Below are positions 1-64,000 of a stretch of 64,000 bases of DNA, one piece after another. Under the pieces are notes generated by a model that searched no databases, was not told the origin of the DNA, and was given only the letters and a program-made list of their open reading frames with translations. Both the position numbers and the translations under genes were made by a program. Numbering within the stretch: position 1 is the first letter of the stretch; each line of letters starts with the position of its first letter. The DNA is from Treponema sp. (GTDB taxonomy: Bacteria; Spirochaetota; Spirochaetia; Treponematales; Treponemataceae). Where the stretch lies: assembly GCA_052169915.1 (NCBI GenBank), contig JBQNBN010000003.1, positions 3,441-67,440 on the forward strand. The letters run 5' to 3'.

Positions 1-68
1 TCCGTATCGACTTAAAGCCGCATCTAAAAGCGTGATGACTTCAGCGTCATCGCATACGACAAGCGCTT

Positions 69-1043
69 TCATTCCGTCCCCAAATTTGTTACGACGTAAT
101 CGTATATCTGCCAAATGCCTTCGCGCTGGCGAACTTTATAAACGTAACTCTTTTTTTCGCGGAACGTCGGATACTTGAACCATTCGGTAACGGTAACCGT
201 TCCTTCCGTTTTGGAATAAAGCGTTTTTTCAATCTGGAAACTTTCAGGAATTGCGACGATGTCGTTATCAATGCGGGACTGCATTAAGTCCGCTTTGTAA
301 TTTCTCAAAAGACGGGCGCGTTCGTCAGCAGAAACGGAATTGTATTTGCGCTTTGCGGCGGCGTTTTTTTGCAGCATCGCTTCTACGTCCATGTAAAGGA
401 AGTATTGATCCCACAAGGATTTTTGCCGCGCAATAATTGTGCGCTCAACCACTTTGTCGGGAGAAATATCTTCAGGCTTCAAAAGTTCTGCCGTTTTATC
501 CTGCACGGGAAGAATTGCGGACGAGGCTGCCGAAGGGGAGGGGCGCACTTCAAGCGTGAGGCGGTTTGAGTCCAAAGAAACGTATTTTGATTTATAAAGT
601 TCAGGATAGAATTTTAAGTCCGCGTAATAAACTGCAGGTTCGGTTAAGTCGATATAGTCCTTTAAGTTTTCAACAAAGGAATATTCTTCGCCGGTGTCAA
701 GCGCAATATCGCGGAAATAGACGGCATGATTCGTCGTGCGTTTTTTTATCAGATTTTCCGACTGTGAAAGAGCCGTATTTTTTACCATTACGACATTAAA
801 ATCGACGCTGAACATTCTGTCGTCGGCAAGTTTAAAACGCATGGTCTGAGGAGAATTGTTTTTTATGGAAATGTGCACAAGGACGGGATTTGAGACCGAA
901 TCGCCCGGATAATACATCGTGCGGTTATAGTATTTGATGGAAACAGACAGATTTTTGTAGTCCGCAGGGGGAATATCCTCTGCAAACGTCTGTTGTCCAA
1001 AACAAAATAAAACCGCTATAATAGAAAAAACTGCTCGTTTCAA
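69..1043 (-). CDS. Hypothetical secreted protein
   Basis: 324-aa ORF with a signal-peptide-like N-terminus (MKRAVFSIIAVLFCFGQQTFA). No family recognised. Confidence 0.55.
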   Translation of the reverse strand: MKRAVFSIIAVLFCFGQQTFAEDIPPADYKNLSVSIKYYNRTMYYPGDSVSNPVLVHISIKNNSPQTMRFKLADDRMFSVDFNVVMVKNTALSQSENLIKKRTTNHAVYFRDIALDTGEEYSFVENLKDYIDLTEPAVYYADLKFYPELYKSKYVSLDSNRLTLEVRPSPSAASSAILPVQDKTAELLKPEDISPDKVVERTIIARQKSLWDQYFLYMDVEAMLQKNAAAKRKYNSVSADERARLLRNYKADLMQSRIDNDIVAIPESFQIEKTLYSKTEGTVTVTEWFKYPTFREKKSYVYKVRQREGIWQIYDYVVTNLGTE

Positions 1044-1097
1044 TGTAATTCTCCAAAATATATGTTGAAAAACCTGCTTTTATTATCGGCTTAAACT

Positions 1098-4000
1098 ATG
1101 AATATATTATCATCAAATTCCATACAAAATCTACTGCACGGCTGGAAAGATTTTTCTTCCGCTGTAAAAACCGTTTCTGCGCACAATGCGGAATTTCCTT
1201 GCGGAATAACGGGTCTTCACGGCTGCCTTAAAAGTTTTTTTATTTCCGAATACATTATTCAAAAGCGTATGCGATGCACACAAGCAGACACAGCGGGCAG
1301 TGGCAGCTCGGAACAAAATCAGCCTTATGTATGTGATATTTTTATCGTTGTGCAGAACGAGCGCGATGCGGAACTGCTTAAAACCGATCTTGCAACGATC
1401 ATCGAAGATGCCGATGTTTCGATTTTACCCGGCTGGGGAACTCTTCCATATCGTCCTGCATCTCCCGGAAATAAAATTTTTGGAGAGCGGGCAGATTTTT
1501 TATGCCGCCTGCTTTTGACTCAGTCTGGAACACGCAAAAAAAATCGTCCGCATATTTTTATTGCTGTCCAGCGTGTGCTTCTTACGCCTCTTACGCCGCC
1601 GAATTTCTTACGTCCGTTTATATTCGATTTGAAAAAAGGGCAAAAAATCGATACACAGGAAGTGTCTGCCAAACTCGTAAAAAGTTGTTATGTGCGCGTT
1701 CCAAAGGTGAGCGCACGCGGCGAATTCAGTCTCCGCGGCGAAGTGCTCGACATATTTTTGCCTGCCGGAGAAGATGCCGTCCGTATCGTGTTTGATTTTG
1801 ATAAAATCGAAGAAATTAAAACATTCGATATTGAAACGCAGACAACGACAGGAACTATGGATTCTGTTTTAATCTCTCCGATGAAAGAAGTTTTGTGGAA
1901 TGCAGAGCTTGTTTCCGTTCTTGAAGAAAGGCTGAAAAATGGAGCCGCAGCGGATAACGTCGGCGGAGAAGAAAATCTGTCGAATATTCAAATCGAGTAT
2001 TCGGAGCGTGCGCAAAACTTTGGAGAAAACCTCTTGCTTGAACTAGAAGAAATGGGGCAGAGCGAGGGCGAAGAGATTTTTTATCCTATTTTGTGGGATA
2101 AGAAATATTCGGTGTTCGATTATATTCCTTCGGATATGCCGGTTTTCTTTTTTGATTACGACAGACTTTGCAATGCGAATGAAAGTTTGAATCGGGAATT
2201 GTTCAACAGTTATAAAACTGCGGTGCAGAATATGTGCGTGCCTTTACCGTCAGCCGTGTCGCTTGAATTCGAAAGTCCGGTAAAAAACATAAAAGAGTCT
2301 ATATTTTTCTATACTATTGATATAAATAATTTTACCAAAACTGAAAAGTCTCATATAAAAATCGCTGCCGAACCTGCGCAAAGTTATTTTGGAAACATAA
2401 AATATCTTAAAGAAGAACTTGAAAAGTCGAATGCAAACGGCTGGACTTCCGTGATTTTTGCCGACAATCCGAATCAGGCTCTGCGCATTTCTGAAATTCT
2501 GAAAGATGTTACGGAGACGAGCGACGGCAAAAAAGCAAATATTTCGATTATCGGAAAAGCTGTTTCCGAAGGATTTGCCGTTCCTGATATCAAACTGCGC
2601 ATAATTCAGGAAAACGAGATTTTCGGACGGCGGAAATACGTTCCAAAGTCGATACAAAAAGCGAAAAGCACGGCAATTGATACTTTTGTTGACCTTACTC
2701 CGGGCGATTATATCGTGCACGTCAATTACGGAATCGGGATTTTTTGCGGAATCGACCGCGTTAAGGCGGGAGGAAACGAGCGCGATTACGTCAAACTTGA
2801 ATATGCCGACAAAGAATTCGTTTTTGTTCCGATTGAACAGGTCAATATGGTGCAGCGTTACGTCGGAAATGCCGGAAATGCGCCTCATCTCGATACGCTC
2901 GGTTCAAAAGCGTGGGAAAACCGCAAAAATAAAGTAAAACAGGCGGTCGAAGATCTTGCAGGAAAACTCATCGACTTGTATTCGCGGAGGAAAGCGGCAC
3001 ACGGATTCCCGTTCCCCAAAGACACCGAATGGCAGACGATGTTTGAAGCCGCCTTTCCGTATGAGGATACGGACGACCAAATTACCGTTACGGAAGAAAT
3101 TAAAAAGGACATGGAAAGCGCGTCTCCGATGGACAGGCTTGTCTGTGGAGATGTCGGCTACGGGAAGACTGAAATTGCGATGAGGGCGGCGTTTAAGGCG
3201 GTTATGGGCGGCAGGCAGGTTGCTTTTCTTGCGCCGACAACGATTCTTGCAGAGCAGCATTACGAAACCTGTATTGAACGCTTTAAAAACTTTCCGGTCA
3301 GGATTGCACAAATGTCCCGCTTTGTCCCGCCAAAAGAACAAAGAGAGACGCTTAAAAAACTTAAAGACGGACAAATCGACATTTTAATCGGAACGCACAG
3401 AATTATTCAAAAAGACGTGGTCTTCAAAAACTTGGGGCTGATGATAATCGATGAAGAGCAGCGGTTCGGCGTCAAAGATAAGGAAAAACTCAAAGTTCTC
3501 CGCAACAATATAGACTCCCTTGCGCTTTCGGCAACTCCTATTCCGCGAACGCTTCATATGAGCCTGTTGAAAATCCGCGACATGAGCCTTTTGACGACGC
3601 CGCCGAAAAACCGACAGCCGATAGAAACCGTTGTAGACGGATTTACGGATGAGCGGGTCGCCTCTGCAATCAGAAAGGAAGCGGAACGGGGAGGGCAGAT
3701 TTTTTATCTTCATAACCGAGTTGAATCGCTTGAAGAAACGCGGATAAAACTTGAGCGTCTGGTTCCCGAAATGCTGATTGAAACGGCGCACGGCAAAATG
3801 ACCGCCGACGAACTTGACGATATTTTCCGCCGCTTTAAGCTTGGCGGATTCAACGTTCTTGTTTCGACGACGATTATCGAAAACGGAATCGACATTCCGA
3901 ACGTCAACACGATTATCATCGACCGCGCGGATATGTACGGCGTCTCGCAATTGTACCAGCTTCGTGGGCGCGTCGGACGGAGCGACCGGAAAGCCTACGC

Positions 4001-4691
4001 GTATCTCTTGTATCCGGAAAACAAAGTTTTAAGCGAAGATGCGATGAAGCGTCTGCAGGTCATAAGCGACTTTACCGAGCTTGGAAGCGGCTTTAAAATC
4101 GCGATGAAAGACATGGAAATCCGCGGCGCGGGAAATCTTTTGGGGCGCGACCAAGCGGGTAACGTATATTCGGTCGGCTTTGACATGTACGTCAGGCTTT
4201 TGAACGACGCGGTGAACCGTCTTATCATGCAGGAAGAATACAAAGCGGAAAACGAAGTTCTGCTTGAACTTGAATACACCGGTTTTATTCCCGACTCTTA
4301 CGTTCAAAATCCGCAGACAAAGATGGAAATCTACAAAAAAATCGCCGCCGTCCAGACTCAAGATGAACTTGACGGCGTGTTTATCGAAGTAAGCGACCGT
4401 TTCGGACCATTGCCCGACGAAGTGAACAGTCTTATGTCCCTTGCAAGCATACGGATTTTATGCCGACGGTTGAACATATCTTCGATAAAAGAAAAAGCGG
4501 GCGTTGCCGCCGTGTCGTTTGAAAAAGTTTCGGATATTTCGATAGACAAAGTGCTGCGCCTCATAAAAGAATCGTCCGGCAGCGTAAAACTTGATTCCGC
4601 AAAGCCCAACGGCATATTCTTAAACACGGGCAATATCACCTTAAAAGAAAAAAGCGAGTTTATACGGGAGAAACTTGAGCGGATTGTGTGA
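1098..4691 (+). CDS. mfd: Transcription-repair coupling factor Mfd
   Basis: 1197-aa ORF with a CarD-like RNAP-interaction region (DYVKLEYADKEFVFVPIEQ). SF2 helicase motifs GDVGYGKTE and DEEQRFG are present, followed by a TRCF C-terminal region. Confidence 0.95.
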   Translation: MNILSSNSIQNLLHGWKDFSSAVKTVSAHNAEFPCGITGLHGCLKSFFISEYIIQKRMRCTQADTAGSGSSEQNQPYVCDIFIVVQNERDAELLKTDLATIIEDADVSILPGWGTLPYRPASPGNKIFGERADFLCRLLLTQSGTRKKNRPHIFIAVQRVLLTPLTPPNFLRPFIFDLKKGQKIDTQEVSAKLVKSCYVRVPKVSARGEFSLRGEVLDIFLPAGEDAVRIVFDFDKIEEIKTFDIETQTTTGTMDSVLISPMKEVLWNAELVSVLEERLKNGAAADNVGGEENLSNIQIEYSERAQNFGENLLLELEEMGQSEGEEIFYPILWDKKYSVFDYIPSDMPVFFFDYDRLCNANESLNRELFNSYKTAVQNMCVPLPSAVSLEFESPVKNIKESIFFYTIDINNFTKTEKSHIKIAAEPAQSYFGNIKYLKEELEKSNANGWTSVIFADNPNQALRISEILKDVTETSDGKKANISIIGKAVSEGFAVPDIKLRIIQENEIFGRRKYVPKSIQKAKSTAIDTFVDLTPGDYIVHVNYGIGIFCGIDRVKAGGNERDYVKLEYADKEFVFVPIEQVNMVQRYVGNAGNAPHLDTLGSKAWENRKNKVKQAVEDLAGKLIDLYSRRKAAHGFPFPKDTEWQTMFEAAFPYEDTDDQITVTEEIKKDMESASPMDRLVCGDVGYGKTEIAMRAAFKAVMGGRQVAFLAPTTILAEQHYETCIERFKNFPVRIAQMSRFVPPKEQRETLKKLKDGQIDILIGTHRIIQKDVVFKNLGLMIIDEEQRFGVKDKEKLKVLRNNIDSLALSATPIPRTLHMSLLKIRDMSLLTTPPKNRQPIETVVDGFTDERVASAIRKEAERGGQIFYLHNRVESLEETRIKLERLVPEMLIETAHGKMTADELDDIFRRFKLGGFNVLVSTTIIENGIDIPNVNTIIIDRADMYGVSQLYQLRGRVGRSDRKAYAYLLYPENKVLSEDAMKRLQVISDFTELGSGFKIAMKDMEIRGAGNLLGRDQAGNVYSVGFDMYVRLLNDAVNRLIMQEEYKAENEVLLELEYTGFIPDSYVQNPQTKMEIYKKIAAVQTQDELDGVFIEVSDRFGPLPDEVNSLMSLASIRILCRRLNISSIKEKAGVAAVSFEKVSDISIDKVLRLIKESSGSVKLDSAKPNGIFLNTGNITLKEKSEFIREKLERIV

Positions 4692-4798
4692 TGCAGAAAT
4701 GCGGAAACAAAGTAAAAACGATGTACTTTATTGCTTTTCATAATAAATATTCTGTCTATTTACATCAAAACAAACCTTCCCCTCTCAGCTTCCTCCCC

Positions 4799-6100
4799 CT
4801 ATTTCCTATAATGTATGCTCATTAAAATCCCGGTGCAGCTCATTGCAGTTAGAAGCGATGAGCCGCCGTAAGAAAGAAACAAAAGCGGGATGCCGGTAAT
4901 CGGCATAATGCCCATGACCATGCCGACGTTGATAAAAAAATGAATGATAAACATTCCTAAAATGCCGGAAGCGATATACATGCCGAAGTTGTCCATTGCG
5001 TTTTTGATAATAAAAATAGTTCTAAACATTATTATCATGTAAATTCCAAAAACTAAAATTCCGCCGAGAAAGCCGAGTTCTTCGGAGAGAATGCTGAATA
5101 TAAAATCGGTCGACTGCTGCGGGAGAAAACGGTAGTGGCTTTGCGTTCCGTGCAGGAATGAGCGGCCGCGAAAACCGCCGGCTCCTATTGCAATTTTTGA
5201 CTGAATGATATTCCAGCCGGAGCCGCGCGGGTCGACCGACGGATCCATAAATACGATAAGGCGCTGGATTTGGTATTCTTTGAGGAATTTTCCGGCGGCG
5301 CTCGACACGGTAAGTCCAATCGTAATGATTGCGAATGCAAATGCGATCCAAAAGTAGTATTTGGGCGCGTGAAAATACCGTCTGACAACAAAGGCCAGCG
5401 CGAATATCGACACGGAGGCGAAAATTAAAATCGCCTTTAATGAGCGGTTCGTAAGAACGCGGATTACGGCAACCGAGTCGTGGGCGATAAACTCATTCCA
5501 CACCGGCAATACCGTAAAGAGCACCGTTGCAGCCCCCGCTCCAAGCAAAAACACCAGATATTTATGCGGAATGCCTGCCATAAAGCACATAATAAAGAAA
5601 ATCGGAATGTAAACGGTCGACGTTCCTAAGTCCGGCTGAATAAAAACCAGTCCTGTCGGCAGGGCGAAAATGCCGATTGCGACAAAAAAACGTTTGAGCG
5701 GTTCTTCCCGCTCCGATTCTGAAAGATAGCGCGCAAGCATAATGATAAAAACGGCTTTTCCCAACTCGGACGGCTGGATTCCGAATTCCCAAATGCCTAT
5801 CCAACTGCGCGCGCCGTTCCGCTTGCTTCCGAACAGCAGTGTGTACGTAAGCACTACAATCAGTCCGAGGTAAAGCCATTTTGCAGGGCGCTCAAAGCGT
5901 CGATAGTCGGTAAACGTAAAGCCCAGCAAAAAGACCAGTCCGATTCCCGCCCAAACGATTTGTTTAACGTATTCGCGGGAAACAAGAACGCCGTCGGAAT
6001 TGACGCCTGATGAATAAATGAACGCAATTCCAGTCGCCGTAAGGATTAAGACTGAAAGCAGCATGATAAAATCGAAGTTTTCAAATATGTTTTTTTTCAC
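4799..6100 (-). CDS. rodA: SEDS-family peptidoglycan polymerase RodA
   Basis: 433-aa polytopic membrane ORF of FtsW/RodA/SpoVE type (GSGWNIIQSKIAIGAGGFRG, PQQSTDFIF). It is adjacent to PBP2 and mreBCD. Confidence 0.88.
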   Translation of the reverse strand: MKKNIFENFDFIMLLSVLILTATGIAFIYSSGVNSDGVLVSREYVKQIVWAGIGLVFLLGFTFTDYRRFERPAKWLYLGLIVVLTYTLLFGSKRNGARSWIGIWEFGIQPSELGKAVFIIMLARYLSESEREEPLKRFFVAIGIFALPTGLVFIQPDLGTSTVYIPIFFIMCFMAGIPHKYLVFLLGAGAATVLFTVLPVWNEFIAHDSVAVIRVLTNRSLKAILIFASVSIFALAFVVRRYFHAPKYYFWIAFAFAIITIGLTVSSAAGKFLKEYQIQRLIVFMDPSVDPRGSGWNIIQSKIAIGAGGFRGRSFLHGTQSHYRFLPQQSTDFIFSILSEELGFLGGILVFGIYMIIMFRTIFIIKNAMDNFGMYIASGILGMFIIHFFINVGMVMGIMPITGIPLLFLSYGGSSLLTAMSCTGILMSIHYRK

Positions 6101-6130
6101 GCGTTATCCTTTGTGCCTTCATTCAAGATT

Positions 6131-8008
6131 TTATTCTTGTCTGCCGCTCTTTTTTATCAAGTAATTAAAGCCCAGCGCGTTGACCGCCTGTTCGTAAGTT
6201 TGCTTTGCAAATATCCCCTGCAAAATGATATTCGTTGCGTAAGGCGCCCACCATTCCCACGGATTGCTCGCTTCTACGATAACGGCGACTGCAACCTGCT
6301 CTTCAGGCGGCGCGTCATACGGCGCGTACGCAACCATCCACGAGTGCCACGAGGTTTTATACGGCGCAACTTCCGCCGTTCCCGTTTTCCCCGCCGCCTT
6401 TACCAGTTTATTCCGCATCGGATACTGCGGCGTTCCGTCGGAAATCGTGTAGCGCATAACTTCCTGCACTTCTTTCCACACGTCCGCATCAATGTCGGAC
6501 TTTATCAGGACTTCGCGCTCAACCTTTTTTATTACGTCGTTCGTCACCGGATCGCGCACCTCTTTAAGCAAGTGCGGCTTATATATCACGCCGGAATTGG
6601 CAACCATCGCCGCCATATCCGCAAGCTGCAGGGGCGTTGCAAGCATATACCCCTGCCCGATTGAACACGACATCGTGTCGCCGCCGAGCCATTTTTCATG
6701 GTATTTACGCTCTTTCCATTCAGCGGTCGGAACAAAGCCCGTCTGTTGACTGGGAAGATCGATTTCGGCGCTGCGTCCAAAGCCGAATTCCTTTGCGTAC
6801 TGAGCGATTTTGTTGATTCCCAAATAGTCGCGTCCAATCGTCCAAAAATATATGTCGCACGACTGCGCAAGCGCGTTTTTCATATTGAGCCAGCCGTGCC
6901 CGGGTTCGTGGACGTGGCAGTGGAAAGTCCTGTTTCCGTAGAGCAGTTTTCCCTCGCATTCAATTTTTTTTGCCGAAGGAAACGCTTTTTCCTGCAGCAT
7001 TGCCGTCGACATCACGATTTTAAACGTTGACGCCGGCGGATAAACCGCGTTTACGGCGCGGTTTACCAGCGGAAGATTTTTTTCATCTCTGATAAGTTTG
7101 TTGTAATATTTTGCCGCGTCGTCGGTGTTAAAAATATTGGGGTCAAAAAAAGGATAAGAAACCATCGCAAGCACTTCCCCGTCGGCGGGGCGCAAAACGA
7201 CCGCCGCCCCTACCCTATTCCCGAGCGTTTTTTCGGCAAGCGTTTGAATCGCCGTGTCTATCGTCAGAATAAGATTTTTCCCCGACTTCGGCGGCTCTAT
7301 AACCGGCGTATCGGAAATAATGCGTCCGCGCGCGTCAACCGTCCGGCTTTCCCGCCCCGGCGTTCCTTGTAAAAGATAATCGTACTGCCGCTCAATGCCC
7401 GTTTTTCCCACGACGCTGTTCCGCGTATAGCCTTGATTGTACATGATATTCATTTCTTCTTTTGTAATATCGCCGACGTAGCCGAGTATGTGGGAAAGAG
7501 AACCCGTTTCAACATAATTTCTGACCGGTTTTGAAATCCAAGAAACGCCGGGAAAGTCGGTCTTATTTTCCGCAATATTCGAAATGACTGAAAAAGGCAC
7601 ATTCGAACGGATCGGAAACGAAATGAAATCCCTCCGGGATTTTTTAGGAATCTTTCTGTCGATGTCGAATTTGGAAATCTCAAGCACCGCGGCAAGTTTC
7701 GATGCGACCGTATCGTACATTCCCTTCGGAATTTCACCGGGCTTTAATTCCACCGAAAAGGATTCACTGTTGACAACCATAGGAAGCGAGGCGTTCCGGT
7801 CGAATATTTCTCCGCGCTGCGCGGGAATGCTCGTTATCTGACTTGAAATTGTCCGCGACTGCGAGCGGTATTTGGTCCCGTTGATAACCTGCAAAAAATA
7901 AAGCCGGTAAAAATAAATTGCGAATGAGAAAAGCAATGCAATCGACAAAGAAAGCAGTTTTGCGTTTTTGCTTTCCGAATGCAGCGGCGTCCGTGAAAAA
8001 TACGTCAT
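6131..8008 (-). CDS. mrdA: Penicillin-binding protein 2 (elongasome transpeptidase)
   Basis: 625 aa with an N-terminal membrane anchor. Transpeptidase motifs STFK (PPASTFKIV), SIGQG and KTGT (AGKTGTAEV) are present, and it sits in the mre/rodA cluster. Confidence 0.9.
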   Translation of the reverse strand: MTYFSRTPLHSESKNAKLLSLSIALLFSFAIYFYRLYFLQVINGTKYRSQSRTISSQITSIPAQRGEIFDRNASLPMVVNSESFSVELKPGEIPKGMYDTVASKLAAVLEISKFDIDRKIPKKSRRDFISFPIRSNVPFSVISNIAENKTDFPGVSWISKPVRNYVETGSLSHILGYVGDITKEEMNIMYNQGYTRNSVVGKTGIERQYDYLLQGTPGRESRTVDARGRIISDTPVIEPPKSGKNLILTIDTAIQTLAEKTLGNRVGAAVVLRPADGEVLAMVSYPFFDPNIFNTDDAAKYYNKLIRDEKNLPLVNRAVNAVYPPASTFKIVMSTAMLQEKAFPSAKKIECEGKLLYGNRTFHCHVHEPGHGWLNMKNALAQSCDIYFWTIGRDYLGINKIAQYAKEFGFGRSAEIDLPSQQTGFVPTAEWKERKYHEKWLGGDTMSCSIGQGYMLATPLQLADMAAMVANSGVIYKPHLLKEVRDPVTNDVIKKVEREVLIKSDIDADVWKEVQEVMRYTISDGTPQYPMRNKLVKAAGKTGTAEVAPYKTSWHSWMVAYAPYDAPPEEQVAVAVIVEASNPWEWWAPYATNIILQGIFAKQTYEQAVNALGFNYLIKKSGRQE

Positions 8009-8517
8009 CAGATGAACTCCGTGCGCCGAAGCGCAATCATACTTTCAAATGCGCCGAGCAGTTTAAACAAAACGGGCGCAAAAATCGTGTTTGCCCCAAG
8101 TTCAAACAAAAACGGAAACGATAAAAATCCTTCAGGCAGCGTAATTGCCGGAAAAAAAAGCGAAATGACATAGGTTAAAAGGAATTTAGACACGGTCCCC
8201 GCCGCTCCGAGCATACACGGAATAAAAATTCCTTTAAAATTCAAGGAATCATGAAAAAATCCCGCCGCATATCCGATGATTGTCCGAAAAATGCAGTTAA
8301 ATCCGAACGGGGCTCCCGTCATAAAGTCAAGCGCAAGACCTGAAACAAATCCCGCCGTCTCTCCGTACGTTTTGCCGTTCAAAAGAGAAAAATAGAGCGT
8401 ACTCAAAAGCAAAAAATCCGGTACGACGGGAAGCGCCGTAATATTTGCAAGCAAAGACGTTTCTGCAGTCGCAATACATATGATTATAATAGAAGAAATT
8501 GCAAATGATTTTATCAT
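8008..8517 (-). CDS. mreD: Rod shape-determining protein MreD
   Basis: 169-aa hydrophobic ORF between mreC and mrdA. It overlaps both neighbours by 1-4 nt, and its size and position are typical. Confidence 0.75.
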   Translation of the reverse strand: MIKSFAISSIIIICIATAETSLLANITALPVVPDFLLLSTLYFSLLNGKTYGETAGFVSGLALDFMTGAPFGFNCIFRTIIGYAAGFFHDSLNFKGIFIPCMLGAAGTVSKFLLTYVISLFFPAITLPEGFLSFPFLFELGANTIFAPVLFKLLGAFESMIALRRTEFI

Positions 8518-9380
8518 TTTTCTTTCCTCCTATCGTTTTGCTCCTTCATATTGACGACGACGACATTTTCAAGACGCGCAAAGTCGATGATGGGAACGAT
8601 TTCGATTGCAAGTGACGAATTATAGTCCTGCACGGAGATTTTAGAAATAGTCCCAAGCGGAATATCGCGCATATAGTTGTTGTTTTCGCCGGACGTTACG
8701 ACGATGTCGCCGAAATGCAGTTGGTCGATGAGCCGCTTACGGATATACTGCATGGAAAGCGGACGCTCCGCGCTCCCGTTGCCGGAAACAAGCCCCAAGT
8801 CTCGCGTATTTTGAATGCGCGCCGAAATTATGCAATCGAGGTTATAGACCGGCATAATAATGCTTGTAAACGGCGCGACCTGCACTACTTTCCCAACCAA
8901 TCCTGAGTTTCCATTTTGGTACGCGATAACCGGCATATTCTTTTTTACGCCCGCCGCGCTCCCCTTGTTTATCGTGAGGAATGCATAAACGCTGTCCGTA
9001 TCGCGGGCGATAATTTCTGCAGGGTAATTTTTTTCCGCAAGGGAAAGAGCAAAGCCCAATTGCTCCTTGAGCCGCTCGTTTTCTTTCATTATATCGGCGT
9101 TTGTTCGCCGCATTTGCTCGTAGTTTTCAAGGCGGCGCGTCAGGGCGTCGTAATCTTTCCGGAGTTTTGCCAATTCGTGCACGGATCCGACTGTTCCGCC
9201 GATTCCCTTTGCCGCAAAGTGAACGCCGCTTTGGAGCGAAGACAAAAGCGCAAAGCCTGCCGTCTTAAAATTGACTACAAAGCCGCCTGAACTGAATGCA
9301 AGCATAACGCCTGAGAGAATGACAATAACGGTGAGTAAAAATTCAGACAGTCTGAATGAAAAAACGCGCTTTGCGGACAT
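8514..9380 (-). CDS. mreC: Rod shape-determining protein MreC
   Basis: 288 aa with an N-terminal TM helix, a coiled coil (ENYEQMRRTNADIMKENERLKEQL) and then a beta-rich domain. It lies directly downstream of mreB. Confidence 0.85.
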   Translation of the reverse strand: MSAKRVFSFRLSEFLLTVIVILSGVMLAFSSGGFVVNFKTAGFALLSSLQSGVHFAAKGIGGTVGSVHELAKLRKDYDALTRRLENYEQMRRTNADIMKENERLKEQLGFALSLAEKNYPAEIIARDTDSVYAFLTINKGSAAGVKKNMPVIAYQNGNSGLVGKVVQVAPFTSIIMPVYNLDCIISARIQNTRDLGLVSGNGSAERPLSMQYIRKRLIDQLHFGDIVVTSGENNNYMRDIPLGTISKISVQDYNSSLAIEIVPIIDFARLENVVVVNMKEQNDRRKEK

Positions 9381-9382
9381 TT

Positions 9383-10420
9383 TTATTCATTGAGGCTGTC
9401 GTAAATCGAATGACCTGAGGACATATCGTGGAAAAGCGCAAACGCCTCCCCCGCTCCGATTGCAACGCAGTCAAGCGGATTTTCCACCAAAATGACGGGA
9501 ACGCCCGTTTCTTTTGAGATGAGTTTCGGAAGTCCTTTGAGCATTGAACCGCCGCCGGTCATAACAATTCCCCTGTCGACGATGTCGGAAGCAAGTTCCG
9601 GCGGCGTCTGCCCGATAACGTTTTTTATCTCTTCTACGATGCGTTTAACCGGCTCTTTCAGCGCTTCGCGCACTTCTACGCTGTCGATTTCAAGGCGGCG
9701 CGGAAGTCCGGTGATGGCGTCCGTGCCTTTCAGTTCCATTTTTTCAATCGTTTTGTCGGGCGCAGCATTTCCAATCTGGATTTTAAGCCTTTCCGCCGTC
9801 TGCTGCCCGATGATGAGGTTATGAACGCTTTTTACGTGCTTTACCAGCGCTTCATTGAATTTATTGCCGCCGACTCTGATGGAACTGGTGATTACCATTC
9901 CGTTGAGCGAAATAACGGAAACTTCAGTCGTTCCGCCGCCGATATCGCAAATCATGTGTCCTGCAGGCTCGTGAATGGGAATTTTTGCGCCGATTGCCGC
10001 CGCAAGAGATTCTGCGATAACTTCAACTTCTTTTGCGCCCGCTTTGAGAGAGGCTTCAATGACGGCGCGGCGCTCAACGTCCGTAATGCACGACGGAATG
10101 CCGATTTTTATCTTCGTGGATTTAATAATTTGCCTTCGCGGCGTAATTTTTGAAATAAAATATTTTATCATGCGCTCCGTGCTGTCAATGTCGGCGATAA
10201 CGCCGTCGGCAAGCGGGCGAATTGCGATAATATTGCTCGGCGTTTTTTCAAGCATATTTTTCGCTTCCGCGCCGACCGCTACAATTCGCTTTGTGCCTTT
10301 TTCGACTGCAACAACGGACGGTTCGTTTATGATAATTCCCCTGCCCTTGATATAAATCAGCGTGTTGCAGGTGCCTAAATCAATTCCTATATTGGTTGAA
10401 AATCTGTCAAGAAATCCCAT
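9383..10420 (-). CDS. mreB: Actin-like rod shape protein MreB
   Basis: 345 aa with phosphate-1 GIDLGTCNT, the connect motif AESLAAAIGA and phosphate-2 DIGGGTTEVSVIS. Confidence 0.95.
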   Translation of the reverse strand: MGFLDRFSTNIGIDLGTCNTLIYIKGRGIIINEPSVVAVEKGTKRIVAVGAEAKNMLEKTPSNIIAIRPLADGVIADIDSTERMIKYFISKITPRRQIIKSTKIKIGIPSCITDVERRAVIEASLKAGAKEVEVIAESLAAAIGAKIPIHEPAGHMICDIGGGTTEVSVISLNGMVITSSIRVGGNKFNEALVKHVKSVHNLIIGQQTAERLKIQIGNAAPDKTIEKMELKGTDAITGLPRRLEIDSVEVREALKEPVKRIVEEIKNVIGQTPPELASDIVDRGIVMTGGGSMLKGLPKLISKETGVPVILVENPLDCVAIGAGEAFALFHDMSSGHSIYDSLNE

Positions 10421-10485
10421 AAATCCTCCCGGATTTTAAACTTTTTAAGAAATCTGCAATTAAATTGCAACTTTCCTTTTGTTAC

Positions 10486-11550
10486 TCATTTATAATCTGA
10501 AAATTTTGCAAGCGCACCCGGATGATTAACTTGGATTTTCAACGCTTTTCGCCAGAGCGAACGCGCTTTGACCAGATTTCCTTGCTTTTCGTATATTACA
10601 CCAAGTCCATAGTATGCGTCAGCAGAATTTTTATTTTTCTGCAAAATGTTTTCAAATTCCTTTTCGGCCTCGTCAAAATTCCCTTCTTCTGTGTAAATCG
10701 TTCCCAAAAGATTCATGCTTTTTAGGGCCAGACTTTGATCGTCCGTTTCATTCTTTATGCGAAACAGATACTGCTTTGCCGCCGTCGCCTGCCCCGCCTT
10801 GTAATACTGTTCGGCAATGGAAAGAAGAAGCGTATACGATTCCCGCACCAGCAGAGCCTCCGTAAAGGCAGAAATACTTTCCATCGGCATGCCGAGCGCG
10901 GCGTAACTTAATCCAAGATATTCCGGAATATCGTCGGCTTTATAGCCGTGCACGGCTGCGCTCCCCAAATACTTTGCCGCCAAATCCGCATAATAATAAG
11001 AAGAAACCGTGTTTTTATAAAAATACGCCTTACCGAGCATATATTCGATTTGCGGGATAAGACTCCGGCGCGCGCCCTGAAAAGCAAGACGCAGCGAATT
11101 GATCGCCTCATCAAGATAGTTTTGCGCGTCGGCTGTTTCAAGTTGAGAAACGGCGATGTAAAAACTTGAATAGCCGCGATAGGTCAACGCTGCGTTATTG
11201 AGCGGATGAAGCGAAAGAATCTTTGTGCTGATGTCATACGCGGCATTATAATCGTATACGCTCCACGCTTTTTTCAGCGCGCCGATTGTCGGAGACTTTT
11301 CGACATGAGCCGTTATAAATCCGTATAAAAAAAATCCGCCGACGGCAAAGGATGCGATGAGAATAAAAGAAATGGTCAATTTCAGTATGAGATAGTTTTT
11401 TTTTCTCGTTACGTCGCCGTTTCGCACAATCATTCTCCGCTCATTTTTTTTATAAGCCGCAAAATCAACCGAACGAAAAGCGTACTCTCCTTTCGTTTTT
11501 ATCCTGCGTTTACTACGCTCAACGCTCTTTGCATCAGAGCAATTTTGCAT
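10486..11550 (-). CDS. Membrane-anchored TPR repeat protein
   Basis: 354-aa ORF with one TM helix (LILKLTISFILIASFAVGGFFLYGF) followed by TPR-like repeats (AYYGLGVIYEKQGNLVKARSLWRKALKI). The exact start is uncertain. Confidence 0.7.
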   Translation of the reverse strand: MQNCSDAKSVERSKRRIKTKGEYAFRSVDFAAYKKNERRMIVRNGDVTRKKNYLILKLTISFILIASFAVGGFFLYGFITAHVEKSPTIGALKKAWSVYDYNAAYDISTKILSLHPLNNAALTYRGYSSFYIAVSQLETADAQNYLDEAINSLRLAFQGARRSLIPQIEYMLGKAYFYKNTVSSYYYADLAAKYLGSAAVHGYKADDIPEYLGLSYAALGMPMESISAFTEALLVRESYTLLLSIAEQYYKAGQATAAKQYLFRIKNETDDQSLALKSMNLLGTIYTEEGNFDEAEKEFENILQKNKNSADAYYGLGVIYEKQGNLVKARSLWRKALKIQVNHPGALAKFSDYK

Positions 11551-11621
11551 TTCGCTTTTTCGATTGCAGCCGGCATAAAATCAAATGCTTATGTCTCGAG
11601 TGTAATCGTAATATAAAAAAA

Positions 11622-11988
11622 CAGGCGGGACGATAAGCCGGATTCTGTCAACGCACCAAGTGCGTCATAACCATCTATCTTTGCTGAAAGTTGCCTTTCA
11701 ACTCCTGCGGTCTACCCGAAGTCTCGACTCGGAAAATCAAACTTCTGCTTGACCTTGCTCCAAATGAGGTTTGCACTGCCGCCTTCGTTGCCGAAAGCGC
11801 GGTAGTCTCTTACACTGCCTTTTCACCCTTACGCATAAAGCGCGGTATCTTTTCTGCTGCACTTTCTGTCGTACGGAAACGCTTCCGTACGCCCGGTCGT
11901 TATCCGGCATTTTTTCCGAAGGAGCCCGGACTTTCCTCACGGACTTTCTTTATCATCAAAAAAAGCCGCGCGGTTATATCCCGCCTGC
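11622..11988 (-). ncRNA. rnpB: RNase P RNA, bacterial type A
   Basis: The minus strand carries GAGGAAAGUCCGGGCUCC (complement of 11921-11938), UAAGGGUGAAAAGG...GUAAGAG and ACAGAAUCCGGCUUAUCG (complement of 11631-11648). A P1 pairing joins CAGGCGGGA (5' end) to UCCCGCCUG (3' end), followed by a U-run. End coordinates are +/-5 nt. Confidence 0.85.
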
Positions 11989-11989
11989 A

Positions 11990-12949
11990 TTATTCCTGCG
12001 TTTCACTCTCCTCTTCGGCGTCTTCATCTTCATCATCGCCGCTGTCGTCAGTCTCTTCCTCTTCAAGCTCATCCTCATCGTCATCATCGGAATCGTCTTC
12101 CAAAATCTCTTCTTCGGATTCATCGTAGAGTTCTTCTTCCGTATCTTCTTCGATTTCCTCTTCTTCGTCGTCAATAAAGTCGTCTTCTATATCGGAAAGA
12201 CTGCCCGTGTCGTCAAAATATGCTTCCTGCGCGTCTTCATCGGCTTCTTCATAAAAAAGAATGCGGCTGCAGTACGGACAGAATAAAATGGAATCTCCTT
12301 CGTGCACTTCATTTGCAAACTGAGCGGGAAGAATCATATTGCAGCCGGTGCAAACGCCGTTTTTTACTGCCACAATGCCTTCCGAATTACGCTGAATTAT
12401 GCGCTGAAACTTAAAAAGCACCTCTTGGTCAAGACCGGGGATGATTTCATTTTCCTGACTGGTAAGCGCTGCAAGTTCCGATTTCAGCCCTTCAAGTTGA
12501 CTGTCAAGCGTCTTCCGGCTTTCGCTGATGTCGTTTTCTTGCGCCGCAATCATATCTTCCGTCATTTTTATGGAATCGTTGAGTTCTGCAAGCGTTTTTT
12601 CCTCTTTTTGCAGATCTTTACGCACTTCGTTTTCTTTGGAAGAGGCTTCGGTAATTTGTTTTTCAAGCGCTTCGTATTCGCGGTGCGTGGTAATGCTGTC
12701 CATGTTTTTTTCGCCCGCTTCGCGCGCGCTGACCGCTTCGTCAAGTTCTCTTCTGAGTTCAAGCACTTTTTCTTTGACGCTTTCATACGCGTGATTTTTT
12801 TCTATAAATTCTTTCCGCATACGGTCGAGCAGCGCATCCTGCGAGTCGAGTTGTTTGGGCGCTTCATTTATTTTTGTTTCAAGTTCATATTTGCGCCCAA
12901 GTATCAACTGGAGGCTTTTGAGCTTGTTAAAAATTTCTGTCATTACCAT
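11990..12949 (-). CDS. COG1579/DUF164 coiled-coil zinc-ribbon protein with long acidic tail
   Basis: 319 aa with a long coiled coil followed by a C4 ribbon (CTGCNMIL...CPYCSRIL). About 85 C-terminal residues are almost pure Asp/Glu. Confidence 0.8.
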   Translation of the reverse strand: MVMTEIFNKLKSLQLILGRKYELETKINEAPKQLDSQDALLDRMRKEFIEKNHAYESVKEKVLELRRELDEAVSAREAGEKNMDSITTHREYEALEKQITEASSKENEVRKDLQKEEKTLAELNDSIKMTEDMIAAQENDISESRKTLDSQLEGLKSELAALTSQENEIIPGLDQEVLFKFQRIIQRNSEGIVAVKNGVCTGCNMILPAQFANEVHEGDSILFCPYCSRILFYEEADEDAQEAYFDDTGSLSDIEDDFIDDEEEEIEEDTEEELYDESEEEILEDDSDDDDEDELEEEETDDSGDDEDEDAEEESETQE

Positions 12950-13068
12950 AGCAATTCCTTTCTAAAATATTTTTACACGAAACCTGTTCGGGAAATTCCG
13001 TTCGGAGAACGGGTCTACTATATAGAAAATAAAATTTTGTGTCTATAAAACTGAACTTTAACGCCCGC

Positions 13069-14874
13069 TCACGTTTCGATGTAATCGCGGAGACCGTTGG
13101 CGCGGCGCGGATGCCGGAGCCGCCGCAACGCTTTGGCTTCAATCTGCCGGATTCGCTCGCGCGTAACGTCAAAATACAGTCCCACTTCTTCAAGAGTCAG
13201 TGAATAACCGTCTTCAAGTCCGAAACGCATCTTTAAAACTTCCTGTTCACGCGACGGAAGCGTATCAAGCACGGTTTTCAACTGCTCCTGCAAAAGCGTA
13301 TACGCAGTCTTTGCGGCGGGATTTTCGGCTTCCTTATCTTCGATAAAGTCTCCGAGCGAGGAATCTTCTTCTTCTCCGATCGGCGTTTCAAGCGAAATCG
13401 GCTCGCGCGCAACGTTTTTTACCTGTTTTACGCGCGTAAGCGGCCATCCGAGTTGACTTGCAATCTCTTCGTCGGTCGGCTCGCGCCCGAGTTTTTGCAT
13501 AAGTTGACGCGACTCGCGCACGACTTTGTTGATCTGTTCAATCATGTGCACGGGAACGCGGATGGTGCGCGCTTGATCGGAAATGCTCCGCGTAATCGCC
13601 TGCCTGATCCACCACGTCGCGTAGGTTGAAAACTTAAACCCTTTGCGGTACTCAAATTTTTCAACCGCCTTGATGAGTCCGATGTTGCCTTCCTGCACGA
13701 GATCGAAAAACTGTAAGCCGCGGTTGGTGTATTTTTTTGCAATCGAAACGACGAGGCGGAGATTCGCGTTGATGAGGCGGTTTTTGGCAAGTTCCATCAT
13801 GCGGCTGCCGCGCTTAATTTCTTCCGCCTTTTCAAGAATCTCATCAATTGTGTTTTCAAATTCGTATTCAAGCCGGTGCAGTTTGCGGTCGATCTTTTGA
13901 ATCTGCGTGTAAATATCGCGGATATCGTCGGTCGTCATGTTCAGTTCGGCTTCAAGTTTCGCCGCTTCCGAACGAAGCGCAATTCGTCTTCCGAGGCTTC
14001 TCAATTCCGCGGCATTGGAAATCTTGAGTTCCTTCATCTTTTTTTCTTGTTTTTGATGATAGTCCTCGATTTTTTTGACTGCATCAAGGAATTTTTGATT
14101 AAAGCGGTCGAGTTCCTCCGTTTGAATATCGATTTTCTGTAACTGCGGCTGAATTTTTTCACGCAAGGCGATAAGCTGCGGGTCTTCAAAAAAACGGCTG
14201 GTCTGGTCGGTTTCAAAAATCTGCTTTTTCAAACCCATATAGCGTTTCATTTCCGCAAGCACCGGCTTTATGCATTCCCCGTAACACAATTTTAAGTGCT
14301 TTTTTTCCTGCTGTTCATCGTTGATTTCTTTGCGGGAGCGGCCGGGTTCGTGAATGTCGATTTTGGTAAACGCTTTTTGCGCTATAATAAAAAATTCGGG
14401 AATCATAATCCCCGAATTCAAAATGACATCCTTAATGATGTTTTTGCCGTCTTCCATCTTTTTGGACAGAATGACTTCCTGCTCAGCCGTCAAAAGATTT
14501 TCTTTTCCGATTTCGCGAAGATAAAGACGGATAGGATCATCGACATTCGACTCCCGATCGATATTGACCAGTTTGTTTTTATCGTAGGCGTCTTCTTTTG
14601 TCTCTTGAGATGACGCAATCGCTTCATCCGCATCCGAAACAATAATGTCATCGTCATCGGCAGGCACCGTTCCGTCTTCTTCCGGCTCGTCATCCGGCAT
14701 AAAATCAATCGGCTGCAAATTGTACTGCACGAGGATTTTTGCGACCTGCTCAAGATCGAGCGCGCTGTCGTCCAATTTTCCGGCGAATTCGGCAACTTCG
14801 CTCCACGTTACAATCTGCTTATCTTTTACAAACTCAATGATTTTTTGAATAGAAGAATTTTCTTCCTTATCCAT
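13069..14874 (-). CDS. rpoD: RNA polymerase primary sigma factor (sigma-70)
   Basis: 601 aa with an acidic region 1.1, region 2 ([14 protein letters not shown]) and a region 4.2 HTH ([30 protein letters not shown]). Confidence 0.95.
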
Positions 14875-14899
14875 TCGTTATAACCTACTGCGTAAAATT

Positions 14900-16681
14900 T
14901 CAATTCTTCAGCTGCCGGTCAAGGTTCATCTTTTCAGCAAGAAGTGCGTTCAACTCGTCTTTGTCTTCGGCAGTAACCGCATGAAAGCCGCGTATGCGCT
15001 CCATAATTTTGTCGCGCCGCCTTTCGGTTACTTTCTTTTTTATCAGCCTTATTGAATCCTGTACGGCGCTCTCCGAATAATCTTTAAACTCGCCTAAAGA
15101 TATAACCTTTGTTATAAGGTTTGCCAGCCGTTCGTCATCGCAGAAATCTAAAATGGCGTTTAGAGACAAAGCGTCTTCGCTGTAACACTTTTCAAGAATA
15201 TTCAACAGCGCTATGGCGTGAGGATCTTCAAAGTCATCGGGGGTAAGCTCGTTTCGTATCGTTTTGTATTTATTAAGGTCGGCTATTATTGCCAGTACGC
15301 TTCTGAGTTCCGCAGTAGGTTTGATGGACTGCAGAGCTTCCTGTTTGTCTGGCTGCCGGATATTTAAACGATTTCGGGCTTGTTCTCGATTGTAAAAATC
15401 CCTCTTTACCGCCTCCGGCTTTAAGTTGAATGTCTGACACAGCTGCTCAAGACACGATTCTTTTTGAATATCGGACTGAAGCGAATCCACGTAAGAAAAA
15501 TATTCAAGCGAAGCCTTCGTTTTTCCGTCGGGCGTATCAAGAGGATATTTTTCTCCCAGTCTGGATATTAAAAAGTTACTGTCTAATATAGCATTGCCGA
15601 CTTCATTCGTCAACACCTCTGCGCCGTAATTGTTCATTATTTCAGCGGGGTCTTTTCCCCCTGAAAGTTGTATGACTTTTACCACAATCGAATGCCTGCG
15701 GAGCATGTAAATTGCGCGCTCGGTCGCCTTTTGCCCCGCTTCGTCCGCGTCAAAAGAAAGCAAAACTTCATCTACAAACGGCCGGACTATCTTAATCTGC
15801 TCGTCGGTAAGCGCGGTTCCAAGCGGTGCGACCGCATATTCTATTCCGCATTGGTGATAGGTTATGCAGTCCATATAGCCTTCGCAAAAAATGACTTTTT
15901 TCGCTTCTTTTACCGCTTTTTTTGCAAAGTTAAACGCATAGAGCGTCTCGCCTTTTTTATACTGTATCGAATCGCCTGAGTTGAGATATTTTGGGTTGTT
16001 CGGAGCATTATCAAGCGCCCTGCCTCCGAACGCGGCAACTTTTCCGTGCCGATTATATATCGGAAACATAAGCCGATGTGTAAAAAAAGAGACGTCAGAG
16101 TATTTTTTACTAAACAATCCAGACTGATTGAGAAAGTCTTGACTGAAATTCTTTTTGAGTAAAAAACGCTTAAGCCACCTTTTATCCGCCGGCGCATAAC
16201 CGATATTAAATTTTTTGACGGTCTCAACGCTTATTCCCCTGCCGGTAATATAGTCAAGCGCGTTTTTCCCCTGCTCCGTTTCGGTTAAAATATAATGGAA
16301 CATGGAAGCGCAGCGGTCATAGAGTTCAAGATAGTCGTTGATAAGTTTTAGTTTCGGATCGGATTTTTCCGCCGCGCCGTCGGCATACGAGATAGGAATT
16401 CCCGCTTTTTTTGCGACGAATTCGACGGCGTCGTAATAGGAAAGTTTTTCTTGTTCTTTTATAAAATTGATTACGTTGCCGCCGACATGACAGCCGAAGC
16501 AATAATAAAATTTTTTATCGGCGTCAACGTGGAATGAAGCCGTTTTTTCTCCGTGAAAGGGACAGCAGCCCCACCAATCGTTTGCGCCGCGCATTTCAAG
16601 TTTTGTGTAGTCGTCGATAATGTTTACGATGTCGGCGTTTTCCGCAGCCTTAATCGTTTCCTGCGATATAAAACGCGGCAT
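14900..16681 (-). CDS. dnaG: DNA primase
   Basis: 593 aa with a CHC2 zinc finger (CCPFHGEKTASFHV...YCFGCHVGG) and TOPRIM motifs (VIFCEGYMDCI, SFDADEAGQKAT). It lies upstream of rpoD. Confidence 0.95.
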   Translation of the reverse strand: MPRFISQETIKAAENADIVNIIDDYTKLEMRGANDWWGCCPFHGEKTASFHVDADKKFYYCFGCHVGGNVINFIKEQEKLSYYDAVEFVAKKAGIPISYADGAAEKSDPKLKLINDYLELYDRCASMFHYILTETEQGKNALDYITGRGISVETVKKFNIGYAPADKRWLKRFLLKKNFSQDFLNQSGLFSKKYSDVSFFTHRLMFPIYNRHGKVAAFGGRALDNAPNNPKYLNSGDSIQYKKGETLYAFNFAKKAVKEAKKVIFCEGYMDCITYHQCGIEYAVAPLGTALTDEQIKIVRPFVDEVLLSFDADEAGQKATERAIYMLRRHSIVVKVIQLSGGKDPAEIMNNYGAEVLTNEVGNAILDSNFLISRLGEKYPLDTPDGKTKASLEYFSYVDSLQSDIQKESCLEQLCQTFNLKPEAVKRDFYNREQARNRLNIRQPDKQEALQSIKPTAELRSVLAIIADLNKYKTIRNELTPDDFEDPHAIALLNILEKCYSEDALSLNAILDFCDDERLANLITKVISLGEFKDYSESAVQDSIRLIKKKVTERRRDKIMERIRGFHAVTAEDKDELNALLAEKMNLDRQLKN

Positions 16682-17736
16682 CAGTTTTCCGCAGCCTTTT
16701 TTGTGCTGAACACGTCGCCTTCTTTAATGTGCGCGGAAAAATCTTTGCTGAAGACGTGCTTTCCCGCCGCCGCATCCGTCAGCCGGAAATAATAATAATC
16801 GGTTTCAGGCGGATTGGCGGCGGCTTTGAGAGCCGTCATGCCGGGATTCGCTATTGCTCCGGGTGGAAGACCGGCATATTTATATGTATTATAAGGACTT
16901 GTAAGTTCTAAGTCGGAATATTTTATCACGTCGGGATGTTCCCTTCCTTCAATTTCCGTAATAACGTATTCAACGGTCGCGCACGAATACAGCCCTATTT
17001 TGCTTTTGAGCCGATTTTTAAAAACGCTTGCAATAAGAGGCGCCTCTTCGTTCTGCCGGTATTCGCGCTCGACGACGGAGGCAAGAATGACGGTTTCGTT
17101 CAATTCTTCCATTGTCATATCGCCGAATGCGGAGTCTTCTTTTATATGACTAAAAAAATTATCCGCCATGATTTTTATGGCTTCACTGCCAGCCGTTGAC
17201 GGAGCAAAAAAATACGTATCGGGAAAAAGATAACCTTCAAAAGTTTCTGCAGGAATTTGATACTCTGCAAGCAATTCGGAATCTTTTGCAGCCGCAATAA
17301 AATCTTGTTTTTCGCACACGCCGGCGTTTTCAAGCCGCGCCGCAATTTTCGTAAGCGTAAGCCCCTCCGGCAGAGCAACGCGTATGGAGTCCTCTTTCCC
17401 TGCCGAAAGGATAGCCAAAATTTCTGAAAGATTCATCGAGCCGCTTAATTTGTACGTCCCGCTTTTAAGCGTAAACGGTTCCTTATTTCCCGTCAGCAAA
17501 AAGTAAACGAAGGGAAAACGCGCCGCCGCATAAAATAAGCGCTGACTTTTTATCAGTTCCATCGCGTCCAGTTTATACGCGGCGGTCTTTGCCGTTTCTC
17601 CCTTTTGAATTTCAATGCGGCTGAACTCTGTTTCTTTGGGAGAGACGGGCGCCGCTTGCGTGTAAAAAATAATCAAAGTTGTCAAAAGTGGTAAAAAAAA
17701 TAAGACTAATATAAGCACTATTTTATACTTTTTCAT
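16681..17736 (-). CDS. mltG: Endolytic murein transglycosylase MltG (YceG-like)
   Basis: 351 aa with an N-terminal TM helix and YceG signatures (LASVVEREY, SPYNTYKYAGLPPGAIANPG). Confidence 0.88.
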   Translation of the reverse strand: MKKYKIVLILVLFFLPLLTTLIIFYTQAAPVSPKETEFSRIEIQKGETAKTAAYKLDAMELIKSQRLFYAAARFPFVYFLLTGNKEPFTLKSGTYKLSGSMNLSEILAILSAGKEDSIRVALPEGLTLTKIAARLENAGVCEKQDFIAAAKDSELLAEYQIPAETFEGYLFPDTYFFAPSTAGSEAIKIMADNFFSHIKEDSAFGDMTMEELNETVILASVVEREYRQNEEAPLIASVFKNRLKSKIGLYSCATVEYVITEIEGREHPDVIKYSDLELTSPYNTYKYAGLPPGAIANPGMTALKAAANPPETDYYYFRLTDAAAGKHVFSKDFSAHIKEGDVFSTKKAAEN

Positions 17737-17737
17737 T

Positions 17738-18676
17738 TTAAATCTCGAATTCTTTGTTTTCCATCGCTAAGAAGATTTCAATGTCGGAATGAATAATGTA
17801 TTCAGCATACCACTGCGCGGACAGCAGAATCGAATTTAATTTTTTATCGTCGTACGTGGGATCGTGATGAAACAAAAACAGTTTTTTCACTCCCCAGTTG
17901 ACCGCAAAATCAATCGCATAGCAAAACGCCGAATGCCCCCAGTGGACTTTTTTATAAGACTCCTCGACCGTGTACTGCGCGTCAATGACCATACAATCCG
18001 CATTCCGAAAGACGGCTTCGTGTTCGGGCGTGGATGTAAAATCGTTTTGCGAAAGTTCCACGTCGGTCGCATAAACGAATTTTTTACCGTTTTCCGTAAA
18101 TGAATAACTTTGCGAGCCGCCCGGATGCGCCATCGGACAAGAATTGACCGTAATATCGCCGATTTTTATCGCCTCTCCCGCTTTTACGGTGTGAAAATGA
18201 AAATGCGGAGTCAGTTTTTCAAATGCAATCGGAAAAAACGGAAACGCCTGCTGACGCTCTAAAAAGTCTTTTCCATTCTCTTTTGTTGAATACCAGTCGA
18301 TGACAGTGTCATGTTCGTACACGGGATCGAAAAACGGCAATCCTTGAATGTGATCCCAATGATAGTGCGATAAAAATATGGAAAAATGCTTATCTTTGGG
18401 CAGCGTGTCAGATTTTCCAAGACCGCGTATCCCCGAACCTGCGTCAAGTATTATTTCTTCTCCGCCTGAGCCGCGTAACTCCAAACACGGCGTATTCCCT
18501 CCTGCCGTGCCTAAAATCCAGTCGGGCAGGTTTGAAATAAAACGCTCCCGCGCGTCGGGAGATTCGATATCGCTTGCGCTTATCCGCTGAATGACGGCGC
18601 TGATTTTCGCCTGTATTTGCTGAGGGCTTAAAGGAGATGGAATGGATCCTCTGACGCCCCAAAAACGTATTTTCAA
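17738..18676 (-). CDS. MBL-fold metallo-hydrolase
   Basis: 312 aa with the HxHxDH motif (SHYHWDHIQG) and a later His/Asp pattern typical of the beta-lactamase fold. Confidence 0.8.
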   Translation of the reverse strand: MKIRFWGVRGSIPSPLSPQQIQAKISAVIQRISASDIESPDARERFISNLPDWILGTAGGNTPCLELRGSGGEEIILDAGSGIRGLGKSDTLPKDKHFSIFLSHYHWDHIQGLPFFDPVYEHDTVIDWYSTKENGKDFLERQQAFPFFPIAFEKLTPHFHFHTVKAGEAIKIGDITVNSCPMAHPGGSQSYSFTENGKKFVYATDVELSQNDFTSTPEHEAVFRNADCMVIDAQYTVEESYKKVHWGHSAFCYAIDFAVNWGVKKLFLFHHDPTYDDKKLNSILLSAQWYAEYIIHSDIEIFLAMENKEFEI

Positions 18677-18677
18677 A

Positions 18678-19127
18678 TTATTCCGCCTTATGTATCAAGC
18701 TTTTCTTATTTTCTTCATATTTTGAAAGATGTGCAAGTATGTCGCCGTAAGTTCTGCATTGACCCGAGTCGATTCCGGGACAATATGCCGACTCTTGAAC
18801 CCATGCCCTTTTGGAAGACAAGATACGCGTCCAAAACGGATATGTCGAACATTGCGCGGGGCGCGCGTTATATGCAGTACAGCCGCCGTCCTGCCACAAA
18901 ATACAGTCGAAGTTATCCTTTTCCAAGAGAGAAAGAACCTCCGCCCCGCCGGCATACGGAACAAAACGACAATACGACGAGATAAATGATTCCCGTTCCA
19001 TTTTAAAGTGTTCGCAAAGGTTTGATAAATCGGACTCGGATAAATATACGAAACCTTCGTCGTGCCGACAGCAAGAAGAGCAGCGAGCGCAGGAAAAATG
19101 CAGTCCGTTTTCAAAAAAATCGTTCAT
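18678..19127 (-). CDS. YkgJ-family cysteine-cluster (Fe-S/Zn) protein
   Basis: 149 aa with an N-terminal CxxCxxCC cluster (FSCARCSSCCRHDEGFV) and a second Cys set (CTAYNARPAQCSTYPFW). Confidence 0.72.
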   Translation of the reverse strand: MNDFFENGLHFSCARCSSCCRHDEGFVYLSESDLSNLCEHFKMERESFISSYCRFVPYAGGAEVLSLLEKDNFDCILWQDGGCTAYNARPAQCSTYPFWTRILSSKRAWVQESAYCPGIDSGQCRTYGDILAHLSKYEENKKSLIHKAE

Positions 19128-19166
19128 AATGCGCTCCGCTTTAATGATTTTTCATATTTTCGATTA

Positions 19167-19201
19167 CAAAAAAAGAGAGCCGGAAAATATTTTCCGGCTC
19201 T
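19167..19201 (-). terminator. Rho-independent terminator after the tRNA pair
   Basis: Perfect palindrome AGAGCCGGAAAATATTTTCCGGCTCT (19176-19201), followed on the minus strand by a U-run (the A-run at 19167-19175 on plus). Confidence 0.7.
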
Positions 19202-19203
19202 TA

Positions 19204-19285
19204 TGGGGAGTGAAGGATTCGAACCTACGAAGGCGGAGCCAGCAGATTTACAGTCTGTCCCCTTTGACCACTCGGGAAACTCCCC
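19204..19285 (-). tRNA. tRNA-Tyr (GUA), long variable arm
   Basis: Minus strand reads GGGGAGUUUCCCGAGUGGUCAAAGGGGACAGACUGUAAAUCUGCUGGCUCCGCCUUCGUAGGUUCGAAUCCUUCACUCCCCA. The anticodon loop is CUGUAAA, and the sequence is close to the E. coli tRNA-Tyr architecture. No CCA is encoded. Confidence 0.92.
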
Positions 19286-19291
19286 GTTATG

Positions 19292-19364
19292 AGCTGCCTG
19301 TAGGATTTGAACCCACGACCCCGAGATTACAAATCACGTGCTCTACCAACTGAGCTAAGGCAGC
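19292..19364 (-). tRNA. tRNA-Thr (UGU)
   Basis: Minus strand reads GCUGCCUUAGCUCAGUUGGUAGAGCACGUGAUUUGUAAUCUCGGGGUCGUGGGUUCAAAUCCUACAGGCAGCU. It folds as a cloverleaf with anticodon loop UUUGUAA and one U-U mismatch in the anticodon stem. Confidence 0.88.
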
Positions 19365-19409
19365 AACTTTTGTAGAATAGGCGAATAATATAGGATATAA
19401 GGAAAAGTG

Positions 19410-20999
19410 TCAATTATCGGAAATAAGTTTTTCAAAAAACGGAATATACTTTTCCTGCACGACGGCAGCCCACGAATATTCTTTTTTGACGGTGCGCGCC
19501 GCATACGCAATCATCTCAGTCAGTTTGTCGTCATGGGCGCGCTTAAAACCTGCGGCGTTTATAATCGCGCTGCAAAGCGTTTCTGCGGTGTTCGGCGCGT
19601 ATAAAAATCCCGTTTTGCCGTCTTGAATCTTTTTTAAGCCGCCGGTCGAGTGTGCGACGGGAAGCGTGCCGAACAGTTGGGCGATAAAGTCTTCAAGTCC
19701 GCAGGGCTCAAAAACGCTCGGCATCAGCAAAAAATCGGCGGCGGCAACGGAAAGGCGCGCAGTCCTCTTGTTATATCCCTTAAAATAAATGACTTTGCCC
19801 GGATATTCGCGTGCAAGGGATGAAAGTTCATTTTCAAGCGCCGGCTCTCCCTGCCCTGCGATGATAAAACGCAGGTTTTCATCTCGGCGTAAAACTTCTT
19901 TTACGGCGGGAATCAAAATATCGATTCCTTTTTGCCGTACAATTCGTCCCTGATAGGTAAAATAGACTGCGTTTTTATCGTCCAATCCCTGATTTGAAAG
20001 CGAGCCGCACAGTTCTATGCCGTCAAAAAAAGAGCGGAAACGCTCATTCTCTGCCGCAGAAGACGCCAACTCAAGCAAAAATCGGCGGTTTTCATACTTG
20101 CCGGAAAGTTCTCCGCGTTCAGGAGAAAACGGATATGGCAGCAAAGAAGACGCAGTCTCTTCCGGATTGTAGCGTTCGACTTCAATGCCGTTCGTAATCC
20201 CCGTAATGCGTATCTGCTCGGTGGAAAAAAGCGGAGACAGTCCGTCCGTTTCACTAGAAAAAGCGGCGTCGGCCAGTTCCGCCGCGTAAAACGTTGAGAC
20301 GGTCGTCAAATGCGCGTCCTTACCCGCAAGCAAAAACGGCTCCACCCGCTTTCCATTGAGCGCACCGCGCAATTTTTCTTCCGGCAGCCCCGTGTAGTAC
20401 GCAGCCTCCGCCAAATCCCGAAACTCGTGGTGATAGGCGGGACCCGCGTTGTGGATAGTTGCCGCGCAGGCAATACGCGGCGCAAAGTCCGGCATGGCGG
20501 CGGCAAGATAAGACGGAAGGACTGCAGAAGGCGCGTCGTGGCAATGAATGACGTCGGGCTTTTGAGAATCGGGAAGCGATTTTGCGTACTCGACGACGGC
20601 TTTTGAAAGGAGCGCGTCCAAAAAAAGCGTATCGCGGTGCCCCGTTCCGCGCGCGTGTTCAGGATTTTTGCGCTCTTCTTCTTCCGTGTAGACGTAGACG
20701 GCGCATTTTTCTGCAAACGAAGGATGGCGGATAAAAACGATTTTTACCGGCGCATCCTTAAAACGCCCCGTAGAAAAGTCCACGCGTTCAAGTTTACCGC
20801 ACAAGTCGACTTGAGCGTTCGCCTTTCCGTCTGTTAAGTCCGCAACAGAGTCGAATTCGCTGCACGCATACACCGGAATAAAAAGCGTTACGTCGTGCCC
20901 TCTGCGGGCGACTTCTGCGGAAACCGAATAGGCGACGCTTTTTACGCCGCCTGCCTCAGCAAGTCCTGCGCATTCCATCGTTACTGTCCACAGTTTCAT
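19410..20999 (-). CDS. glgA: Glycogen/starch synthase-like glycosyltransferase (GT5)
   Basis: 529 aa with N-terminal ECAGLAEAGGVKSVAYS and the C-terminal GT-B signature PSVFEPCGLEDFIAQLFGTLPVAHSTGGL. Confidence 0.82.
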   Translation of the reverse strand: MKLWTVTMECAGLAEAGGVKSVAYSVSAEVARRGHDVTLFIPVYACSEFDSVADLTDGKANAQVDLCGKLERVDFSTGRFKDAPVKIVFIRHPSFAEKCAVYVYTEEEERKNPEHARGTGHRDTLFLDALLSKAVVEYAKSLPDSQKPDVIHCHDAPSAVLPSYLAAAMPDFAPRIACAATIHNAGPAYHHEFRDLAEAAYYTGLPEEKLRGALNGKRVEPFLLAGKDAHLTTVSTFYAAELADAAFSSETDGLSPLFSTEQIRITGITNGIEVERYNPEETASSLLPYPFSPERGELSGKYENRRFLLELASSAAENERFRSFFDGIELCGSLSNQGLDDKNAVYFTYQGRIVRQKGIDILIPAVKEVLRRDENLRFIIAGQGEPALENELSSLAREYPGKVIYFKGYNKRTARLSVAAADFLLMPSVFEPCGLEDFIAQLFGTLPVAHSTGGLKKIQDGKTGFLYAPNTAETLCSAIINAAGFKRAHDDKLTEMIAYAARTVKKEYSWAAVVQEKYIPFFEKLISDN

Positions 21000-21011
21000 T
21001 TTTTCACCTTC

Positions 21012-21440
21012 TTAGTTTTCGTTTTGCCCGTCAATGTTCGACTGCAAATCGCTGATCTTTTTCGTCTCAGTGGTAAAATCCGGACGCAAAACTTCGGCGC
21101 CGCGCGTGTATACGTGAACGGGCTTTGCGTTTTCTTCCATATAAACGTGCGCAATCAAGCGAATGACGCGGGGCAGCGCATTTTTAACGGACGCCTCCTG
21201 CGTGCAAAACAGCGGCACGCGCGAAACGTCAACGCCGCCGGAATAATTTTTCCTAAGCGCGGCGCACGGATTTATTTCATCGAGGTCGGACGTCAGCGAA
21301 AACTGCAGCGACACAATATCGTCGGCAGCAAGATTATTGCGCTCAAAAATTGCCGAGCATAGGGCGACGACGCTTTCGGTGATGGACGCCGCCGTGTTTT
21401 TTGCGCAGGCGGCTCCGCGCAATGCAAAAAGTCGTTTCAT
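21012..21440 (-). CDS. aroH: Chorismate mutase, AroH class
   Basis: Reads MKRLFALRGAACAKNT...LRPD, with a pattern and length matching B. subtilis AroH (IRGIRGATT...VVLRPD). The start is taken at the Met preceded by an AAGGA RBS, rather than the upstream ORF-track start. Confidence 0.8.
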   Translation of the reverse strand: MKRLFALRGAACAKNTAASITESVVALCSAIFERNNLAADDIVSLQFSLTSDLDEINPCAALRKNYSGGVDVSRVPLFCTQEASVKNALPRVIRLIAHVYMEENAKPVHVYTRGAEVLRPDFTTETKKISDLQSNIDGQNEN

Positions 21441-21450
21441 CGAGTCATCC

Positions 21451-22254
21451 TTATCGAAGGGAATCAAGGAGTTTTTTCAAAAGCCGCATATCGTCTTCGC
21501 TCAAAGATTTGTCGGAGGACGAATGTTGAGGTTTTTCTTCCGCGTCAAAATCGAGCGTAGGCGTTAAAGTCGGCTTGTCTCCTGAGCGGAGCGCGTCGTT
21601 TAAGACGGGCGCGTATAATTCCTGCGCGCGGAGATAGAGTTTGTAGTCAGGCACGACGGCGGATGCAGCGTAAAACGATGTAAAGAGGAGCGCGGGGTAT
21701 TTTTTTGCGATGCCCAACGCATCCAAAAGTTTTGCAGACGCGTCCACGTCCTTTCGTAAGGCAATATGCGCGTCTTTGTTGATGAGAAAATACGACGCGG
21801 CAAGAGCAGCGGCTTCTTCCGCCGCAGAATGTATATATTTTTCAAGCGAGTCTTGGTCGGAGACGACTGCCGACTGGATAAGTTCCGGCAGAAAGTCCTG
21901 TATAATCGACACGGTGATTTTAAAATCGAATTTATACGAAAAGTCAGGCGAATCTTTAAAAGCGTTTTTCAAAATTTCAGCCGTCGGAAGTTCCCCTTCG
22001 ACCGTCTCGGAAAAGTCATACGGCTTTACCGAAAAGATTTTCAATTCCGCGTTTGTCGGAATCAAAAATTCCCAGTGCCACGAAAACTCGCCTGCTTTCG
22101 CGATTTTCGGCGAAACGCCGCCGGTTTTCGATACGACAACGCCGACCGTTCCCGCTTTGATTTTAAACTGCGTCCACCCGATAAAAAAAAGCGTTGACGC
22201 GAACGAAATCGCAATCACCGCGCACGCGATAAACGTTTTGAAAGCCTTTGCCAT
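21451..22254 (-). CDS. Membrane-anchored hypothetical protein
   Basis: 267-aa ORF with an N-terminal TM helix (FIACAVIAISFASTLFFIGW). There is a weak SPFH/band-7-like start (KAGTVGVVVSKTGG...KAGEFSWHWEF). Family is not secure. Confidence 0.5.
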   Translation of the reverse strand: MAKAFKTFIACAVIAISFASTLFFIGWTQFKIKAGTVGVVVSKTGGVSPKIAKAGEFSWHWEFLIPTNAELKIFSVKPYDFSETVEGELPTAEILKNAFKDSPDFSYKFDFKITVSIIQDFLPELIQSAVVSDQDSLEKYIHSAAEEAAALAASYFLINKDAHIALRKDVDASAKLLDALGIAKKYPALLFTSFYAASAVVPDYKLYLRAQELYAPVLNDALRSGDKPTLTPTLDFDAEEKPQHSSSDKSLSEDDMRLLKKLLDSLR

Positions 22255-22340
22255 AAAACCTCCCGCGCATAGTAGTCGATAAAAGCGATTGGAGCAAGAA
22301 GATTGATTTTTCGACTTGAAAAGCCTCTCAACCGACTGAG

Positions 22341-22832
22341 TTAACGCGTTTCCAAAATCAAATCGACAGTTTGAGCGCCCGCGGCGCGGATAAGGTCAGC
22401 CGGAGAAAGGATCAGTTGAACGCCGCGCGCCCCTGCCGAAATGCAGATTTTTTCGCATTCAAGCGCGCTTTTATCGATAAAGGTGCGGTATTTTTTGCGC
22501 ATTCCAAGCGGACTGCACCCGCCGCGCACATAGCCGGTAAGCGTAAGCAGTTCTTCTGGCTTTACGGGCGCAATGTCCGCCGCCCCCAAGAGAGTCCGCG
22601 CCTTTTTTACGTTGATTTCATGCGCCGCGCTCTGCAAAAACACGCACACTTCCTTTGTGTCGGTGCGCATGACGACGGTTTTAAAGACGCTTCCTGCATC
22701 AAGCCCCAGTTTTTCCGCCAATTTTTCCGCCGCACCCCGTTCAAGATAATGCTCCCCGTCATCGTCGTACATCCTCGTCTCATACGGAATTTTCATCGCG
22801 TCTAAAATCCGCATTGCGTTTGTCTTTTTCAT
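22341..22832 (-). CDS. ybaK: Cys-tRNA(Pro)/Cys-tRNA(Cys) deacylase YbaK
   Basis: 163 aa, collinear with E. coli YbaK (TNAMRILD..., GYVRGGCSPLGMRKKYRTFID, ISAGARG). Confidence 0.85.
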   Translation of the reverse strand: MKKTNAMRILDAMKIPYETRMYDDDGEHYLERGAAEKLAEKLGLDAGSVFKTVVMRTDTKEVCVFLQSAAHEINVKKARTLLGAADIAPVKPEELLTLTGYVRGGCSPLGMRKKYRTFIDKSALECEKICISAGARGVQLILSPADLIRAAGAQTVDLILETR

Positions 22833-22864
22833 ATCAGTATCCTCGACTGTACAAAATGCATGTT

Positions 22865-22957
22865 GGGCGGCAGAGAACCTGCGGCCGGCAGAAAATAAAG
22901 TTTGACAGATTTAACGGTATTCCGGCCGCACACGTTTTGCCTTTAGGTAAAACGTGC
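22865..22957 (-). repeat. Dispersed two-hairpin intergenic repeat (copy)
   Basis: GGGCGGCAGAGAAC...GTTTGACAGATTT...CACGTTTTGCC-N-GGTAAAACGTG. This is the same architecture as the copies at 39.7, 39.8, 43.8, 46.2, 46.5, 47.9, 55.6 and 58.8 kb. Confidence 0.6.
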
Positions 22958-23072
22958 ATAAAACGGAGTGAAAACGGCGCGGCATAGTAATTTTGAGGAC
23001 GTCATCCCACCTTATCCTCCAATTACAAATTACGCGTTCCCAACTGCAAATCCCCCTCCCCAATTCACTTTG

Positions 23073-25445
23073 CTATTCCGTAATCGACTTCAAAAGCGAC
23101 TCCACTTCGGCGCGTTTAAACTCCGGCTGTTTTGCCTTTACTTCCTTTAAGCAGGTTTCCGCCCCCGCGTTGTCTTTGAGCGCGATGTACACTTTTGCAA
23201 GTTCGACATAACTTTCCCAGTCGGAAGGAGAGCGCTGCAGGACGTCCGTGAGCGCCGCCTTAGCATTTTCGTATTGCCCCGCGCCCGCAAAAGCCTTGGC
23301 AAGATTGCTCCGCGCCTCCGTGTTAGCGTTTTCAAGCGCAATCGCATTTTGAAAATACAAAATCGAGTTTTGATAGTCCTTTTTGGCAAGATAGGCGCTT
23401 CCAAGATTGTTGTTGACTTCAAAATTATTTTTTTCCTCCGCATACGCGGCCAGAAAGAAAGAGAGTGCGCCGTCGGCATTGGGCGGATTTTTCGCCATCT
23501 CCAAAACGCCGAGGTTGATTTTCGACTTTACATGATTCGGACTTAAAGCAAGCACTTCAGAATATTTTGTAAAAGCCTCCGCAGTCCTTCCGCTCTTATC
23601 CAAAAGCAGCGCGTAGTTATACATCACGTTCACTTGCAGCGCAGAATCTTTGAGCATTCCCCGTGCGTCGTACGCCGTTTTTGCAGAGGAAAGCGCCTCC
23701 GCCGTTTTATTTTGCGCGGCAAGGACTGCAGAAAGATTGTGGCTTGTCAACGGGTCGGCGCTTCCTGCAGGAAGGAGCGCAAGCGACTTTTTAAACGCGT
23801 TCTCCGAATCCGCATATTTTTCCGTCTGATAATAAAGCGTTCCCAATTCCTGCAAGGCGGTGCGGTTCTTTCCGTTGATTTTCAGCACGTTTTCGTACGC
23901 CGCTTCGCTTCCCGCATAATCCTTTTGCCGGAATAAGAGGCGTGCCTCTTCCAAATACGCCTTTTCGTAGCGCGGGTCGATGTCGCGCGCATTTCTGAAC
24001 GAAGAGAGCGCCGCCGCCTCATCGCCGAGTTTCAGATTGGTGAGCGCAAGGTTATAGCGCGCCGGAGCGAAGCGCGCGTTGAGTTCCGCCGTCTTTGCAA
24101 AAGACGACTTTGCATCCGCGTACTTTTTTGCCATAAACTGCGCGCGCCCCAAGTTGTAAAAATACACGTAATTTTTCTTGTCTTCCGCCGCCGCTTTTTG
24201 AAAAGATGCGCCCGCTTTTGCATAATTTCCTTTTCCGTACGCGTTCATGCCCAAAATAAAGTGCGAAGATGCGTCTTTGGGATTTGCGGCGACGGCTTTT
24301 TCCGCATATTCGGCAGCCTTCTCGCTCAAGATTTCCTTTTCCGAAGGAGAGGCAGCCTTCTGCGCCGAATCATAGAGAGCCGACGCGATTTCAGAATATT
24401 TTCCGGCGGAAAAAGAAGGCTCCCCTGCAGAAATCGGCAACCCTTTTTCCGCAGCGCGGAAGTTTTTAATCGCCTCCTCCGCGTTGCCGGACTTTAGAGC
24501 CGCCTTTCCCTTTTCAATACTGTCGTTGACCGCGTTCACTTCGTTTTTCACATTCGCATTCCGACGGGCAAGTTCCTGTTCCGCTTCTTTCCGCGCCGTC
24601 TCTTCTTTTTTCCGACCCGCTTCAATCGCCCGCTGCTGAGCCGCCTCTTCCTCCCGCTGACTTTGAGACTTTCCGTCCGCATTCCCCGCGCCGTTTTGCT
24701 TGCCGCTGCCGCCGTCCGCGTTCTTTTTTGCGTCCGCAGAAGAGCCGTCGTTTCCTTGACGGGCAATCGCACCCCGCCGTCCGTCGGCAGTTGAAGAGGA
24801 TTGCGCATTCCCGTTTCGACTGGAAGAAGCGCCGTTTCCGCTGTCATTTTTGTTGTTCGAACGATTTTGACCGCTCCGCTGTCCGCCGCTTTCCGCCTCG
24901 TCTAAAAGGTCTCCCCTTCCCCGCCGCGTAAGTCCGCTTGACTGAGAGCCGTCTTGCCCCTGTCTTCCAGTGCCGGCAGTCCCGCCGCCGTTTTCAGTCC
25001 CGTCGCTTTGGCCGTTTCCGCCGGAGACTTGAGCGTTTCCAGTCCGCCCGTATGCGCCGCCCCTGCCGGAAGTTTCGTCCGCGTCCGCACTGCCGTCGGA
25101 AGAAATTCCGTCCGCACCGCTCCCCCGCCCTTTCGCTGCAAGGATTTGCTCCATGAGCGCGCGCGCTTCTTCGTCGTTCCGATTTTGAATTAAAAGTTCG
25201 TCAAGTTTATCGAGCGCGCGGTCGTATTGAGCGCGTTCCATGTACATTTTTGCAAGTTCAAGCGTGTTGCGCCGCGCCTTTGCCGTCTGATCCCCCGCTT
25301 GAGCCTTGCACGTCCGCACGCCGAACAAGAGAATTAAAGCCGCCGCCGTCCCTCCGGCAACGCCTGCGATCGCCTTCGCCCGTTTTTTTGCGGAACGCTT
25401 GTTTGCGCCGCCTGAAACCGTATTAAAATCGTCCGAATTGTTCAT
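23073..25445 (-). CDS. TPR repeat protein with Gly/Ser/Asn/Gln-rich low-complexity insert
   Basis: 790 aa with an N-terminal TM helix and a ~170-aa low-complexity segment. More than 10 TPR-like repeats follow (e.g. AHFILGMNAYGKGNYAKAGASFQKAAAED). Confidence 0.8.
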   Translation of the reverse strand: MNNSDDFNTVSGGANKRSAKKRAKAIAGVAGGTAAALILLFGVRTCKAQAGDQTAKARRNTLELAKMYMERAQYDRALDKLDELLIQNRNDEEARALMEQILAAKGRGSGADGISSDGSADADETSGRGGAYGRTGNAQVSGGNGQSDGTENGGGTAGTGRQGQDGSQSSGLTRRGRGDLLDEAESGGQRSGQNRSNNKNDSGNGASSSRNGNAQSSSTADGRRGAIARQGNDGSSADAKKNADGGSGKQNGAGNADGKSQSQREEEAAQQRAIEAGRKKEETARKEAEQELARRNANVKNEVNAVNDSIEKGKAALKSGNAEEAIKNFRAAEKGLPISAGEPSFSAGKYSEIASALYDSAQKAASPSEKEILSEKAAEYAEKAVAANPKDASSHFILGMNAYGKGNYAKAGASFQKAAAEDKKNYVYFYNLGRAQFMAKKYADAKSSFAKTAELNARFAPARYNLALTNLKLGDEAAALSSFRNARDIDPRYEKAYLEEARLLFRQKDYAGSEAAYENVLKINGKNRTALQELGTLYYQTEKYADSENAFKKSLALLPAGSADPLTSHNLSAVLAAQNKTAEALSSAKTAYDARGMLKDSALQVNVMYNYALLLDKSGRTAEAFTKYSEVLALSPNHVKSKINLGVLEMAKNPPNADGALSFFLAAYAEEKNNFEVNNNLGSAYLAKKDYQNSILYFQNAIALENANTEARSNLAKAFAGAGQYENAKAALTDVLQRSPSDWESYVELAKVYIALKDNAGAETCLKEVKAKQPEFKRAEVESLLKSITE

Positions 25446-25470
25446 ATATCCCTCTGTTTAATTTCAAATC

Positions 25471-27891
25471 CTACTCAAGTTCCGGCTCGCGTTCGTAGTC
25501 GATGATTTCTTCCGCGCCTGCCGACATGTTCGTCGTGTCTCCGCGCTTGAGCGAGCGCACAACGTCTTCGCGGAATTTCCGCCTCCGCGCTTCATTTGCC
25601 TGCGCCGCTCCCGACGGAGAGTTCCCCGTCTGTCGACTGGAATCTGAGCCGTCCGCACGTCCGTTCGCCGTTCCCGACGGCTTTTGCGCGCCGGAAGAAG
25701 ATCGGGCGTTGTCCGCCCCGCCGTTTGCCTGCCGTCCCGTCTGCGCATTCTTCGGCGCGGCATTTTTGTCTTGCGCGCCGCCGTTTTTGCCGCGCGCCGT
25801 ATCGTTTGCGTTCTTTGCGCCGGAGGAGTTTTGATCCGCGCCTGCCGCAGCATTTTGTGAAGCGCGGTTCTGCGCGCCGCCCGCCTTTGCGCCGTTATTT
25901 GCATTGGGGTTTGAAGATGCGGAATTGCCGCTTGCCGCTCCGTTTGTCCGCGAGTTTTCCGCGCTTTGAGGACGACTGCCTGCCGCGCTGTCCGCATTTT
26001 GAGTTTTTCCTGACGCGGCTTCTGCCGTTTTGTCCGTGCTTTGCCGTCCCGTCCTATTGTTTGAAGCGGCTTTATTTCCCTGCGCTCCGTTTCCTTCCGC
26101 GCTTGAGGAATTGCCGTTTTCGCCGCCGTCTTTCTGCGCGTTCTGTCCGCCGTTCTTTGCCGCCGCGTCAGAGTTTTTTCCGTCCGCAGGATTACGCCCG
26201 CTGCCTGCCGCCGCATTATCCTTCCGATTTGCGTCCGACGCTCCGGAGCCGTTTTGTCCGCTGCCGCCGCGTCCGTCATTTTCTTTCGAGGATTGCGCTC
26301 CTTGCGAATTTTTATTTTGCGCATCGCGGCTGCTTTCCGCTCCGCCGGACTTTTTCGCGTCGTCCGCCGCGTTATTGTTACGCTGTCCGTTTTTTTGCTC
26401 CGCTCCGTTTTGTCCGTTTCGCGCGGAAGACGACTGTCCGTTATCCTTTGTATTTGCCGCGGCGTTCGAGCCATCGTCTGCGGTTCCCGTATCGCGAGAG
26501 GCGTCCGCATTACGCCCATCCCCAACTGCCTGCGTATTTTGTCCGTCTCCCGCGCTGCGATTGGAAGAGGCGTTGCTTTCGGCGGATTGTTTTTTCGCTT
26601 GCGCATTCGCGTCTTGTCCGCCGTTTTGTGTTCCGTCTGCGGAACGGACTTTGCCGTCCGCCGTATCGCCCGCTTGAGGATCGCCGCTCGCATTTTGTGT
26701 ACGCCCGTTTGCGCCTTCGTTGCCGGCGGACGAGGAACGCCCCGCTTCGTCTGCGCTCCGTTCCGCTTGCGCATTTTGTGATGCGGACTCTCCGCCGCGC
26801 ATATCGCCGGCATTCATTGACTCGGCATTTTCCGTTTGACTGCGCGCCGTATCGTTTGCGTTCCTTGAACTGGAAGATTTTTGTTCCGATTCGGCAGCGC
26901 CCGCGCGTCCTGTCTGCGCGTATTCGTTTTGTGAGCCGCTGCTTTGTGCGTCCGCATTACGGCCGCCGCCCGCCGCAACTCCGTTGCCGTTTGCCGCGCC
27001 GTCGTTTTCTGTAATACCGTTCCGGTTATTCCCGTTGCCGGAATTTCCGCTTTGCGCGGTATTGGGGGCTCCGTTAAAGCCGCCCGCGCCGCCATTGTTT
27101 CCGGCAGTCCCGTTTCCGTCCGATTGGGTATTCTGCATTCCGCTGCGTTCTTCTCCGGAAGCGTTTGCAAGTCCGCCTGCGGAAGTTCCGCCCGCTCCTT
27201 GCCCGCCGTTCATGCCGACGCCGCTTCCGTCCGCTCCGTTTTGCATTCCGGCGGCATCGCGTACGACGGAGGCCGCTCCGTACCCCGCGGCAATTTTCAT
27301 CAGCGCTTCTTCTATGCGCCGGTTTTCTTCCGCCGTCTGACGCTGGGATTCGGCATAGCGCGCCTCATCTTCCGCTTTTTTGCGCAAGTCTTCAGTCAAA
27401 TAAGAAAGAAGACGCCGAATGTTATCCGCCTGCTCATCGTCGGGTTCAAGTTCAAGAAAACGGCGGTAGTCGGCTTCGGCATCCTTGTATTTTTGCGTCA
27501 TAATGCGCGTGTTCGCGCGGTTCAAAATCGCTTGGGAAAAGTCCGGACGCGCCGCAATCGCAAGCGAAAAACAATTTTCCGCTTTTATGTAGTCGCCCCG
27601 CGTGTAAGCGACGTTGCCTTCATTAAAAGCAATCTGCCTGCGATTTGAAATAGGATTTTTCATACCGCGCTCAAAAGCGTCCATCGCCCGAGCATAGTCG
27701 CCGAGTTGAAAGTACGAAAGTCCCAAAATATTGAAGGTATTGGATTCAACGCGCCCCTCGGCAATTTCTTTTTCAAGAACGGGAGCCGCCTGCTCGGGAT
27801 GATTTTCATTGAAAAGACGCTCGCCTTCGCTTTCGGCATACGCGCCGGACGCCGCTAAAACTGCGGCAAACAAAAAAAACAGTTTTTTCAT
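25471..27891 (-). CDS. Secreted TPR protein with ~560-aa low-complexity region
   Basis: 806 aa with a signal peptide (MKKLFFLFAAVLAASGAYA) and N-terminal TPRs. A very long G/N/A/S/Q/D-rich tract follows, and several overlapping frames stay open across it. Confidence 0.8.
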   Translation of the reverse strand: MKKLFFLFAAVLAASGAYAESEGERLFNENHPEQAAPVLEKEIAEGRVESNTFNILGLSYFQLGDYARAMDAFERGMKNPISNRRQIAFNEGNVAYTRGDYIKAENCFSLAIAARPDFSQAILNRANTRIMTQKYKDAEADYRRFLELEPDDEQADNIRRLLSYLTEDLRKKAEDEARYAESQRQTAEENRRIEEALMKIAAGYGAASVVRDAAGMQNGADGSGVGMNGGQGAGGTSAGGLANASGEERSGMQNTQSDGNGTAGNNGGAGGFNGAPNTAQSGNSGNGNNRNGITENDGAANGNGVAAGGGRNADAQSSGSQNEYAQTGRAGAAESEQKSSSSRNANDTARSQTENAESMNAGDMRGGESASQNAQAERSADEAGRSSSAGNEGANGRTQNASGDPQAGDTADGKVRSADGTQNGGQDANAQAKKQSAESNASSNRSAGDGQNTQAVGDGRNADASRDTGTADDGSNAAANTKDNGQSSSARNGQNGAEQKNGQRNNNAADDAKKSGGAESSRDAQNKNSQGAQSSKENDGRGGSGQNGSGASDANRKDNAAAGSGRNPADGKNSDAAAKNGGQNAQKDGGENGNSSSAEGNGAQGNKAASNNRTGRQSTDKTAEAASGKTQNADSAAGSRPQSAENSRTNGAASGNSASSNPNANNGAKAGGAQNRASQNAAAGADQNSSGAKNANDTARGKNGGAQDKNAAPKNAQTGRQANGGADNARSSSGAQKPSGTANGRADGSDSSRQTGNSPSGAAQANEARRRKFREDVVRSLKRGDTTNMSAGAEEIIDYEREPELE

Positions 27892-28059
27892 CAGGCTTCT
27901 GCCCTCTCATGGAAAAATATGTCGGGCAGCTCTAAAATCAGTTTTTTGGAGATTCCCGATACATGATTTTCGGCATATGGCAGAGAAAATCGGAACGGTC
28001 GGCGAATCTTTTTACCCCTTGCGCGTGCAAAGGAAAACAGAGCGACCGGAAAAGAGAGT

Positions 28060-29148
28060 TTAGACAGTCGATTGCGTTTTTTGAAAAAAATTGTTCAATA
28101 AAATTCCTGCCGCAACGCGCCCCGTCGTCCCGAGTTTTTTATAAATTTTGTGCGTGTAATTTTTTATCGTCTGCTCTTTGAGTTCCAGCTCCCACGCAAT
28201 TTCCTTGTTCGTCCGCCCGTCGGCAATCAAACGGCAGATTTTGACTTCAAGCGGAGAAAGAAAAAAAAGACTTTCAAGCGGAGGACTTTTTTGCTTAAAG
28301 TTACATTTCTTTCTTTTATATTGGAATGCAAAAAACGGCAATGCGAATGAAAGCGCGGGGACTAAAAACAAAGCGGGAAGCGAACAAAAAACAGTTTCCG
28401 CCGGAGAAAGAGTTAAAACGAGGAAAAGCGGAGAGTCTTGATTTTCGCGAAGAGTTTTTTCCGCAAACTTCGCGCGATTCGTCTTGCCCGCACCGACTGG
28501 ACAGACGCGTTTTCCGTCGTTTGAAGAAAACAAAAGTTTGCAGCGGCATTTTCCGTCGCGCAAAAATCGTTCGATATTCGGCATGTTGACCGCAAAGCAT
28601 AAGGCTCCGATTGCCCTGCCGTCTTCAAGATTTTTGATGAGCCTGACTACAAACGCGCCTTTTTCCGTCCCGAACCATACGGGGTTCCCGTTTGACGCGA
28701 TAATCCGCGCGATATAATCTTGCGAGCGGAGAACGCTTTTTGTTGAAAACGAAAGATTTTCGCGCATCGTCAACGCGGACTTTTTGCCGCCGCTCACGGG
28801 AAAGAAAAACGCGTCGCCGATAAAATCGTCGCTTCCGGCAAGACTTTCCAAATATTCGGAAAAAGGCGCGTTCCATTCGTTTATTTGATAGCGTTCCGCC
28901 GACTCCGCATAGCTTGAAAGCAAGCGGTTGAACGAAGGCGCGGCAAGCGCCTGAAAACTGTACGATTCGATTGCGCCGAGCCGGTAGGATAAAAGGAACG
29001 AAGCGCGCTCAAGGCAGCCGTTTTGCCGGGCGCGCAATGCCGTCCGCACGGTAAAAAAGAGCAGACAAAGCGCAAACGCCGTAAAAAACGCCGCCCGCCG
29101 CGCGCGAAAAAACAAATGCAGTCCGTTCAAGTGATGCCCCAAGCGCAT
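28060..29148 (-). CDS. LuxR-family transcriptional regulator with membrane-anchored N-terminal domain
   Basis: C-terminal LuxR/FixJ HTH (LSPLEVKICRLIADGRTNKEIAWELELKEQTIKNYTHKIYKKLG). The start is placed at MRLGHH... because the upstream part of the ORF-track ORF runs into repeat sequence. Confidence 0.7.
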   Translation of the reverse strand: MRLGHHLNGLHLFFRARRAAFFTAFALCLLFFTVRTALRARQNGCLERASFLLSYRLGAIESYSFQALAAPSFNRLLSSYAESAERYQINEWNAPFSEYLESLAGSDDFIGDAFFFPVSGGKKSALTMRENLSFSTKSVLRSQDYIARIIASNGNPVWFGTEKGAFVVRLIKNLEDGRAIGALCFAVNMPNIERFLRDGKCRCKLLFSSNDGKRVCPVGAGKTNRAKFAEKTLRENQDSPLFLVLTLSPAETVFCSLPALFLVPALSFALPFFAFQYKRKKCNFKQKSPPLESLFFLSPLEVKICRLIADGRTNKEIAWELELKEQTIKNYTHKIYKKLGTTGRVAAGILLNNFFQKTQSTV

Positions 29149-29251
29149 GGGCGCATAATATCGATTTTTTTTCGCGGACGCTATGGGGGGATTGTTTAAT
29201 GAGGAGGTGGGAATGTGGGATGCGGAATTCCCAATTAAGCATTCCGAATGA

Positions 29252-29506
29252 AAAACAATTCCCTTCACGCAGCGTTCGCTTCGCGTCTTCATAGCCGAGG
29301 CGGATTAAATGCCGCATTCGTCCTGAAGAAAAGTTTAGAGCGCCGAGTTTCCCGAGCGGCTCGGACGGGCGGACGATGACCACGCGCATTTGAGGCGGCG
29401 GGGACAGTTTTAATTCGTCGTTCGGCAAAAGGGGGACTGCGATGACGTGCGTGCAGCCGACACGCGCTTTGCGGAACAGCAGATCATGCCAAAAAGCGTA
29501 TGTCAG
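29252..29506 (-). pseudogene. 3' remnant of a patatin-like phospholipase gene
   Basis: Open frame ...HDLLFRKARVGCTHVIAVPLLPNDELKLSPPPQMRVVIVRPSEPLGKLGALNFSSGRMRHLIRLGYEDAKRTLREGNCF matches the C-terminus of the intact patatin at 47967-48782. The last ~150 nt are ~85-90% identical by eye. There is no N-terminal catalytic part, and a TAG lies immediately upstream. Confidence 0.65.
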
Positions 29507-29842
29507 CTAGTAAAAATGCCGCCGTACTCCTTGTAAAGTATTTCGTCCGTCCGATATCGTCAATGTATTTCCGACCACCGTAAACGTGAAAAGAGTACCG
29601 CCGGTTCTTTGAACTGTCGCCATATTGCCGGAGCGTGTGTAAGGCTTCGGAGAATCGGGGTCTTGCTGCCACTTACCTATGCTGCTTTTGCTGTATAATG
29701 TTACGGTTGATGAATCAAATACGGCTTTAAAAAGTCCGTCATTTGCTTCCCACGTGCCGATAAACGGATTTGTCGCGATATTTCCGCCGCCGCCCTTATC
29801 GGAATTGGCGTCCTGTTTACTGTCGGCGATAAACGCCGCCTT
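29507..29842 (-). pseudogene. 5'-truncated lipoprotein-like gene fragment
   Basis: A 111-codon open frame (..FIADSKQDANSDKGGGGNIATNPFIGTWEANDGLFKAVFDSSTVTLYSK...) is bounded by TAA upstream. It has no start codon near its 5' end, and its TAG stop is in frame with the patatin remnant. Confidence 0.35.
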
Positions 29843-29861
29843 TTAACGTTCGCTTCAGCTT

Positions 29862-30089
29862 TTATTGCAATACGTGGTTACCGGTCGGTGAGTGCTGACA
29901 CCGTTGTCCGTAAGTCGTTGTCAGATGTCCGCCCATAGTGCGGGTTTCCCGTCCGCAATAAACGCAGTGAATACCATCTGATAGACATACGTGTTTTTTT
30001 GTAGGACTCGATTTACACTGTTGTCCGTAGTTTGTCGTTAAAGCGTTACCGAGCGCTTTTACTTCTCTTCCGCAATATCTGCATTGCAT
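29862..30089 (-). CDS. Small tandem-repeat Cys/His (zinc-binding-like) protein
   Basis: 75 aa made of two ~37-aa repeats, C-x-Y-C-G-R-E...L-T-T-x-Y-G-Q-x-C-x-x-S-P-T-x-x-H-V. An AGGAGGA RBS overlaps the stop of the upstream gene. Confidence 0.6.
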   Translation of the reverse strand: MQCRYCGREVKALGNALTTNYGQQCKSSPTKKHVCLSDGIHCVYCGRETRTMGGHLTTTYGQRCQHSPTGNHVLQ

Positions 30090-30098
30090 ATTTTCCTC

Positions 30099-30845
30099 CT
30101 ATTTCAGCACAATCATATCTTTATCGCCGAACCAAGCCTCTAAATCAGAAGCAAGCATACGCGGCTCATATATTTTGACTAAACCTTCCATAGATTGCGT
30201 TTGATGCTCGAATAAACACAATATCACTTGTTTCCCATGCTTGATGACGACAGCCGATAATTTGGGATTGCATCTTAACCGGTGCAGGCATTTTTCGTTT
30301 TTGAAAAAGTCAATAACCGTTTCCGCAGTCAATTCATCAACTTCTTCTACCGGTGCAATACCAAGCTTATGCATCTCATCGGATTTTTCAGACAGCGCAT
30401 TTATCAATACCGCTTCGTTTTCCTCACCGTCAGTCTTGAAAATGCCGCCGACTGCCGAAACAAACAGCGCTAACATTCCAGCTGCAACATTTACCTGAAA
30501 CGATTCGGATTCGCCGGTTTTACACCACAATGCAAAGTGCTCGCAATTATTGGTTACAAGGTTGTATTGCCGCTCTCCAATCCGAGAACGCGCCCGCGCA
30601 ACAGTTTCGTCAGGACTATACACGGTATGAGTATTCATAAATGCATCGCTGAACCGTCCGACAATAATTTCATTCTTCTGTGCAAATTGTTCAAGAGGCG
30701 CTTCGTGAATGCAAATATCATCGCCGAAATCTCCGTTTAATGCCGCGTAATGAATAACCGTCCCGTTTCCTGCATAAATACCGTAATATTTGTAAAGTAT
30801 GCGGTTTACAATCAAAATATCGCCGCGCCGTAGGGCAGTCCTCAT
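30099..30845 (-). CDS. LRAT/PLAAT-type NlpC-P60 superfamily protein + TM helix + shared C-terminal module
   Basis: 248 aa with GDILIVNR..YKYYGIYAGNGTVIHYA...NCEHFALWCKTG (permuted His...Cys order). A TM helix (VAAGMLALFVSAVGGIF) follows, and the tail ends FGDKDMIVLK. Confidence 0.8.
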   Translation of the reverse strand: MRTALRRGDILIVNRILYKYYGIYAGNGTVIHYAALNGDFGDDICIHEAPLEQFAQKNEIIVGRFSDAFMNTHTVYSPDETVARARSRIGERQYNLVTNNCEHFALWCKTGESESFQVNVAAGMLALFVSAVGGIFKTDGEENEAVLINALSEKSDEMHKLGIAPVEEVDELTAETVIDFFKNEKCLHRLRCNPKLSAVVIKHGKQVILCLFEHQTQSMEGLVKIYEPRMLASDLEAWFGDKDMIVLK

Positions 30846-30913
30846 AGTAAATCCTCAAATAGAAATGGATGCGGCAGCGGCCGATTATAGGCGGCATCTC
30901 GCACCCGCTTTTA

Positions 30914-31255
30914 TCAGTTTAAAACAATCATCGGTTTATCGCCGAACATAGTTTTTAAGTCTTCTGCCATCGACGTAAATCGATAAGAAACAAATTCTTC
31001 CTCCACGCGGTTTTCTTCTTTATTGAAGCAAGCCAACGTAATAATATTCTTAGTACTGCCTTTGACGGCAACCGCCAAAAGATTTGTGTTTTGCTTGAGT
31101 TTCTGCAAAACCTCGGGGCGTTTAAAAAACGTAATGACCGTTTCAGCGGAAAGAACATCAATGACGATAGGCTGCAATGCGCCTTTCGTCCCTTTGAAAA
31201 AAATTATTGCGCCGACGCTGATAATAACAATACCGATAATGATTGCGATATACAC
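30914..31255 (-). CDS. Small membrane protein with shared C-terminal module
   Basis: 113 aa with a GTG start and an AAGGAGG RBS. It has an N-terminal TM helix (YIAIIIGIVIISVGAIIFF), and the tail ends FGDKPMIVLN. Confidence 0.65.
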   Translation of the reverse strand: MYIAIIIGIVIISVGAIIFFKGTKGALQPIVIDVLSAETVITFFKRPEVLQKLKQNTNLLAVAVKGSTKNIITLACFNKEENRVEEEFVSYRFTSMAEDLKTMFGDKPMIVLN

Positions 31256-31265
31256 ATATACCTCC

Positions 31266-31604
31266 TTAGGTCAAAACAATCATCGCTTTATCGCCGAAAT
31301 TCTGACGGGTTTCGGCATCAAGCTCTTCCGCCTCAATACCTTGCGCGTCTTCTTCCATATCAACGACTTCGCCGGTTGCTTTATTAAAAAGACAGTTAAT
31401 CGTATTAAAATTTCCGTTATCGAGATTGTCTTTTACTACAGCAGCAATTATGTCCTTATTCTGTTGTAATTTCCGCAGCCGGTTCGGATCTTTAAAAAAG
31501 CTTACAATGTGAGTAAAAAATTGCAGCACCTTATGAAAAATATGCTTTATATAATTCCATATCCCTCGTACGATTTTGACAATCGCATCTATAACAAATC
31601 CCAT
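31266..31604 (-). CDS. Small protein (amphipathic N-helix) with shared C-terminal module
   Basis: 112 aa with a GAGGAG RBS inside the stop region of the upstream gene. The tail ends FGDKAMIVLT. Confidence 0.65.
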   Translation of the reverse strand: MGFVIDAIVKIVRGIWNYIKHIFHKVLQFFTHIVSFFKDPNRLRKLQQNKDIIAAVVKDNLDNGNFNTINCLFNKATGEVVDMEEDAQGIEAEELDAETRQNFGDKAMIVLT

Positions 31605-31614
31605 TGTATTCTCC

Positions 31615-32151
31615 TCATTTTAAAAGCAGCATGTTTTTATCCGCTAATTGCGCTTTAAGGTCTGCATCAAGGGTCTTTGCATAAAAAATTTTATGCGCTT
31701 CCGAGCCGTCTAAAATCGGTTTATTGTCCTTATTAAGAAAGAATAAATTATATTCCTTTATTCCGTCCACACGCTGAGAATCATGATCCGTTTTTTTAGG
31801 AACTAAAAAACAAACTGCGCTATGGCTGTTTTGATTAAAATGCCGTTTACTCCACGCAATAAGCGACTCAAACGTAATAATCTCAACCGTTTCTTCTTCT
31901 ACATTCCATGCCATTGTGAGCAATGCACTGATGCCGCCCATCTCTTTGATAGCCGTTTGGTATTCTCCAACTTTATCAGAAAAGGGTTTCAGCATATCGA
32001 GCAAAATCTTCTTAAAGTTTTTTGCGACTTCATCGATGTTCAAGTCATCAATACCAGTTTTGCGAGTCGCTTTGCCGATGCTTTCTTTCGCTATCTTTTC
32101 CAGTTGCTCTTTTAGATTGAGTTCATCATCTACCGTGTCTTTTAAACTCAT
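31615..32151 (-). CDS. Helical-domain protein with divergent copy of shared C-terminal module
   Basis: 178 aa with an ATGA start/stop overlap with the AAA ATPase gene. The tail ends LADKNMLLLK. Confidence 0.65.
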   Translation of the reverse strand: MSLKDTVDDELNLKEQLEKIAKESIGKATRKTGIDDLNIDEVAKNFKKILLDMLKPFSDKVGEYQTAIKEMGGISALLTMAWNVEEETVEIITFESLIAWSKRHFNQNSHSAVCFLVPKKTDHDSQRVDGIKEYNLFFLNKDNKPILDGSEAHKIFYAKTLDADLKAQLADKNMLLLK

Positions 32152-33461
32152 TTTTGTTCCTCCTCCTGAGTTTTTTGTTGATCGGTTTCTTTTACTACAT
32201 TGTAGTTTTTTGTTTCGATATTCTGTTTTATGTCTGCGCTTAAGCTTTTTCTCCGTTCCTCCTTTTTGAGTTTTATCTCGTCCCGTTTATTTTTATCCTC
32301 TGTGAATACTGCAGTAAACAATTCCGGTGTAAGCTTTTGCTCCTCGGAAGTTGCGGCTTTAATGAGCGTATTCAACACAAGATTTTTTAATTCACGCGGT
32401 GCGAGCTCTTCAGATAAGTCGCCCAACGTATTCCAAAATTCCTCTCCCGCCTGATCTTTATCAAATGGAGCTTTTGAAGGAATATGCTTTTTGATTATTT
32501 CAATGCGTAGGTTTTTATCGGGCAGCCTAAATTGAATGTGCTTGAGTATTCTGCTTTCAAATGCTGAGTCATAATTTTCTTTTAAGTTAGTAGCAAAGAT
32601 CGTAATGACATCGTAGGTTTCAAGGAGAATAAGCATTTGGCTGCGCAGCGAGTTAATAGCTTGATCGGAACTGGATGCGACATTGGTAATCCGTTTACCT
32701 AAAAAAGAATCCGCTTCGTCAAAAAATAAGACAGCTCCCGTTTCTTTTGCTTTTTTAAAAGCGGCAACTAAATTCTTTGGAGCATCGCCGACAAATTTTG
32801 ATTCAATGTCGGAATAGTTCAGCGGTAAAAACGGCATTCCTAATTCTTTTACAATGGCATGAGCAGCCATTGTTTTACCGGTTCCCGGCGGTCCATAAAA
32901 GTTGACTACTGAACGAGCAACAGGGTCAATTTCGGAAAAGCCCCATTCGTTGTAAATTAAATCCCGCTTTTTAATCAGCGTGATAACACTGTTTAATTCC
33001 GCGGCAATTTCTACTGGCAGTATGAGCTGCGAAAGTGAATAACGCGGTGTAACCGGCTCTACGTTTAAACGTACTTCATCATCTTGCGGTTTTTCTTTTT
33101 TTTCATCCACAGTATGTTCCTTTTTCGGTTTCTTTTGCGGATCGCCTATAATCCGTATTGTGATGCGGTGTTTTTCCATTTCAGTACGGTATTTTTTTAC
33201 CGAACAGTCCGCCATTGCCATAAATACCGACCATTTAATGTCGGTATTACTACTTTTCTTGCTTTTATCGTACAGAATACATGCAAAATACGTGCTTTCA
33301 TCCCAATCAGGTTCTCCGTAGGAAAAAGTACATTCGACTGCCTCTATATCCCCGACAGCGCTTTCAAGTTTTTGCACATATTGTGTGTATAGTTCTTCTG
33401 AAAGAGCTTCGATAAAAGCAAAATCTTCTTTTTTATTACGATGATTAATAGTAAAGTTCAT
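32148..33461 (-). CDS. Classical-clade AAA ATPase with unrecognised N-terminal domain
   Basis: 437 aa with Walker A GPPGTGKT, Walker B LFFDEAD, sensor-1 FATN and the second region of homology (NYDSAFESRI). The ~190-aa N-domain and the Lys/Glu-rich tail are not recognised. Confidence 0.9.
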   Translation of the reverse strand: MNFTINHRNKKEDFAFIEALSEELYTQYVQKLESAVGDIEAVECTFSYGEPDWDESTYFACILYDKSKKSSNTDIKWSVFMAMADCSVKKYRTEMEKHRITIRIIGDPQKKPKKEHTVDEKKEKPQDDEVRLNVEPVTPRYSLSQLILPVEIAAELNSVITLIKKRDLIYNEWGFSEIDPVARSVVNFYGPPGTGKTMAAHAIVKELGMPFLPLNYSDIESKFVGDAPKNLVAAFKKAKETGAVLFFDEADSFLGKRITNVASSSDQAINSLRSQMLILLETYDVITIFATNLKENYDSAFESRILKHIQFRLPDKNLRIEIIKKHIPSKAPFDKDQAGEEFWNTLGDLSEELAPRELKNLVLNTLIKAATSEEQKLTPELFTAVFTEDKNKRDEIKLKKEERRKSLSADIKQNIETKNYNVVKETDQQKTQEEEQK

Positions 33462-33472
33462 GCAAGAATTCC

Positions 33473-34063
33473 TTATGCTATTAAAGAAATTTCTCTGCCC
33501 TCGTAGATTTCATTCTCATCCACTTCTTCTGCTGAAAATTCTACTTCATCTATAAGCCCTTCAGCATCATGTAAACCGACCTTCACCGTCTTATAACCGT
33601 CCTTAGTTTTCAAACATTTCAAAATTTTTGCGTTCAGCGCTTTTCTCTTTAGTTCCGCTTGTTTCTTTTTTAGTTCTTCTTTTAATTTTTTAAGGTCTAA
33701 GCGCTTAATAATCGCATATGCGACACCGGCAGCACCGGCGGCAATTCCCAATTTTACTAATTGAGAAAAGACCATTCCGACGACACCGACATCATCCAAT
33801 AATCCAGCAATCGGAATAATATCCGGTACTATATCAAGCGGACTGACAATATAAATTAACCCGCCGATAATAATGGCTTTCATGTATGCAGGAGTAGACG
33901 GCGAATTAAACGCTTTCCACATTGCTTGAATCTTGTTCCAAACGGCAGCAAGCGGACCTTTATTCATCGAATCAAGTTTCTTCGACACATTATCGATGTC
34001 AGCTTGGCTGGCATTTTTTCCCATTTTCTCTGCCATTGACTGGGCTTTTTCCTCATCAGTCAT
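33473..34063 (-). CDS. DUF1232 (YkvA-like) membrane protein with coiled coil and short C-terminal module-like tail
   Basis: SPLDIVPDIIPIAGLLDDVG is the DUF1232 hallmark. The start is chosen at MTDEEKAQ, which has an AAGGAG RBS, rather than at the upstream ORF-track start. Confidence 0.8.
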   Translation of the reverse strand: MTDEEKAQSMAEKMGKNASQADIDNVSKKLDSMNKGPLAAVWNKIQAMWKAFNSPSTPAYMKAIIIGGLIYIVSPLDIVPDIIPIAGLLDDVGVVGMVFSQLVKLGIAAGAAGVAYAIIKRLDLKKLKEELKKKQAELKRKALNAKILKCLKTKDGYKTVKVGLHDAEGLIDEVEFSAEEVDENEIYEGREISLIA

Positions 34064-34124
34064 AAAAACTCCTTGCCGCCGTGCGGCGAATGTTTTGTCC
34101 GTATGCGTTCCGCATCGCATTCGG

Positions 34125-34240
34125 TATTACAGTGAGAATTCCTGCCGAATTCCGCTTAAAACAACTGTATTGCCGTTAGTACAACTGTATATCAGTTGAT
34201 TTTCAATTGTAATACAGTTGTTTTTACGCTTAATACAGTG
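34125..34240. promoter_or_regulatory. Divergent promoter/operator region with repeated ACAACTGTAT / ATACAGTTGT motifs
   Basis: ACAACTGTAT occurs at 34161-34170 and 34181-34190, with its reverse complement at 34212-34221. A CAACTG-N5-CAGTTG palindrome lies at 34182-34198, and partial copies at 34125-34134 and 34231-34240. Confidence 0.45.
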
Positions 34241-34275
34241 ATTTAATTCGCACACAAAACAAGTACGCTTTGTCC

Positions 34276-34587
34276 ATGACGCGCATTCAAGAACTTTTTA
34301 TCGCAAATCTGCGTTTTTACCGGACGCAAAACGGCTTTTCCCAACTTTCGTTTTCCGAAGCAATCGACATCAGTCCGAATTATTTGAACGCAGTCGAAAA
34401 CGGAAAGAATTTTCCGTCGCTGGAAGTGCTGCAAAACATCACCGAGACGCTTAAAATCATGCCCTACCAACTTTTTTTAGAAATTCCCGTCATGCAAAAC
34501 GACTTTTCACCGGTGTCAAAGCAAACGTTAATCGAACTCAAACAAAAAATATGCGGATTGATTGATTCGGAATTGGAAAAAAGTTGA
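34276..34587 (+). CDS. XRE-family helix-turn-helix regulator
   Basis: Reads MTRIQELFIANLRFYRTQNGFSQLSFSEAIDISPNYLNAVENGKNFPSLEVLQNI, a Cro/C1-type HTH. It is divergent from the AAA operon. Confidence 0.8.
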   Translation: MTRIQELFIANLRFYRTQNGFSQLSFSEAIDISPNYLNAVENGKNFPSLEVLQNITETLKIMPYQLFLEIPVMQNDFSPVSKQTLIELKQKICGLIDSELEKS

Positions 34588-34646
34588 CTGGAAAAGCGAG
34601 CTGTGCACGTTACAGCCGCACTCCTTTTTCAGAAAAATAAATACTC

Positions 34647-34675
34647 TTGACTATAAAGCTTCTTTTTGATATTGT
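34647..34675 (+). promoter_or_regulatory. Sigma-70-type promoter for tRNA-Val
   Basis: TTGACT, a 17-nt spacer, then TATTGT. The tRNA 5' end lies 11 nt downstream. Confidence 0.55.
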
Positions 34676-34686
34676 ACAAATATCTT

Positions 34687-34760
34687 GCGCGACTAGCTCA
34701 GTTGGTTAGAGTACAAGCATGACACGCTTGGGGTCTCTGGTTCGATTCCAGAGTTGCGCA
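34687..34760 (+). tRNA. tRNA-Val (GAC)
   Basis: GCGCGACUAGCUCAGUUGGUUAGAGUACAAGCAUGACACGCUUGGGGUCUCUGGUUCGAUUCCAGAGUUGCGCA folds as a cloverleaf with anticodon loop AUGACAC. Confidence 0.92.
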
Positions 34761-34761
34761 C

Positions 34762-34794
34762 AAAAAACTGCGTTCAAACGGACGCAGTTTTTTT
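34762..34794 (+). terminator. Rho-independent terminator after tRNA-Val
   Basis: CTGCGT-loop-ACGCAG stem (34768-34787) followed by T7. Confidence 0.75.
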
Positions 34795-34918
34795 ATTTAC
34801 GGGGAGTTTATCGAGGGCAAAACAGTCGTACTGACGGAAAACTCAGCGTTCACGTGGGCGGGACTGCAAAACGCCATTTGCTACGAGTTTTCACATTAGA
34901 GTTCATGAGAGCAGTTAC

Positions 34919-35182
34919 AGGCGGCAGAAAACAAAGCGTGAAAGACACTATGGAGTTTGAAAGATACAGCTATGTACCGCTCTCACGAGTTTCGCGGATG
35001 GGGAGAACTTTATTTAGAAGATTTAACATTGTTTCCCATCCGCACGAGTTTTGCATTAGCAAAACTCGCGGAAAATGTTTCCTTGATATTCTCTTTTATC
35101 GACTAAACCAAGCATTCTTGATGTTGGCTTCATTAAAACAACCCGCCGCAAGAAAATACTCGCTTCCTGCAGCCGCCCGCCT
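34919..35182. repeat. Two copies (opposite orientation) of the dispersed two-hairpin intergenic repeat
   Basis: GGCGGCAGAAAAC...GAGTTTGAAAGAT...CACGAGTTTCGCGG is the reverse copy. The forward copy is CGAGTTTTGC-ATTA-GCAAAACTCG (35045-35068) ... GCAGCCGCCCGCC. Coordinates are approximate. Confidence 0.5.
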
Positions 35183-35226
35183 ACCCCTCATTTATTTTTT
35201 CCCGTCTTTTGTGTATTCTCACCGTC

Positions 35227-36171
35227 ATGCAGGAACAAAACACAATCATCGCGGACGGGAACACGTCTGGTGTAGTCGGCAGCGGAAAGAAAAATGCGCT
35301 TGTTGCGCTGCTCGGTCGTCCTTCCGCCGGAAAATCCACTTTTTTGAATACCGCGTGTCAGGAGCCGGTTTCCATTGTGTCGCCGATACCGCAGACGACG
35401 CGCAATGCGGTGCGCGGCATCGTCAACACGTCGTTCGGGCAGCTCGTTTTTGTCGACACGCCGGGCTATCACGACTCCGACAAAAAACTCAATCTCCGCC
35501 TCCGCGCCCTCACCGAAGACGCGCTTGAAGGCGCGGACGCCGTTCTTTACATCATGGATTCGACGCGCCCGGCAGGACAGGAAGAAATGCTGACGGCAAC
35601 TCTTGCTGCGCGTTACGAAAGTCGACTGGTTGCGGCAATCAACAAAATCGACGCGAAAGGAGCAGACGCACAAGGCGCGCGTTCGTTTTTAAGAAGCGTT
35701 TTTCCCGCTCTTTCCGACGATCGCATTTTGGAAATGTCCGCGCTCAAAGACGACGGCATAAACGAGGTTCTCAAAGCCTTGTATGCCCTTTCGCCGGAGC
35801 AGCCCCCGCTGTACGAAGAAGATTTATACACCGACCAGAGCATTGAGTTTCGGGCTGCGGAAGTTATCCGGGGGGAAGCGGTCAACCGCCTTTCCGACGA
35901 AATTCCGCACTGTCTCTACGTTAAAGTCGCCGATCTTGAAAAACGGAGCGAAACGAAATTGTGGGTACGCGCGTTTTTGTGCGTGGAAAGAGAAAGTCAA
36001 AAAGGAATTGCGATTGGAAAAAACGCCGCGATGATAAAGGAAATCCGCACAGCGGCAGAGCGCGCTCTTAACGGCATTTTCCCGTACAAGGTGCAGCTTG
36101 ACCTGCAGGTCAAAGTCGACAAAAACTGGCGGCAGCGCGATTCCGTCTTGAACAAAATTATTCCAAATTAA
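35227..36171 (+). CDS. era: GTPase Era
   Basis: G1 GRPSAGKST, G3 DTPG and G4 NKID, with a C-terminal KH domain (RAFLCVERESQKGIAIGKNAAMIKEI). The start is at MQEQ. Confidence 0.9.
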   Translation: MQEQNTIIADGNTSGVVGSGKKNALVALLGRPSAGKSTFLNTACQEPVSIVSPIPQTTRNAVRGIVNTSFGQLVFVDTPGYHDSDKKLNLRLRALTEDALEGADAVLYIMDSTRPAGQEEMLTATLAARYESRLVAAINKIDAKGADAQGARSFLRSVFPALSDDRILEMSALKDDGINEVLKALYALSPEQPPLYEEDLYTDQSIEFRAAEVIRGEAVNRLSDEIPHCLYVKVADLEKRSETKLWVRAFLCVERESQKGIAIGKNAAMIKEIRTAAERALNGIFPYKVQLDLQVKVDKNWRQRDSVLNKIIPN

Positions 36172-36252
36172 ACATTCCATAATTACCAATTCCAAATCAC
36201 CCCAATCCCCCATTCGATTGTATAAACGGCGCAATATGGCTATAATTATTGC

Positions 36253-37518
36253 ATGAAGTATGTCTTAATTGTTGATGCTTCTCCGACTTTTTTAGAGTTT
36301 CTGAAAGATAAGCTGGAAGAAGAGCAGATTGAAGTAACCGCGGTGCAGGGAAAAAGAGATGCGCTGACTAAGCTGATTTCCATTTTGCCTGACTTGATGA
36401 TTCTTGACATAAACGAAGAGGGAGATTTTATCGGACTTGTTGAGTTTCTTGAAAACGTAAGCAAAGATCCCAATGCCCGAAACGTTCCTATCATTGCAGC
36501 AGGTCCCATTCGGAGCAGAGATGAAATAACGATACTTGCCAAATACGGAATCGTTAAATATTTTGTCAAGCCGATAAAGTTCGACATATTTTTTGAATCG
36601 GTGGGGCACTTTTTACGTACCGCATTTTCAATGGACGTAACGCCGTGCGTTCTTGACCTGCACAAAAACGGCAATCTGATTTTTATTGAGATTGCGCAGG
36701 GCTTAAACCGTGAAAAAATCCAGCTGATGAAGTACAAAATCAGCGAGATGATAGAAAATGACGAAGCGGCTCCCAAAATAATTTTAATGTTGTCAAATCT
36801 TGAACTCACCTTTATCGACGGACTGAATATCGAGTTTTTACTGGACAATGTTCTTGCAAACCGCAAAATCCAGCCGAAAAACATTAAAATTCTTTCGCTC
36901 AGCACATTTGTAAAGGAATTGATAGCGGGGCACGAATTGTACAACGGCATTGAAGTCGTTTCAGACGTTTCCGATATTCTCAATTCCGTCGTTGACAGCA
37001 CAAAAACCTCGCACGTGCCGGATCTTATTTCCGACAATATTCTCGTTTCGGCGGAAGATGAAGCGGAAGAACAGTCTTCTATAGAAATGCGTTTTGCCTC
37101 CGACGTCTGCATTATCAATCAAAAACCGAAAGAAGAAAGGAAAGAGGAGCAAAAACCTGCCGTAGGATTGGTAGACGACGATTCGGTTGTAACGCGGCTT
37201 TTGACCGCAGCCTTTGAAACCGAAGGTTTTGACTGCCGCTCGTATCCGTCCGGCACGGAATTCCTTGCCGAATACAATAAGTATAAATACGACATTATCG
37301 TGCTCGATATTTTTATGCCGGGAATTTCCGGTTTTGATACGCTCAAGCGCCTTAAAACGCTGCAAGACTGTCCGCCTGTTATCGTCTATTCGCAGGCGGT
37401 TGACCGCGATATGATTACTCAGATTCTTTCGCTTGGAGCAAAGCAGTACATCGTAAAGCCGCAGAAGCCTGAAAATATCGTGCAAAAAGCGCTTGAAATT
37501 TTAAATGCAGGGCAATAA
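36253..37518 (+). CDS. Response regulator with two receiver domains (REC-REC)
   Basis: 421 aa with an N-terminal REC-like domain (ILIVDASP...DLMILDI). The C-terminal CheY-like REC reads VGLVDDDSVV...DIIVLDIFMPGISG...KQYIVKP. Confidence 0.8.
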   Translation: MKYVLIVDASPTFLEFLKDKLEEEQIEVTAVQGKRDALTKLISILPDLMILDINEEGDFIGLVEFLENVSKDPNARNVPIIAAGPIRSRDEITILAKYGIVKYFVKPIKFDIFFESVGHFLRTAFSMDVTPCVLDLHKNGNLIFIEIAQGLNREKIQLMKYKISEMIENDEAAPKIILMLSNLELTFIDGLNIEFLLDNVLANRKIQPKNIKILSLSTFVKELIAGHELYNGIEVVSDVSDILNSVVDSTKTSHVPDLISDNILVSAEDEAEEQSSIEMRFASDVCIINQKPKEERKEEQKPAVGLVDDDSVVTRLLTAAFETEGFDCRSYPSGTEFLAEYNKYKYDIIVLDIFMPGISGFDTLKRLKTLQDCPPVIVYSQAVDRDMITQILSLGAKQYIVKPQKPENIVQKALEILNAGQ

Positions 37519-37527
37519 CGGTCAAAA

Positions 37528-39474
37528 ATGACGAGCAATCTTTTTATGGCGAATGCGGTGCATGAAATCCGCACGCCGGTGCAGACAATCATCGGAACGC
37601 TTGATCTCCTTTCCGAGACGGAACTTGATACCGAACAGCTTGAGTACGTTCATCAGATACGCGAAGGGGCGGACATTCTTCTAAACCTTGTCAACGACTT
37701 TTTGGATTTTTCAAAACTCAATTCGCAGCGCATGACGATTGAAAATATTCCGTTTGACGTAAAGTCCCTTTTGGAAGAAACCGTGCACCTGATCGGGCTT
37801 GAAGCGTTTGCAAAGGGTATTGAAGTCGTTACCGATATCGACTATTCAATTCCGTCCCTTGTGATGGGAGACCCGACGCGGGTGCGGCAAGTTTTAATCA
37901 ATCTTATAAAAAACGCGCTCAAATTTACCGAACGCGGCTACATATACGTCGTTTTAAAAAACGATGACGGCGCCCTCCGTTTTGAAGTTACCGACAGCGG
38001 AATCGGCATTTCCGAAAAGCAGCAAAAAAAGTTGTTTACCAATTATTTTCAGACCGAAGGTTCAACGACGCGTAAATACGGGGGAACGGGGCTTGGTCTT
38101 CCGATCTGCCGGTCGCTCGTGGAAAAAATGAAGGGCGTCATCGGCGTAAAACCGAATCCTTACGGCGGCTCCGTCTTTTGGTTTTCACTGCCGCTGGTAA
38201 AGTCCTCTCCGTTCGACGATAAAATGCCCGAACCGCCCGTTCCCGCAACGTCTCGCATTATGATTGTCGACGACAGCATTCTTGCTGCAAAGGGATTGAC
38301 GAATATGCTCAACTACATGGGCTTGCAGTACATTCAAACGTCGTCGGATCCCAAAGACGCGCTTTTAAGTCTTACGTACGCGGAAAAAATCGGCTGTCCG
38401 TTTAATATCGTTTTTATCGATATGGTTATGCCGATGATGAACGGCTGGAACCTTGCGCGGGAAATTAAAACGTCGCCGGCGCTCAAAAACACAAAGCTCT
38501 ACCTGCTTGTGCCGGAAGGCGAGATGGGAAAAGAAGCCAAAATGAAGATTTTGGATTGGTTTGCAGGTTTTATTTATAAGCCAATCCGCTTTGAAAAACT
38601 TTATCTTTTGCTTTTGGAGACGAATGCAACCGATTCGGCGGAAAAACTCATCGATGAAGCGCAGTCCTCTTCAATCGGAGAAAGGCTGCGGATAGATGAG
38701 TCTACGGGGCTGGTTAAAGGCGTAAAAATCCTTGCGACCGACGATCATCCCGTCAATAGAAAGATTTTAGTAACATTTCTTAAAAAATTCGGCGCAGAAA
38801 TTTTGGAAGCGTCGAACGGTCAAGAAGCGGTCGACGCTATTCGGCACGATCCGTCCATTCAAATGGTGTTTTTGGATATTCAAATGCCGGTGCTCACCGG
38901 AGTTGAAGCGGCGCGAATCCTGCGAAACGAGCAGTATCAAGGCGTCATTATCGCCTGCACGGCAAACGATAACAAAGACGATTGTTTAAGCTATCAGAAA
39001 ATCGGCATGAACGATTTTTTGATAAAGCCGTTCAAAAAGGAAAGCATAAAGCTTTTGCTCGACAAATGGCGCGCCGTCATCGATTTTCAAGAGCCGGCGC
39101 CGCTTTCCGCAGTCGATGAACGGAGCGTTTTTGTCGACGAGCTTTGGGACGTGGACGATTTTAAAGGCACTGTCGGCGGCGATATGGATTTGGGAAAAAG
39201 CATTCTATTCGATTACACCGATCAGACGAGGGAATTGCTAGCGAAGGCGGAAAAAGCCGTCCTTGCAAGCGATTATGACGCCCTCAATATGATTGCGCAC
39301 ACGATAAAGGGAAGCTCCGCCGCCATTTCCGCAAACAAATTGCGGCAGCTTGGAGAAGCGATGAATAAAGGCGTTAAAGCGCGCGATAAAGAAACCGTCG
39401 TACAGTCGCTCAAAGAATTAAAAACGCAGTTTGAACTCTTCATTTTAAAAAGCGCCGACTGGACGCGCGACTAG
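37528..39474 (+). CDS. Cytoplasmic hybrid sensor histidine kinase (HisKA-HATPase-REC-REC-HPt)
   Basis: H-box HEIRTPV, G-boxes DSGIGI and GGTGLGL, two REC domains (VFIDMVMP, VFLDIQMP) and an HPt (HTIKGSSAAI). No TM or sensor domain was seen. Confidence 0.9.
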   Translation: MTSNLFMANAVHEIRTPVQTIIGTLDLLSETELDTEQLEYVHQIREGADILLNLVNDFLDFSKLNSQRMTIENIPFDVKSLLEETVHLIGLEAFAKGIEVVTDIDYSIPSLVMGDPTRVRQVLINLIKNALKFTERGYIYVVLKNDDGALRFEVTDSGIGISEKQQKKLFTNYFQTEGSTTRKYGGTGLGLPICRSLVEKMKGVIGVKPNPYGGSVFWFSLPLVKSSPFDDKMPEPPVPATSRIMIVDDSILAAKGLTNMLNYMGLQYIQTSSDPKDALLSLTYAEKIGCPFNIVFIDMVMPMMNGWNLAREIKTSPALKNTKLYLLVPEGEMGKEAKMKILDWFAGFIYKPIRFEKLYLLLLETNATDSAEKLIDEAQSSSIGERLRIDESTGLVKGVKILATDDHPVNRKILVTFLKKFGAEILEASNGQEAVDAIRHDPSIQMVFLDIQMPVLTGVEAARILRNEQYQGVIIACTANDNKDDCLSYQKIGMNDFLIKPFKKESIKLLLDKWRAVIDFQEPAPLSAVDERSVFVDELWDVDDFKGTVGGDMDLGKSILFDYTDQTRELLAKAEKAVLASDYDALNMIAHTIKGSSAAISANKLRQLGEAMNKGVKARDKETVVQSLKELKTQFELFILKSADWTRD

Positions 39475-39706
39475 AAGCGCCGCTATGCAGCGGGAAGTCA
39501 ATTACCGCACTCAAGAGTCCGTTTTATAGCCTGAAAAATACGTTTTCTACAGGATAAATCATAAGCCGCCGCATCCTCACTGCCGCTTCATATACTGTAA
39601 ATACCGCATACCCCTAACTGCCGTCTTAAAATTCCACTTTCGATGATTTTACGATACCGTTTCCCCAAAATCTGCGATGCCACCTCCTATCACCTCCCAG
39701 TTTCCC

Positions 39707-39782
39707 GCAAGTTTTCAAAAGAAAACTTGGGAGGGCGGCGCCCTCCGTTAAGTCTGTCATACCTCGTAATAACCGCCCGCCC
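39707..39782 (+). repeat. Dispersed two-hairpin intergenic repeat (copy)
   Basis: CAAGTTTTC-AAAA-GAAAACTTG hairpin, then GGAGGGCGGCGCCCTCC...GTCTGTCATA...CCGCCCGCC. Confidence 0.6.
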
Positions 39783-39805
39783 ACCGCTCCAAAATCCTAT
39801 TTTCT

Positions 39806-39882
39806 GCGAGTTTTGCCTTCGGCAAAACTCGTGCGGGCGGAACATTGCTCTATCTTTCAAATACCGTCCTTTGCCGCCCGCA
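39806..39882 (+). repeat. Dispersed two-hairpin intergenic repeat (copy)
   Basis: CGAGTTTTGCC-TTC-GGCAAAACTCG, then TGCGGGCGG...ATCTTTCAAA...GCCGCCCGCAG. Confidence 0.6.
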
Positions 39883-39998
39883 GTTTGACAAACAAAATCC
39901 TGCAACTTATAATAAACCTTGTTCGAGAGTTTAATTTCCGAACGGGTCTATTATTCACATCTGAATAAAACAAATCTTTCATATTTACGGAGGAAAAA

Positions 39999-41252
39999 AT
40001 GAAAAAGATTTTCGTTGCGGCGGCGGCATTGGCAGTCGTATCTTTTACGGGTTGTCAGAAAAAAAGTGCAAGCGGCGGCATTAAGCTTGAGTTGTATTAT
40101 TACAAGCAGGAAAACCAAGAAGGACTAAAAAACGTCATCAAGGCGTTTGAAAAATCGAATCCCGGCATCACGATTGACACGCTCATTATCCCGAATGACG
40201 GGGACGCGCAGATGATTGCGCGCGCGGCTCAAGGCGACTTGCCGGATATTCTTCAAATGCAGTCGTATGCCCGCGTCCGCGAGTACGCCTCTAAAGGCTA
40301 TCTTCTTGACCTTTCAAACACGGACGCGATGGAAAAGGTGCTTCCGAGCGCATTGCCTGCCGTCAGTTACGGCGGAAAACCGTATGCGCTTCCGACGGAC
40401 TACGCGGGAATCGGAATTATCTACAATGTGGATATTTTCGATAAATTGGGACTTGCGGCTCCCTCGACATTCCGCGAACTGCAAGACGTGTGCGAAAAAC
40501 TTGAAGACGCAGGAATTGTTCCCTTTGCGGGACTGCTCAAAGAAAACTGGTCGGTCGGGCATTTTCTCACGCTCGTGCACACCGCGCTTCTCAAAGAAAA
40601 AAACATCGCCCTCGAGTCCTTTATCGCCGACATGAGCGTCGGAAACACGTCTTACGGCGTCGTCGATACGGCAAAACTGTTTGGCATTCTCGACTTTTAC
40701 CGCGAAAACATGAATAAAACGGCGGCGGAAATGGGCGGCGGCGAGCAGCAGCAGTCTTTTGCAAAAGGCGAAGCCGCGATGATGGTGCAGGGACTGTGGT
40801 CGTATGCCGACGCAAAAAAACTCAATCCCACGCTCAACGCGTATTTTATTCCCTTCCCCGTTCACAACGATCCTGAAATGAACGTTTTTTACGCCGATGT
40901 CGATTCAACATTCGGACTTTCGTCCCAGTCGTCTCCTGAAAAACAGGAAGCCTCGCTCAAGTTCATCAACTGGATTACCTCCGTCGAAGGGCGCGCGCTC
41001 TGGCTTAAAGAGTACAAACTCATTCCGCCGTTTAAAGGAATCGACGTTTCCGCATTCGATAATCCCTATATCGACTTGATGAAAACCGTCCAAGAAAAGG
41101 CGCCGATGCAGTGGGCGTTCTCGCAGTATCCGTCCGACGTGTTTGAATCCGCCTGCAAAGAAGGCGCGCAGCAGTACATGCTGCATAAACGCACCGCCGA
41201 CGACGTTATCAGCGTTATCGACACGCAGTGGGCTGCCTCCGTCAATAAATAG
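39999..41252 (+). CDS. Sugar ABC transporter substrate-binding lipoprotein (CUT1 family)
   Basis: 417 aa with a lipobox (VSFTGCQ) and an extracellular solute-binding family-1 pattern. Two permease genes follow. Confidence 0.85.
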   Translation: MKKIFVAAAALAVVSFTGCQKKSASGGIKLELYYYKQENQEGLKNVIKAFEKSNPGITIDTLIIPNDGDAQMIARAAQGDLPDILQMQSYARVREYASKGYLLDLSNTDAMEKVLPSALPAVSYGGKPYALPTDYAGIGIIYNVDIFDKLGLAAPSTFRELQDVCEKLEDAGIVPFAGLLKENWSVGHFLTLVHTALLKEKNIALESFIADMSVGNTSYGVVDTAKLFGILDFYRENMNKTAAEMGGGEQQQSFAKGEAAMMVQGLWSYADAKKLNPTLNAYFIPFPVHNDPEMNVFYADVDSTFGLSSQSSPEKQEASLKFINWITSVEGRALWLKEYKLIPPFKGIDVSAFDNPYIDLMKTVQEKAPMQWAFSQYPSDVFESACKEGAQQYMLHKRTADDVISVIDTQWAASVNK

Positions 41253-41292
41253 ACAGCGATAGAACAGTCCCGGCGCCTGTCCTGCGGACTAG

Positions 41293-41340
41293 ACCTGTTC
41301 GGTAACTTCATTATCGAACAGGTTATTGTTTTTATTTTTT
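41293..41340 (+). terminator. Intra-operon hairpin + T-rich tract (attenuating terminator) after the binding-protein gene
   Basis: ACCTGTTCG-13 nt-CGAACAGGT (41293-41323), followed by TATTGTTTTTATTTTTT. Confidence 0.55.
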
Positions 41341-41393
41341 TGGGAGCGGCTGCAAAGGCTCGTCCGCAAAGCCGCTTAAAATCGGATTATATT

Positions 41394-42923
41394 ATGGTAG
41401 AAAAACGAATTACAAAAGGATTTTATTTTACCGCTTTTATTTTGCCGTGCATGCTCTTGTACGGCATTTTCTGTATTGTGCCGTTCGTGCGCGGAATCGG
41501 CATTTCATTGACGAATTGGGACGGACTGACGCCCAAGACGCCCATCGTTCTTGAAAAAAGCGAATTCGAAGAGCGGATTCTTTCAAAAATAAAAACGGAG
41601 CGCGATAAAACCTTCGTTATGAGCATCTATTCGTTTTCCGCTGCCGACGGAACCTACCGCCGTTTAAGCGTAAGCGGGCTTAAAAAAATCAAACTCGAAC
41701 GGATTATCAAGTCTACAGGCTATGAGCCGGAATACAACCGCTTTGTGGGGCTTGCCAACTACAAACAGATTTTTGCAGGACAGGTCGGAACGGATTTTTA
41801 TCCGCATAAAACCAAAATCGAAAAGTTTACAAAAACATCCGCACTGCCGCGCTCGATTGCAAAAGTCGACTTTGAAAACGAAGTCTTAAAAGAAGCCGCG
41901 GCGCATGCGGACTGGACGGCAAAACTTCAAGACGCCTACGAATACGACGCTGAAAAACGCAGTTATCGGCGAACGGAATCTTACGATGAGAAAAAAGCCG
42001 TCCGCACAGTCCTCAACCTTGCAGAAATTCAAGAAGCCGGAAGCGAAGGAGAAGCCGCCGTCGACGATTTTACGCGCGGTTTGGAAGCCTCCTTTGCGGA
42101 GGGAAAAAGCGCATTTGACGAAGCAGCGGCGGAGTTTTCCTCCGCGCGGGGACTTTCTCCGGCATCATCAGCGGCTCTTTCCAAAGCGGCGGCGGCTCTT
42201 TATTCGATATACGAATTGAAAAACATTCTTGCCTCCTCGTGGACGCTCACCGAATTCAATATGGGAGTCGTCGGTTTTACGCTCTTTTTCGCAGTCTTTT
42301 CGGTCATCGGCATAAACACGCTCGCATTCGTCCTCGCGATGGCGCTCGATACGGGCATTCGCGGGCAGAAGGCGCTGCGCACCATTTTCTTTTTGCCGAA
42401 CATGCTTTCGATGATTATCGTCGCGCTGATTTGGTCAATGCTCTTTAATCAACTTTTGCCGGCGCTGACGGGCATCGACAAATGGATTTCCGACTCGCAC
42501 AAAACGCCGTGGCTGCTCGTGCTCGTTTCCGTGTGGCAGGGCGCCGGTTACTACATGATTGTCTACCTTGCAGGGCTCCAAAACATTCCGACTGAAGTTG
42601 TGGAAGCCGCGCGCATCGACGGGGCGACCGGCTGGCAGCGTTTCCGCTTTATCACGCTCCCGCTCATGGTGCCGTCCATGACGATTTCGCTTTTCTTAAC
42701 GATTGCCAACGCGCTCAAGAGTTTTGATCTCATCTACGCGATGATTGGACGCGCCGGCTACGCGACAGGCACGGTTCCCTTCGTTATGGATATTTATTTT
42801 GACGCGTTTTCCAAAAAACTTGCCGGTCTTGCGACTGCAAAAGCGATGGTTCTGTTCGTCGTAATCGTTTTGATTACGGGCGTGCAGTTGTTTATCATGA
42901 AACGAAAGGAAGTTGAGGCGTAA
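41394..42923 (+). CDS. Carbohydrate ABC transporter permease with ~240-aa extracytoplasmic insertion
   Basis: The start is at MVEKRITKG. TM1 is followed by a long hydrophilic insert, then a typical MalF/UgpA-like core with the EAA region (EAARIDGATGWQRFRFITLP). Confidence 0.85.
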   Translation: MVEKRITKGFYFTAFILPCMLLYGIFCIVPFVRGIGISLTNWDGLTPKTPIVLEKSEFEERILSKIKTERDKTFVMSIYSFSAADGTYRRLSVSGLKKIKLERIIKSTGYEPEYNRFVGLANYKQIFAGQVGTDFYPHKTKIEKFTKTSALPRSIAKVDFENEVLKEAAAHADWTAKLQDAYEYDAEKRSYRRTESYDEKKAVRTVLNLAEIQEAGSEGEAAVDDFTRGLEASFAEGKSAFDEAAAEFSSARGLSPASSAALSKAAAALYSIYELKNILASSWTLTEFNMGVVGFTLFFAVFSVIGINTLAFVLAMALDTGIRGQKALRTIFFLPNMLSMIIVALIWSMLFNQLLPALTGIDKWISDSHKTPWLLVLVSVWQGAGYYMIVYLAGLQNIPTEVVEAARIDGATGWQRFRFITLPLMVPSMTISLFLTIANALKSFDLIYAMIGRAGYATGTVPFVMDIYFDAFSKKLAGLATAKAMVLFVVIVLITGVQLFIMKRKEVEA

Positions 42924-42924
42924 T

Positions 42925-43797
42925 ATGAATTCTTCTGCGCATATTCTAAAAAGATTATTATTCGCAAACACGGCGGCGAAAGTCAAAAAGCCCAAAGCGA
43001 TGGAAGCAGCCCTTGCAGCCGCTTTAATCGTATTCGCCGTATTTTTTATCTATCCGATGTTTTTCGTCGTCATCAATTCCATCCGCTCCACAAACGACAT
43101 CATCTTAAATCCCTCAGGCTGGCCGGTTACCGCCTACCTTTCAAACTACGCCGAAGCGTGGAAAGAAATGCAATTCCCCAAAGTCTTTTTGAACACGCTT
43201 ATCATCACCGCGTTCGGGACAGGGGGAATTATCATCACGTCCGCCATGGCCGCATACGCGCTTGCCCGCTCCAATTCAAAACTTTCGTGGATTTTATACG
43301 GATTTTTTACGTTTTATATGGTCATTCCCTTTCAGATTATCATGGTTCCCATCGGCGAACTTGCGGCGGGACTGCACTTGATGAATATTCCGGGCATTAT
43401 TCTCATGTACTGGGGCGTCGGCTGTCCGACTGCGATTTTCATGTTCCACGGATTTATCAAAAGCGTTCCGCGCGAACTTGAAGAGTCCGCCGCCATCGAC
43501 GGTGCGGGGCGCTTTTATATTTTCTTTGTGATTGTGCTGCCGCTGATAAAAACGATAATCGCGACCGTCGCCGTCATCGACGCGCTGTGGATTTGGAACG
43601 ACTTTTTGCTCCCGACGATTATCATCAAACAGGGGACTATCCAGCTCGCTCAACAAGCCTTCCGCGGACTTTCCGTCAACAAATACGGCCCCATGTGCGC
43701 CTCTCTCACCATTTCATCGATTCCGATAATTCTTTTTTATCTTTCACTGCAAAGATATATCATCAAAGGAATCGCCGCCGGCGCGGTGAAGGGGTGA
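42925..43797 (+). CDS. Carbohydrate ABC transporter permease (MalG/UgpE-like)
   Basis: The ATG lies 1 nt after the upstream stop. The EAA motif reads ESAAIDGAGRFYIFFVIVLP, and there are six TM segments. Confidence 0.85.
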   Translation: MNSSAHILKRLLFANTAAKVKKPKAMEAALAAALIVFAVFFIYPMFFVVINSIRSTNDIILNPSGWPVTAYLSNYAEAWKEMQFPKVFLNTLIITAFGTGGIIITSAMAAYALARSNSKLSWILYGFFTFYMVIPFQIIMVPIGELAAGLHLMNIPGIILMYWGVGCPTAIFMFHGFIKSVPRELEESAAIDGAGRFYIFFVIVLPLIKTIIATVAVIDALWIWNDFLLPTIIIKQGTIQLAQQAFRGLSVNKYGPMCASLTISSIPIILFYLSLQRYIIKGIAAGAVKG

Positions 43798-43814
43798 GGG
43801 AGGAATGGGGAATT

Positions 43815-43892
43815 GGCGGACGGCAGAGAACGAAGTCTGAAGAACGCAGAAAAATTTCCGCATGCACTCATTTTGCCTATAGCAAAACGAGC
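43815..43892 (-). repeat. Dispersed two-hairpin intergenic repeat (copy)
   Basis: GGCGGACGGCAGAGAAC...CTCATTTTGCC-TAT-AGCAAAACGAG. Confidence 0.55.
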
Positions 43893-44015
43893 TAGGAAAT
43901 AAAGTTTGGGGCGGACGCGGTTTGCGACTCTCTCGTGTTATTCTTGCTGTCGTCGAGCAAAAAGCTATGCCTCCCAATCACACATTCCAACTTCCTCATT
44001 AATAGCCCCCTTCCC

Positions 44016-44044
44016 TTGACAGTCCTACCTCCCTGTTCTATCAT
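44016..44044 (+). promoter_or_regulatory. Near-consensus sigma-70-type promoter upstream of aroF-tyrA
   Basis: TTGACA (44016-44021), a 17-nt spacer, then TATCAT (44039-44044). Confidence 0.5.
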
Positions 44045-44051
44045 CGTTTCC

Positions 44052-44180
44052 ATGAAAGACGAATTCGGTTTTATACAGTCACCGCCTGTCCTTCCGCGCG
44101 GCACAAACGCGGCATTCGGCTATTATTATTCTCTTACACGCAGACGCGCAGGGACTTCAATCGATAGACGGCTTATATAA
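44052..44180 (+). CDS. Candidate leader peptide with triple-Tyr codons
   Basis: MKDEFGFIQSPPVLPRGTNAAFGYYYSLTRRRAGTSIDRRLI, with TAT TAT TAT at 44121-44129. It lies between the promoter and the terminator. Whether it is translated is unproven. Confidence 0.25.
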   Translation: MKDEFGFIQSPPVLPRGTNAAFGYYYSLTRRRAGTSIDRRLI

Positions 44181-44209
44181 CCGGTTTTCTATTGACGAGC
44201 GTGGATTGA

Positions 44210-44238
44210 GGGACTCTGCATACGGAGTTCCTTTTTTT
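44210..44238 (+). terminator. Intrinsic terminator in the aroF leader
   Basis: GGGACTC, an 8-nt loop, GAGTTCC and then T7. It ends 35 nt before the aroF ATG. Confidence 0.6.
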
Positions 44239-44272
44239 ATGCAAAAAACTTTAATGTATAGCGAGGTAAAAA

Positions 44273-45304
44273 ATGATTGTAACGTTGAAAAAGGGCACGG
44301 ATGACGTGCAGATGAACGACTACATTGCCGGCTGGAAAGAGCGAGGATTCGGCGTGCACGTGTCAAAAGGGCAGAACGTAACGATTTTGGGGCTTATCGG
44401 AGATACAACGTCGCTCAGTCCCGAACAGATTCTTGCCAATCCCCTTGTAGAAAGCGCACACCGCGTTTCCGCTCCGTATAAACTGGCAAACCGCTCGTTT
44501 CATCCGGAAGACTCCGTGATTGAAGTCGGCGGGGGGCAGACGGGGGTAGAGGCAAGCACCTTCGGCGCGGACATCGTCGGCATTATCGCAGGCCCGTGCT
44601 CGGTCGAGTCGGAAGAGCAGATGATTGAAATTGCGCGCGCAGTGAAAAAAAGCGGGGCGCGCTACCTTCGCGGCGGCGCCTTTAAGCCGCGGACTTCTCC
44701 CTATTCGTTTCAAGGGCTCGGCGCCAAGGGACTTGAGTTTATGGTAACGGCAAAAAAAGAGACGGGGCTTCCGATCGTAACCGAACTTATGGATGCGCGG
44801 CAGCTCAAATATTTTGACGATGTGGACATGATTCAAATCGGCGCGCGCAATATGCAGAACTTCGACCTGCTCAAAGAGATGGGAAAAGTCAATAAGCCCG
44901 TTCTCTTAAAGCGCGGAATGTCTGCGACCGTCAAAGAGTTTTTGATGTCCGCCGAATACATTATGGCAAGCGGCAACGAAAACGTCATTTTGTGCGAGCG
45001 CGGTATCCGCACCTTCGACAATTATACGCGGAACTGCCTCGACATCAGCATAGTCCCGTACCTGCACAAGGTAACGCACCTGCCCGTGATCGTCGACCCG
45101 AGCCATGCAGGCGGAATGAGCTGGCTTGTGCCGACTCTTGCGCAAGTGTCCGTTGCGGCTGGCGCGGACGGTTTGATGATTGAAGTGCACAACAATCCTG
45201 AAAAAGCGCTTTCAGACGGCGAGCAGTCCCTTCGACCTTCGGAGTTCGACGACTTAATGCGCATTCTCCCCCAGTATGCCCTCATAAACGGGCGCCAAAT
45301 GTAA
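44273..45304 (+). CDS. aroF: 3-deoxy-7-phosphoheptulonate (DAHP) synthase, type I-beta with N-terminal regulatory domain
   Basis: 343 aa with GAFKPRTSPYSFQGLG, DPSHAGG and an N-terminal ~70-aa ferredoxin-like extension, as in Thermotoga-type enzymes. Confidence 0.9.
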   Translation: MIVTLKKGTDDVQMNDYIAGWKERGFGVHVSKGQNVTILGLIGDTTSLSPEQILANPLVESAHRVSAPYKLANRSFHPEDSVIEVGGGQTGVEASTFGADIVGIIAGPCSVESEEQMIEIARAVKKSGARYLRGGAFKPRTSPYSFQGLGAKGLEFMVTAKKETGLPIVTELMDARQLKYFDDVDMIQIGARNMQNFDLLKEMGKVNKPVLLKRGMSATVKEFLMSAEYIMASGNENVILCERGIRTFDNYTRNCLDISIVPYLHKVTHLPVIVDPSHAGGMSWLVPTLAQVSVAAGADGLMIEVHNNPEKALSDGEQSLRPSEFDDLMRILPQYALINGRQM

Positions 45305-45305
45305 G

Positions 45306-46202
45306 ATGGACGCAAAAAATCTCACCTACGGCATCGTAGGGCTCGGCATTATGGGCGGATCGATTGCAAAAAGCATCAGGCGGAATGTTTTAAGCGCGGA
45401 CGGCAGCGGAAAGATTCTTGCCTGCGACAAAAATCCTCAAAGTCTTGAGGCTGCATTGACGGAAGGCGTTATCGACGGCGCATACGGAGACGAGGACGCA
45501 AAGGATATGCTCAGATGCTGCGACTGCGTTTTCGTCTGTCTGTATCCTCGGGCGACGCTTTCTTTCCTCAAAGCGAATAAAGCCGCGTTCAAAAGCGGAG
45601 CCGTCGTAACGGACATCTCCGGCGTGAAAAACATTTTTGAAAACGAAACGGACATCGTGCGGCGCGACGTCGATTTTATCGTCGGGCACCCGATGGCAGG
45701 CGGCGAAAAGGAAGGCTATGCGAACGCGTCGGCGGACTTTTTTTTGCGGCGCAACTACATTTTAGTCCCTCGTCGGGAAAACAAGGCGGAAAATCTCGAC
45801 TTTATGCGCGCTCTCATTCACGCGATGGGTTTTTCGCGCATAACGGAAACGACGTTCGACACGCACGACTACAAAATTGCCTTTACGTCCCAACTTTGCC
45901 ACATCATCGCAAGCGCGCTGGTTTTAAGCGCGGAAGACGACTCGATTACTGCGTTCGGCGGCGGCAGTTTTGAAGATTTAACCCGCATTGCAATGATAAA
46001 CGCGCCGCTCTGGACGGAACTTTTCCTTTCAAACAAAAAAATGCTTTTAGCGCACATAGAACGCTTTTGTGCGCGCATGACCGAATTAAAGTCCGCCATA
46101 GAAACAGAAGATGCCGCGCGCCTTTGCGCCGTCCTCGAAGACACGCGCGCTCAGCGGACAGCGATGAATGCACAGGGAGCGGAGATGGAAGGACAAAGTT
46201 GA
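45306..46202 (+). CDS. tyrA: Prephenate dehydrogenase
   Basis: 298 aa with a Rossmann GLGIMGGSIA motif and the catalytic HPMAG motif. It starts 1 nt after the aroF stop. Confidence 0.85.
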   Translation: MDAKNLTYGIVGLGIMGGSIAKSIRRNVLSADGSGKILACDKNPQSLEAALTEGVIDGAYGDEDAKDMLRCCDCVFVCLYPRATLSFLKANKAAFKSGAVVTDISGVKNIFENETDIVRRDVDFIVGHPMAGGEKEGYANASADFFLRRNYILVPRRENKAENLDFMRALIHAMGFSRITETTFDTHDYKIAFTSQLCHIIASALVLSAEDDSITAFGGGSFEDLTRIAMINAPLWTELFLSNKKMLLAHIERFCARMTELKSAIETEDAARLCAVLEDTRAQRTAMNAQGAEMEGQS

Positions 46203-46209
46203 GTTTGTT

Positions 46210-46309
46210 GGGCGGGTGCGGGCGGCGGCGGGCGGCAGAGAACTGAGTTTGAAAGATTTAGCGGTGTGCCGCCCGCTACAAGTTTTGCCTGTCGGCAAAA
46301 CTTGCGGGG
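46210..46309 (-). repeat. Dispersed two-hairpin intergenic repeat (copy)
   Basis: GGGCGGGTGCGGGCGGCGGCGGGCGGCAGAGAAC...GTTTGAAAGATTT...CAAGTTTTGCC-TGTC-GGCAAAACTTG. Confidence 0.6.
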
Positions 46310-46540
46310 AATGGGGTTAGGGGTGAGGCGGCATTGTTGGGAAGACGTTTTTCAGGGTTGGGGGAGAGGTGAAAGTGTTTTTTGAGAAGATATTAAGCAA
46401 AACGTGCGGTGAATGAAGTTTTTGGGGGAGGGCTTCTCCGTATTGCACGCTAAACAATCTGCCATCAGCAAACGCATTCCTCATTAGGCATTCGTAATTC
46501 ATAATAAGGAATGCCGCCGCCCGCCGAACACTGTTTTCTG

Positions 46541-46618
46541 CTCGTTTTGCCAATAGGCAAAACGAGTGCAGGCGGAACACAGTACACTCTGTCAAACTTC
46601 CGCAGCAGCCGCCTGCAG
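46541..46618 (+). repeat. Dispersed two-hairpin intergenic repeat (copy)
   Basis: CTCGTTTTGCC-AATA-GGCAAAACGAG, then TGCAGGCGG...CTCTGTCAAAC...GCCGCCTGCAG. Confidence 0.6.
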
Positions 46619-46633
46619 CAGACAGCGCGCCGC

Positions 46634-47593
46634 TTACGTCTTCCCGTCGGACATCTTCTGCAGTAAGTAATCCATTATCCCGTCATCATCGCAGGCGTTA
46701 AGAATCGTTTCCATCATATGCCCGTGAAGCATAGTCCAGTCGTTTTTGATGAACTCAAGGCTTCCGTCAGGTAAGCGGCGGTAGATAAGGCGGAAACTGT
46801 CTGCGTTTCCGTAAATGTCGACAAAAAGCGTGTCCCCGTATTCTTCCGTGCGCTCAACGCGCGTATGTCGCGCGCCGAAAGTCGGAGCCGGATATTCGAT
46901 TATCGTGCCGACAATATCTTTTACGCGGAGACTTTCCGCCTTTCCTGCCGCGCGGATTTTTGAAAACCGCTTGAGTTTTTCAATATGAAAGTCGGTGTTG
47001 TCGCGGTAATCTTCCATTATATAAAGAAGATACCAGTCGTCCCACGCATAAATGAGCCGTACCGGACGCAGCAGGACTTCAGTCTCGCCGTCTTTTACGC
47101 AGCGAACGCAAAGATTTTTGTTCATCGACTGCACAAACGTTTCCGCATCGGAAAAAGTTCCCCAGTTGGAAAGCGCAATCTGGATATTCTCCCGCACCGT
47201 GTGGAAGGTCATTTTTTGCATTTGTCCTGCACGCTCGACGATGGAGCGGAATATATCGTCAATCTGAGGCGCATAAAAAGTCCCGCCGAAAAGCGAATCC
47301 ATAAGGCGCCACGCAAGCGTCAAAACGGCAATGTCGCTCTCACTGTAGGCAAAATCCAAAAGCGCAAAGTCGGGATAGCAGTAAAAATAGCCGCGCTTTT
47401 CATGACTGTATTCGATGGGCGCGCCGAGATTCATTTCCATATACCGAAGGTCGCGCTGAATTGTGCGCTTACTCACCTCAAGTTTTTCCGCAATCTTTTT
47501 CGCCGACGGGCATTTTCCCGCTCGTATCATCTTATCGATTTCAAACATCCGCTTGTACGCCGTGCGGTATTTGTCTTTGAATAATTCATCCAT
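46634..47593 (-). CDS. WYL-domain transcriptional regulator (HTH + WYL)
   Basis: 319 aa with an N-terminal DeoR/HTH_11-type motif (AKKIAEKLEVSKRTIQRDLRYMEMNLGAPIEY) and a central WYL-like region (IYAWDDWYLLYI). Confidence 0.78.
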   Translation of the reverse strand: MDELFKDKYRTAYKRMFEIDKMIRAGKCPSAKKIAEKLEVSKRTIQRDLRYMEMNLGAPIEYSHEKRGYFYCYPDFALLDFAYSESDIAVLTLAWRLMDSLFGGTFYAPQIDDIFRSIVERAGQMQKMTFHTVRENIQIALSNWGTFSDAETFVQSMNKNLCVRCVKDGETEVLLRPVRLIYAWDDWYLLYIMEDYRDNTDFHIEKLKRFSKIRAAGKAESLRVKDIVGTIIEYPAPTFGARHTRVERTEEYGDTLFVDIYGNADSFRLIYRRLPDGSLEFIKNDWTMLHGHMMETILNACDDDGIMDYLLQKMSDGKT

Positions 47594-47852
47594 AATTTCC
47601 TCCGTATGTTTTTTCTTGTTAGATACTGCCTTTCTCCGCCCTTTTCGACTGCAAAAACTGCACTTTACCGTAAGTACTCAGTAATAAGGCGAATAGAAAC
47701 GCCGTCTTTGTCCGTTACGCAAAATTGCCGACTGTCTAGGCTCCATTCCCCGTAACCGGATTGCGTTGCCGCCGCAATGAAAACTCACCCCGGGCGGACG
47801 GCAACTTTGTATTGTCTCTCAAATTTCATTCTATTCCGCCCGCAACATTTCC

Positions 47853-47932
47853 TCAAGTTTTCGATTAGTAAACTTGCAGCAGGCTGAACTCAGTTTAAGT
47901 CTGTCAAATCTTTATAGCACCCACCTGCGCCG
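47853..47932 (+). repeat. Dispersed two-hairpin intergenic repeat (copy)
   Basis: CAAGTTTTCG-ATTA-GTAAACTTG...AAGTCTGTCAAATC...CACCTGCGCCG. It occupies the 5' extension of the ORF-track patatin ORF. Confidence 0.5.
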
Positions 47933-47966
47933 TCTCTTGTCGCCCCCGCTGCGCTATACTTTCCGC

Positions 47967-48782
47967 ATGGAAAAGAAACTCGGTTTAGTATTAGCAGGCG
48001 GAGGCGGAAAGGGAGCGTATCAAGCCGGCGTATGGAAATATTTACGGGAATCAGGCATTGCAGACCGCATTTCCGTATTGTCGGGAACGTCCGTCGGCGC
48101 GCTCAACGCCGCTCTTTTTACTCTTGTACCGTACAAAACGGTGGAACGCATTTGGACGTGCGCCGTCCATGACAAAATCCTTTCGTTGCAGGACAAATCT
48201 CTTCCTGCAATAGAAGACGGATTATCTTTTATTGCAGAGGGACTTTTTAGCGCCGCCTTATCGTCGTTCAAGACAGTTGCGGAAAACGGTATCTGGAGCA
48301 GAGACGGACTTTTGGAAATTATGCAGAGCATTCCGCTTAAAAATCTGCACAATCCCAAAATTCCTTCAGTTTATGCCGCCTGCACAGCCGTTTTTCCTCT
48401 GTTCGGAACCAAATATTTTAGACTAAACGGATACAATATCCCGAAAATCCGAAAAATTCTCCTTGCTTCAAGCGCAATCCCGCTTGCCTTTAAGCCGGAG
48501 ACGATTGACGGCACGCTCTACCTTGACGGCGGACTTACCTGCAACGTACCGCTTGCCCCGCTTATCAGAACACACTGCGCCTGCGCCATCGTAATCACCT
48601 TGTTGGAAAATGCCGAAATAACTCCCCCTCCGCCGCCTCAAATGCGCGTTGTTACAATCCGCCCGTCCGAGCCGCTTGGAAAACTCGGCGCTCTAAACTT
48701 TTCTTCCGCGCGGATACGCCGCTTAATCCGCCTCGGCTATGAAGACACGAAGCGAACGCTGCGTGAGGGGAATTGGTTTTAA
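47967..48782 (+). CDS. Patatin-like phospholipase
   Basis: Reads MEKKLGLVLAGGGGKGAYQAG (oxyanion GGGxxG), with GTSVG (GxSxG nucleophile) and YLDGGL (catalytic Asp). The start is placed at the internal Met after the repeat element. Confidence 0.85.
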   Translation: MEKKLGLVLAGGGGKGAYQAGVWKYLRESGIADRISVLSGTSVGALNAALFTLVPYKTVERIWTCAVHDKILSLQDKSLPAIEDGLSFIAEGLFSAALSSFKTVAENGIWSRDGLLEIMQSIPLKNLHNPKIPSVYAACTAVFPLFGTKYFRLNGYNIPKIRKILLASSAIPLAFKPETIDGTLYLDGGLTCNVPLAPLIRTHCACAIVITLLENAEITPPPPPQMRVVTIRPSEPLGKLGALNFSSARIRRLIRLGYEDTKRTLREGNWF

Positions 48783-48785
48783 TTG

Positions 48786-48821
48786 GGAATGCGGAGGACT
48801 TAATTATGAATTCCGCATTCC
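48786..48821. repeat. GGAATGCGGA/TCCGCATTCC hairpin between convergent genes
   Basis: A perfect 10-bp inverted repeat with a 16-nt loop. Related GGAATGCG...CGCATTCC + AATTAAGCAT modules occur at about 29215-29255, 55478-55525 and 58666-58712. Confidence 0.55.
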
Positions 48822-48831
48822 GAATTAAGCA

Positions 48832-49131
48832 TTAAAATTTACGCATTACCCTCACTCCCATCCGCGTTTCATTGAATATGAATACATATTCTCCGCTGTC
48901 CGGCACGGTGAAGAAAAAATTACTATTAGACTTCCTGCCTGATGTTGACTTGTAGTCTGCGCTGTCAAGCGGAATAACAGCACGCATGTAATCAAGCGCG
49001 CCCCACTGCTGCGACCAGTTTTCAACAGCAGCGCAAAACTTAAATTGCGCGGTTGTACCGACTGCAAGATATACCGTACACGACCAAACGGCTTCTCCTG
49101 AGGGCGCATCAAGCATCATCCCCATCGCGCC
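48832..49131 (-). other. CBM-like beta-sandwich module, in frame with the upstream ORF across a TGA
   Basis: ..GAMGMMLDAPSGEAVWSCTVYLAVGTTAQFKF...GEYVFIFNETRMGVRVMRKF is homologous to 54251-54652. The preceding codon (49132-49134) is TGA where the paralogue has TGG. Confidence 0.6.
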
Positions 49132-50388
49132 TCAATTATTCATGTTGCCGCGCAAGAACATCGCCGTAGAGACGGCTACGACTACGGCAATGTTTTGCTC
49201 TTCGGCGGCGTAATCTGCGTCCCCCATATCCGAATTAACTTGTCTTTCTCCTTCTACTCGTTCACTGTTTCGGGGGGGGGGGGGGGGGGTAATGATTGCA
49301 AAAGGGGTCCTGTCGCCAAAATTATGTTCCACTACTTTCAAATAAAATATCTTTCCTGAACATGGAGCAAAAATGTTATATGTTGATGAGGAACGAACAG
49401 TTGCTTTCCCTTCAAAGCCGGTTAGATGTGCAATACATTGCCCTTCTTCTACCAGAGCACCATGTTCACAGCCTCTCTGGAGTTCCCATCTGAGTCTATA
49501 ATAACCAGAACTCTCTTTACTAGCAGCATAAGCAGAACTGCCTATTTGATTGAGAATGTGAAGAAAGCCGTTATATGGATTAGTAAGACCATTTTTCTCA
49601 TACTCAGAAAAATAACCGCCGGATGCAGCAGCGTGTTTAGTTACGCAGACTACACTGTTCGTAAGCACTCTATCGATTTCACTTTCAAGCTTTCGCTCAT
49701 ATTCGGTTTGCAGTTCCAAGATTTTTGCGTCTTTCCGGCTCTCGGTCTCTGCCAGCTGCCGTTGATGTTCGGAGCGTTCTTCCGCCGCTTTTTTCTGCGC
49801 GTTCGTCAATTCCCGCTCGTATTCCGTTCTCATCTTTTCAATCTGTGCGTCTTTTTGCTTTAAGGCTTCTTCATCGCGTCCGAACACGCTTGTATCTGCG
49901 GAAAAAAGCGTAATAAAATCCGACGTCTCAAGAATGAGCGCATTTTCAGGCTCTGAATCGGAGCAGGCACAGTCGGCATGGGCGTTTTCATCAACGCAGA
50001 TTGTATATGCAGCATCCAAAACAGAGACAGCAAATTCGTCACCCTTTTTTATTGCGCGCTTGGCTGCCGCAATAAACGGCAGTACGTACTCCGCTTGGAT
50101 AAGGCTGCTGCACTTTGCTTTGAGAGTCAGCGCGTGCAGGCGTTTGGCGGCAGTTCCGTCCCGCCCGCAGTCAACAATGATGAGCGCAAAATCATCGTCG
50201 TCAAAATCATTGATACTGTAGAAGTCTTTTATAAACTCTACAAATGTATCCATATCTTCTGATGTTTCATAATACATACACGGATTTCCGTTTATGCTCA
50301 CGGGGTTTGCATTGCCGCTTGTATCGACGGCAAGCGCCCGCGCCTCTGAAGCGGTAACGACCGCAAGTATTCTATAGCGCGCTTGCAT
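49132..50388 (-). CDS. Island-II family protein A: conserved N-domain, coiled coil, large middle region, poly-Pro
   Basis: The start is at MQARYRILAVV with an AAGGAGG RBS. The N-terminal 150 aa are ~70-80% identical to the paralogues at 54613-55392 and 56655-58589. It ends ...FLRGNMNN at TGA. Confidence 0.7.
   Translation of the reverse strand: MQARYRILAVVTASEARALAVDTSGNANPVSINGNPCMYYETSEDMDTFVEFIKDFYSINDFDDDDFALIIVDCGRDGTAAKRLHALTLKAKCSSLIQAEYVLPFIAAAKRAIKKGDEFAVSVLDAAYTICVDENAHADCACSDSEPENALILETSDFITLFSADTSVFGRDEEALKQKDAQIEKMRTEYERELTNAQKKAAEERSEHQRQLAETESRKDAKILELQTEYERKLESEIDRVLTNSVVCVTKHAAASGGYFSEYEKNGLTNPYNGFLHILNQIGSSAYAASKESSGYYRLRWELQRGCEHGALVEEGQCIAHLTGFEGKATVRSSSTYNIFAPCSGKIFYLKVVEHNFGDRTPFAIITPPPPPRNSERVEGERQVNSDMGDADYAAEEQNIAVVVAVSTAMFLRGNMNN
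49272..49289. repeat. Homopolymeric G18 tract (C18 on coding strand)
   Basis: Counted directly: 18 consecutive G. On the minus strand it encodes T-P-P-P-P-P-R inside family protein A. Confidence 0.95.
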
Positions 50389-50518
50389 ATTATTTTCCTC
50401 CTTCATAAACCTGTTCGGAAACTTCTGGTTCGGAACAGGGTACTTTTAAATGCAATGTTCTCAATCGCGCTGTTTGTGCGATTGAGAACTCGTCAACCCG
50501 TTTGATAACGGAGTGCTT

Positions 50519-51142
50519 TTATTTACGCGATTTTAATGCGTTAGTCAGCGCATCGGAATCGCTGATATTCGGGTTTATTGCCTTTTCAATACCTTTTAAA
50601 GCGGTTTCCGCTTGGGCAAGTTTTTTGTCGTTGTGTTCGGTTCCATTCATGTATCCGAACACAGTTTTTGCCGTGTCGAGACTGCCGCTTATCAGCTTTC
50701 CGAATTCCGTCATACGCGCTTCCGTAAAATACTGCGGATTTGCAATTACATATTTTGCAAATGCCTCCATGGGGAAATCCGGGTATTTTTCTGCAGCAAG
50801 AGCCGAAGTAAGGGTAATTCCTTTTTGCAACTTCTCCTCTTCGGGAATGAGCTTTGATTTTTCAGGATCGACTTTAAATCCTTCCACTGCTTTTACATAT
50901 TTATCATACGAATCAAAATTTTCAGGTTTTATGCCCGCTTCCTCCGCTTGAATTGCTTTGTCTCCCAATTCTTCAGGCTTTGTTTCAGGCTTGATAATGC
51001 CTAATGCCTTTCCCAACGCGACAAAGGCGCTGCCGAGCGCTTTTAATCCCTGAATTGCAAGCCCTGCAATCGCAAGAGCTTTTCCGATTGTCGTTGCCGC
51101 TGCAATAATACTTCCAATGGCTCCAATAATAACTCCGAACAT
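50519..51142 (-). CDS. Hypothetical protein with N-terminal Gly/Ala-zipper segment
   Basis: 207 aa reading MFGVIIGAIGSIIAAATTIGKALAIAGLAIQGLKALGSAFVALGKALGII, then a helical Lys/Glu-rich region. It starts 18 nt after the ATPase stop. Confidence 0.6.
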   Translation of the reverse strand: MFGVIIGAIGSIIAAATTIGKALAIAGLAIQGLKALGSAFVALGKALGIIKPETKPEELGDKAIQAEEAGIKPENFDSYDKYVKAVEGFKVDPEKSKLIPEEEKLQKGITLTSALAAEKYPDFPMEAFAKYVIANPQYFTEARMTEFGKLISGSLDTAKTVFGYMNGTEHNDKKLAQAETALKGIEKAINPNISDSDALTNALKSRK

Positions 51143-51160
51143 AATCGTTCCTCCTAAATT

Positions 51161-54100
51161 TTACATCAGATACCGGCAAATATCTCCACCGATATCCTCT
51201 TTTGTTATATTTTTTGCATCGAACACGCCGATGTAAAAATCCGTAAGTTCCGCAATACGCTTTTGAGTGTCTTCCGGTTTATCATCGCTTTTCGCTTTGC
51301 CTTTCAACAGTTCCCGTCTGCGTATTAAAAGAGTCCATATCTTTTTACGTTCCAGTCCCGTTTTCTGAGAAACTTCTCCGATTGCTTTTTTAAGCTGTTC
51401 GCAGGTTGCACTATCCGGCTCCCTCTTCGAAATACTTTCCGCAACCTTATCGTACAATCTGTAAATAGAGAGAATTTCAAGATCGTCGTAACACTTCCCC
51501 AATTCAGGACGCTTTTCTAAAAACCGCGTGCGGACAACTTCATCGCCGATTTCGCGCTCGTTGGTGTCGGTGATACGCGTAATAAAGACGTGAACGGGTT
51601 TGTCCGTATGTTCGTTAAAGACGACGGCATTTCCCGTTTCAAGGGCTGAAAGATATTCCTTTTGTTTGTCGTCCATCAGCATGGTGTCTCCGACCGCTTC
51701 TTTGTCGTCTTTGGCAAGAATCTTGTGGATAATCTTTGTGTTGGTGTTTTTTAATACCTCAGGCGCAAGTTTATTCGGAATCTGGTCTACGACGATCAGC
51801 CCTTCGCCGTATTTACGAACTTCCGCAAGCAAGTCCGTAAAGGTTTCAACCGCGCCTTTTTTAGAACCGCTGTCGCCGAATTCCACTTTGGAAAGCAGGC
51901 GGTGCGCTTCTTCTATAAGCGTCAGATGTCTATAGTCGGGATTTTCCTTGTGTTTTGCTTTGATAACCGCAGAAAGGCGCGACAAAACAAAGCCCATCAG
52001 AAGCGATTTATCTTCCGGAGACTTCAGCTCTTCCATTTCAAGAATGACGTTATGCTCGGCAATATAGTTAAAGTCGGTGGAATGAGCGCAGTTGAGCATG
52101 GCGCCTTTTGATCCGACGGTCAGATTGGAAAGACGGCTGACAAGCGAACCTTTATAATTTGCCGCAAGTTCCGCTCCGAATCCTTTTTCGCCAACAACGG
52201 CGTCCAATTCCGTCAGCAATTCGGAAAGAATGGGAAAACTGTCCGTATCGGCGTCAAACGCCGCGTCTCCGTAGGAGTCGTTTTCATTCGTGTCGATATT
52301 CCAGCCCTTTTTTTCGTAGCAGCGGTAGATCGCTTCTTCCAAAATCTGCGGCATAGACGCTTCCATCGGGAAAGCGGACGTAAAAGTCGCCTTTACCATA
52401 TCGATATGCGATGAAATCACTTCGCCGGGGATCAGTTCAAACGGGTTTATTCTAAACGGAGAAGCAGTTTCGTTGCCGAGCGTAAAGACGACGATATCTT
52501 TAAACGCGCTTCCCGTGCCGGAGACGTCTCCGTTGATGAGCGTGCGGTATTCGGTTTTTGCAGGCTCAATAACAAGGAAGGGGATTTTTGCCTGTGAAAG
52601 CAGCTTGTGGCAGGTGGTTGTTTTTCCGCTGCCGGTAACGCCTGCGATAAAGGTGTGCTTTGCCATGCTTTTTCGCGAAAGCGTAAACGGCAGTTTTGTA
52701 AGCGGACGCCCGCGCTGTACCATGTAGCCGAGTTCTATCCCCGCCTCTTGCGTTCCGAACGGTTTTTCGTTCAGTCCGAAGTCTACAATTTCTTTAAGCG
52801 GAATGCCGGGAACCTCCGTCTGAGGCAGTCCCGCCAACAGGCTGATTTCAGACGCGGTCAGATAGGTGCAAAGCCCTTCACCGAGTTTTGAATCGGGACG
52901 GGATAAAAGCAGCCGCGCATCTTCGGAAACGGCAGGCTGCGTGTCGTATTGATTTTGGTATGTTTGCAAAATGCCGCAGGTTTCTTCTACGGATTTTTTT
53001 AATTTTTTTGCGATAAGCGGACTGTGAGTCGCCTTATTCCCTTGAAAGATTGACATAAGTCCGACTTTTAGCCGTTCCGCATGGCTTGGTTCCTTTGCCA
53101 TGTAATACACGGACGTCTTAAACGCTCCCTTACCGAGCCCTAAGCGAATGCGCTCTAAAAGCTCTTCTTCCATATATTTCATTAAATCCTGCGCGTGCTT
53201 GTTGGCAAGCTCAAGCGTTACCGCGTTGGACGAACCGCGGTTTTGCGTGCTTGTGCGGCTTTCGCTGTCCGATGTTGTTTCTCCTCTACTTTTTCCACCG
53301 CCTTTTGTATGCGCTTGGCTGCCTCCTTTGTTATGACCGTGGGTTGACCTGCCGGATTCAGTGGAATCATTCTCTCCCCATGTGGTTGTGCTTGTATCGC
53401 TCTCGTTGACGTTGTTCGTTATATTCTCCGATTCCGAATGCGTATTGCCGACTGCAACGGACGAGCCGTCATTTTCACTGTGCTGCAAGGTCAGTTTTGA
53501 GATAAGCGCAAGACGGTTGTAAAGTCCGTATACATTGCGCTGCAAGGAAAGCATTTCATCCCGTGAAACAGGCTCGCATACGACGACCAGTCTCCACTCA
53601 AGTCCGAGCATTGAATTTATAAGCCGGTCTATTCCCTGAAAGTCCTGTTCATCCCCGGCATCTTTTTCATTGACTGTCGGAATGCCGAGTAAAAGCCCCG
53701 CGTTTACTTCTCCTATATTGTTTGAATATAGTTGTGCGCCTTCCAAAAGAAAGTCGTTTGACTGCTTATCTTTTACTTGTTCCAGCGCACTGCCGTTAAA
53801 GTTCCCCTCAAAGGCATTTTTGAGAATCTTTCCGTAGTCGTTTGCGCTCATATATTCGCCGGTTTGACTGTTTCCGGGATTGACGTTTTTTACAATGCCT
53901 ATATATAAGTCAATTCCCCGCTCCGTGCCGGAAAGAACGTATGCAAAATTGAACGCCGGATTATCCAGCGAGGCAAGCACGTTTTCAAACGCTTCTCTGT
54001 GCGGATAATCTTTGTCGAATGCAAGCTGCGTTACCTTAAAAAAGCACGCCGAATTCCTGTCAAGTACGGTTTTCTTGTCCGGCGGAAAACCGATATCCGC

Positions 54101-54199
54101 AAAGGTTTCAATAACCTCGTTTTCTTCCGAATTTTGCAGATCATTAAACAGACTCAAGACTTGAGCCGTCTGCGCCGTCAATTGTGTGGAATCTTCCAT
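51161..54199 (-). CDS. HerA/FtsK-superfamily (DUF87-like) P-loop ATPase with ~480-aa N-terminal extension
   Basis: 1012 aa with Walker A GVTGSGKTTT and Walker B LTLIEEAHRLL. The downstream RKYGEGLIVVDQIPNKLAPEVLKNTNTKIIHKI is typical of HerA-like ATPases. The N-terminal region contains a Ser/Thr/Gly/Asn-rich tract. An AGGAG RBS is present. Confidence 0.85.
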   Translation of the reverse strand: MEDSTQLTAQTAQVLSLFNDLQNSEENEVIETFADIGFPPDKKTVLDRNSACFFKVTQLAFDKDYPHREAFENVLASLDNPAFNFAYVLSGTERGIDLYIGIVKNVNPGNSQTGEYMSANDYGKILKNAFEGNFNGSALEQVKDKQSNDFLLEGAQLYSNNIGEVNAGLLLGIPTVNEKDAGDEQDFQGIDRLINSMLGLEWRLVVVCEPVSRDEMLSLQRNVYGLYNRLALISKLTLQHSENDGSSVAVGNTHSESENITNNVNESDTSTTTWGENDSTESGRSTHGHNKGGSQAHTKGGGKSRGETTSDSESRTSTQNRGSSNAVTLELANKHAQDLMKYMEEELLERIRLGLGKGAFKTSVYYMAKEPSHAERLKVGLMSIFQGNKATHSPLIAKKLKKSVEETCGILQTYQNQYDTQPAVSEDARLLLSRPDSKLGEGLCTYLTASEISLLAGLPQTEVPGIPLKEIVDFGLNEKPFGTQEAGIELGYMVQRGRPLTKLPFTLSRKSMAKHTFIAGVTGSGKTTTCHKLLSQAKIPFLVIEPAKTEYRTLINGDVSGTGSAFKDIVVFTLGNETASPFRINPFELIPGEVISSHIDMVKATFTSAFPMEASMPQILEEAIYRCYEKKGWNIDTNENDSYGDAAFDADTDSFPILSELLTELDAVVGEKGFGAELAANYKGSLVSRLSNLTVGSKGAMLNCAHSTDFNYIAEHNVILEMEELKSPEDKSLLMGFVLSRLSAVIKAKHKENPDYRHLTLIEEAHRLLSKVEFGDSGSKKGAVETFTDLLAEVRKYGEGLIVVDQIPNKLAPEVLKNTNTKIIHKILAKDDKEAVGDTMLMDDKQKEYLSALETGNAVVFNEHTDKPVHVFITRITDTNEREIGDEVVRTRFLEKRPELGKCYDDLEILSIYRLYDKVAESISKREPDSATCEQLKKAIGEVSQKTGLERKKIWTLLIRRRELLKGKAKSDDKPEDTQKRIAELTDFYIGVFDAKNITKEDIGGDICRYLM

Positions 54200-54250
54200 A
54201 ATTACTCCTATTAAACCTGTCCGGAAATTTTTGTTTTGGAACAGGTCTGT

Positions 54251-54652
54251 TTATCTTTTGCGTTTGACTTGTACCGTCATCCGCGTCTCATTGAATATGA
54301 ATGCGTACTCACCGTTTTGCAGGGGCGATATCGTAACCGTAAAGGAAAATTGTTTTTGTCTGCCGTCTATGTATTTTGCATTTTTCGTAATACCGTTTGG
54401 TACTACAGCAGCATTATTAATATTAGCCGGTATACAATATTGCTCCTCTTCAACATTTTCATTTGCGAATACAAAATTTACCGTTCCAACAAAGAGGTTT
54501 ACCCTACACGACCAAACGGCTTCTCCTGAAGACATATCAAGCGTCATCGCCGTTGCGTCCCAGTTATTCATGCTGCCGCGTAAAAACATCGCAGGAGAGA
54601 CGGCAACGGCTCTTACGTTTTGTACCGCAGTCGTTCCATCTGCAGCACCCAT
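54251..54652 (-). other. CBM-like beta-sandwich module ORF, out of frame with upstream family protein B
   Basis: ..AVAVSPAMFLRGSMNNWDATAMTLDMSSGEAVWSCRVNLFVGTVNFVF...GEYAFIFNETRMTVQVKRKR. The open frame extends upstream to the poly-C tract, and one extra C would fuse it to protein B. Confidence 0.65.
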
Positions 54653-55392
54653 GCCCGAATTAACTTGTCCCTCTCTTCTTGATTCGGAGCCGTAGGGCTT
54701 AGTCTCCCTCGTACTTGTACTGGTACCGGAATGTCGGGGGGGGGGGGGGGCAGAGGCTGTTTTTTACGTTCATATTCTGCAAGCCTTCGTTCATAGTTTT
54801 CCTTTTCCCGCTCGTATTCGGCTTTCAGCTCGGCAATTTCAGCGTCCTTTTGCTTTAAGGCTTCTTCATTGCGCCCGAAAACGCTTGCATCTGCGGAAAA
54901 CAGCGCGGTAAAGTCCGCCGCGCCAAGGGTAAGCGCGTTTTCCGACGGCGTTTCATCCGTACCGCAGTGCGCGCAGTCAATACGTCCTTCATCATCGACA
55001 CGGAGCGTATACGCCGCATCCTCAACGGTAACGGCAAACTCATCGCCCTTTTTTATCGCGCGTTTCCTTGCCGCAATAAACGGCAGCACATACTCCGCTT
55101 CAATGAGGCTGCTGCACTTTGCCTTGAGCGTCAGAGCGTGCAGACGTTTGGCGGCAGTTCCGTCCTGCCCGCAGTCAACAACGATAAGCGCAAAATCGTC
55201 GTCATCAAAATCGTTTATGCTGTAATCGTCTTTTATGTACTGCAAAAAACTTTCCATATCGCCGGCGCTCTCATAATACATACACGGATTGCCGTTTATA
55301 CTCACCGGCGTTGTAACGCCTCTTGAGTCCAGCGACAACGCTAATACCTTTTTCTCCGTAACAACCGCCAATATCCTATAGCGCGCTTTCAT
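54613..55392 (-). CDS. Island-II family protein B (N-domain + coiled coil), frame-shifted at poly-C tract
   Basis: 259 aa. After PPPPP the frame reads DIPVPVQVRGRLSPT..., which resembles neither paralogue. The N-terminal 130 aa are nearly identical to protein C. Confidence 0.7.
   Translation of the reverse strand: MKARYRILAVVTEKKVLALSLDSRGVTTPVSINGNPCMYYESAGDMESFLQYIKDDYSINDFDDDDFALIVVDCGQDGTAAKRLHALTLKAKCSSLIEAEYVLPFIAARKRAIKKGDEFAVTVEDAAYTLRVDDEGRIDCAHCGTDETPSENALTLGAADFTALFSADASVFGRNEEALKQKDAEIAELKAEYEREKENYERRLAEYERKKQPLPPPPPDIPVPVQVRGRLSPTAPNQEERDKLIRAWVLQMERLRYKT
54736..54750. repeat. Homopolymeric G15 tract (C15 on coding strand)
   Basis: Counted directly: 15 consecutive G, at the junction between the coiled coil and the C-terminal module of protein B. 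Confidence 0.95.
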
Positions 55393-55633
55393 TCATTTTT
55401 CCTCCGTAGCACAGAAAATTTATTTTCACCTCTCCGAGTGCAGCCATTGTAATTCGTAGTGCGTAATTCTTAATTTGGGAATGCGTGTTTTTAATTTCGC
55501 ATTACGCATCCTTAAATTAAGCATTGCCCTATCTCCGACGGCAAAAAACAGTTTCCTCAAGTTTTGCGTAAGCAAAACCTGAGAGGGCGGCGCACAGTTC
55601 CCATCTTTCAAACTCCATAACAGCCGCCCGCCC
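54889..55633. repeat. ~745-bp direct repeat, copy 1 (5' third of family gene + upstream element)
   Basis: 54889-55437 aligns with 58086-58635. About 450 bp are identical apart from one T indel. After a ~40-bp divergent patch, similarity resumes to 55633 / 58820. Confidence 0.85.
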
Positions 55634-55638
55634 CCTCT

Positions 55639-56553
55639 TCATAGCCCTTCTACCTCCTCTTTTGAAAGACCGGTTGCGCTTGCAATCGATTCGGAAGACA
55701 ATCCCATTGCAAGCAATTTTTTTGCCGTTTCAACTTTCGCTTGGTAAGAGCCTTGTTCCATGCCTTGCGCTATCCCGCGTTCAATTCCTCGTTCAACCCC
55801 GTATTCCATGCCTTGCGCAAAGGCGATTTTGCCGGCTTCTTCGCACCGGACTGCGATGTCCGTGTCGTAATCGTATTCTGCAAGTAACATATTCAGTACC
55901 TCCCGTGATTTTCTTTGCAGATATTCTTTCAAAATATCATTTTTTATGCACTCTTTGATCGCTTCTTCAAAGCTGTGCGCTTTATCGGCTGCCGTATGCC
56001 GGCGGACAGATTCCACAAAGAGGCTGTATTCCTCAAGCGGTTTGCAGTCCCGAAGGATTTTGTTGTTTTTATCCGTGTTGATATTCAAAATCCGTACGGC
56101 AAGCTCTAACGAGGGCGCGGATGATTCTGTCATATAGGCGTCGGAGAGTTTTAAGGTTTTTTGCTCAGGATAATTTTCCCGCCCGTTGTAGAATACGTAG
56201 AATTCCGGCGTTGGGATTTTTTGCAATATCCGAAAATATTTTGCGCGCGGCTCTTGAATCTGCTCGTACAGACGGGCGACGTATTGCAGACAGCGAAGCG
56301 GCATATTTTCATTGACGGTCGACTGGTGCTCGGCTAAGACGATGATTTTATTGTCGATAAGGCACGATACGTCGTTCGATAATTTTGTGTAGACGGCTTG
56401 CTCCAATTTGAGCGTTTTGAGCTCCGTCGTGCGCTCGAGGTGCGTACCGTGCAGGGCGTTGTACAACGACAAAAAGTTATCTTTTGCGTTTTTATCCTCG
56501 CTGAATAGGTCAACAAAAACCGAATCTTTATAACGGCGGTTATGCTTTGCCAT
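55639..56553 (-). CDS. Rpn-family recombination-promoting nuclease / putative transposase (PD-(D/E)xK, YhgA-like)
   Basis: 304 aa with N-terminal YKDSVFVDLF...LEHQS-type core (IIVLAEHQSTVNENMP). The C-terminal repeat reads ERGIERGIAQGMEQG...LSKEEVEGL. Confidence 0.8.
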   Translation of the reverse strand: MAKHNRRYKDSVFVDLFSEDKNAKDNFLSLYNALHGTHLERTTELKTLKLEQAVYTKLSNDVSCLIDNKIIVLAEHQSTVNENMPLRCLQYVARLYEQIQEPRAKYFRILQKIPTPEFYVFYNGRENYPEQKTLKLSDAYMTESSAPSLELAVRILNINTDKNNKILRDCKPLEEYSLFVESVRRHTAADKAHSFEEAIKECIKNDILKEYLQRKSREVLNMLLAEYDYDTDIAVRCEEAGKIAFAQGMEYGVERGIERGIAQGMEQGSYQAKVETAKKLLAMGLSSESIASATGLSKEEVEGL

Positions 56554-56654
56554 AAAATCCTCCTCGATTTGTATTTTATTGCAGCTTCCCTATTTCATAA
56601 AGACTTAAACTCCAATTCAACCGGTTCGGAATTGGAGTTTTCGAACCGGTTTAT

Positions 56655-58589
56655 TTATTCCCGTCCGCCGCAGCTTTTACAAATCCTGAAGCCGGTATAC
56701 CCGTCAATCTCAAAAATTGAAAGGTGAACAGATAAGGAGTATATGTCAGAGGGATTGCAAGCCGAGCCTCCGAATTCGTAGAACGTATTGGCGTTATCTA
56801 CGGCAGTTGTTTCCCATATATTACCGCTCATATCGTATAGGCCGATTGTGTTCGGTTGTTTTTGCGCGACCGGATGCAGTTTGCCGCCGGTATTATCTGC
56901 GTACCATGCGACAGCATCTAAATCATCGCTGCCTGCATATTGAAAACTCTGCTGGTCTTTACCACCGTTGGCAGCATATATCCATTTTGCTGAAGTCGGT
57001 ATGTAATAGCCCTGTTTATTTGAGGAAACAAGTTCATAACACTGTACATAATAGTAACGACCCGGCAGGAGAGATAAAGATTCTGCCGGAATATAGGAAA
57101 TACCATCTTTTTGAGTTTTCTTTTCACAGAAATACTGCATATCTTCATCGGATATATGGATTCTTGATAAGTAGACTTCGTACGAGACTTTGGTGTTAAA
57201 TTTGCTGAACATAATATTATACTTCAATTCATTTTCAGGAGTTCTTCCTACTACATCAAGGTACTCAGCCGCCGTCACAGGTCCTGATTTGTGGTGTTTT
57301 TCTGTTAATTTTATTATTTCATCCAGTCCGTCTTTTTTGCTTTTTTGATTACAAAAAAAGACTTGGTCTTTTATGGAAACGTGCGTTACCGGAACGTCTC
57401 TTCCGTAAAAATCAAGCGCCTGCTCAATAAAGTCTTCCCATGCAAGAAATTTATATTTTGAACGCAGTATTGCGTCCACGTCTGCAAGCGCAGTTTTAGG
57501 CAGCAGCAAGGTTCCGCCTTTTTGCAGTTGTACGAAATGTTCTTTATCGATTTCAGGCGTTTCCAAATAAAAATGCGTTTTGAGGTTGGAAAACGTCTCG
57601 TTCAAATCATCGTGAGACATAGCGCACGCATCTGCTTGAGCGTATGGGTCAAGCGTTTTGAGCAAACCCGCTTGCACGGCGTACATTCCCAAGATCGCAT
57701 CCGGCACCTTTTCCGTTACGTCAAAATATTCCTGCATCGTTACCGGAGTCGCTGCCATATAAAAACTTTCAACCTTTATTCCGTTAAACTCTTCCGAATC
57801 CGGCATATCAATCATGCCGCCTTCAACAAATACCATATCGCTTGGGAGTGTCGTTTGCGCCGCAGGTGCGGGAGTTACTATTGGACTTGTATTGGGATGC
57901 GGCTGCGGGAGCAAAGCGTGATTGCCGTGCGGCTGCGCTGATTCTGCTGTCAATTTTTGAATGAGCTCTTTTTTGTCTTCGCCAAAGTATTCTATAAGCC
58001 CTTGTTCAATATTTTTAAGCTTCCGCTCATACTCCGTCTGCAATTCCAATTCCGCAATCTCCGCATCGCGCCCGAACGCGTTTATATCTGCGGAAAACAG
58101 CGCGGTAAAGTCCGCCGCGTCAAGGGGGAGCGCGTTTTCCGCCGGCGTTTCATCCGTACCGCAGCGCGCGCAGTCAATGCGCCCCTCATCATCAGCGTGG
58201 AGCGTATACGCCGCATCCTCAACGGTAACGGCAAACTCATCGCCCTTTTTTATCGCGCGTTTCCTTGCCGCAATAAACGGCAGCACATACTCCGCTTCAA
58301 TGAGGCTGCTGCACTTTGCCTTGAGCGTCAGAGCGTGCAGACGTTTGGCGGCAGTTCCGTCCTGCCCGCAGTCAACAACGATAAGCGCAAAATCGTCGTC
58401 ATCAAAATCGTTTATGCTGTAATCGTCTTTTATGTACTGCAAAAAACTTTCCATATCGCCGGCGCTCTCATAATACATACACGGATTGCCGTTTATACTC
58501 ACCGGCGTTGTAACGCCTCTTGAGTCCAGCGACAACGCTAATACCTTTTTCTCCGTAACAACCGCCAATATCCTATAGCGCGCTTTCAT
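56655..58589 (-). CDS. Island-II family protein C: conserved N-domain + coiled coil + FGE-sulfatase (SUMF1/CLec-fold) domain with inserts
   Basis: 644 aa. FGE motifs are MVFVEGGMIDMP, YYIPTSAKWIYAANGG and GLYDMSGNIWE...GFRI. The N-terminal 130 aa are identical or near-identical to protein B. Confidence 0.8.
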   Translation of the reverse strand: MKARYRILAVVTEKKVLALSLDSRGVTTPVSINGNPCMYYESAGDMESFLQYIKDDYSINDFDDDDFALIVVDCGQDGTAAKRLHALTLKAKCSSLIEAEYVLPFIAARKRAIKKGDEFAVTVEDAAYTLHADDEGRIDCARCGTDETPAENALPLDAADFTALFSADINAFGRDAEIAELELQTEYERKLKNIEQGLIEYFGEDKKELIQKLTAESAQPHGNHALLPQPHPNTSPIVTPAPAAQTTLPSDMVFVEGGMIDMPDSEEFNGIKVESFYMAATPVTMQEYFDVTEKVPDAILGMYAVQAGLLKTLDPYAQADACAMSHDDLNETFSNLKTHFYLETPEIDKEHFVQLQKGGTLLLPKTALADVDAILRSKYKFLAWEDFIEQALDFYGRDVPVTHVSIKDQVFFCNQKSKKDGLDEIIKLTEKHHKSGPVTAAEYLDVVGRTPENELKYNIMFSKFNTKVSYEVYLSRIHISDEDMQYFCEKKTQKDGISYIPAESLSLLPGRYYYVQCYELVSSNKQGYYIPTSAKWIYAANGGKDQQSFQYAGSDDLDAVAWYADNTGGKLHPVAQKQPNTIGLYDMSGNIWETTAVDNANTFYEFGGSACNPSDIYSLSVHLSIFEIDGYTGFRICKSCGGRE

Positions 58590-58820
58590 TCATTTTTCCT
58601 CCGTAGCACAGAAAATTTTATTTTCACCTCTCCGATATCCCCGCTCCGAGCACAGCAATTATAATGCAGAATGCGTATTTTCAATTCCGCATTACGCATC
58701 CCTCATTAAGCATTGCCCTATCTCCGTCTGCAAACACCAGTCTCCTCAAGTTTTGCGTAAGCAAAACTTGGCAGGGCGGCGCACAGTTCCATCTTTCAAA
58801 CTCCGTAACAGCCGCCCGCC
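58086..58820. repeat. ~745-bp direct repeat, copy 2
   Basis: See copy 1. It includes the hairpin CAAGTTTTGC-GTAA-GCAAAACTTG (58748-58771) and GGGCGGCGC...GCCGCCCGCC. Confidence 0.85.
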
Positions 58821-59012
58821 CTAATTCATCACCCTCCCGTCCTTTTCCATGTTGCCGCTGCCGCAGTTCGGGCAGGCGGGCTTTACGAACGCGGCAAAAA
58901 TTCCTCCGTATTTGGCGCGGAAGGACTTGCCGCACGCCTTGCAGCGCATCGGGACGCTCTCGCCCATACGCGGCGGAATGACGGAATTGTTATTTGCTCC
59001 AAAATTTTTCAT
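58821..59012 (-). CDS. Small zinc-ribbon protein (CxxC...CxxC)
   Basis: Reads MKNFGANNNSVIPPRMGESVPMRCKACGKSF...ACPNCGSGNMEK. A GGAGG RBS lies 6 nt upstream of this Met. Confidence 0.5.
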   Translation of the reverse strand: MKNFGANNNSVIPPRMGESVPMRCKACGKSFRAKYGGIFAAFVKPACPNCGSGNMEKDGRVMN

Positions 59013-59109
59013 ACGCGCCTCCAAAGTCAGCCTTATGCCGGATAAAATCAGATAAATAGATTAACACAACAATTTTCATATTTCTATAGAATATATTTTC
59101 AATTACAAG

Positions 59110-59135
59110 ATATTTATAAAGTCGTCTATAAATAT
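59110..59135. promoter_or_regulatory. Palindrome ATATTTATA-N8-TATAAATAT in the promoter region of the second XRE gene
   Basis: Perfect 9-bp inverted arms. The right arm contains a TATAAAT -10-like hexamer about 38 nt upstream of the ATG. Confidence 0.35.
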
Positions 59136-59170
59136 TTGAGAGAGACTTATCCGTTCGCTACTGTACCGGT

Positions 59171-59452
59171 ATGGATATTGAAATCATTGCTGAAGTACAT
59201 AAAGTTTCCGAGCGAATCCAAAAACTCAGACAGGAAAAGCGCATGAGTCAGATGGATTTGGCAGTCGAGGCGGGAATTTCTCAAGGTTTTCTTGCAATGA
59301 TAGAGACGCGCCGCAAAGTCCCCACGATTATGACGATTTTCAAATTGGCAAAAGCCTTGAACGTGCGCGCCGCCGCCTTGATGGAAGACTCTGATCCCGA
59401 CCGAGAACAGACAAAGAAAGAAATTATCGACTTTATCCAAAAACGGCTGTAA
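59171..59452 (+). CDS. XRE-family helix-turn-helix regulator
   Basis: 93 aa reading IQKLRQEKRMSQMDLAVEAGISQGFLAMIETRRKVPTIMTIFKLAKAL. Confidence 0.8.
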   Translation: MDIEIIAEVHKVSERIQKLRQEKRMSQMDLAVEAGISQGFLAMIETRRKVPTIMTIFKLAKALNVRAAALMEDSDPDREQTKKEIIDFIQKRL

Positions 59453-59704
59453 TTCGGTGAGCACGTGAGGATTTTTCATTCAATCGACTGGAAAAGGCAG
59501 CGTCAAAGCGCGTTTAAGCAAAATGTCTCCGCCTCCCGTCCGCTGAACTCAGGGGGCAGGTTATAGGCAAGCCGAATAACTTTTACACCTAACGCGCGCT
59601 CTCTGCAGTCAACAAACACGGAGGCTTCTTTTTGCGCCGCCTTCCCGCCTTCCGCCGAAGGATTAAACCGCTTCGACAACTTCACGTTTTTTCGCATTAT
59701 CTGT

Positions 59705-60376
59705 CTATCCTTCCTGCCCACACCGCAGACTTCGCCTCATAAAACCTAAACATATACCACCGTTCTCCGGCGTAATGGAAAACCGATTCTTGTATTCGTC
59801 TTCGGAAGATACAGCCGTAAACGCTGTGCCGTCAGCCCCATTAACCGGAGGGGTACCGTCCGCCCCCCGATATTGCACCTCCCTGCCGTTCTCAATTCTG
59901 CCGCGAAACATAAACTTTGTGGTTCCGGCAGAAACGTCTTCCATACGCTGCCAAACAGCGTCTCCCGAAGACGTATCAAGAAGCATCCCCTGTGGAATGC
60001 GCTGCGTCCACTCCCGCTCTCAATCAAATATCGAATTAAGGTCAGCCATTTCATTGTCGCGGCAAAAAAAGCCCATTATCTGGAGCGGATCGTCGGTAAA
60101 TTCCTCGTGTTCGTCAGGAGGAAAAAAACGCAGTGCCGTCGTGTTGATTGCATTTGACGCCATACAAAGAACCCACCCAAACAGAATAAATCCCGCGCCA
60201 GCCGCCTCCGCCAGCGCGCTCTTAAAACCCGCTTTCTTGTCTTTTCCGCTTTCACGCTCCTCGCTCCCTGCCGACTGGACAAGCGCGTGCCCCGCGCCGA
60301 GTACTGCAAGTCCTGCATTCCCAATCGCATCTCCAACCGCGTTCATAATGACTTTCCGCTTTATTCTTTTTCCCAT
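59705..60376 (-). pseudogene. Gly-zipper protein ORF (60023-60376) continued in frame, across TGA 60020-60022, by a divergent CBM-like module (59705-60019)
   Basis: MGKRIKRKVIMNAVGDAIGNAGLAVLGAGHAL...NSIFD-TGA-EREWTQRIPQGMLLDTSSGDAVWQRMEDVSAGTTKFMFRG.... The module is homologous to those at 48832-49131 and 54251-54652. Confidence 0.5.
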
Positions 60377-60482
60377 TGTATCCTCCATGACGCACAGCGC
60401 GCCGTTTCATACGGCAGCCGGTTTCAACGGCCTTTCGACTGTCCATGCCGCCGTTTTTTCTGCTAAAAGACGACTTTTCACC

Positions 60483-61067
60483 TCACCCTGCGTGAAAAAC
60501 GTCCCCTTGCGCTTGCATTTCTTCACCGCATTCATCTCCTGCCCGAAAGGCGATAACGTCTTTTGCCGTCATACCGCACGCTTGTTCGGCAAACTTGAGA
60601 AAGGTCTCTTTGGTGCGGCGTGCGTTTTCCTGCAGTTTTTCAGAACGTTTTAAACGTTCGGCAATCTCTTCCGCTTGTTTCGAAGAAAGAGAGGAAAGAT
60701 CGACTGCGGACAAAAGGCGCGAAAGTTCCCGCTCATTTTCTTCGCGGGCAAAAATATCGCGGTAAATTTCCTGCGCGTTTTTCTTTGCCCGAACGTCAAA
60801 ATCTTCTTCCGCGCCGTTCGTATTCGCTTCCGCGCCGGCGGAGCCGCCGTCGTCGTTTCCGCCGGAATCATCGCTTTCAGAATCATCAGTCTCATCATCA
60901 TCGTAGTCGTCTTCACCGTCGAAAAAACTGTCATCCGAATCAATGTCGTCGTCCAAAAATCCGAACAAATCCAAATCGTCAAGCAATCCCGACTCATAAA
61001 GCGCCGCAGCAGCCCCGACCGCTCCGAGCGCAGCCGCCGCCCCCGCAATAAAACTTTTCTTTCCCAT
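60483..61067 (-). CDS. Hypothetical protein: Gly/Ala-rich N-terminus, poly-acidic segment, helical tail
   Basis: The start is at MGKKSFIAGAAAALGAVGAAAALYESG, followed by DDDIDSDDSFFDGEDDYDDDETDDSESDDSGGNDD. Confidence 0.5.
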   Translation of the reverse strand: MGKKSFIAGAAAALGAVGAAAALYESGLLDDLDLFGFLDDDIDSDDSFFDGEDDYDDDETDDSESDDSGGNDDGGSAGAEANTNGAEEDFDVRAKKNAQEIYRDIFAREENERELSRLLSAVDLSSLSSKQAEEIAERLKRSEKLQENARRTKETFLKFAEQACGMTAKDVIAFRAGDECGEEMQAQGDVFHAG

Positions 61068-61319
61068 TTTGTCCTCCTGACATCGCATATAATTTTTCCG
61101 CATGGTCTGCGCCGCGCACACCATTTTTCTCTGCGGGTGCGAGTATAAACACAGCAGGGTGACAAGTTTTGTCACATCGGGAAAAATATTTTTTGATGGG
61201 GATAGAGAACAACCGGCCGCTTCTCTTGACCCCATCCTTATTTGCAATGCGTCCCGTCTTTCGGGTAAAATCCTGAGCATGCGCGCTCGGCGTTACGCCG
61301 CGCTTTTAGTGGAGCGTTT

Positions 61320-62423
61320 ATGAAAAAACTTCCGTTTTTTATCGGGCTTATGTGCGTCCTTGCCGTTTCCTGCGCGGCGGGGAAAAACGAGTTCGGCTGG
61401 TACGCGGATTTTGAGGCGGCGAAAAAAGCTGCAAAATCACAGAAAAAAAATATTTTGCTTTTCGTATCCTCGTTTCAGGATTTTGAAGACTCCGCTTCTG
61501 CCGTCGCGCTGCTGACAAAGTCGCGCGCCTTTACGGACGCGGTAGAAGATTCCTATGTCTGCGTCCATTTCGACTTTTCAAAAGCGAATATACTAATAGA
61601 AGAAAACGATGAAAAATCGACTGCTGACAAAAAAAATCGGCTTTCCGCGAAGCAAAAAACGTTGCAAAAACAGTTTTCCGTTGCCGACTCTTACGCGGTG
61701 AAAGAAACGCCGCAGGCAGTCATCGCGACGGCGGACGGTTATTACGTCGGCAAAGCGGATTTTAATTACGGAGGCGCCGACGCTGCCGCTTACGCCGACG
61801 CGCTTGAGGCGCAAAAAGATACGGCGCGTCTGGTAAACGAACTGACAGCGGCGGTAAAAAACTCTTCCGGCGTAAAAAAAGCGCAGGCAATCGATGAGCT
61901 CTACGCGCGCACGGCGCAAAACTGCCGCGCGCCGCTCAAAGACCTTGTGCGCCTCATTCCCCGCATCGATAAAAAAAATGAAAGCGGACTTGTCAGCTCC
62001 TATCTCCGAGAGGGCGCGTACTTGGACGCCTCCGAGCGGCTGAAAGCGTCCGGTCCCGCTGAAGCGGCGGCCGTTTACGAAAAAGCGGCGGCCGACGAAC
62101 GCCTTAATCCTATCGACCGGCAGCTTTTGTATTACGCGGCGGCAAATGTTTTGGCTCTTAATGGCAGCGCTTTTGCCGACCGGATTATTTCGCTTTTGCT
62201 CACCTCCGTTTCCGCCGCCCCTGAAAGTCCGTATGCACAAAAAATTGCGCTTACCGCGGACGAAGCGGAAAAAACTTTGCGCGCGCCGGACGCAGCTTCA
62301 AACGCGGATACGGCTCCCCCAATTCCTTCTCCCGCGTACGACAGCGGACTTGAAAGCGGGGCGCCCACGGATTCAAGCTCAAACTCCGCCTTCCGCCGCG
62401 CCTACGCGTTAGCCGAACGATAA
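61320..62423 (+). CDS. Lipoprotein with thioredoxin-like N-terminal pattern
   Basis: Lipobox LAVSCAA. GWYADFEAAKKAAKSQKKNILLFVSS resembles thioredoxin_7-type domains. The remainder is Ala-rich and helical. Confidence 0.6.
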   Translation: MKKLPFFIGLMCVLAVSCAAGKNEFGWYADFEAAKKAAKSQKKNILLFVSSFQDFEDSASAVALLTKSRAFTDAVEDSYVCVHFDFSKANILIEENDEKSTADKKNRLSAKQKTLQKQFSVADSYAVKETPQAVIATADGYYVGKADFNYGGADAAAYADALEAQKDTARLVNELTAAVKNSSGVKKAQAIDELYARTAQNCRAPLKDLVRLIPRIDKKNESGLVSSYLREGAYLDASERLKASGPAEAAAVYEKAAADERLNPIDRQLLYYAAANVLALNGSAFADRIISLLLTSVSAAPESPYAQKIALTADEAEKTLRAPDAASNADTAPPIPSPAYDSGLESGAPTDSSSNSAFRRAYALAER

Positions 62424-62429
62424 GACGCA

Positions 62430-63701
62430 ATGCTTGTTCTTACCGGACTTATCGCAGCCTGCATTCTCCTCATAACGCTTTCGATGCTGTTTTCCATTTC
62501 GGAGTGCTCCTTTCTTGCGATGAACAAATTGCGCCTTCGCATTTTGCGCGGTAAAAAAGACGAACGCGCCCTCCGCGTAGGAAAACTCCTCGACCAAAAA
62601 GAAACGCTTATCAACACGCTGCTTGCCGCAAACGACTTTGTAAACATTCTCCTCTCGTCTTTATTGACCGCGCTCTCTCTCAAACTTTTCGGAAGCAAGG
62701 GAGTGGGCATTGCGACTTTTACCGTTACCTTTTTGCTTTTGATTTTCGGCGAAATCACGCCTAAAACGCTTTCCACCCGAAACCCCGACGCAGTCGCCTA
62801 CCGTCTCTCGCGTTTCGTCTCCGTCGTCGTTGCCCTCATGCGCCCTGCAGTCGTCCTGCTGACAGCCTTTTCCCGATTTATTTTGCGCCTGCTTAAAATC
62901 GATACGGCAAAGCCTGTGCAGTCGTACACGGAAGAAGACATCAAACAGTTTATCGAAGCCGGATGGGAGACGGGAATTCTCGAACGCGGTGAAAAAAACA
63001 TGATGCGCCGCGTCTTTACGTTTACCGACCTTGAAGCGCGCGACATTATGATTCCGCGCACGCGTATGAAAGCGCTTCCCGACACCTGCACGTACCGCGA
63101 TGCGCTTGAGCGCGCCCAGCGCACGCGTTTTTCGTATTTCCCCGTCTATCACGAAAACCTTGACCGCATAGTCGGCGTTTTGTACCTCAAGGACTTGCTC
63201 AAATATACAGGAACGTGCGAACAATTCGACATAAAAAAAGCCGTGCGCCCGCCCTTGTTCATACTCGGCGCAAAAAAAATCTCATCGGTTCAAGAGCTGC
63301 TCCGCCAAAATCGGCAGGCGGCGGCAATCATTACGGACGAATATTCCGGCACGGCAGGTTTTTTGACGCAGGACGACTTGTACACGGAGATTTTCGGAGC
63401 GGAAGGAAGCCGTACGCCGAGCCGGAACGTGCAGGGACTTTTTGAAGCGCAGGATTTTTCCGACTTTACGGTCGACGGTTCCGTCCTGCTTTCCGACTTA
63501 AAAGAACATGCGGGAATTAAACTTTGCTCCCATTTGAGCGAAACGCTCGGCGGCTGGATCACCGAACGGCTCGGGCGGCTTGCCAAAAAGGGAGATGCAG
63601 TCGAATACGAAGGCTTCTTGTTTACGGTGGAAGCCGTGCACAAGAAGCGCATTGCAAAAGCGCGCGTACGCTCGCGCTCAAAAACGGAGACGGAGACGTG
63701 A
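62430..63701 (+). CDS. CNNM/TlyC-family protein (DUF21 + CBS pair + CorC_HlyC)
   Basis: 423 aa with a DUF21 TM region (SECSFLAMNKLRLRIL), a CBS region (ARDIMIPRTRM) and a C-terminal transporter-associated domain. Confidence 0.88.
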   Translation: MLVLTGLIAACILLITLSMLFSISECSFLAMNKLRLRILRGKKDERALRVGKLLDQKETLINTLLAANDFVNILLSSLLTALSLKLFGSKGVGIATFTVTFLLLIFGEITPKTLSTRNPDAVAYRLSRFVSVVVALMRPAVVLLTAFSRFILRLLKIDTAKPVQSYTEEDIKQFIEAGWETGILERGEKNMMRRVFTFTDLEARDIMIPRTRMKALPDTCTYRDALERAQRTRFSYFPVYHENLDRIVGVLYLKDLLKYTGTCEQFDIKKAVRPPLFILGAKKISSVQELLRQNRQAAAIITDEYSGTAGFLTQDDLYTEIFGAEGSRTPSRNVQGLFEAQDFSDFTVDGSVLLSDLKEHAGIKLCSHLSETLGGWITERLGRLAKKGDAVEYEGFLFTVEAVHKKRIAKARVRSRSKTETET

Positions 63702-64000
63702 ACGCCGTAAACTTTCTAAAAACCGCCGCAATACTTGCATCTCTTATTGCGATAATCCGCGCCGTAGCGTTTTTTTCAAGTTCTGAAACCGCCTTTCTTT
63801 CCGTATCAAAGCTTAAAATGCGCCTCCTGCTCCGCGAAAAGCGCAAAGGCGCGCAAAAAGCCGCAGCCCTCCGCGAGCGCATGGACGAACTTTTAACGGT
63901 CGTCCTCATCGGTACAAACTTTATGAACAGCTTCGCGTCCGCCCTCGCAACGGCTCTTGCCGTCGAAATTGCAGGATCCGGCGGCGTGGGCATTGCGACT
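63697..64000 (+). CDS. Second CNNM/DUF21-family protein (5' partial, runs off window)
   Basis: The GTG start overlaps the upstream TGA (GTGA). It reads VNAVNFLKTAAILASLIAIIRAVAFFSSSETAFLSVSKLKMRLL. Confidence 0.7.

Follow-up and report, generated by a model that had tools for sequence, protein, structure and literature searches.

Gene B of an uncultured Treponema carries fifteen consecutive cytosines in a proline linker, and beyond them a C-terminal module lies out of frame with the gene. Does this run act as a phase-variation switch for the module, or does it mark a gene that is being lost or was read wrongly? The original prediction, made on the stretch of DNA analysed here (64 kb in full, hereafter the window), favoured a switch between a short form and a long form that bears the module. 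The parts of gene B on which the question turns are as follows.

54613..55392, minus strand: ORF B as assembled (259 aa, NCBI ACTTKL_01000), made up of the N-domain, a coiled coil, the PPPPP stretch and an out-of-frame tail of 40 codons
54883..55392, minus strand: family N-domain of B (aa 1-170), predicted to be ASKHA-like from a structure model and weak Foldseek matches
54763..54867, minus strand: long helix or coiled coil (aa 176-210) predicted from the model
54736..54750, minus strand: pure C15 homopolymer, five CCC proline codons, in the linker of paralogue B that connects coiled coil and C-terminal module
54613..54735, minus strand: short-form tail (DIPVPVQVRGRLSPT...RYKT, then stop), with no homologue and low model confidence
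54251..54736, minus strand: linker plus module in the C16/C13 frame (RHSGTSTSTRETKPYGSESRREGQVNSGMGAADG...VKRKR, then stop), 161 sense codons and a stop, no internal stop
54251..54652, minus strand: separate 133-aa gene call of the module frame (P0018, NCBI ACTTKL_00995)
54254..54610, minus strand: CBM48/AMPK1_CBM/X25-like predicted beta-sandwich module (AVAVSPAMFLRGSMNNW...GEYAFIFNETRMTVQVKRKR)

Re-reading the window sequence gave exactly 15 C on the coding (minus) strand at 54736-54750, a pure run that appears as G15 on the plus strand and lies in the context CTG-C15-GAC. At this length the assembled ORF passes through PPPPP and ends ...KKQPLPPPPPDIPVPVQVRGRLSPT...RYKT with a stop at 54613, after 259 aa, in agreement with the ORF calls. 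The tail had been described as unlike that of any paralogue, and we found no homologue for it. The prediction that C16 or C13 would instead lead into the module frame, and on to 54251, was reproduced by in-silico editing of the tract, and its frame arithmetic is correct (55392-54652 = 740, which is 2 mod 3). The translations likewise confirmed the parallel drawn with paralogue A (PPPPP-RNSERVEGERQVNSDMGDADY...FLRGNMNN). The module frame at 54251..54652 is reached by +1 or -2 nt at the tract. No convincing Shine-Dalgarno sequence precedes the ATG of ACTTKL_00995, the separate call of that frame.

An in-silico length series yielded three classes of product. Tracts of C13, C16 and C19 gave a fusion of 379-381 aa (PPPPP-RHSGTSTSTRETKPYG...FLRGSMNNWD...VKRKR, then stop), with 379 aa for C13 and 380 aa for C16, both ending at 54251. 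Tracts of C12, C15 and C18 gave 258-260 aa, and those of C11, C14, C17 and C20 gave 229-232 aa. The run is thus an uninterrupted homopolymer within the coding sequence of ORF B, longer than the roughly 8 nt from which contingency loci are recognised, at which a change of +/-1 in silico swaps defined products of 380, 259 and 230 aa. The predicted junction peptides are ...KQPLPPPPPR / QPLPPPPPR for the long form and ...KQPLPPPPPDIPVPVQVR / QPLPPPPPDIPVPVQVR for the short form; an interrupted version of the tract would read CCACCGCCT...

A tract of this length is far beyond chance. Across the 64-kb window, G/C runs of lengths 1-6 numbered 19116, 4333, 664, 158, 31 and 4, none had a length of 7-14, and beyond that gap there were just two, of 15 and 18. 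The fitted decay predicts 1.7e-6 runs of at least 15. The count of fifteen is nevertheless the consensus of a single metagenome-assembled genome and could be off by one. G/C runs of at least 15 are miscounted on all current sequencing platforms, and they stutter in library PCR. The true modal length might accordingly be 16 (or 13), which would make B a normal 380-aa gene: the source is a metagenome-assembled genome, a correction of a single base suffices and the frame downstream is clean. Yet the rest of the window is free of systematic homopolymer frameshifts, with long, tightly packed ORFs and A/T runs of up to 9, and the C18 tract of paralogue A is in frame. We regard such a miscall as distinctly unlikely, and the instability of the tract would remain even if it had occurred. 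The source species turned up only once across the protein, genome, metagenome and viral collections searched. A search for tract-length variants of B, with exact flanks and a variable gap, found none in JGI metagenomes or viral contigs.

A long form that carries the module had been put forward, and a protein from another Treponema (P0003) shows that such an architecture is real. Its coiled coil runs directly into the module without any homopolymer (...KQKDAEIAKLK...LQLAIATASPAMFLRGGMNDWGATEM...GEYIFIFNETEMTVQVKSKR), and its module is 39% identical to that of B. The possibility of a poly-G sequencing artefact joining unrelated DNA was rejected, as every assembler k-mer exceeds the run in length and P0003 confirms that the two flanks are parts of a single gene architecture. 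The P0003 gene itself (L004:9750-10000, also in L003) carries an insertion of ~110 nt after ...GNPHMY in the N-domain, which may be a small mobile element. The database protein is an N-terminally truncated call because of this insertion.

Upstream of the tract, an N-domain of ~170 aa followed by a coiled coil is common to three paralogues, A, B and C; the N-domain of B shares 68% amino-acid identity with that of A and 85% with that of C. Its AlphaFold2 model, built on a 13-sequence alignment, reached a pLDDT of about 85 and shows a beta-beta-beta-alpha-beta-alpha-beta-alpha order plus a partial second lobe. The Foldseek hits to this model all had the actin/sugar-kinase (ASKHA) fold, though at a weak level (E about 1e-4, TM about 0.3), and the N-domain is predicted to be ASKHA (actin/sugar-kinase/Hsp70)-like. 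A profile search with the N-domain collected about 60 distant members of 330-450 aa. No model in Pfam, NCBIfam or PADLOC names either this family or the conserved 207-aa protein encoded nearby.

The C-terminal module was originally called CBM-like, a label that profile comparison upholds and direct domain search does not. The module profile matches tandem repeats in amylases and pullulanases (E 1e-20 to 1e-8), and these enzymes carry AMPK1_CBM, CBM_48 and X25 domains. Direct Pfam matches were all below the gathering threshold, at 15.7 bits for AMPK1_CBM (cut-off 26.8) and 15.7 for CBM_48 (22.4), and the same held for CBM_20 in A (15.6; cut-off 23.3) and X25 in P0003 (20.2; cut-off 27). The AlphaFold2 model of the module is all-beta, but its mean pLDDT is only 50.4. 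Because the Pfam scores are sub-threshold and the model is poor, we consider the CBM-like assignment reasonable, not proven. The FLRGxMNxW start motif, the all-beta though low-confidence prediction and the profile matches to tandem repeats link it to CBM48, AMPK1_CBM and X25 modules. Unlike those, the module here is not carried by a glycoside hydrolase; its protein is of the ASKHA-like/coiled-coil kind, looks cytoplasmic and is encoded next to a HerA-like ATPase. The B module also departs from them in lacking the conserved Trp motif: NVEEEQYC stands in place of the NW..QWG that is kept in A and P0003. A word-based search with the module alone recovered only itself.

No stop codon interrupts the module frame of B over 165 codons. 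Nei-Gojobori dN/dS for the module is 0.23 between B and A, 0.32 between B and P0003 and 0.21 between A and P0003; these are rough values because synonymous sites are near saturation. Together, the low ratios and the open frame suggest that the module was constrained for most of its history, and that any disruption is recent or reversible. A decayed pseudogene would be expected to combine multiple lesions with neutral evolution, whereas the B module has a single lesion, the frame offset, and dN/dS below 0.35.

The other paralogues in the window show what has become of the same junction elsewhere.

49132..50406, minus strand: paralogue A (424 aa), ending at a TGA (49132-49134) where B has TGG (Trp)
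49272..49289, minus strand: pure C18 tract of A in the equivalent linker, in frame with the linker and the module start
48838..49131, minus strand: rest of the A module after the TGA, in the same frame and otherwise intact, with W..QWG kept
56655..58589, minus strand: paralogue C (644 aa), N-domain plus FGE-sulfatase domain, with no module after it

The TGA of A lies about 46 codons past C18, and a separate 94-aa protein entry (P0019) covers the part of the module behind it. Reading of TGA as Trp was rejected, since TGA ends 17 of 43 long ORFs. Directly upstream of the tract, A and B are unrelated, with a lipoyl-like domain in A and the coiled coil in B. Their homology starts exactly at or after the tract (R[HN]S...EG.RQVNS.MG.AD...AVS.AMFLRG), with 76% DNA identity. 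Considering that a C18 in A and a C15 in B are both pure despite this divergence of their flanks, two pure runs have persisted at one junction.

Two further observations concern the paralogues. B and C share 92% DNA identity over 735 nt (54866-55600 against 58064-58789), including about 200 nt before the start codon, and pS for their N-domains is 0.05, which points to promoter and N-domain having been duplicated or converted recently. The window holds one more copy of the CBM-like module, the fourth and a divergent one, in frame at 59705-59986 (MLLDTSSGDAVW...GTTKFMF...), behind a TGA (60020-60022) that ends an upstream ORF of ~120 aa. It is the second case, after A, of an in-frame TGA just before or inside a module.

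Such lesions are what recent pseudogenisation would leave behind. On that account the module is being lost, the inactivating indel happened to fall in the homopolymer, the out-of-frame state has become fixed and decay is to follow. Every module copy that we saw is severed or degraded: A by its TGA, the fourth copy behind another, and those in three related Treponema loci (L001, L015 and L012) as remnants. The B module has lost W..QWG, and no in-frame 380-aa B was found among 5.8 billion protein clusters. No fully intact gene combining N-domain and module was found in any collection searched. This empty record follows from the cut or degraded state of all module copies, and it also fits an ongoing loss of the module. 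The stop-free stretch of 165 codons and the dN/dS of 0.23-0.32 speak against decay, a 15-nt pure run is mechanically so unstable that a truly fixed length is unlikely, and the retention of pure tracts in two paralogues despite 24% flank divergence would be unexpected under neutrality. We hold pseudogenisation to be unlikely, though the most serious of the alternatives.

Related loci carry a second homopolymer site within this linker. About 176 kb of DNA from related Treponema loci contained no G/C run of at least 7 other than G14, G10 and G11, all at one linker position, to which we aligned the corresponding stretch of B by eye.

L001:8125-8138: poly-G tract, G14
L012:6150-6159: poly-G tract, G10
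L015:2575-2585 and L016:2575-2585: poly-G tract, G11, in two samples
54640..54655, minus strand of the window: position in B homologous to the poly-G site of the relatives by alignment by eye, short here (ATGGGTGCT)

These tracts lie at the 3' end of FGE-sulfatase paralogues on gut or oral Treponema contigs. The site follows ...GFRICKS[CS] at the end of the FGE-sulfatase domain and is directly 5' of module remnants. Its flanks are identical except for one substitution in L015 and L016, and the L001 and L012 genes share 95.3% identity over 2460 nt. G10 reads on into the module remnant, while G11 and G14 stop at once (GGGGN, then stop). Only the first ~20 module codons are left in L001 and L015, and L012 has an internal deletion in the module. 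Aligned by eye, the G site corresponds to ATGGGGGAC in A, about 45 nt past the C tract, and to ATGGGTGCT in B, about 80 nt past it. We rejected the idea that the G tract is the C tract of the window on the opposite strand, as the alignment places them apart. The three length alleles constitute direct sequence evidence of instability in the linker of this family, at a neighbouring site rather than at C15.

In paralogue C, the G site has decayed by substitutions to GCGGCGGACGGG (56660-56671), which has the look of a tract that is no longer renewed where no module follows. The stop codon comes next, then a strong hairpin (56619-56651), and a nuclease gene of the Rpn/YhgA type takes the place of the module. 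Searches for more alleles added little. No length variants of the G site were found in viral contigs, and a scan of metagenomes for the family returned only two short loci, both without tracts. The genome scan gave one useful locus, L001, next to an irrelevant Bacteroidales locus (L002), and searching for homologues of the C-terminal end of L012 gene 1 brought up no close relatives and no additional tract alleles.

Both isoforms could also arise during expression from a tract of constant length, either because RNA polymerase slips or because ribosomes shift by -1 on C_CCC_CCC, helped by stalling on poly-proline. When a run is longer than the RNA:DNA hybrid, the transcript can realign without mismatch cost, and C15 would allow this. 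The module frame corresponds to a -1 shift, after which tRNA-Pro would re-pair perfectly. The slippery run is present, but no stimulatory RNA structure was detected 3' of it (z = -0.34), and the out-of-frame arrangement is not conserved, given that A is in frame and P0003 is tract-free. Furthermore, the bacterial transcriptional slippage documented in PMC6260861 concerns A/T runs. Recoding is the least probable of the readings that we weighed.

The surroundings of gene B bear on what a change of frame would do. Two genes directly downstream of B come into play.

51161..54199, minus strand: HerA/mad8-like ATPase (1012 aa)
50519..51142, minus strand: conserved 207-aa partner gene, found in the same gene order in L012

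The HerA-like gene starts 52 nt past the long-form stop and 414 nt past the short-form stop, and B is probably in the same operon. The conserved order in the relatives is HTH_3, a Zn-ribbon gene, one or more family genes, the HerA/mad8-like ATPase, the 207-aa gene and a family gene, ending with a convergent patatin-like lipase and a WYL/HTH_11 regulator. In the window, the stretch 46634-54199 runs from the HerA/mad8-like ATPase through the 207-aa gene and one member of the family to the convergent patatin-like phospholipase and the WYL/HTH_11 regulator. This neighbourhood resembles a defence or conflict (anti-phage) island; PADLOC has no system that matches it as a whole. A gene for an Rpn-family recombination-promoting nuclease / putative transposase (55639-56553; TIGR01784 'T_den_put_tspse', PF04754) is inserted between C and B; the syntenic loci L012 and L006 do not have it. 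Elsewhere in the window, at 25464-27891, two long minus-strand ORFs (449 aa and 806 aa) overlap in different frames.

A more far-reaching reading takes the runs as microhomology joints that move a linker-module cassette among upstream domains, with the frame of B gating the operon of HerA-like ATPase, 207-aa gene and A by polarity. It derives from the positions of the homology boundaries: the A/B homology begins exactly at the C tract, and that between FGE-sulfatase genes and module-bearing genes begins or ends exactly at the G site. If this reading were true, a candidate HerA/patatin/WYL defence island would contain a sensor set that is phase-variable and shuffles cassettes; we think it very unlikely. 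A role for the tract as a promoter spacer was also considered and rejected, there being no promoter-like site nearby.

The explanation that we prefer, at about an even chance, is that C15 is a slipped-strand phase-variation switch in the inter-domain linker that toggles the C-terminal module. The tract would be a hypermutable simple-sequence repeat in which slipped-strand mispairing during replication frequently changes the length by +/-1. The predicted protein layout is an ASKHA-like N-domain, a coiled coil, a proline linker and a CBM48/X25-like beta-sandwich. Its gene would pass among three frame states: long, 380 aa (C13/16/19); short, 259 aa (C12/15/18, the assembled state); and a dead end of about 230 aa (C11/14/17). 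Tract length would vary within the population, both isoforms would be made, and selection would keep the tract as a switch. Translation of the short form would end 414 nt short of the HerA-like gene, compared with 52 nt for the long form, and may in this way also lower downstream operon expression through polarity.

Several points weigh for the switch. A single added C restores a 380-aa ORF, and the G site is interrupted in C, where no module follows. On the same side stand the exactness and improbable length of the tract, the direct join in P0003, the pure C18 of A, the length alleles of the G site, the low dN/dS and open frame of the module, and the NgoAV and T. pallidum precedents described below. 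Against it weigh the A module, which its TGA renders dead at any tract length, and the B module, which is without W..QWG and has a slightly higher dN/dS. The module remnants in L001, L015 and L012 and the P0003 gene broken by its insertion count on the same side. The explanations are not exclusive, as a 15-nt pure run will slip whatever its modal length.

If the tract does switch, it would represent an intragenic, domain-level phase-variable gene in an uncultured, non-pallidum Treponema. This gene adjoins a HerA-like ATPase, a patatin-like lipase and a WYL regulator, kinds that are common in anti-phage systems. Natural plus and minus variants in the population would offer a handle on the role of the CBM-like module, and the locus would add to the evidence for G/C homopolymer contingency loci in treponemes beyond the tpr promoters. 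If the tract is miscalled or the gene is dying, the matter is one of annotation only, and ACTTKL_01000 and ACTTKL_00995 are one frameshifted gene.

Homopolymer phase variation, including the kind that fuses and unfuses reading frames, is already well known. In Campylobacter jejuni and Helicobacter pylori, slipped-strand mispairing at intragenic poly-G/C loci turns translation ON or OFF, and the tracts are concentrated in a small number of variable gene families. They typically measure 8-13 in Campylobacter and reach about 16 in H. pylori. The majority sit close to the 5' end, where a shift costs the entire protein instead of a single C-terminal module.

The original prediction had pointed to the poly-G tracts of T. 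pallidum tpr genes. That analogy stands for the mutational process and fails for the read-out, as the tracts of tprE/G/J, tprL and tp0126 are in promoters and change transcription (PMC7864442). At tprL, 7-11 G were measured, and the length varies within T. pallidum isolates (PMC7864442). Genus and G/C homopolymers are shared with the present locus. Here, however, the tract is inside an ORF and alters its reading frame, and the genes concerned show no relation to those of T. pallidum and no outer-membrane signature.

The closest documented analogue that we can name is the NgoAV type I R-M system of Neisseria gonorrhoeae, in which a poly-G tract at the end of hsdS1 keeps this ORF apart from hsdS2; when one G is lost, they become fused (PMC9577141). 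Both cases place a homopolymer at the 3' end of a first ORF, where one base fuses the downstream ORF, a second domain is gained and short and long products alternate. Many strains carry extra inactivating mutations in NgoAV (PMC9577141), and further inactivating mutations likewise occur in the present family. The two differ in tract length, G6-G9 in NgoAV against 15-18 here, and in what is switched, target-recognition domains against a CBM-like module in unrelated proteins. For NgoAV, switching and phenotype were shown experimentally, whereas in the present case switching is predicted from the sequence. What the locus in the window adds is an uncultured non-pallidum Treponema as host, an uncharacterised ASKHA-like family with swappable C-termini, and homopolymer runs that lie exactly at the module boundaries.

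What the first reader, a model, noticed from the sequence alone, without database searches (positions are those of the whole stretch)
54889..58820. ~745-bp near-identical direct repeats bracket the Rpn nuclease and the FGE-encoding 3' cassette (module-swap architecture)
54889-55437 and 58086-58635 align with a constant offset of ~3197 nt. About 450 bp are identical apart from one T indel. After a ~40-bp divergent patch, similarity continues through the upstream hairpin element to 55633/58820.

Each repeat comprises the promoter-proximal element, the 5' UTR and the first ~165 codons of a family gene. Recombination between them would excise or duplicate a 3.2-kb unit holding the Rpn-family nuclease gene plus the coiled-coil/FGE-encoding part. 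That would place one shared 5' module on alternative 3' modules.

Rpn proteins are reported to promote RecA-independent recombination in E. coli, so its position exactly between the repeats is suggestive. A third, ~80%-identical copy of the 5' module lies at about 49.9-50.4 kb.
Basis: partly seen in the sequence, partly recalled or inferred. Interest (0 to 1): 0.62.

Follow-up and report, generated by a model that had tools for sequence, protein, structure and literature searches.

The report
Gene-converted 5' ends of adjacent paralogs
Two neighbouring genes of an undescribed modular gene family in an uncultured Treponema share a recently homogenised 745-bp front end; related strains show that such front ends serve as recombination handles that swap or delete the back ends, while the Rpn nuclease gene between them looks like a passenger.

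Summary
The repeat is real. 54889-55633 and 58086-58820 are direct copies 3197 nt apart. A 436-bp core (55002-55437) has no substitutions and one T indel. Flanks on both sides are about 90% identical, and a ~40-bp patch is unalignable.

Each copy is a whole intergenic region plus the first 168 codons of a minus-strand paralogue. The intergenic part holds a dispersed REP-like hairpin element, a promoter-like region and the 5' UTR. Gene A continues into coiled coil plus a CBM-like tail. Gene B continues into coiled coil plus an FGE-sulfatase domain. A third paralogue, C, is 75-78% identical.

In the core, dS between A and B is 0, against 0.96 between A and C. This is recent gene conversion nested in an older shared tract.

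In a sister Treponema lineage, four haplotypes of the same locus differ by crossovers mapped inside this 5' module. One strain carries two paralogues bracketing a 6-kb unit that another strain lacks. So the "recombination handle / alternative 3' modules" idea is supported on an evolutionary scale.

The Rpn link is not supported. No Rpn was found in 20 related loci (260 kb). The genome's two other full-length Rpn copies sit among housekeeping genes. Published work makes Rpn a toxin-antitoxin defence gene.

No reads were available, so switching within this population is untested.

The parts
54889..55633 (-). Repeat copy 1: the whole intergenic region downstream of the Rpn stop, plus the first 168 codons of paralogue A
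   Evidence: It starts 6 nt after the Rpn stop codon.
58086..58820 (-). Repeat copy 2: the whole intergenic region downstream of the 63-aa Zn-ribbon ORF, plus the first 168 codons of paralogue B
   Evidence: It starts 1 nt after the Zn-ribbon ORF stop at 58821-58823.
55002..55437 (-). Recent gene-conversion tract (partner 58199-58635): codons 1-130 plus 45 nt of 5' UTR. No substitutions, one T indel.
   Evidence: dS(A,B)=0 against dS(A,C)=0.96 over the same codons.
55438..55477 (-). Divergent ~40-bp promoter-proximal patch (partner 58636-58667). It holds a promoter-like site in copy A only.
   Evidence: TTAAGA-16-TACAAT at 55473-55446
55516..55633 (-). REP-like dispersed element with a terminator-like hairpin (stem 55584-55555). 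Partner 58705-58820.
   Evidence: D5, 91%; more than 100 genome-wide copies
54613..55392 (-). Paralogue A as assembled (259 aa): N-domain plus coiled coil. The C15 run at 54736-54750 puts the CBM-like tail (54251-54652) out of frame by one base.
   Evidence: An intact N-domain-coiled-coil-CBM fusion exists in a relative, P0020.
55639..56553 (-). Rpn-family PD-(D/E)XK nuclease gene (304 aa)
   Evidence: TIGR01784 60 bits against a cut-off of 52.1; Transposase_31 24.9 bits against a cut-off of 21; sequence
56655..58589 (-). Paralogue B (644 aa): N-domain, coiled coil and FGE-sulfatase domain. It is the syntenic counterpart of the single family gene in relatives.
49132..50406 (-). Paralogue C (424 aa). 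Its 5' module (49849-50404) is 75-78% identical to those of A and B.
50519..54199 (-). HerA/FtsK-like ATPase (51161-54199) and a 207-aa partner (50519-51142). This conserved pair lies between family paralogues here and in L039.
58821..59012 (-). 63-aa Zn-ribbon ORF, the conserved upstream neighbour of the family gene in relatives
46634..48782 (.). HTH_11/WYL regulator (46634-47593, minus strand) and patatin-like phospholipase (47874-48782, plus strand). They are the conserved downstream neighbours of the family gene.

Best explanation
The two repeats are the front ends of two adjacent, complete paralogues (A and B) of a rare, undescribed Treponema gene family. Each repeat spans the whole upstream intergenic region plus codons 1-168. 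Family members have a conserved N-terminal ASKHA/RNase-H-like domain, a coiled coil and a variable C-terminal binding module. Modules seen are FGE-sulfatase/C-type-lectin-like, CBM-like, helical, and Sel1 or ankyrin repeats in distant members.

The near-identity comes from ordinary homologous recombination between paralogues. An older shared tract, now about 90% identical, covers the whole 745 bp. A very recent non-reciprocal conversion then re-homogenised 436 bp of it. The conversion tract ends where homology is interrupted, at the divergent patch upstream and at codon 130 downstream. Downstream of codon 168, A resembles paralogue C, so A is a B/C mosaic.

The same 5' module serves as the homology handle for reciprocal events that add, delete or exchange 3' modules and whole intervening units. 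This is visible as alternative haplotypes in sister strains.

The Rpn gene is an independently acquired toxin-antitoxin or defence-type gene lodged in the intergenic slot. It is not the recombinase of the system.

Shown: the repeat anatomy, dS=0 in the core, the mosaicism, the haplotypes in relatives, and the absence of Rpn from those loci.

Inferred: the direction and order of events; that RecA-type homologous recombination is the mechanism; and that the locus (family genes, HerA-like ATPase, p207, patatin, WYL regulator) is a conflict or defence-type system whose sensor modules are being diversified.
For: Repeat anatomy and nested identity.

Synonymous divergence: A against B is 0 of 85 synonymous sites in codons 1-130. 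A against C is dS 0.96 over the same codons. A against B in codons 131-168 is dS 0.26. P(0 substitutions in 436 nt) is about 5e-22.

A and B are each other's closest relatives through codon 168 (89-100%, against 62-80% to all others). From codon 169, A is closer to C (76-82% nt) than to B (64%).

Relatives:
- The canonical locus is Zn-ribbon, one family gene, patatin, HTH_11.
- L039 has two paralogues bracketing HerA-p207.
- L018 equals L039 minus the 5987-bp unit between the two 5' modules, with the crossover between -4 and +139 of the module.
- L011 and L040 are further mosaics that place 3' module X next to patatin; L018, like L039, has module Y there.
- L035 and L016 have 97.5%-identical flanks but different 3' modules after the coiled coil.

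Family-wide, the N-domain is always N-terminal with varied C-termini.

Rpn as passenger:
- No Rpn in 260 kb of related loci.
- No flank homology between Rpn copies.
- The two other full-length copies sit among SHMT, tRNA synthetase, Mur ligase, lactate permease and amylase genes.
- The literature describes Rpn as a gene-within-gene toxin-antitoxin defence system with no evidence of transposition (PMC10400941).
Against: No reads or second assembly of this species could be examined, so the linkage across the 436-bp identical core rests on one short-read-style MAG contig.

Exact identity of the core could be partly an assembler effect, if minor variants were collapsed.

The repeat's upstream edge abuts the Rpn stop codon within 6 nt. 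Relative to the L039 architecture, the extra DNA equals one repeat unit containing Rpn. A single integration event that brought Rpn in cannot be excluded.

Other windows of this scan also report Rpn genes interleaved with recombining paralogue arrays. This could hint at a real association, although those reports are biased towards such cases.

The defence or conflict role of the family is inferred from neighbours only. PADLOC has no model for the family proteins.
Confidence: 0.7

Rival explanations
1. The repeats are the footprint of a Campbell-type insertion. A circular DNA carrying the 5' module, the FGE 3' module, Rpn and the upstream region integrated by a single crossover in the resident gene's 5' module. 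This duplicated the module on both sides of the incoming 3.2-kb unit, and the unit could excise again.
For: Compared with L039 (Zn-ribbon, family gene, HerA, p207, family gene, patatin), the window's extra DNA equals one 3197-bp repeat unit.

The duplication covers a complete intergenic region and ends at gene boundaries.

L018 against L039 shows that such units are gained or lost through the 5' module in relatives.

L040 keeps a 240-nt remnant of a 3' module upstream of HerA, as expected after permuted re-integration.
Against: Two layers of identity (100% core, about 90% flanks) need at least one further event.

Gene B, with its FGE module and Zn-ribbon neighbour, is the syntenic native arrangement in relatives, so it is not obviously the incoming piece.

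No plasmid or phage relative of the unit was found.

This rival overlaps with the best explanation instead of excluding it.
Confidence: 0.15
2. One reading: a dedicated module-swap device. The Rpn nuclease, placed between the repeats, makes breaks that promote RecA-independent recombination. This excises or duplicates the 3.2-kb unit and switches which 3' module is expressed.
For: Rpn passes the family cut-off and lies exactly between the repeats.

The authors of PMC10400941 speculate that RpnL might initiate local recombination events.

Several other windows of this scan report Rpn genes inside recombining gene arrays (unchecked AI notes).
Against: The same kind of 5'-module shuffling occurs in relatives with no Rpn within 260 kb of sampled loci.

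The two other full-length Rpn copies in this genome are not next to repeats of this kind.

Both paralogues are already complete, independently startable genes, so a swap exposes no new product.

There are no recombinase-type sites or defined ends. Rpn is documented as a toxin-antitoxin defence gene.
Confidence: 0.08
3. Assembly artefact. The exact identity, or the tandem linkage, is produced by a metagenome assembler threading one repeat node twice or merging two strains.
For: The genome is a 142-contig MAG. The 436-bp exact core is longer than usual k-mers. Reads could not be inspected.
Against: The two copies differ by an indel inside the core. They have distinct flanks of about 90% identity that are continuous with unique sequence on both sides.

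The adjacencies FGE 3' end to Rpn, and Rpn to upstream region to 5' module, are unique sequence and must exist in real DNA.

Analogous two-paralogue arrays occur in an independent assembly (L039).
Confidence: 0.05

Closest known systems
Rhs main gene plus orphan C-terminal cassettes in Salmonella Typhimurium (PMC3967940)
   Same: A conserved 5' region is repeated in direct orientation ahead of alternative 3' modules. Homologous recombination between the repeats deletes the intervening DNA and fuses the conserved part to another 3' module.
   Different: Here both copies are full genes with their own start codon, RBS and upstream region, not promoterless fragments. The proteins have no secretion signal that I could see in the sequence, no Rhs/YD repeats, no toxin domain and no immunity genes. 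Recombinants were seen only as haplotypes in relatives, not selected experimentally.
Treponema pallidum tpr paralogue family, with gene conversion and chimeric tpr genes (PMC3656149, PMC7112178; details from my own knowledge)
   Same: A paralogous gene family within the genus Treponema, with conserved end regions and variable parts. Copies are homogenised and made chimeric by gene conversion, and alleles differ between strains.
   Different: The protein family is unrelated. Tpr proteins are outer-membrane proteins, whereas this family has a cytoplasmic-looking ASKHA-like N-domain plus coiled coil. Here whole C-terminal domains are exchanged, and the locus sits with patatin, WYL and HerA-like genes.
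RpnL/RpnS recombination-promoting nuclease toxin-antitoxin systems of E. coli (PMC10400941)
   Same: The gene at 55639-56553 passes the Rpn family model. It has a PD-(D/E)XK-type core and a C-terminal tail with short tetrapeptide-like repeats (ERGIERGIAQGMEQG). It is one of several diverged copies, and tail-only fragments lie elsewhere in the genome.
   Different: Nothing here shows an internal start, toxicity or defence. Identity to E. coli Rpn proteins was not measured. No solved-structure relative was found by sequence.

Membership tests
Gene conversion between paralogues (concerted evolution) | A tract of identity nested inside more diverged paralogous sequence | tested here: met
   436 nt with no substitutions, flanked by 89-90% identity on both sides; P about 5e-22
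Gene conversion between paralogues (concerted evolution) | Identity is not explained by selective constraint, because synonymous sites are also identical | tested here: met
   dS(A,B)=0 in codons 1-130, against dS(A,C)=0.96 over the same codons
Gene conversion between paralogues (concerted evolution) | Discordant relationships of different gene segments (mosaicism) | tested here: met
   A is B-like up to codon 168 and C-like afterwards. B's FGE module is orthologous to the FGE genes of relatives.
Rpn (YhgA-like) recombination-promoting nuclease family | Match to the family profile above the curated cut-off | tested here: met
   TIGR01784 60.0 bits against 52.1. Pfam Transposase_31 24.9 against 21. 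PDDEXK_2 26.3, just below 27.4.
Rpn (YhgA-like) recombination-promoting nuclease family | RpnS antitoxin made from an internal start; toxicity; nuclease or recombination activity | not testable with these tools
   Only the sequence is available. Tetrapeptide-like repeats in the tail were seen by eye.
Programmed cassette switch (orphan-cassette or shufflon type) | Silent, promoterless or 5'-truncated cassettes that need fusion to an expression site | tested here: not met
   Both A and B have an ATG, a GGAGG RBS and a full upstream region.
Programmed cassette switch (orphan-cassette or shufflon type) | A dedicated site-specific recombinase with short defined sites | tested here: not met
   No integrase, resolvase or invertase domain among the genes scanned across 46.6-61.3 kb. 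The repeats are 745-bp gene front ends, not short sites. Rpn is not a site-specific recombinase (PMC10400941).
Programmed cassette switch (orphan-cassette or shufflon type) | Structural variants coexisting within one population | not testable with these tools
   No sequencing runs could be listed for any part of the window.
Simple tandem duplication | Copies are homologous along the whole unit | tested here: not met
   Only 745 of 3197 bp are repeated. The 3' modules (FGE against CBM-like) are unrelated, and Rpn is present once.
Composite transposon / IS-bounded element | Flanking repeats are insertion sequences with a transposase and terminal inverted repeats | tested here: not met
   The repeats are gene 5' ends plus intergenic DNA. 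No inverted repeats of 40 nt or more in 48-64 kb. Rpn copies share no flank homology.

The most novel reading that the evidence does not exclude
The 5' module with its upstream element is a maintained 'recombination handle' of an undescribed Treponema conflict system. The system comprises ASKHA-like N-domain sensor proteins with exchangeable binding modules, a HerA-like ATPase, p207, patatin and a WYL regulator. Frequent conversion keeps the handles identical, so that sensor modules and the HerA-p207 cassette can be swapped within and between strains. The resident Rpn nuclease raises the local exchange rate by making breaks next to a handle.
Probability: 0.1. Interest if true: 0.7.

Novelty: new member of a known kind. 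Interest (0 to 1): 0.38.

Why it matters
The finding documents how an uncharacterised modular gene family in gut-type Treponema diversifies. A conserved 5' module is kept homogeneous by gene conversion, and it is used as the crossover point for exchanging C-terminal binding modules and whole gene units between strains.

This gives a concrete, testable locus for studying the turnover of variable sensor-like genes next to patatin, WYL and HerA-like genes. Concretely, that means PCR or long reads across 54.3-59.0 kb.

It also warns against reading function from the name "recombination-promoting nuclease". Here the evidence points to Rpn as a passenger defence-type gene.

Tried and rejected
- Reads. 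Four attempts to find sequencing runs returned none: the whole locus, Rpn alone, the FGE part, and a housekeeping stretch.
- Sixty relatives' genomes hold no N-domain gene. The GTDB-representative contig scan found only two loci already known. The JGI metagenome scan found none.
- No plasmid or phage relative was found, so a recognisable mobile vector for the unit was rejected.
- Rfam gave nothing for the hairpin or UTR, so a known riboswitch or sRNA was rejected.
- IS or composite-transposon reading: rejected. There are no inverted repeats and no flank homology among Rpn copies.
- Simple tandem duplication: rejected, because the 3' parts are unrelated.
- P0020/P0021 looked at first like 5'-truncated silent cassettes. 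This was rejected, because the truncation is caused by a ~120-bp dispersed-repeat insertion relative to L036.
- The hairpin plus GGAGT after B's stop resembles the hairpin plus RBS in front of HerA. This might be a relic of an earlier B-HerA adjacency. The hairpin belongs to a small dispersed family, so I give it little weight.


Full report
**1. Observation**

The window holds three minus-strand paralogues of one family.
- B: 56655-58589, 644 aa.
- A: 54613-55392, 259 aa as assembled.
- C: 49132-50406, 424 aa.

The repeat finder, whole-assembly BLAST and a global alignment show that 54889-55633 and 58086-58820 are direct copies at a constant offset of 3197 nt. The substructure is as follows.
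- 55002-55437 has no substitutions and one T indel.
- 54889-55001 has 12 substitutions in 113 nt.
- 55438-55477 is unalignable.
- 55478-55633 is about 90% identical.

Each copy begins 1-6 nt after the stop codon of the gene upstream: Rpn for A, and a 63-aa Zn-ribbon ORF for B. Each copy ends at codon 168. It therefore spans a complete intergenic region plus the N-terminal domain.

The third copy (C) is 75-78% identical. The assembly has no further copies. It is a 142-contig, 2.66-Mb MAG, and related records are labelled as uncultured Treponema.

**2. What the repeat is made of**

The 'upstream hairpin element' is a dispersed REP-like repeat with more than 100 copies in this genome. Its second stem, followed by a T-run, scores as a terminator for the Rpn gene.

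A different dispersed repeat of ~108 bp and about 30 copies lies upstream of C.

The divergent patch covers promoter-proximal sequence. Copy A has a TTAAGA-16-TACAAT site there that copy B lacks.

The coding part is an N-terminal domain without a Pfam, NCBIfam or PADLOC model. An AlphaFold model was built from 9 sequences (mean pLDDT 76.6, pTM 0.73). It matches ASKHA/RNase-H-like folds: type III pantothenate kinase, Ppx/GppA and MamK/MreB. Foldseek E-values are about 1e-4 and TM-scores about 0.44, so this is a weak but consistent fold assignment.

An exhaustive phmmer search finds 92 representative clusters. The domain is N-terminal in essentially all of them. The C-termini include FGE-sulfatase, Sel1, ankyrin and others, or have no known domain.

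**3. Gene conversion**

Over codons 1-130, A and B show 0 differences at 85 synonymous sites. A against C has dS 0.96 over the same codons. In codons 131-168, A against B has dS 0.26 and dN 0.07. Constraint therefore cannot explain the identical core.

A and B are each other's nearest relatives through codon 168. From codon 169, A resembles C (76-82% nt) and not B (64%). B's FGE module is the orthologue of the FGE modules of relatives (54-59% aa in the closest group).

A is thus a mosaic with a B-like front and a C-like back. The 745-bp repeat records at least two rounds of exchange, an older one now at about 90% and a recent 436-bp tract.

**4. Comparative evidence for module exchange**

Close homologues exist only in a few uncultured Treponema assemblies.

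The canonical locus is HTH_3, Zn-ribbon, one family gene (N-domain plus FGE), a convergent patatin gene, and HTH_11/WYL. This is syntenic with window 59454-58821 and 48755-46707. Relative to it, the window carries 7.9 kb of extra DNA (Rpn, A, HerA-like, p207, C) between B's stop and patatin.

One relative, L039, has Zn-ribbon, FGE754, HerA-like, p207, FGE592, patatin. Two paralogues there bracket HerA-p207, and their 5' modules are 92.6% identical over 419 bp.

Strains with 93-98% flank identity show the other forms.
- L018 is colinear with L039 on both sides but has one 5' module. It lacks the 5987-bp unit between the two modules.
- L011 keeps 3' module X next to patatin.
- L040 has HerA, p207, then 5' module b joined to module X, then patatin.

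At the 209 sites that distinguish L039's two copies, these strains are clear a/b mosaics. The switches lie inside the 5' module, and there is a recurrent boundary near +400.

In another species, L035 and L016 share 97.5%-identical flanks. They diverge completely after the coiled coil, into a helical module and a CBM-like module respectively.

So recombination in the shared 5' module does place it on alternative 3' modules, and it does insert or delete the intervening unit.

Compared with L039, the window's surplus is exactly one 3197-bp repeat unit.

**5. Rpn**

The 304-aa protein passes TIGR01784 (60 bits against 52.1). It shows a PD-(D/E)XK-type core and a tail with tetrapeptide-like repeats (identified by eye).

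It is one of three full-length copies, the other two being 59% and 67% identical to it at the amino-acid level. Two further partial copies are cut by contig ends (49-51% aa). About seven tail-only fragments lie elsewhere. The copies share no flank homology.

The two other full-length copies lie singly among housekeeping genes: SHMT, a tRNA synthetase, Mur ligase, alanine racemase, lactate permease and alpha-amylase. Only short REP-type repeats lie near them.

None of the 20 related loci (260 kb) contains an Rpn gene, yet they show the shuffling.

Zhong et al. 2023 (PMC10400941) show that Rpn genes are gene-within-gene toxin-antitoxin antiphage systems. They move by horizontal transfer without defined ends, and there is no evidence of transposition. 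A role in local recombination is only speculated there.

I therefore read Rpn as a passenger. The abutment of the repeat to its stop codon, and unchecked notes of Rpn genes in other recombining arrays, keep a small probability for a local stimulatory role.

**6. Consequences of recombination here**

A crossover between the repeats would delete or duplicate 3197 bp. It would leave Zn-ribbon, 5' module, A's 3' part and HerA, which is an L039-like layout.

Both genes are already complete, so no new protein would arise. The outcome would be loss or amplification of the FGE module and Rpn, plus a promoter-region swap.

**7. Limits**

No reads could be reached. Linkage across the identical core, exact identity, and any within-population variants therefore remain unverified. 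The function of the family and of the locus is inferred from its neighbours only: patatin, a WYL regulator and a HerA-like ATPase.

**8. Verdict**

The recombination-handle and module-exchange idea holds. Rpn-driven programmed switching does not.
- This is a clear example of a known process, paralogue gene conversion and module exchange, in a previously undescribed gene family.

Noticed in passing
window 55516-55633 and 58705-58820; many contigs of G000: A composite two-hairpin REP-like intergenic element of ~80-115 bp with more than 100 diverged copies (72-87% identity) across the assembly. Here it doubles as a terminator-like hairpin after Rpn.
   Followed up: partly
window 50407-50520: A second dispersed repeat family of ~108 bp with about 30 copies at 74-84% identity. 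It is inserted between p207 and paralogue C. In L039 the corresponding gap is only 12 nt.
   Followed up: partly
window 54736-54750: A C15 run in A's linker puts the CBM-like tail (54251-54652) one base out of frame; 16 C would restore it. A relative (P0020) encodes the intact N-domain-coiled-coil-CBM fusion, so the fused form is the functional design.
   Followed up: partly
window 49132-49134 and 48832-49125: Paralogue C stops at ...FLRGNMNN*, exactly where A's frame continues ...FLRGSMNNWD into the CBM-like domain. A CBM-like ORF follows C's stop.
   Followed up: no
window 50519-54280 against L039:6243-9978 and L040:4497-8232: The HerA-like ATPase and p207 are 86-90% identical (aa; 84-85% nt) to those of another Treponema lineage. 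The flanking patatin, HTH_11 and N-domains are only 65-75% aa. This suggests recent lateral exchange of the HerA-p207 cassette.
   Followed up: partly
G000 contigs C75, C7, C13, C64 (two), C103, C112: Free-standing matches to only the last ~50 aa of the Rpn protein. They are possibly stand-alone RpnS-like tail genes, like E. coli ypaA.
   Followed up: no
L035:8802-8921 and L016 (P0020/P0021 genes): In another Treponema species a ~120-bp dispersed repeat is inserted in the first 45 codons of the family gene, relative to L036. The called proteins therefore start at Met46.
   Followed up: partly
window 56607-56651 and 54215-54246; L039:6279-6326: The hairpin plus GGAGT that precedes the HerA start codon, after A and after L039's first paralogue, also follows B's stop. 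It may be a relic of a former B-HerA adjacency, or another small dispersed hairpin family.
   Followed up: partly
window 55490-55515 and 58680-58705 (minus strand): A conserved ATGCGTAATGCG...ACGCAT motif lies upstream of both A and B. It is a candidate operator for the neighbouring HTH regulators.
   Followed up: no
L031 (G262:C36) 6720-10838: In a distant spirochaete, a 43%-identical HerA-like ATPase is followed by two p207-like genes and preceded by large ORFs, but there is no N-domain family gene. HerA-p207 is therefore an independent conserved pair.
   Followed up: partly
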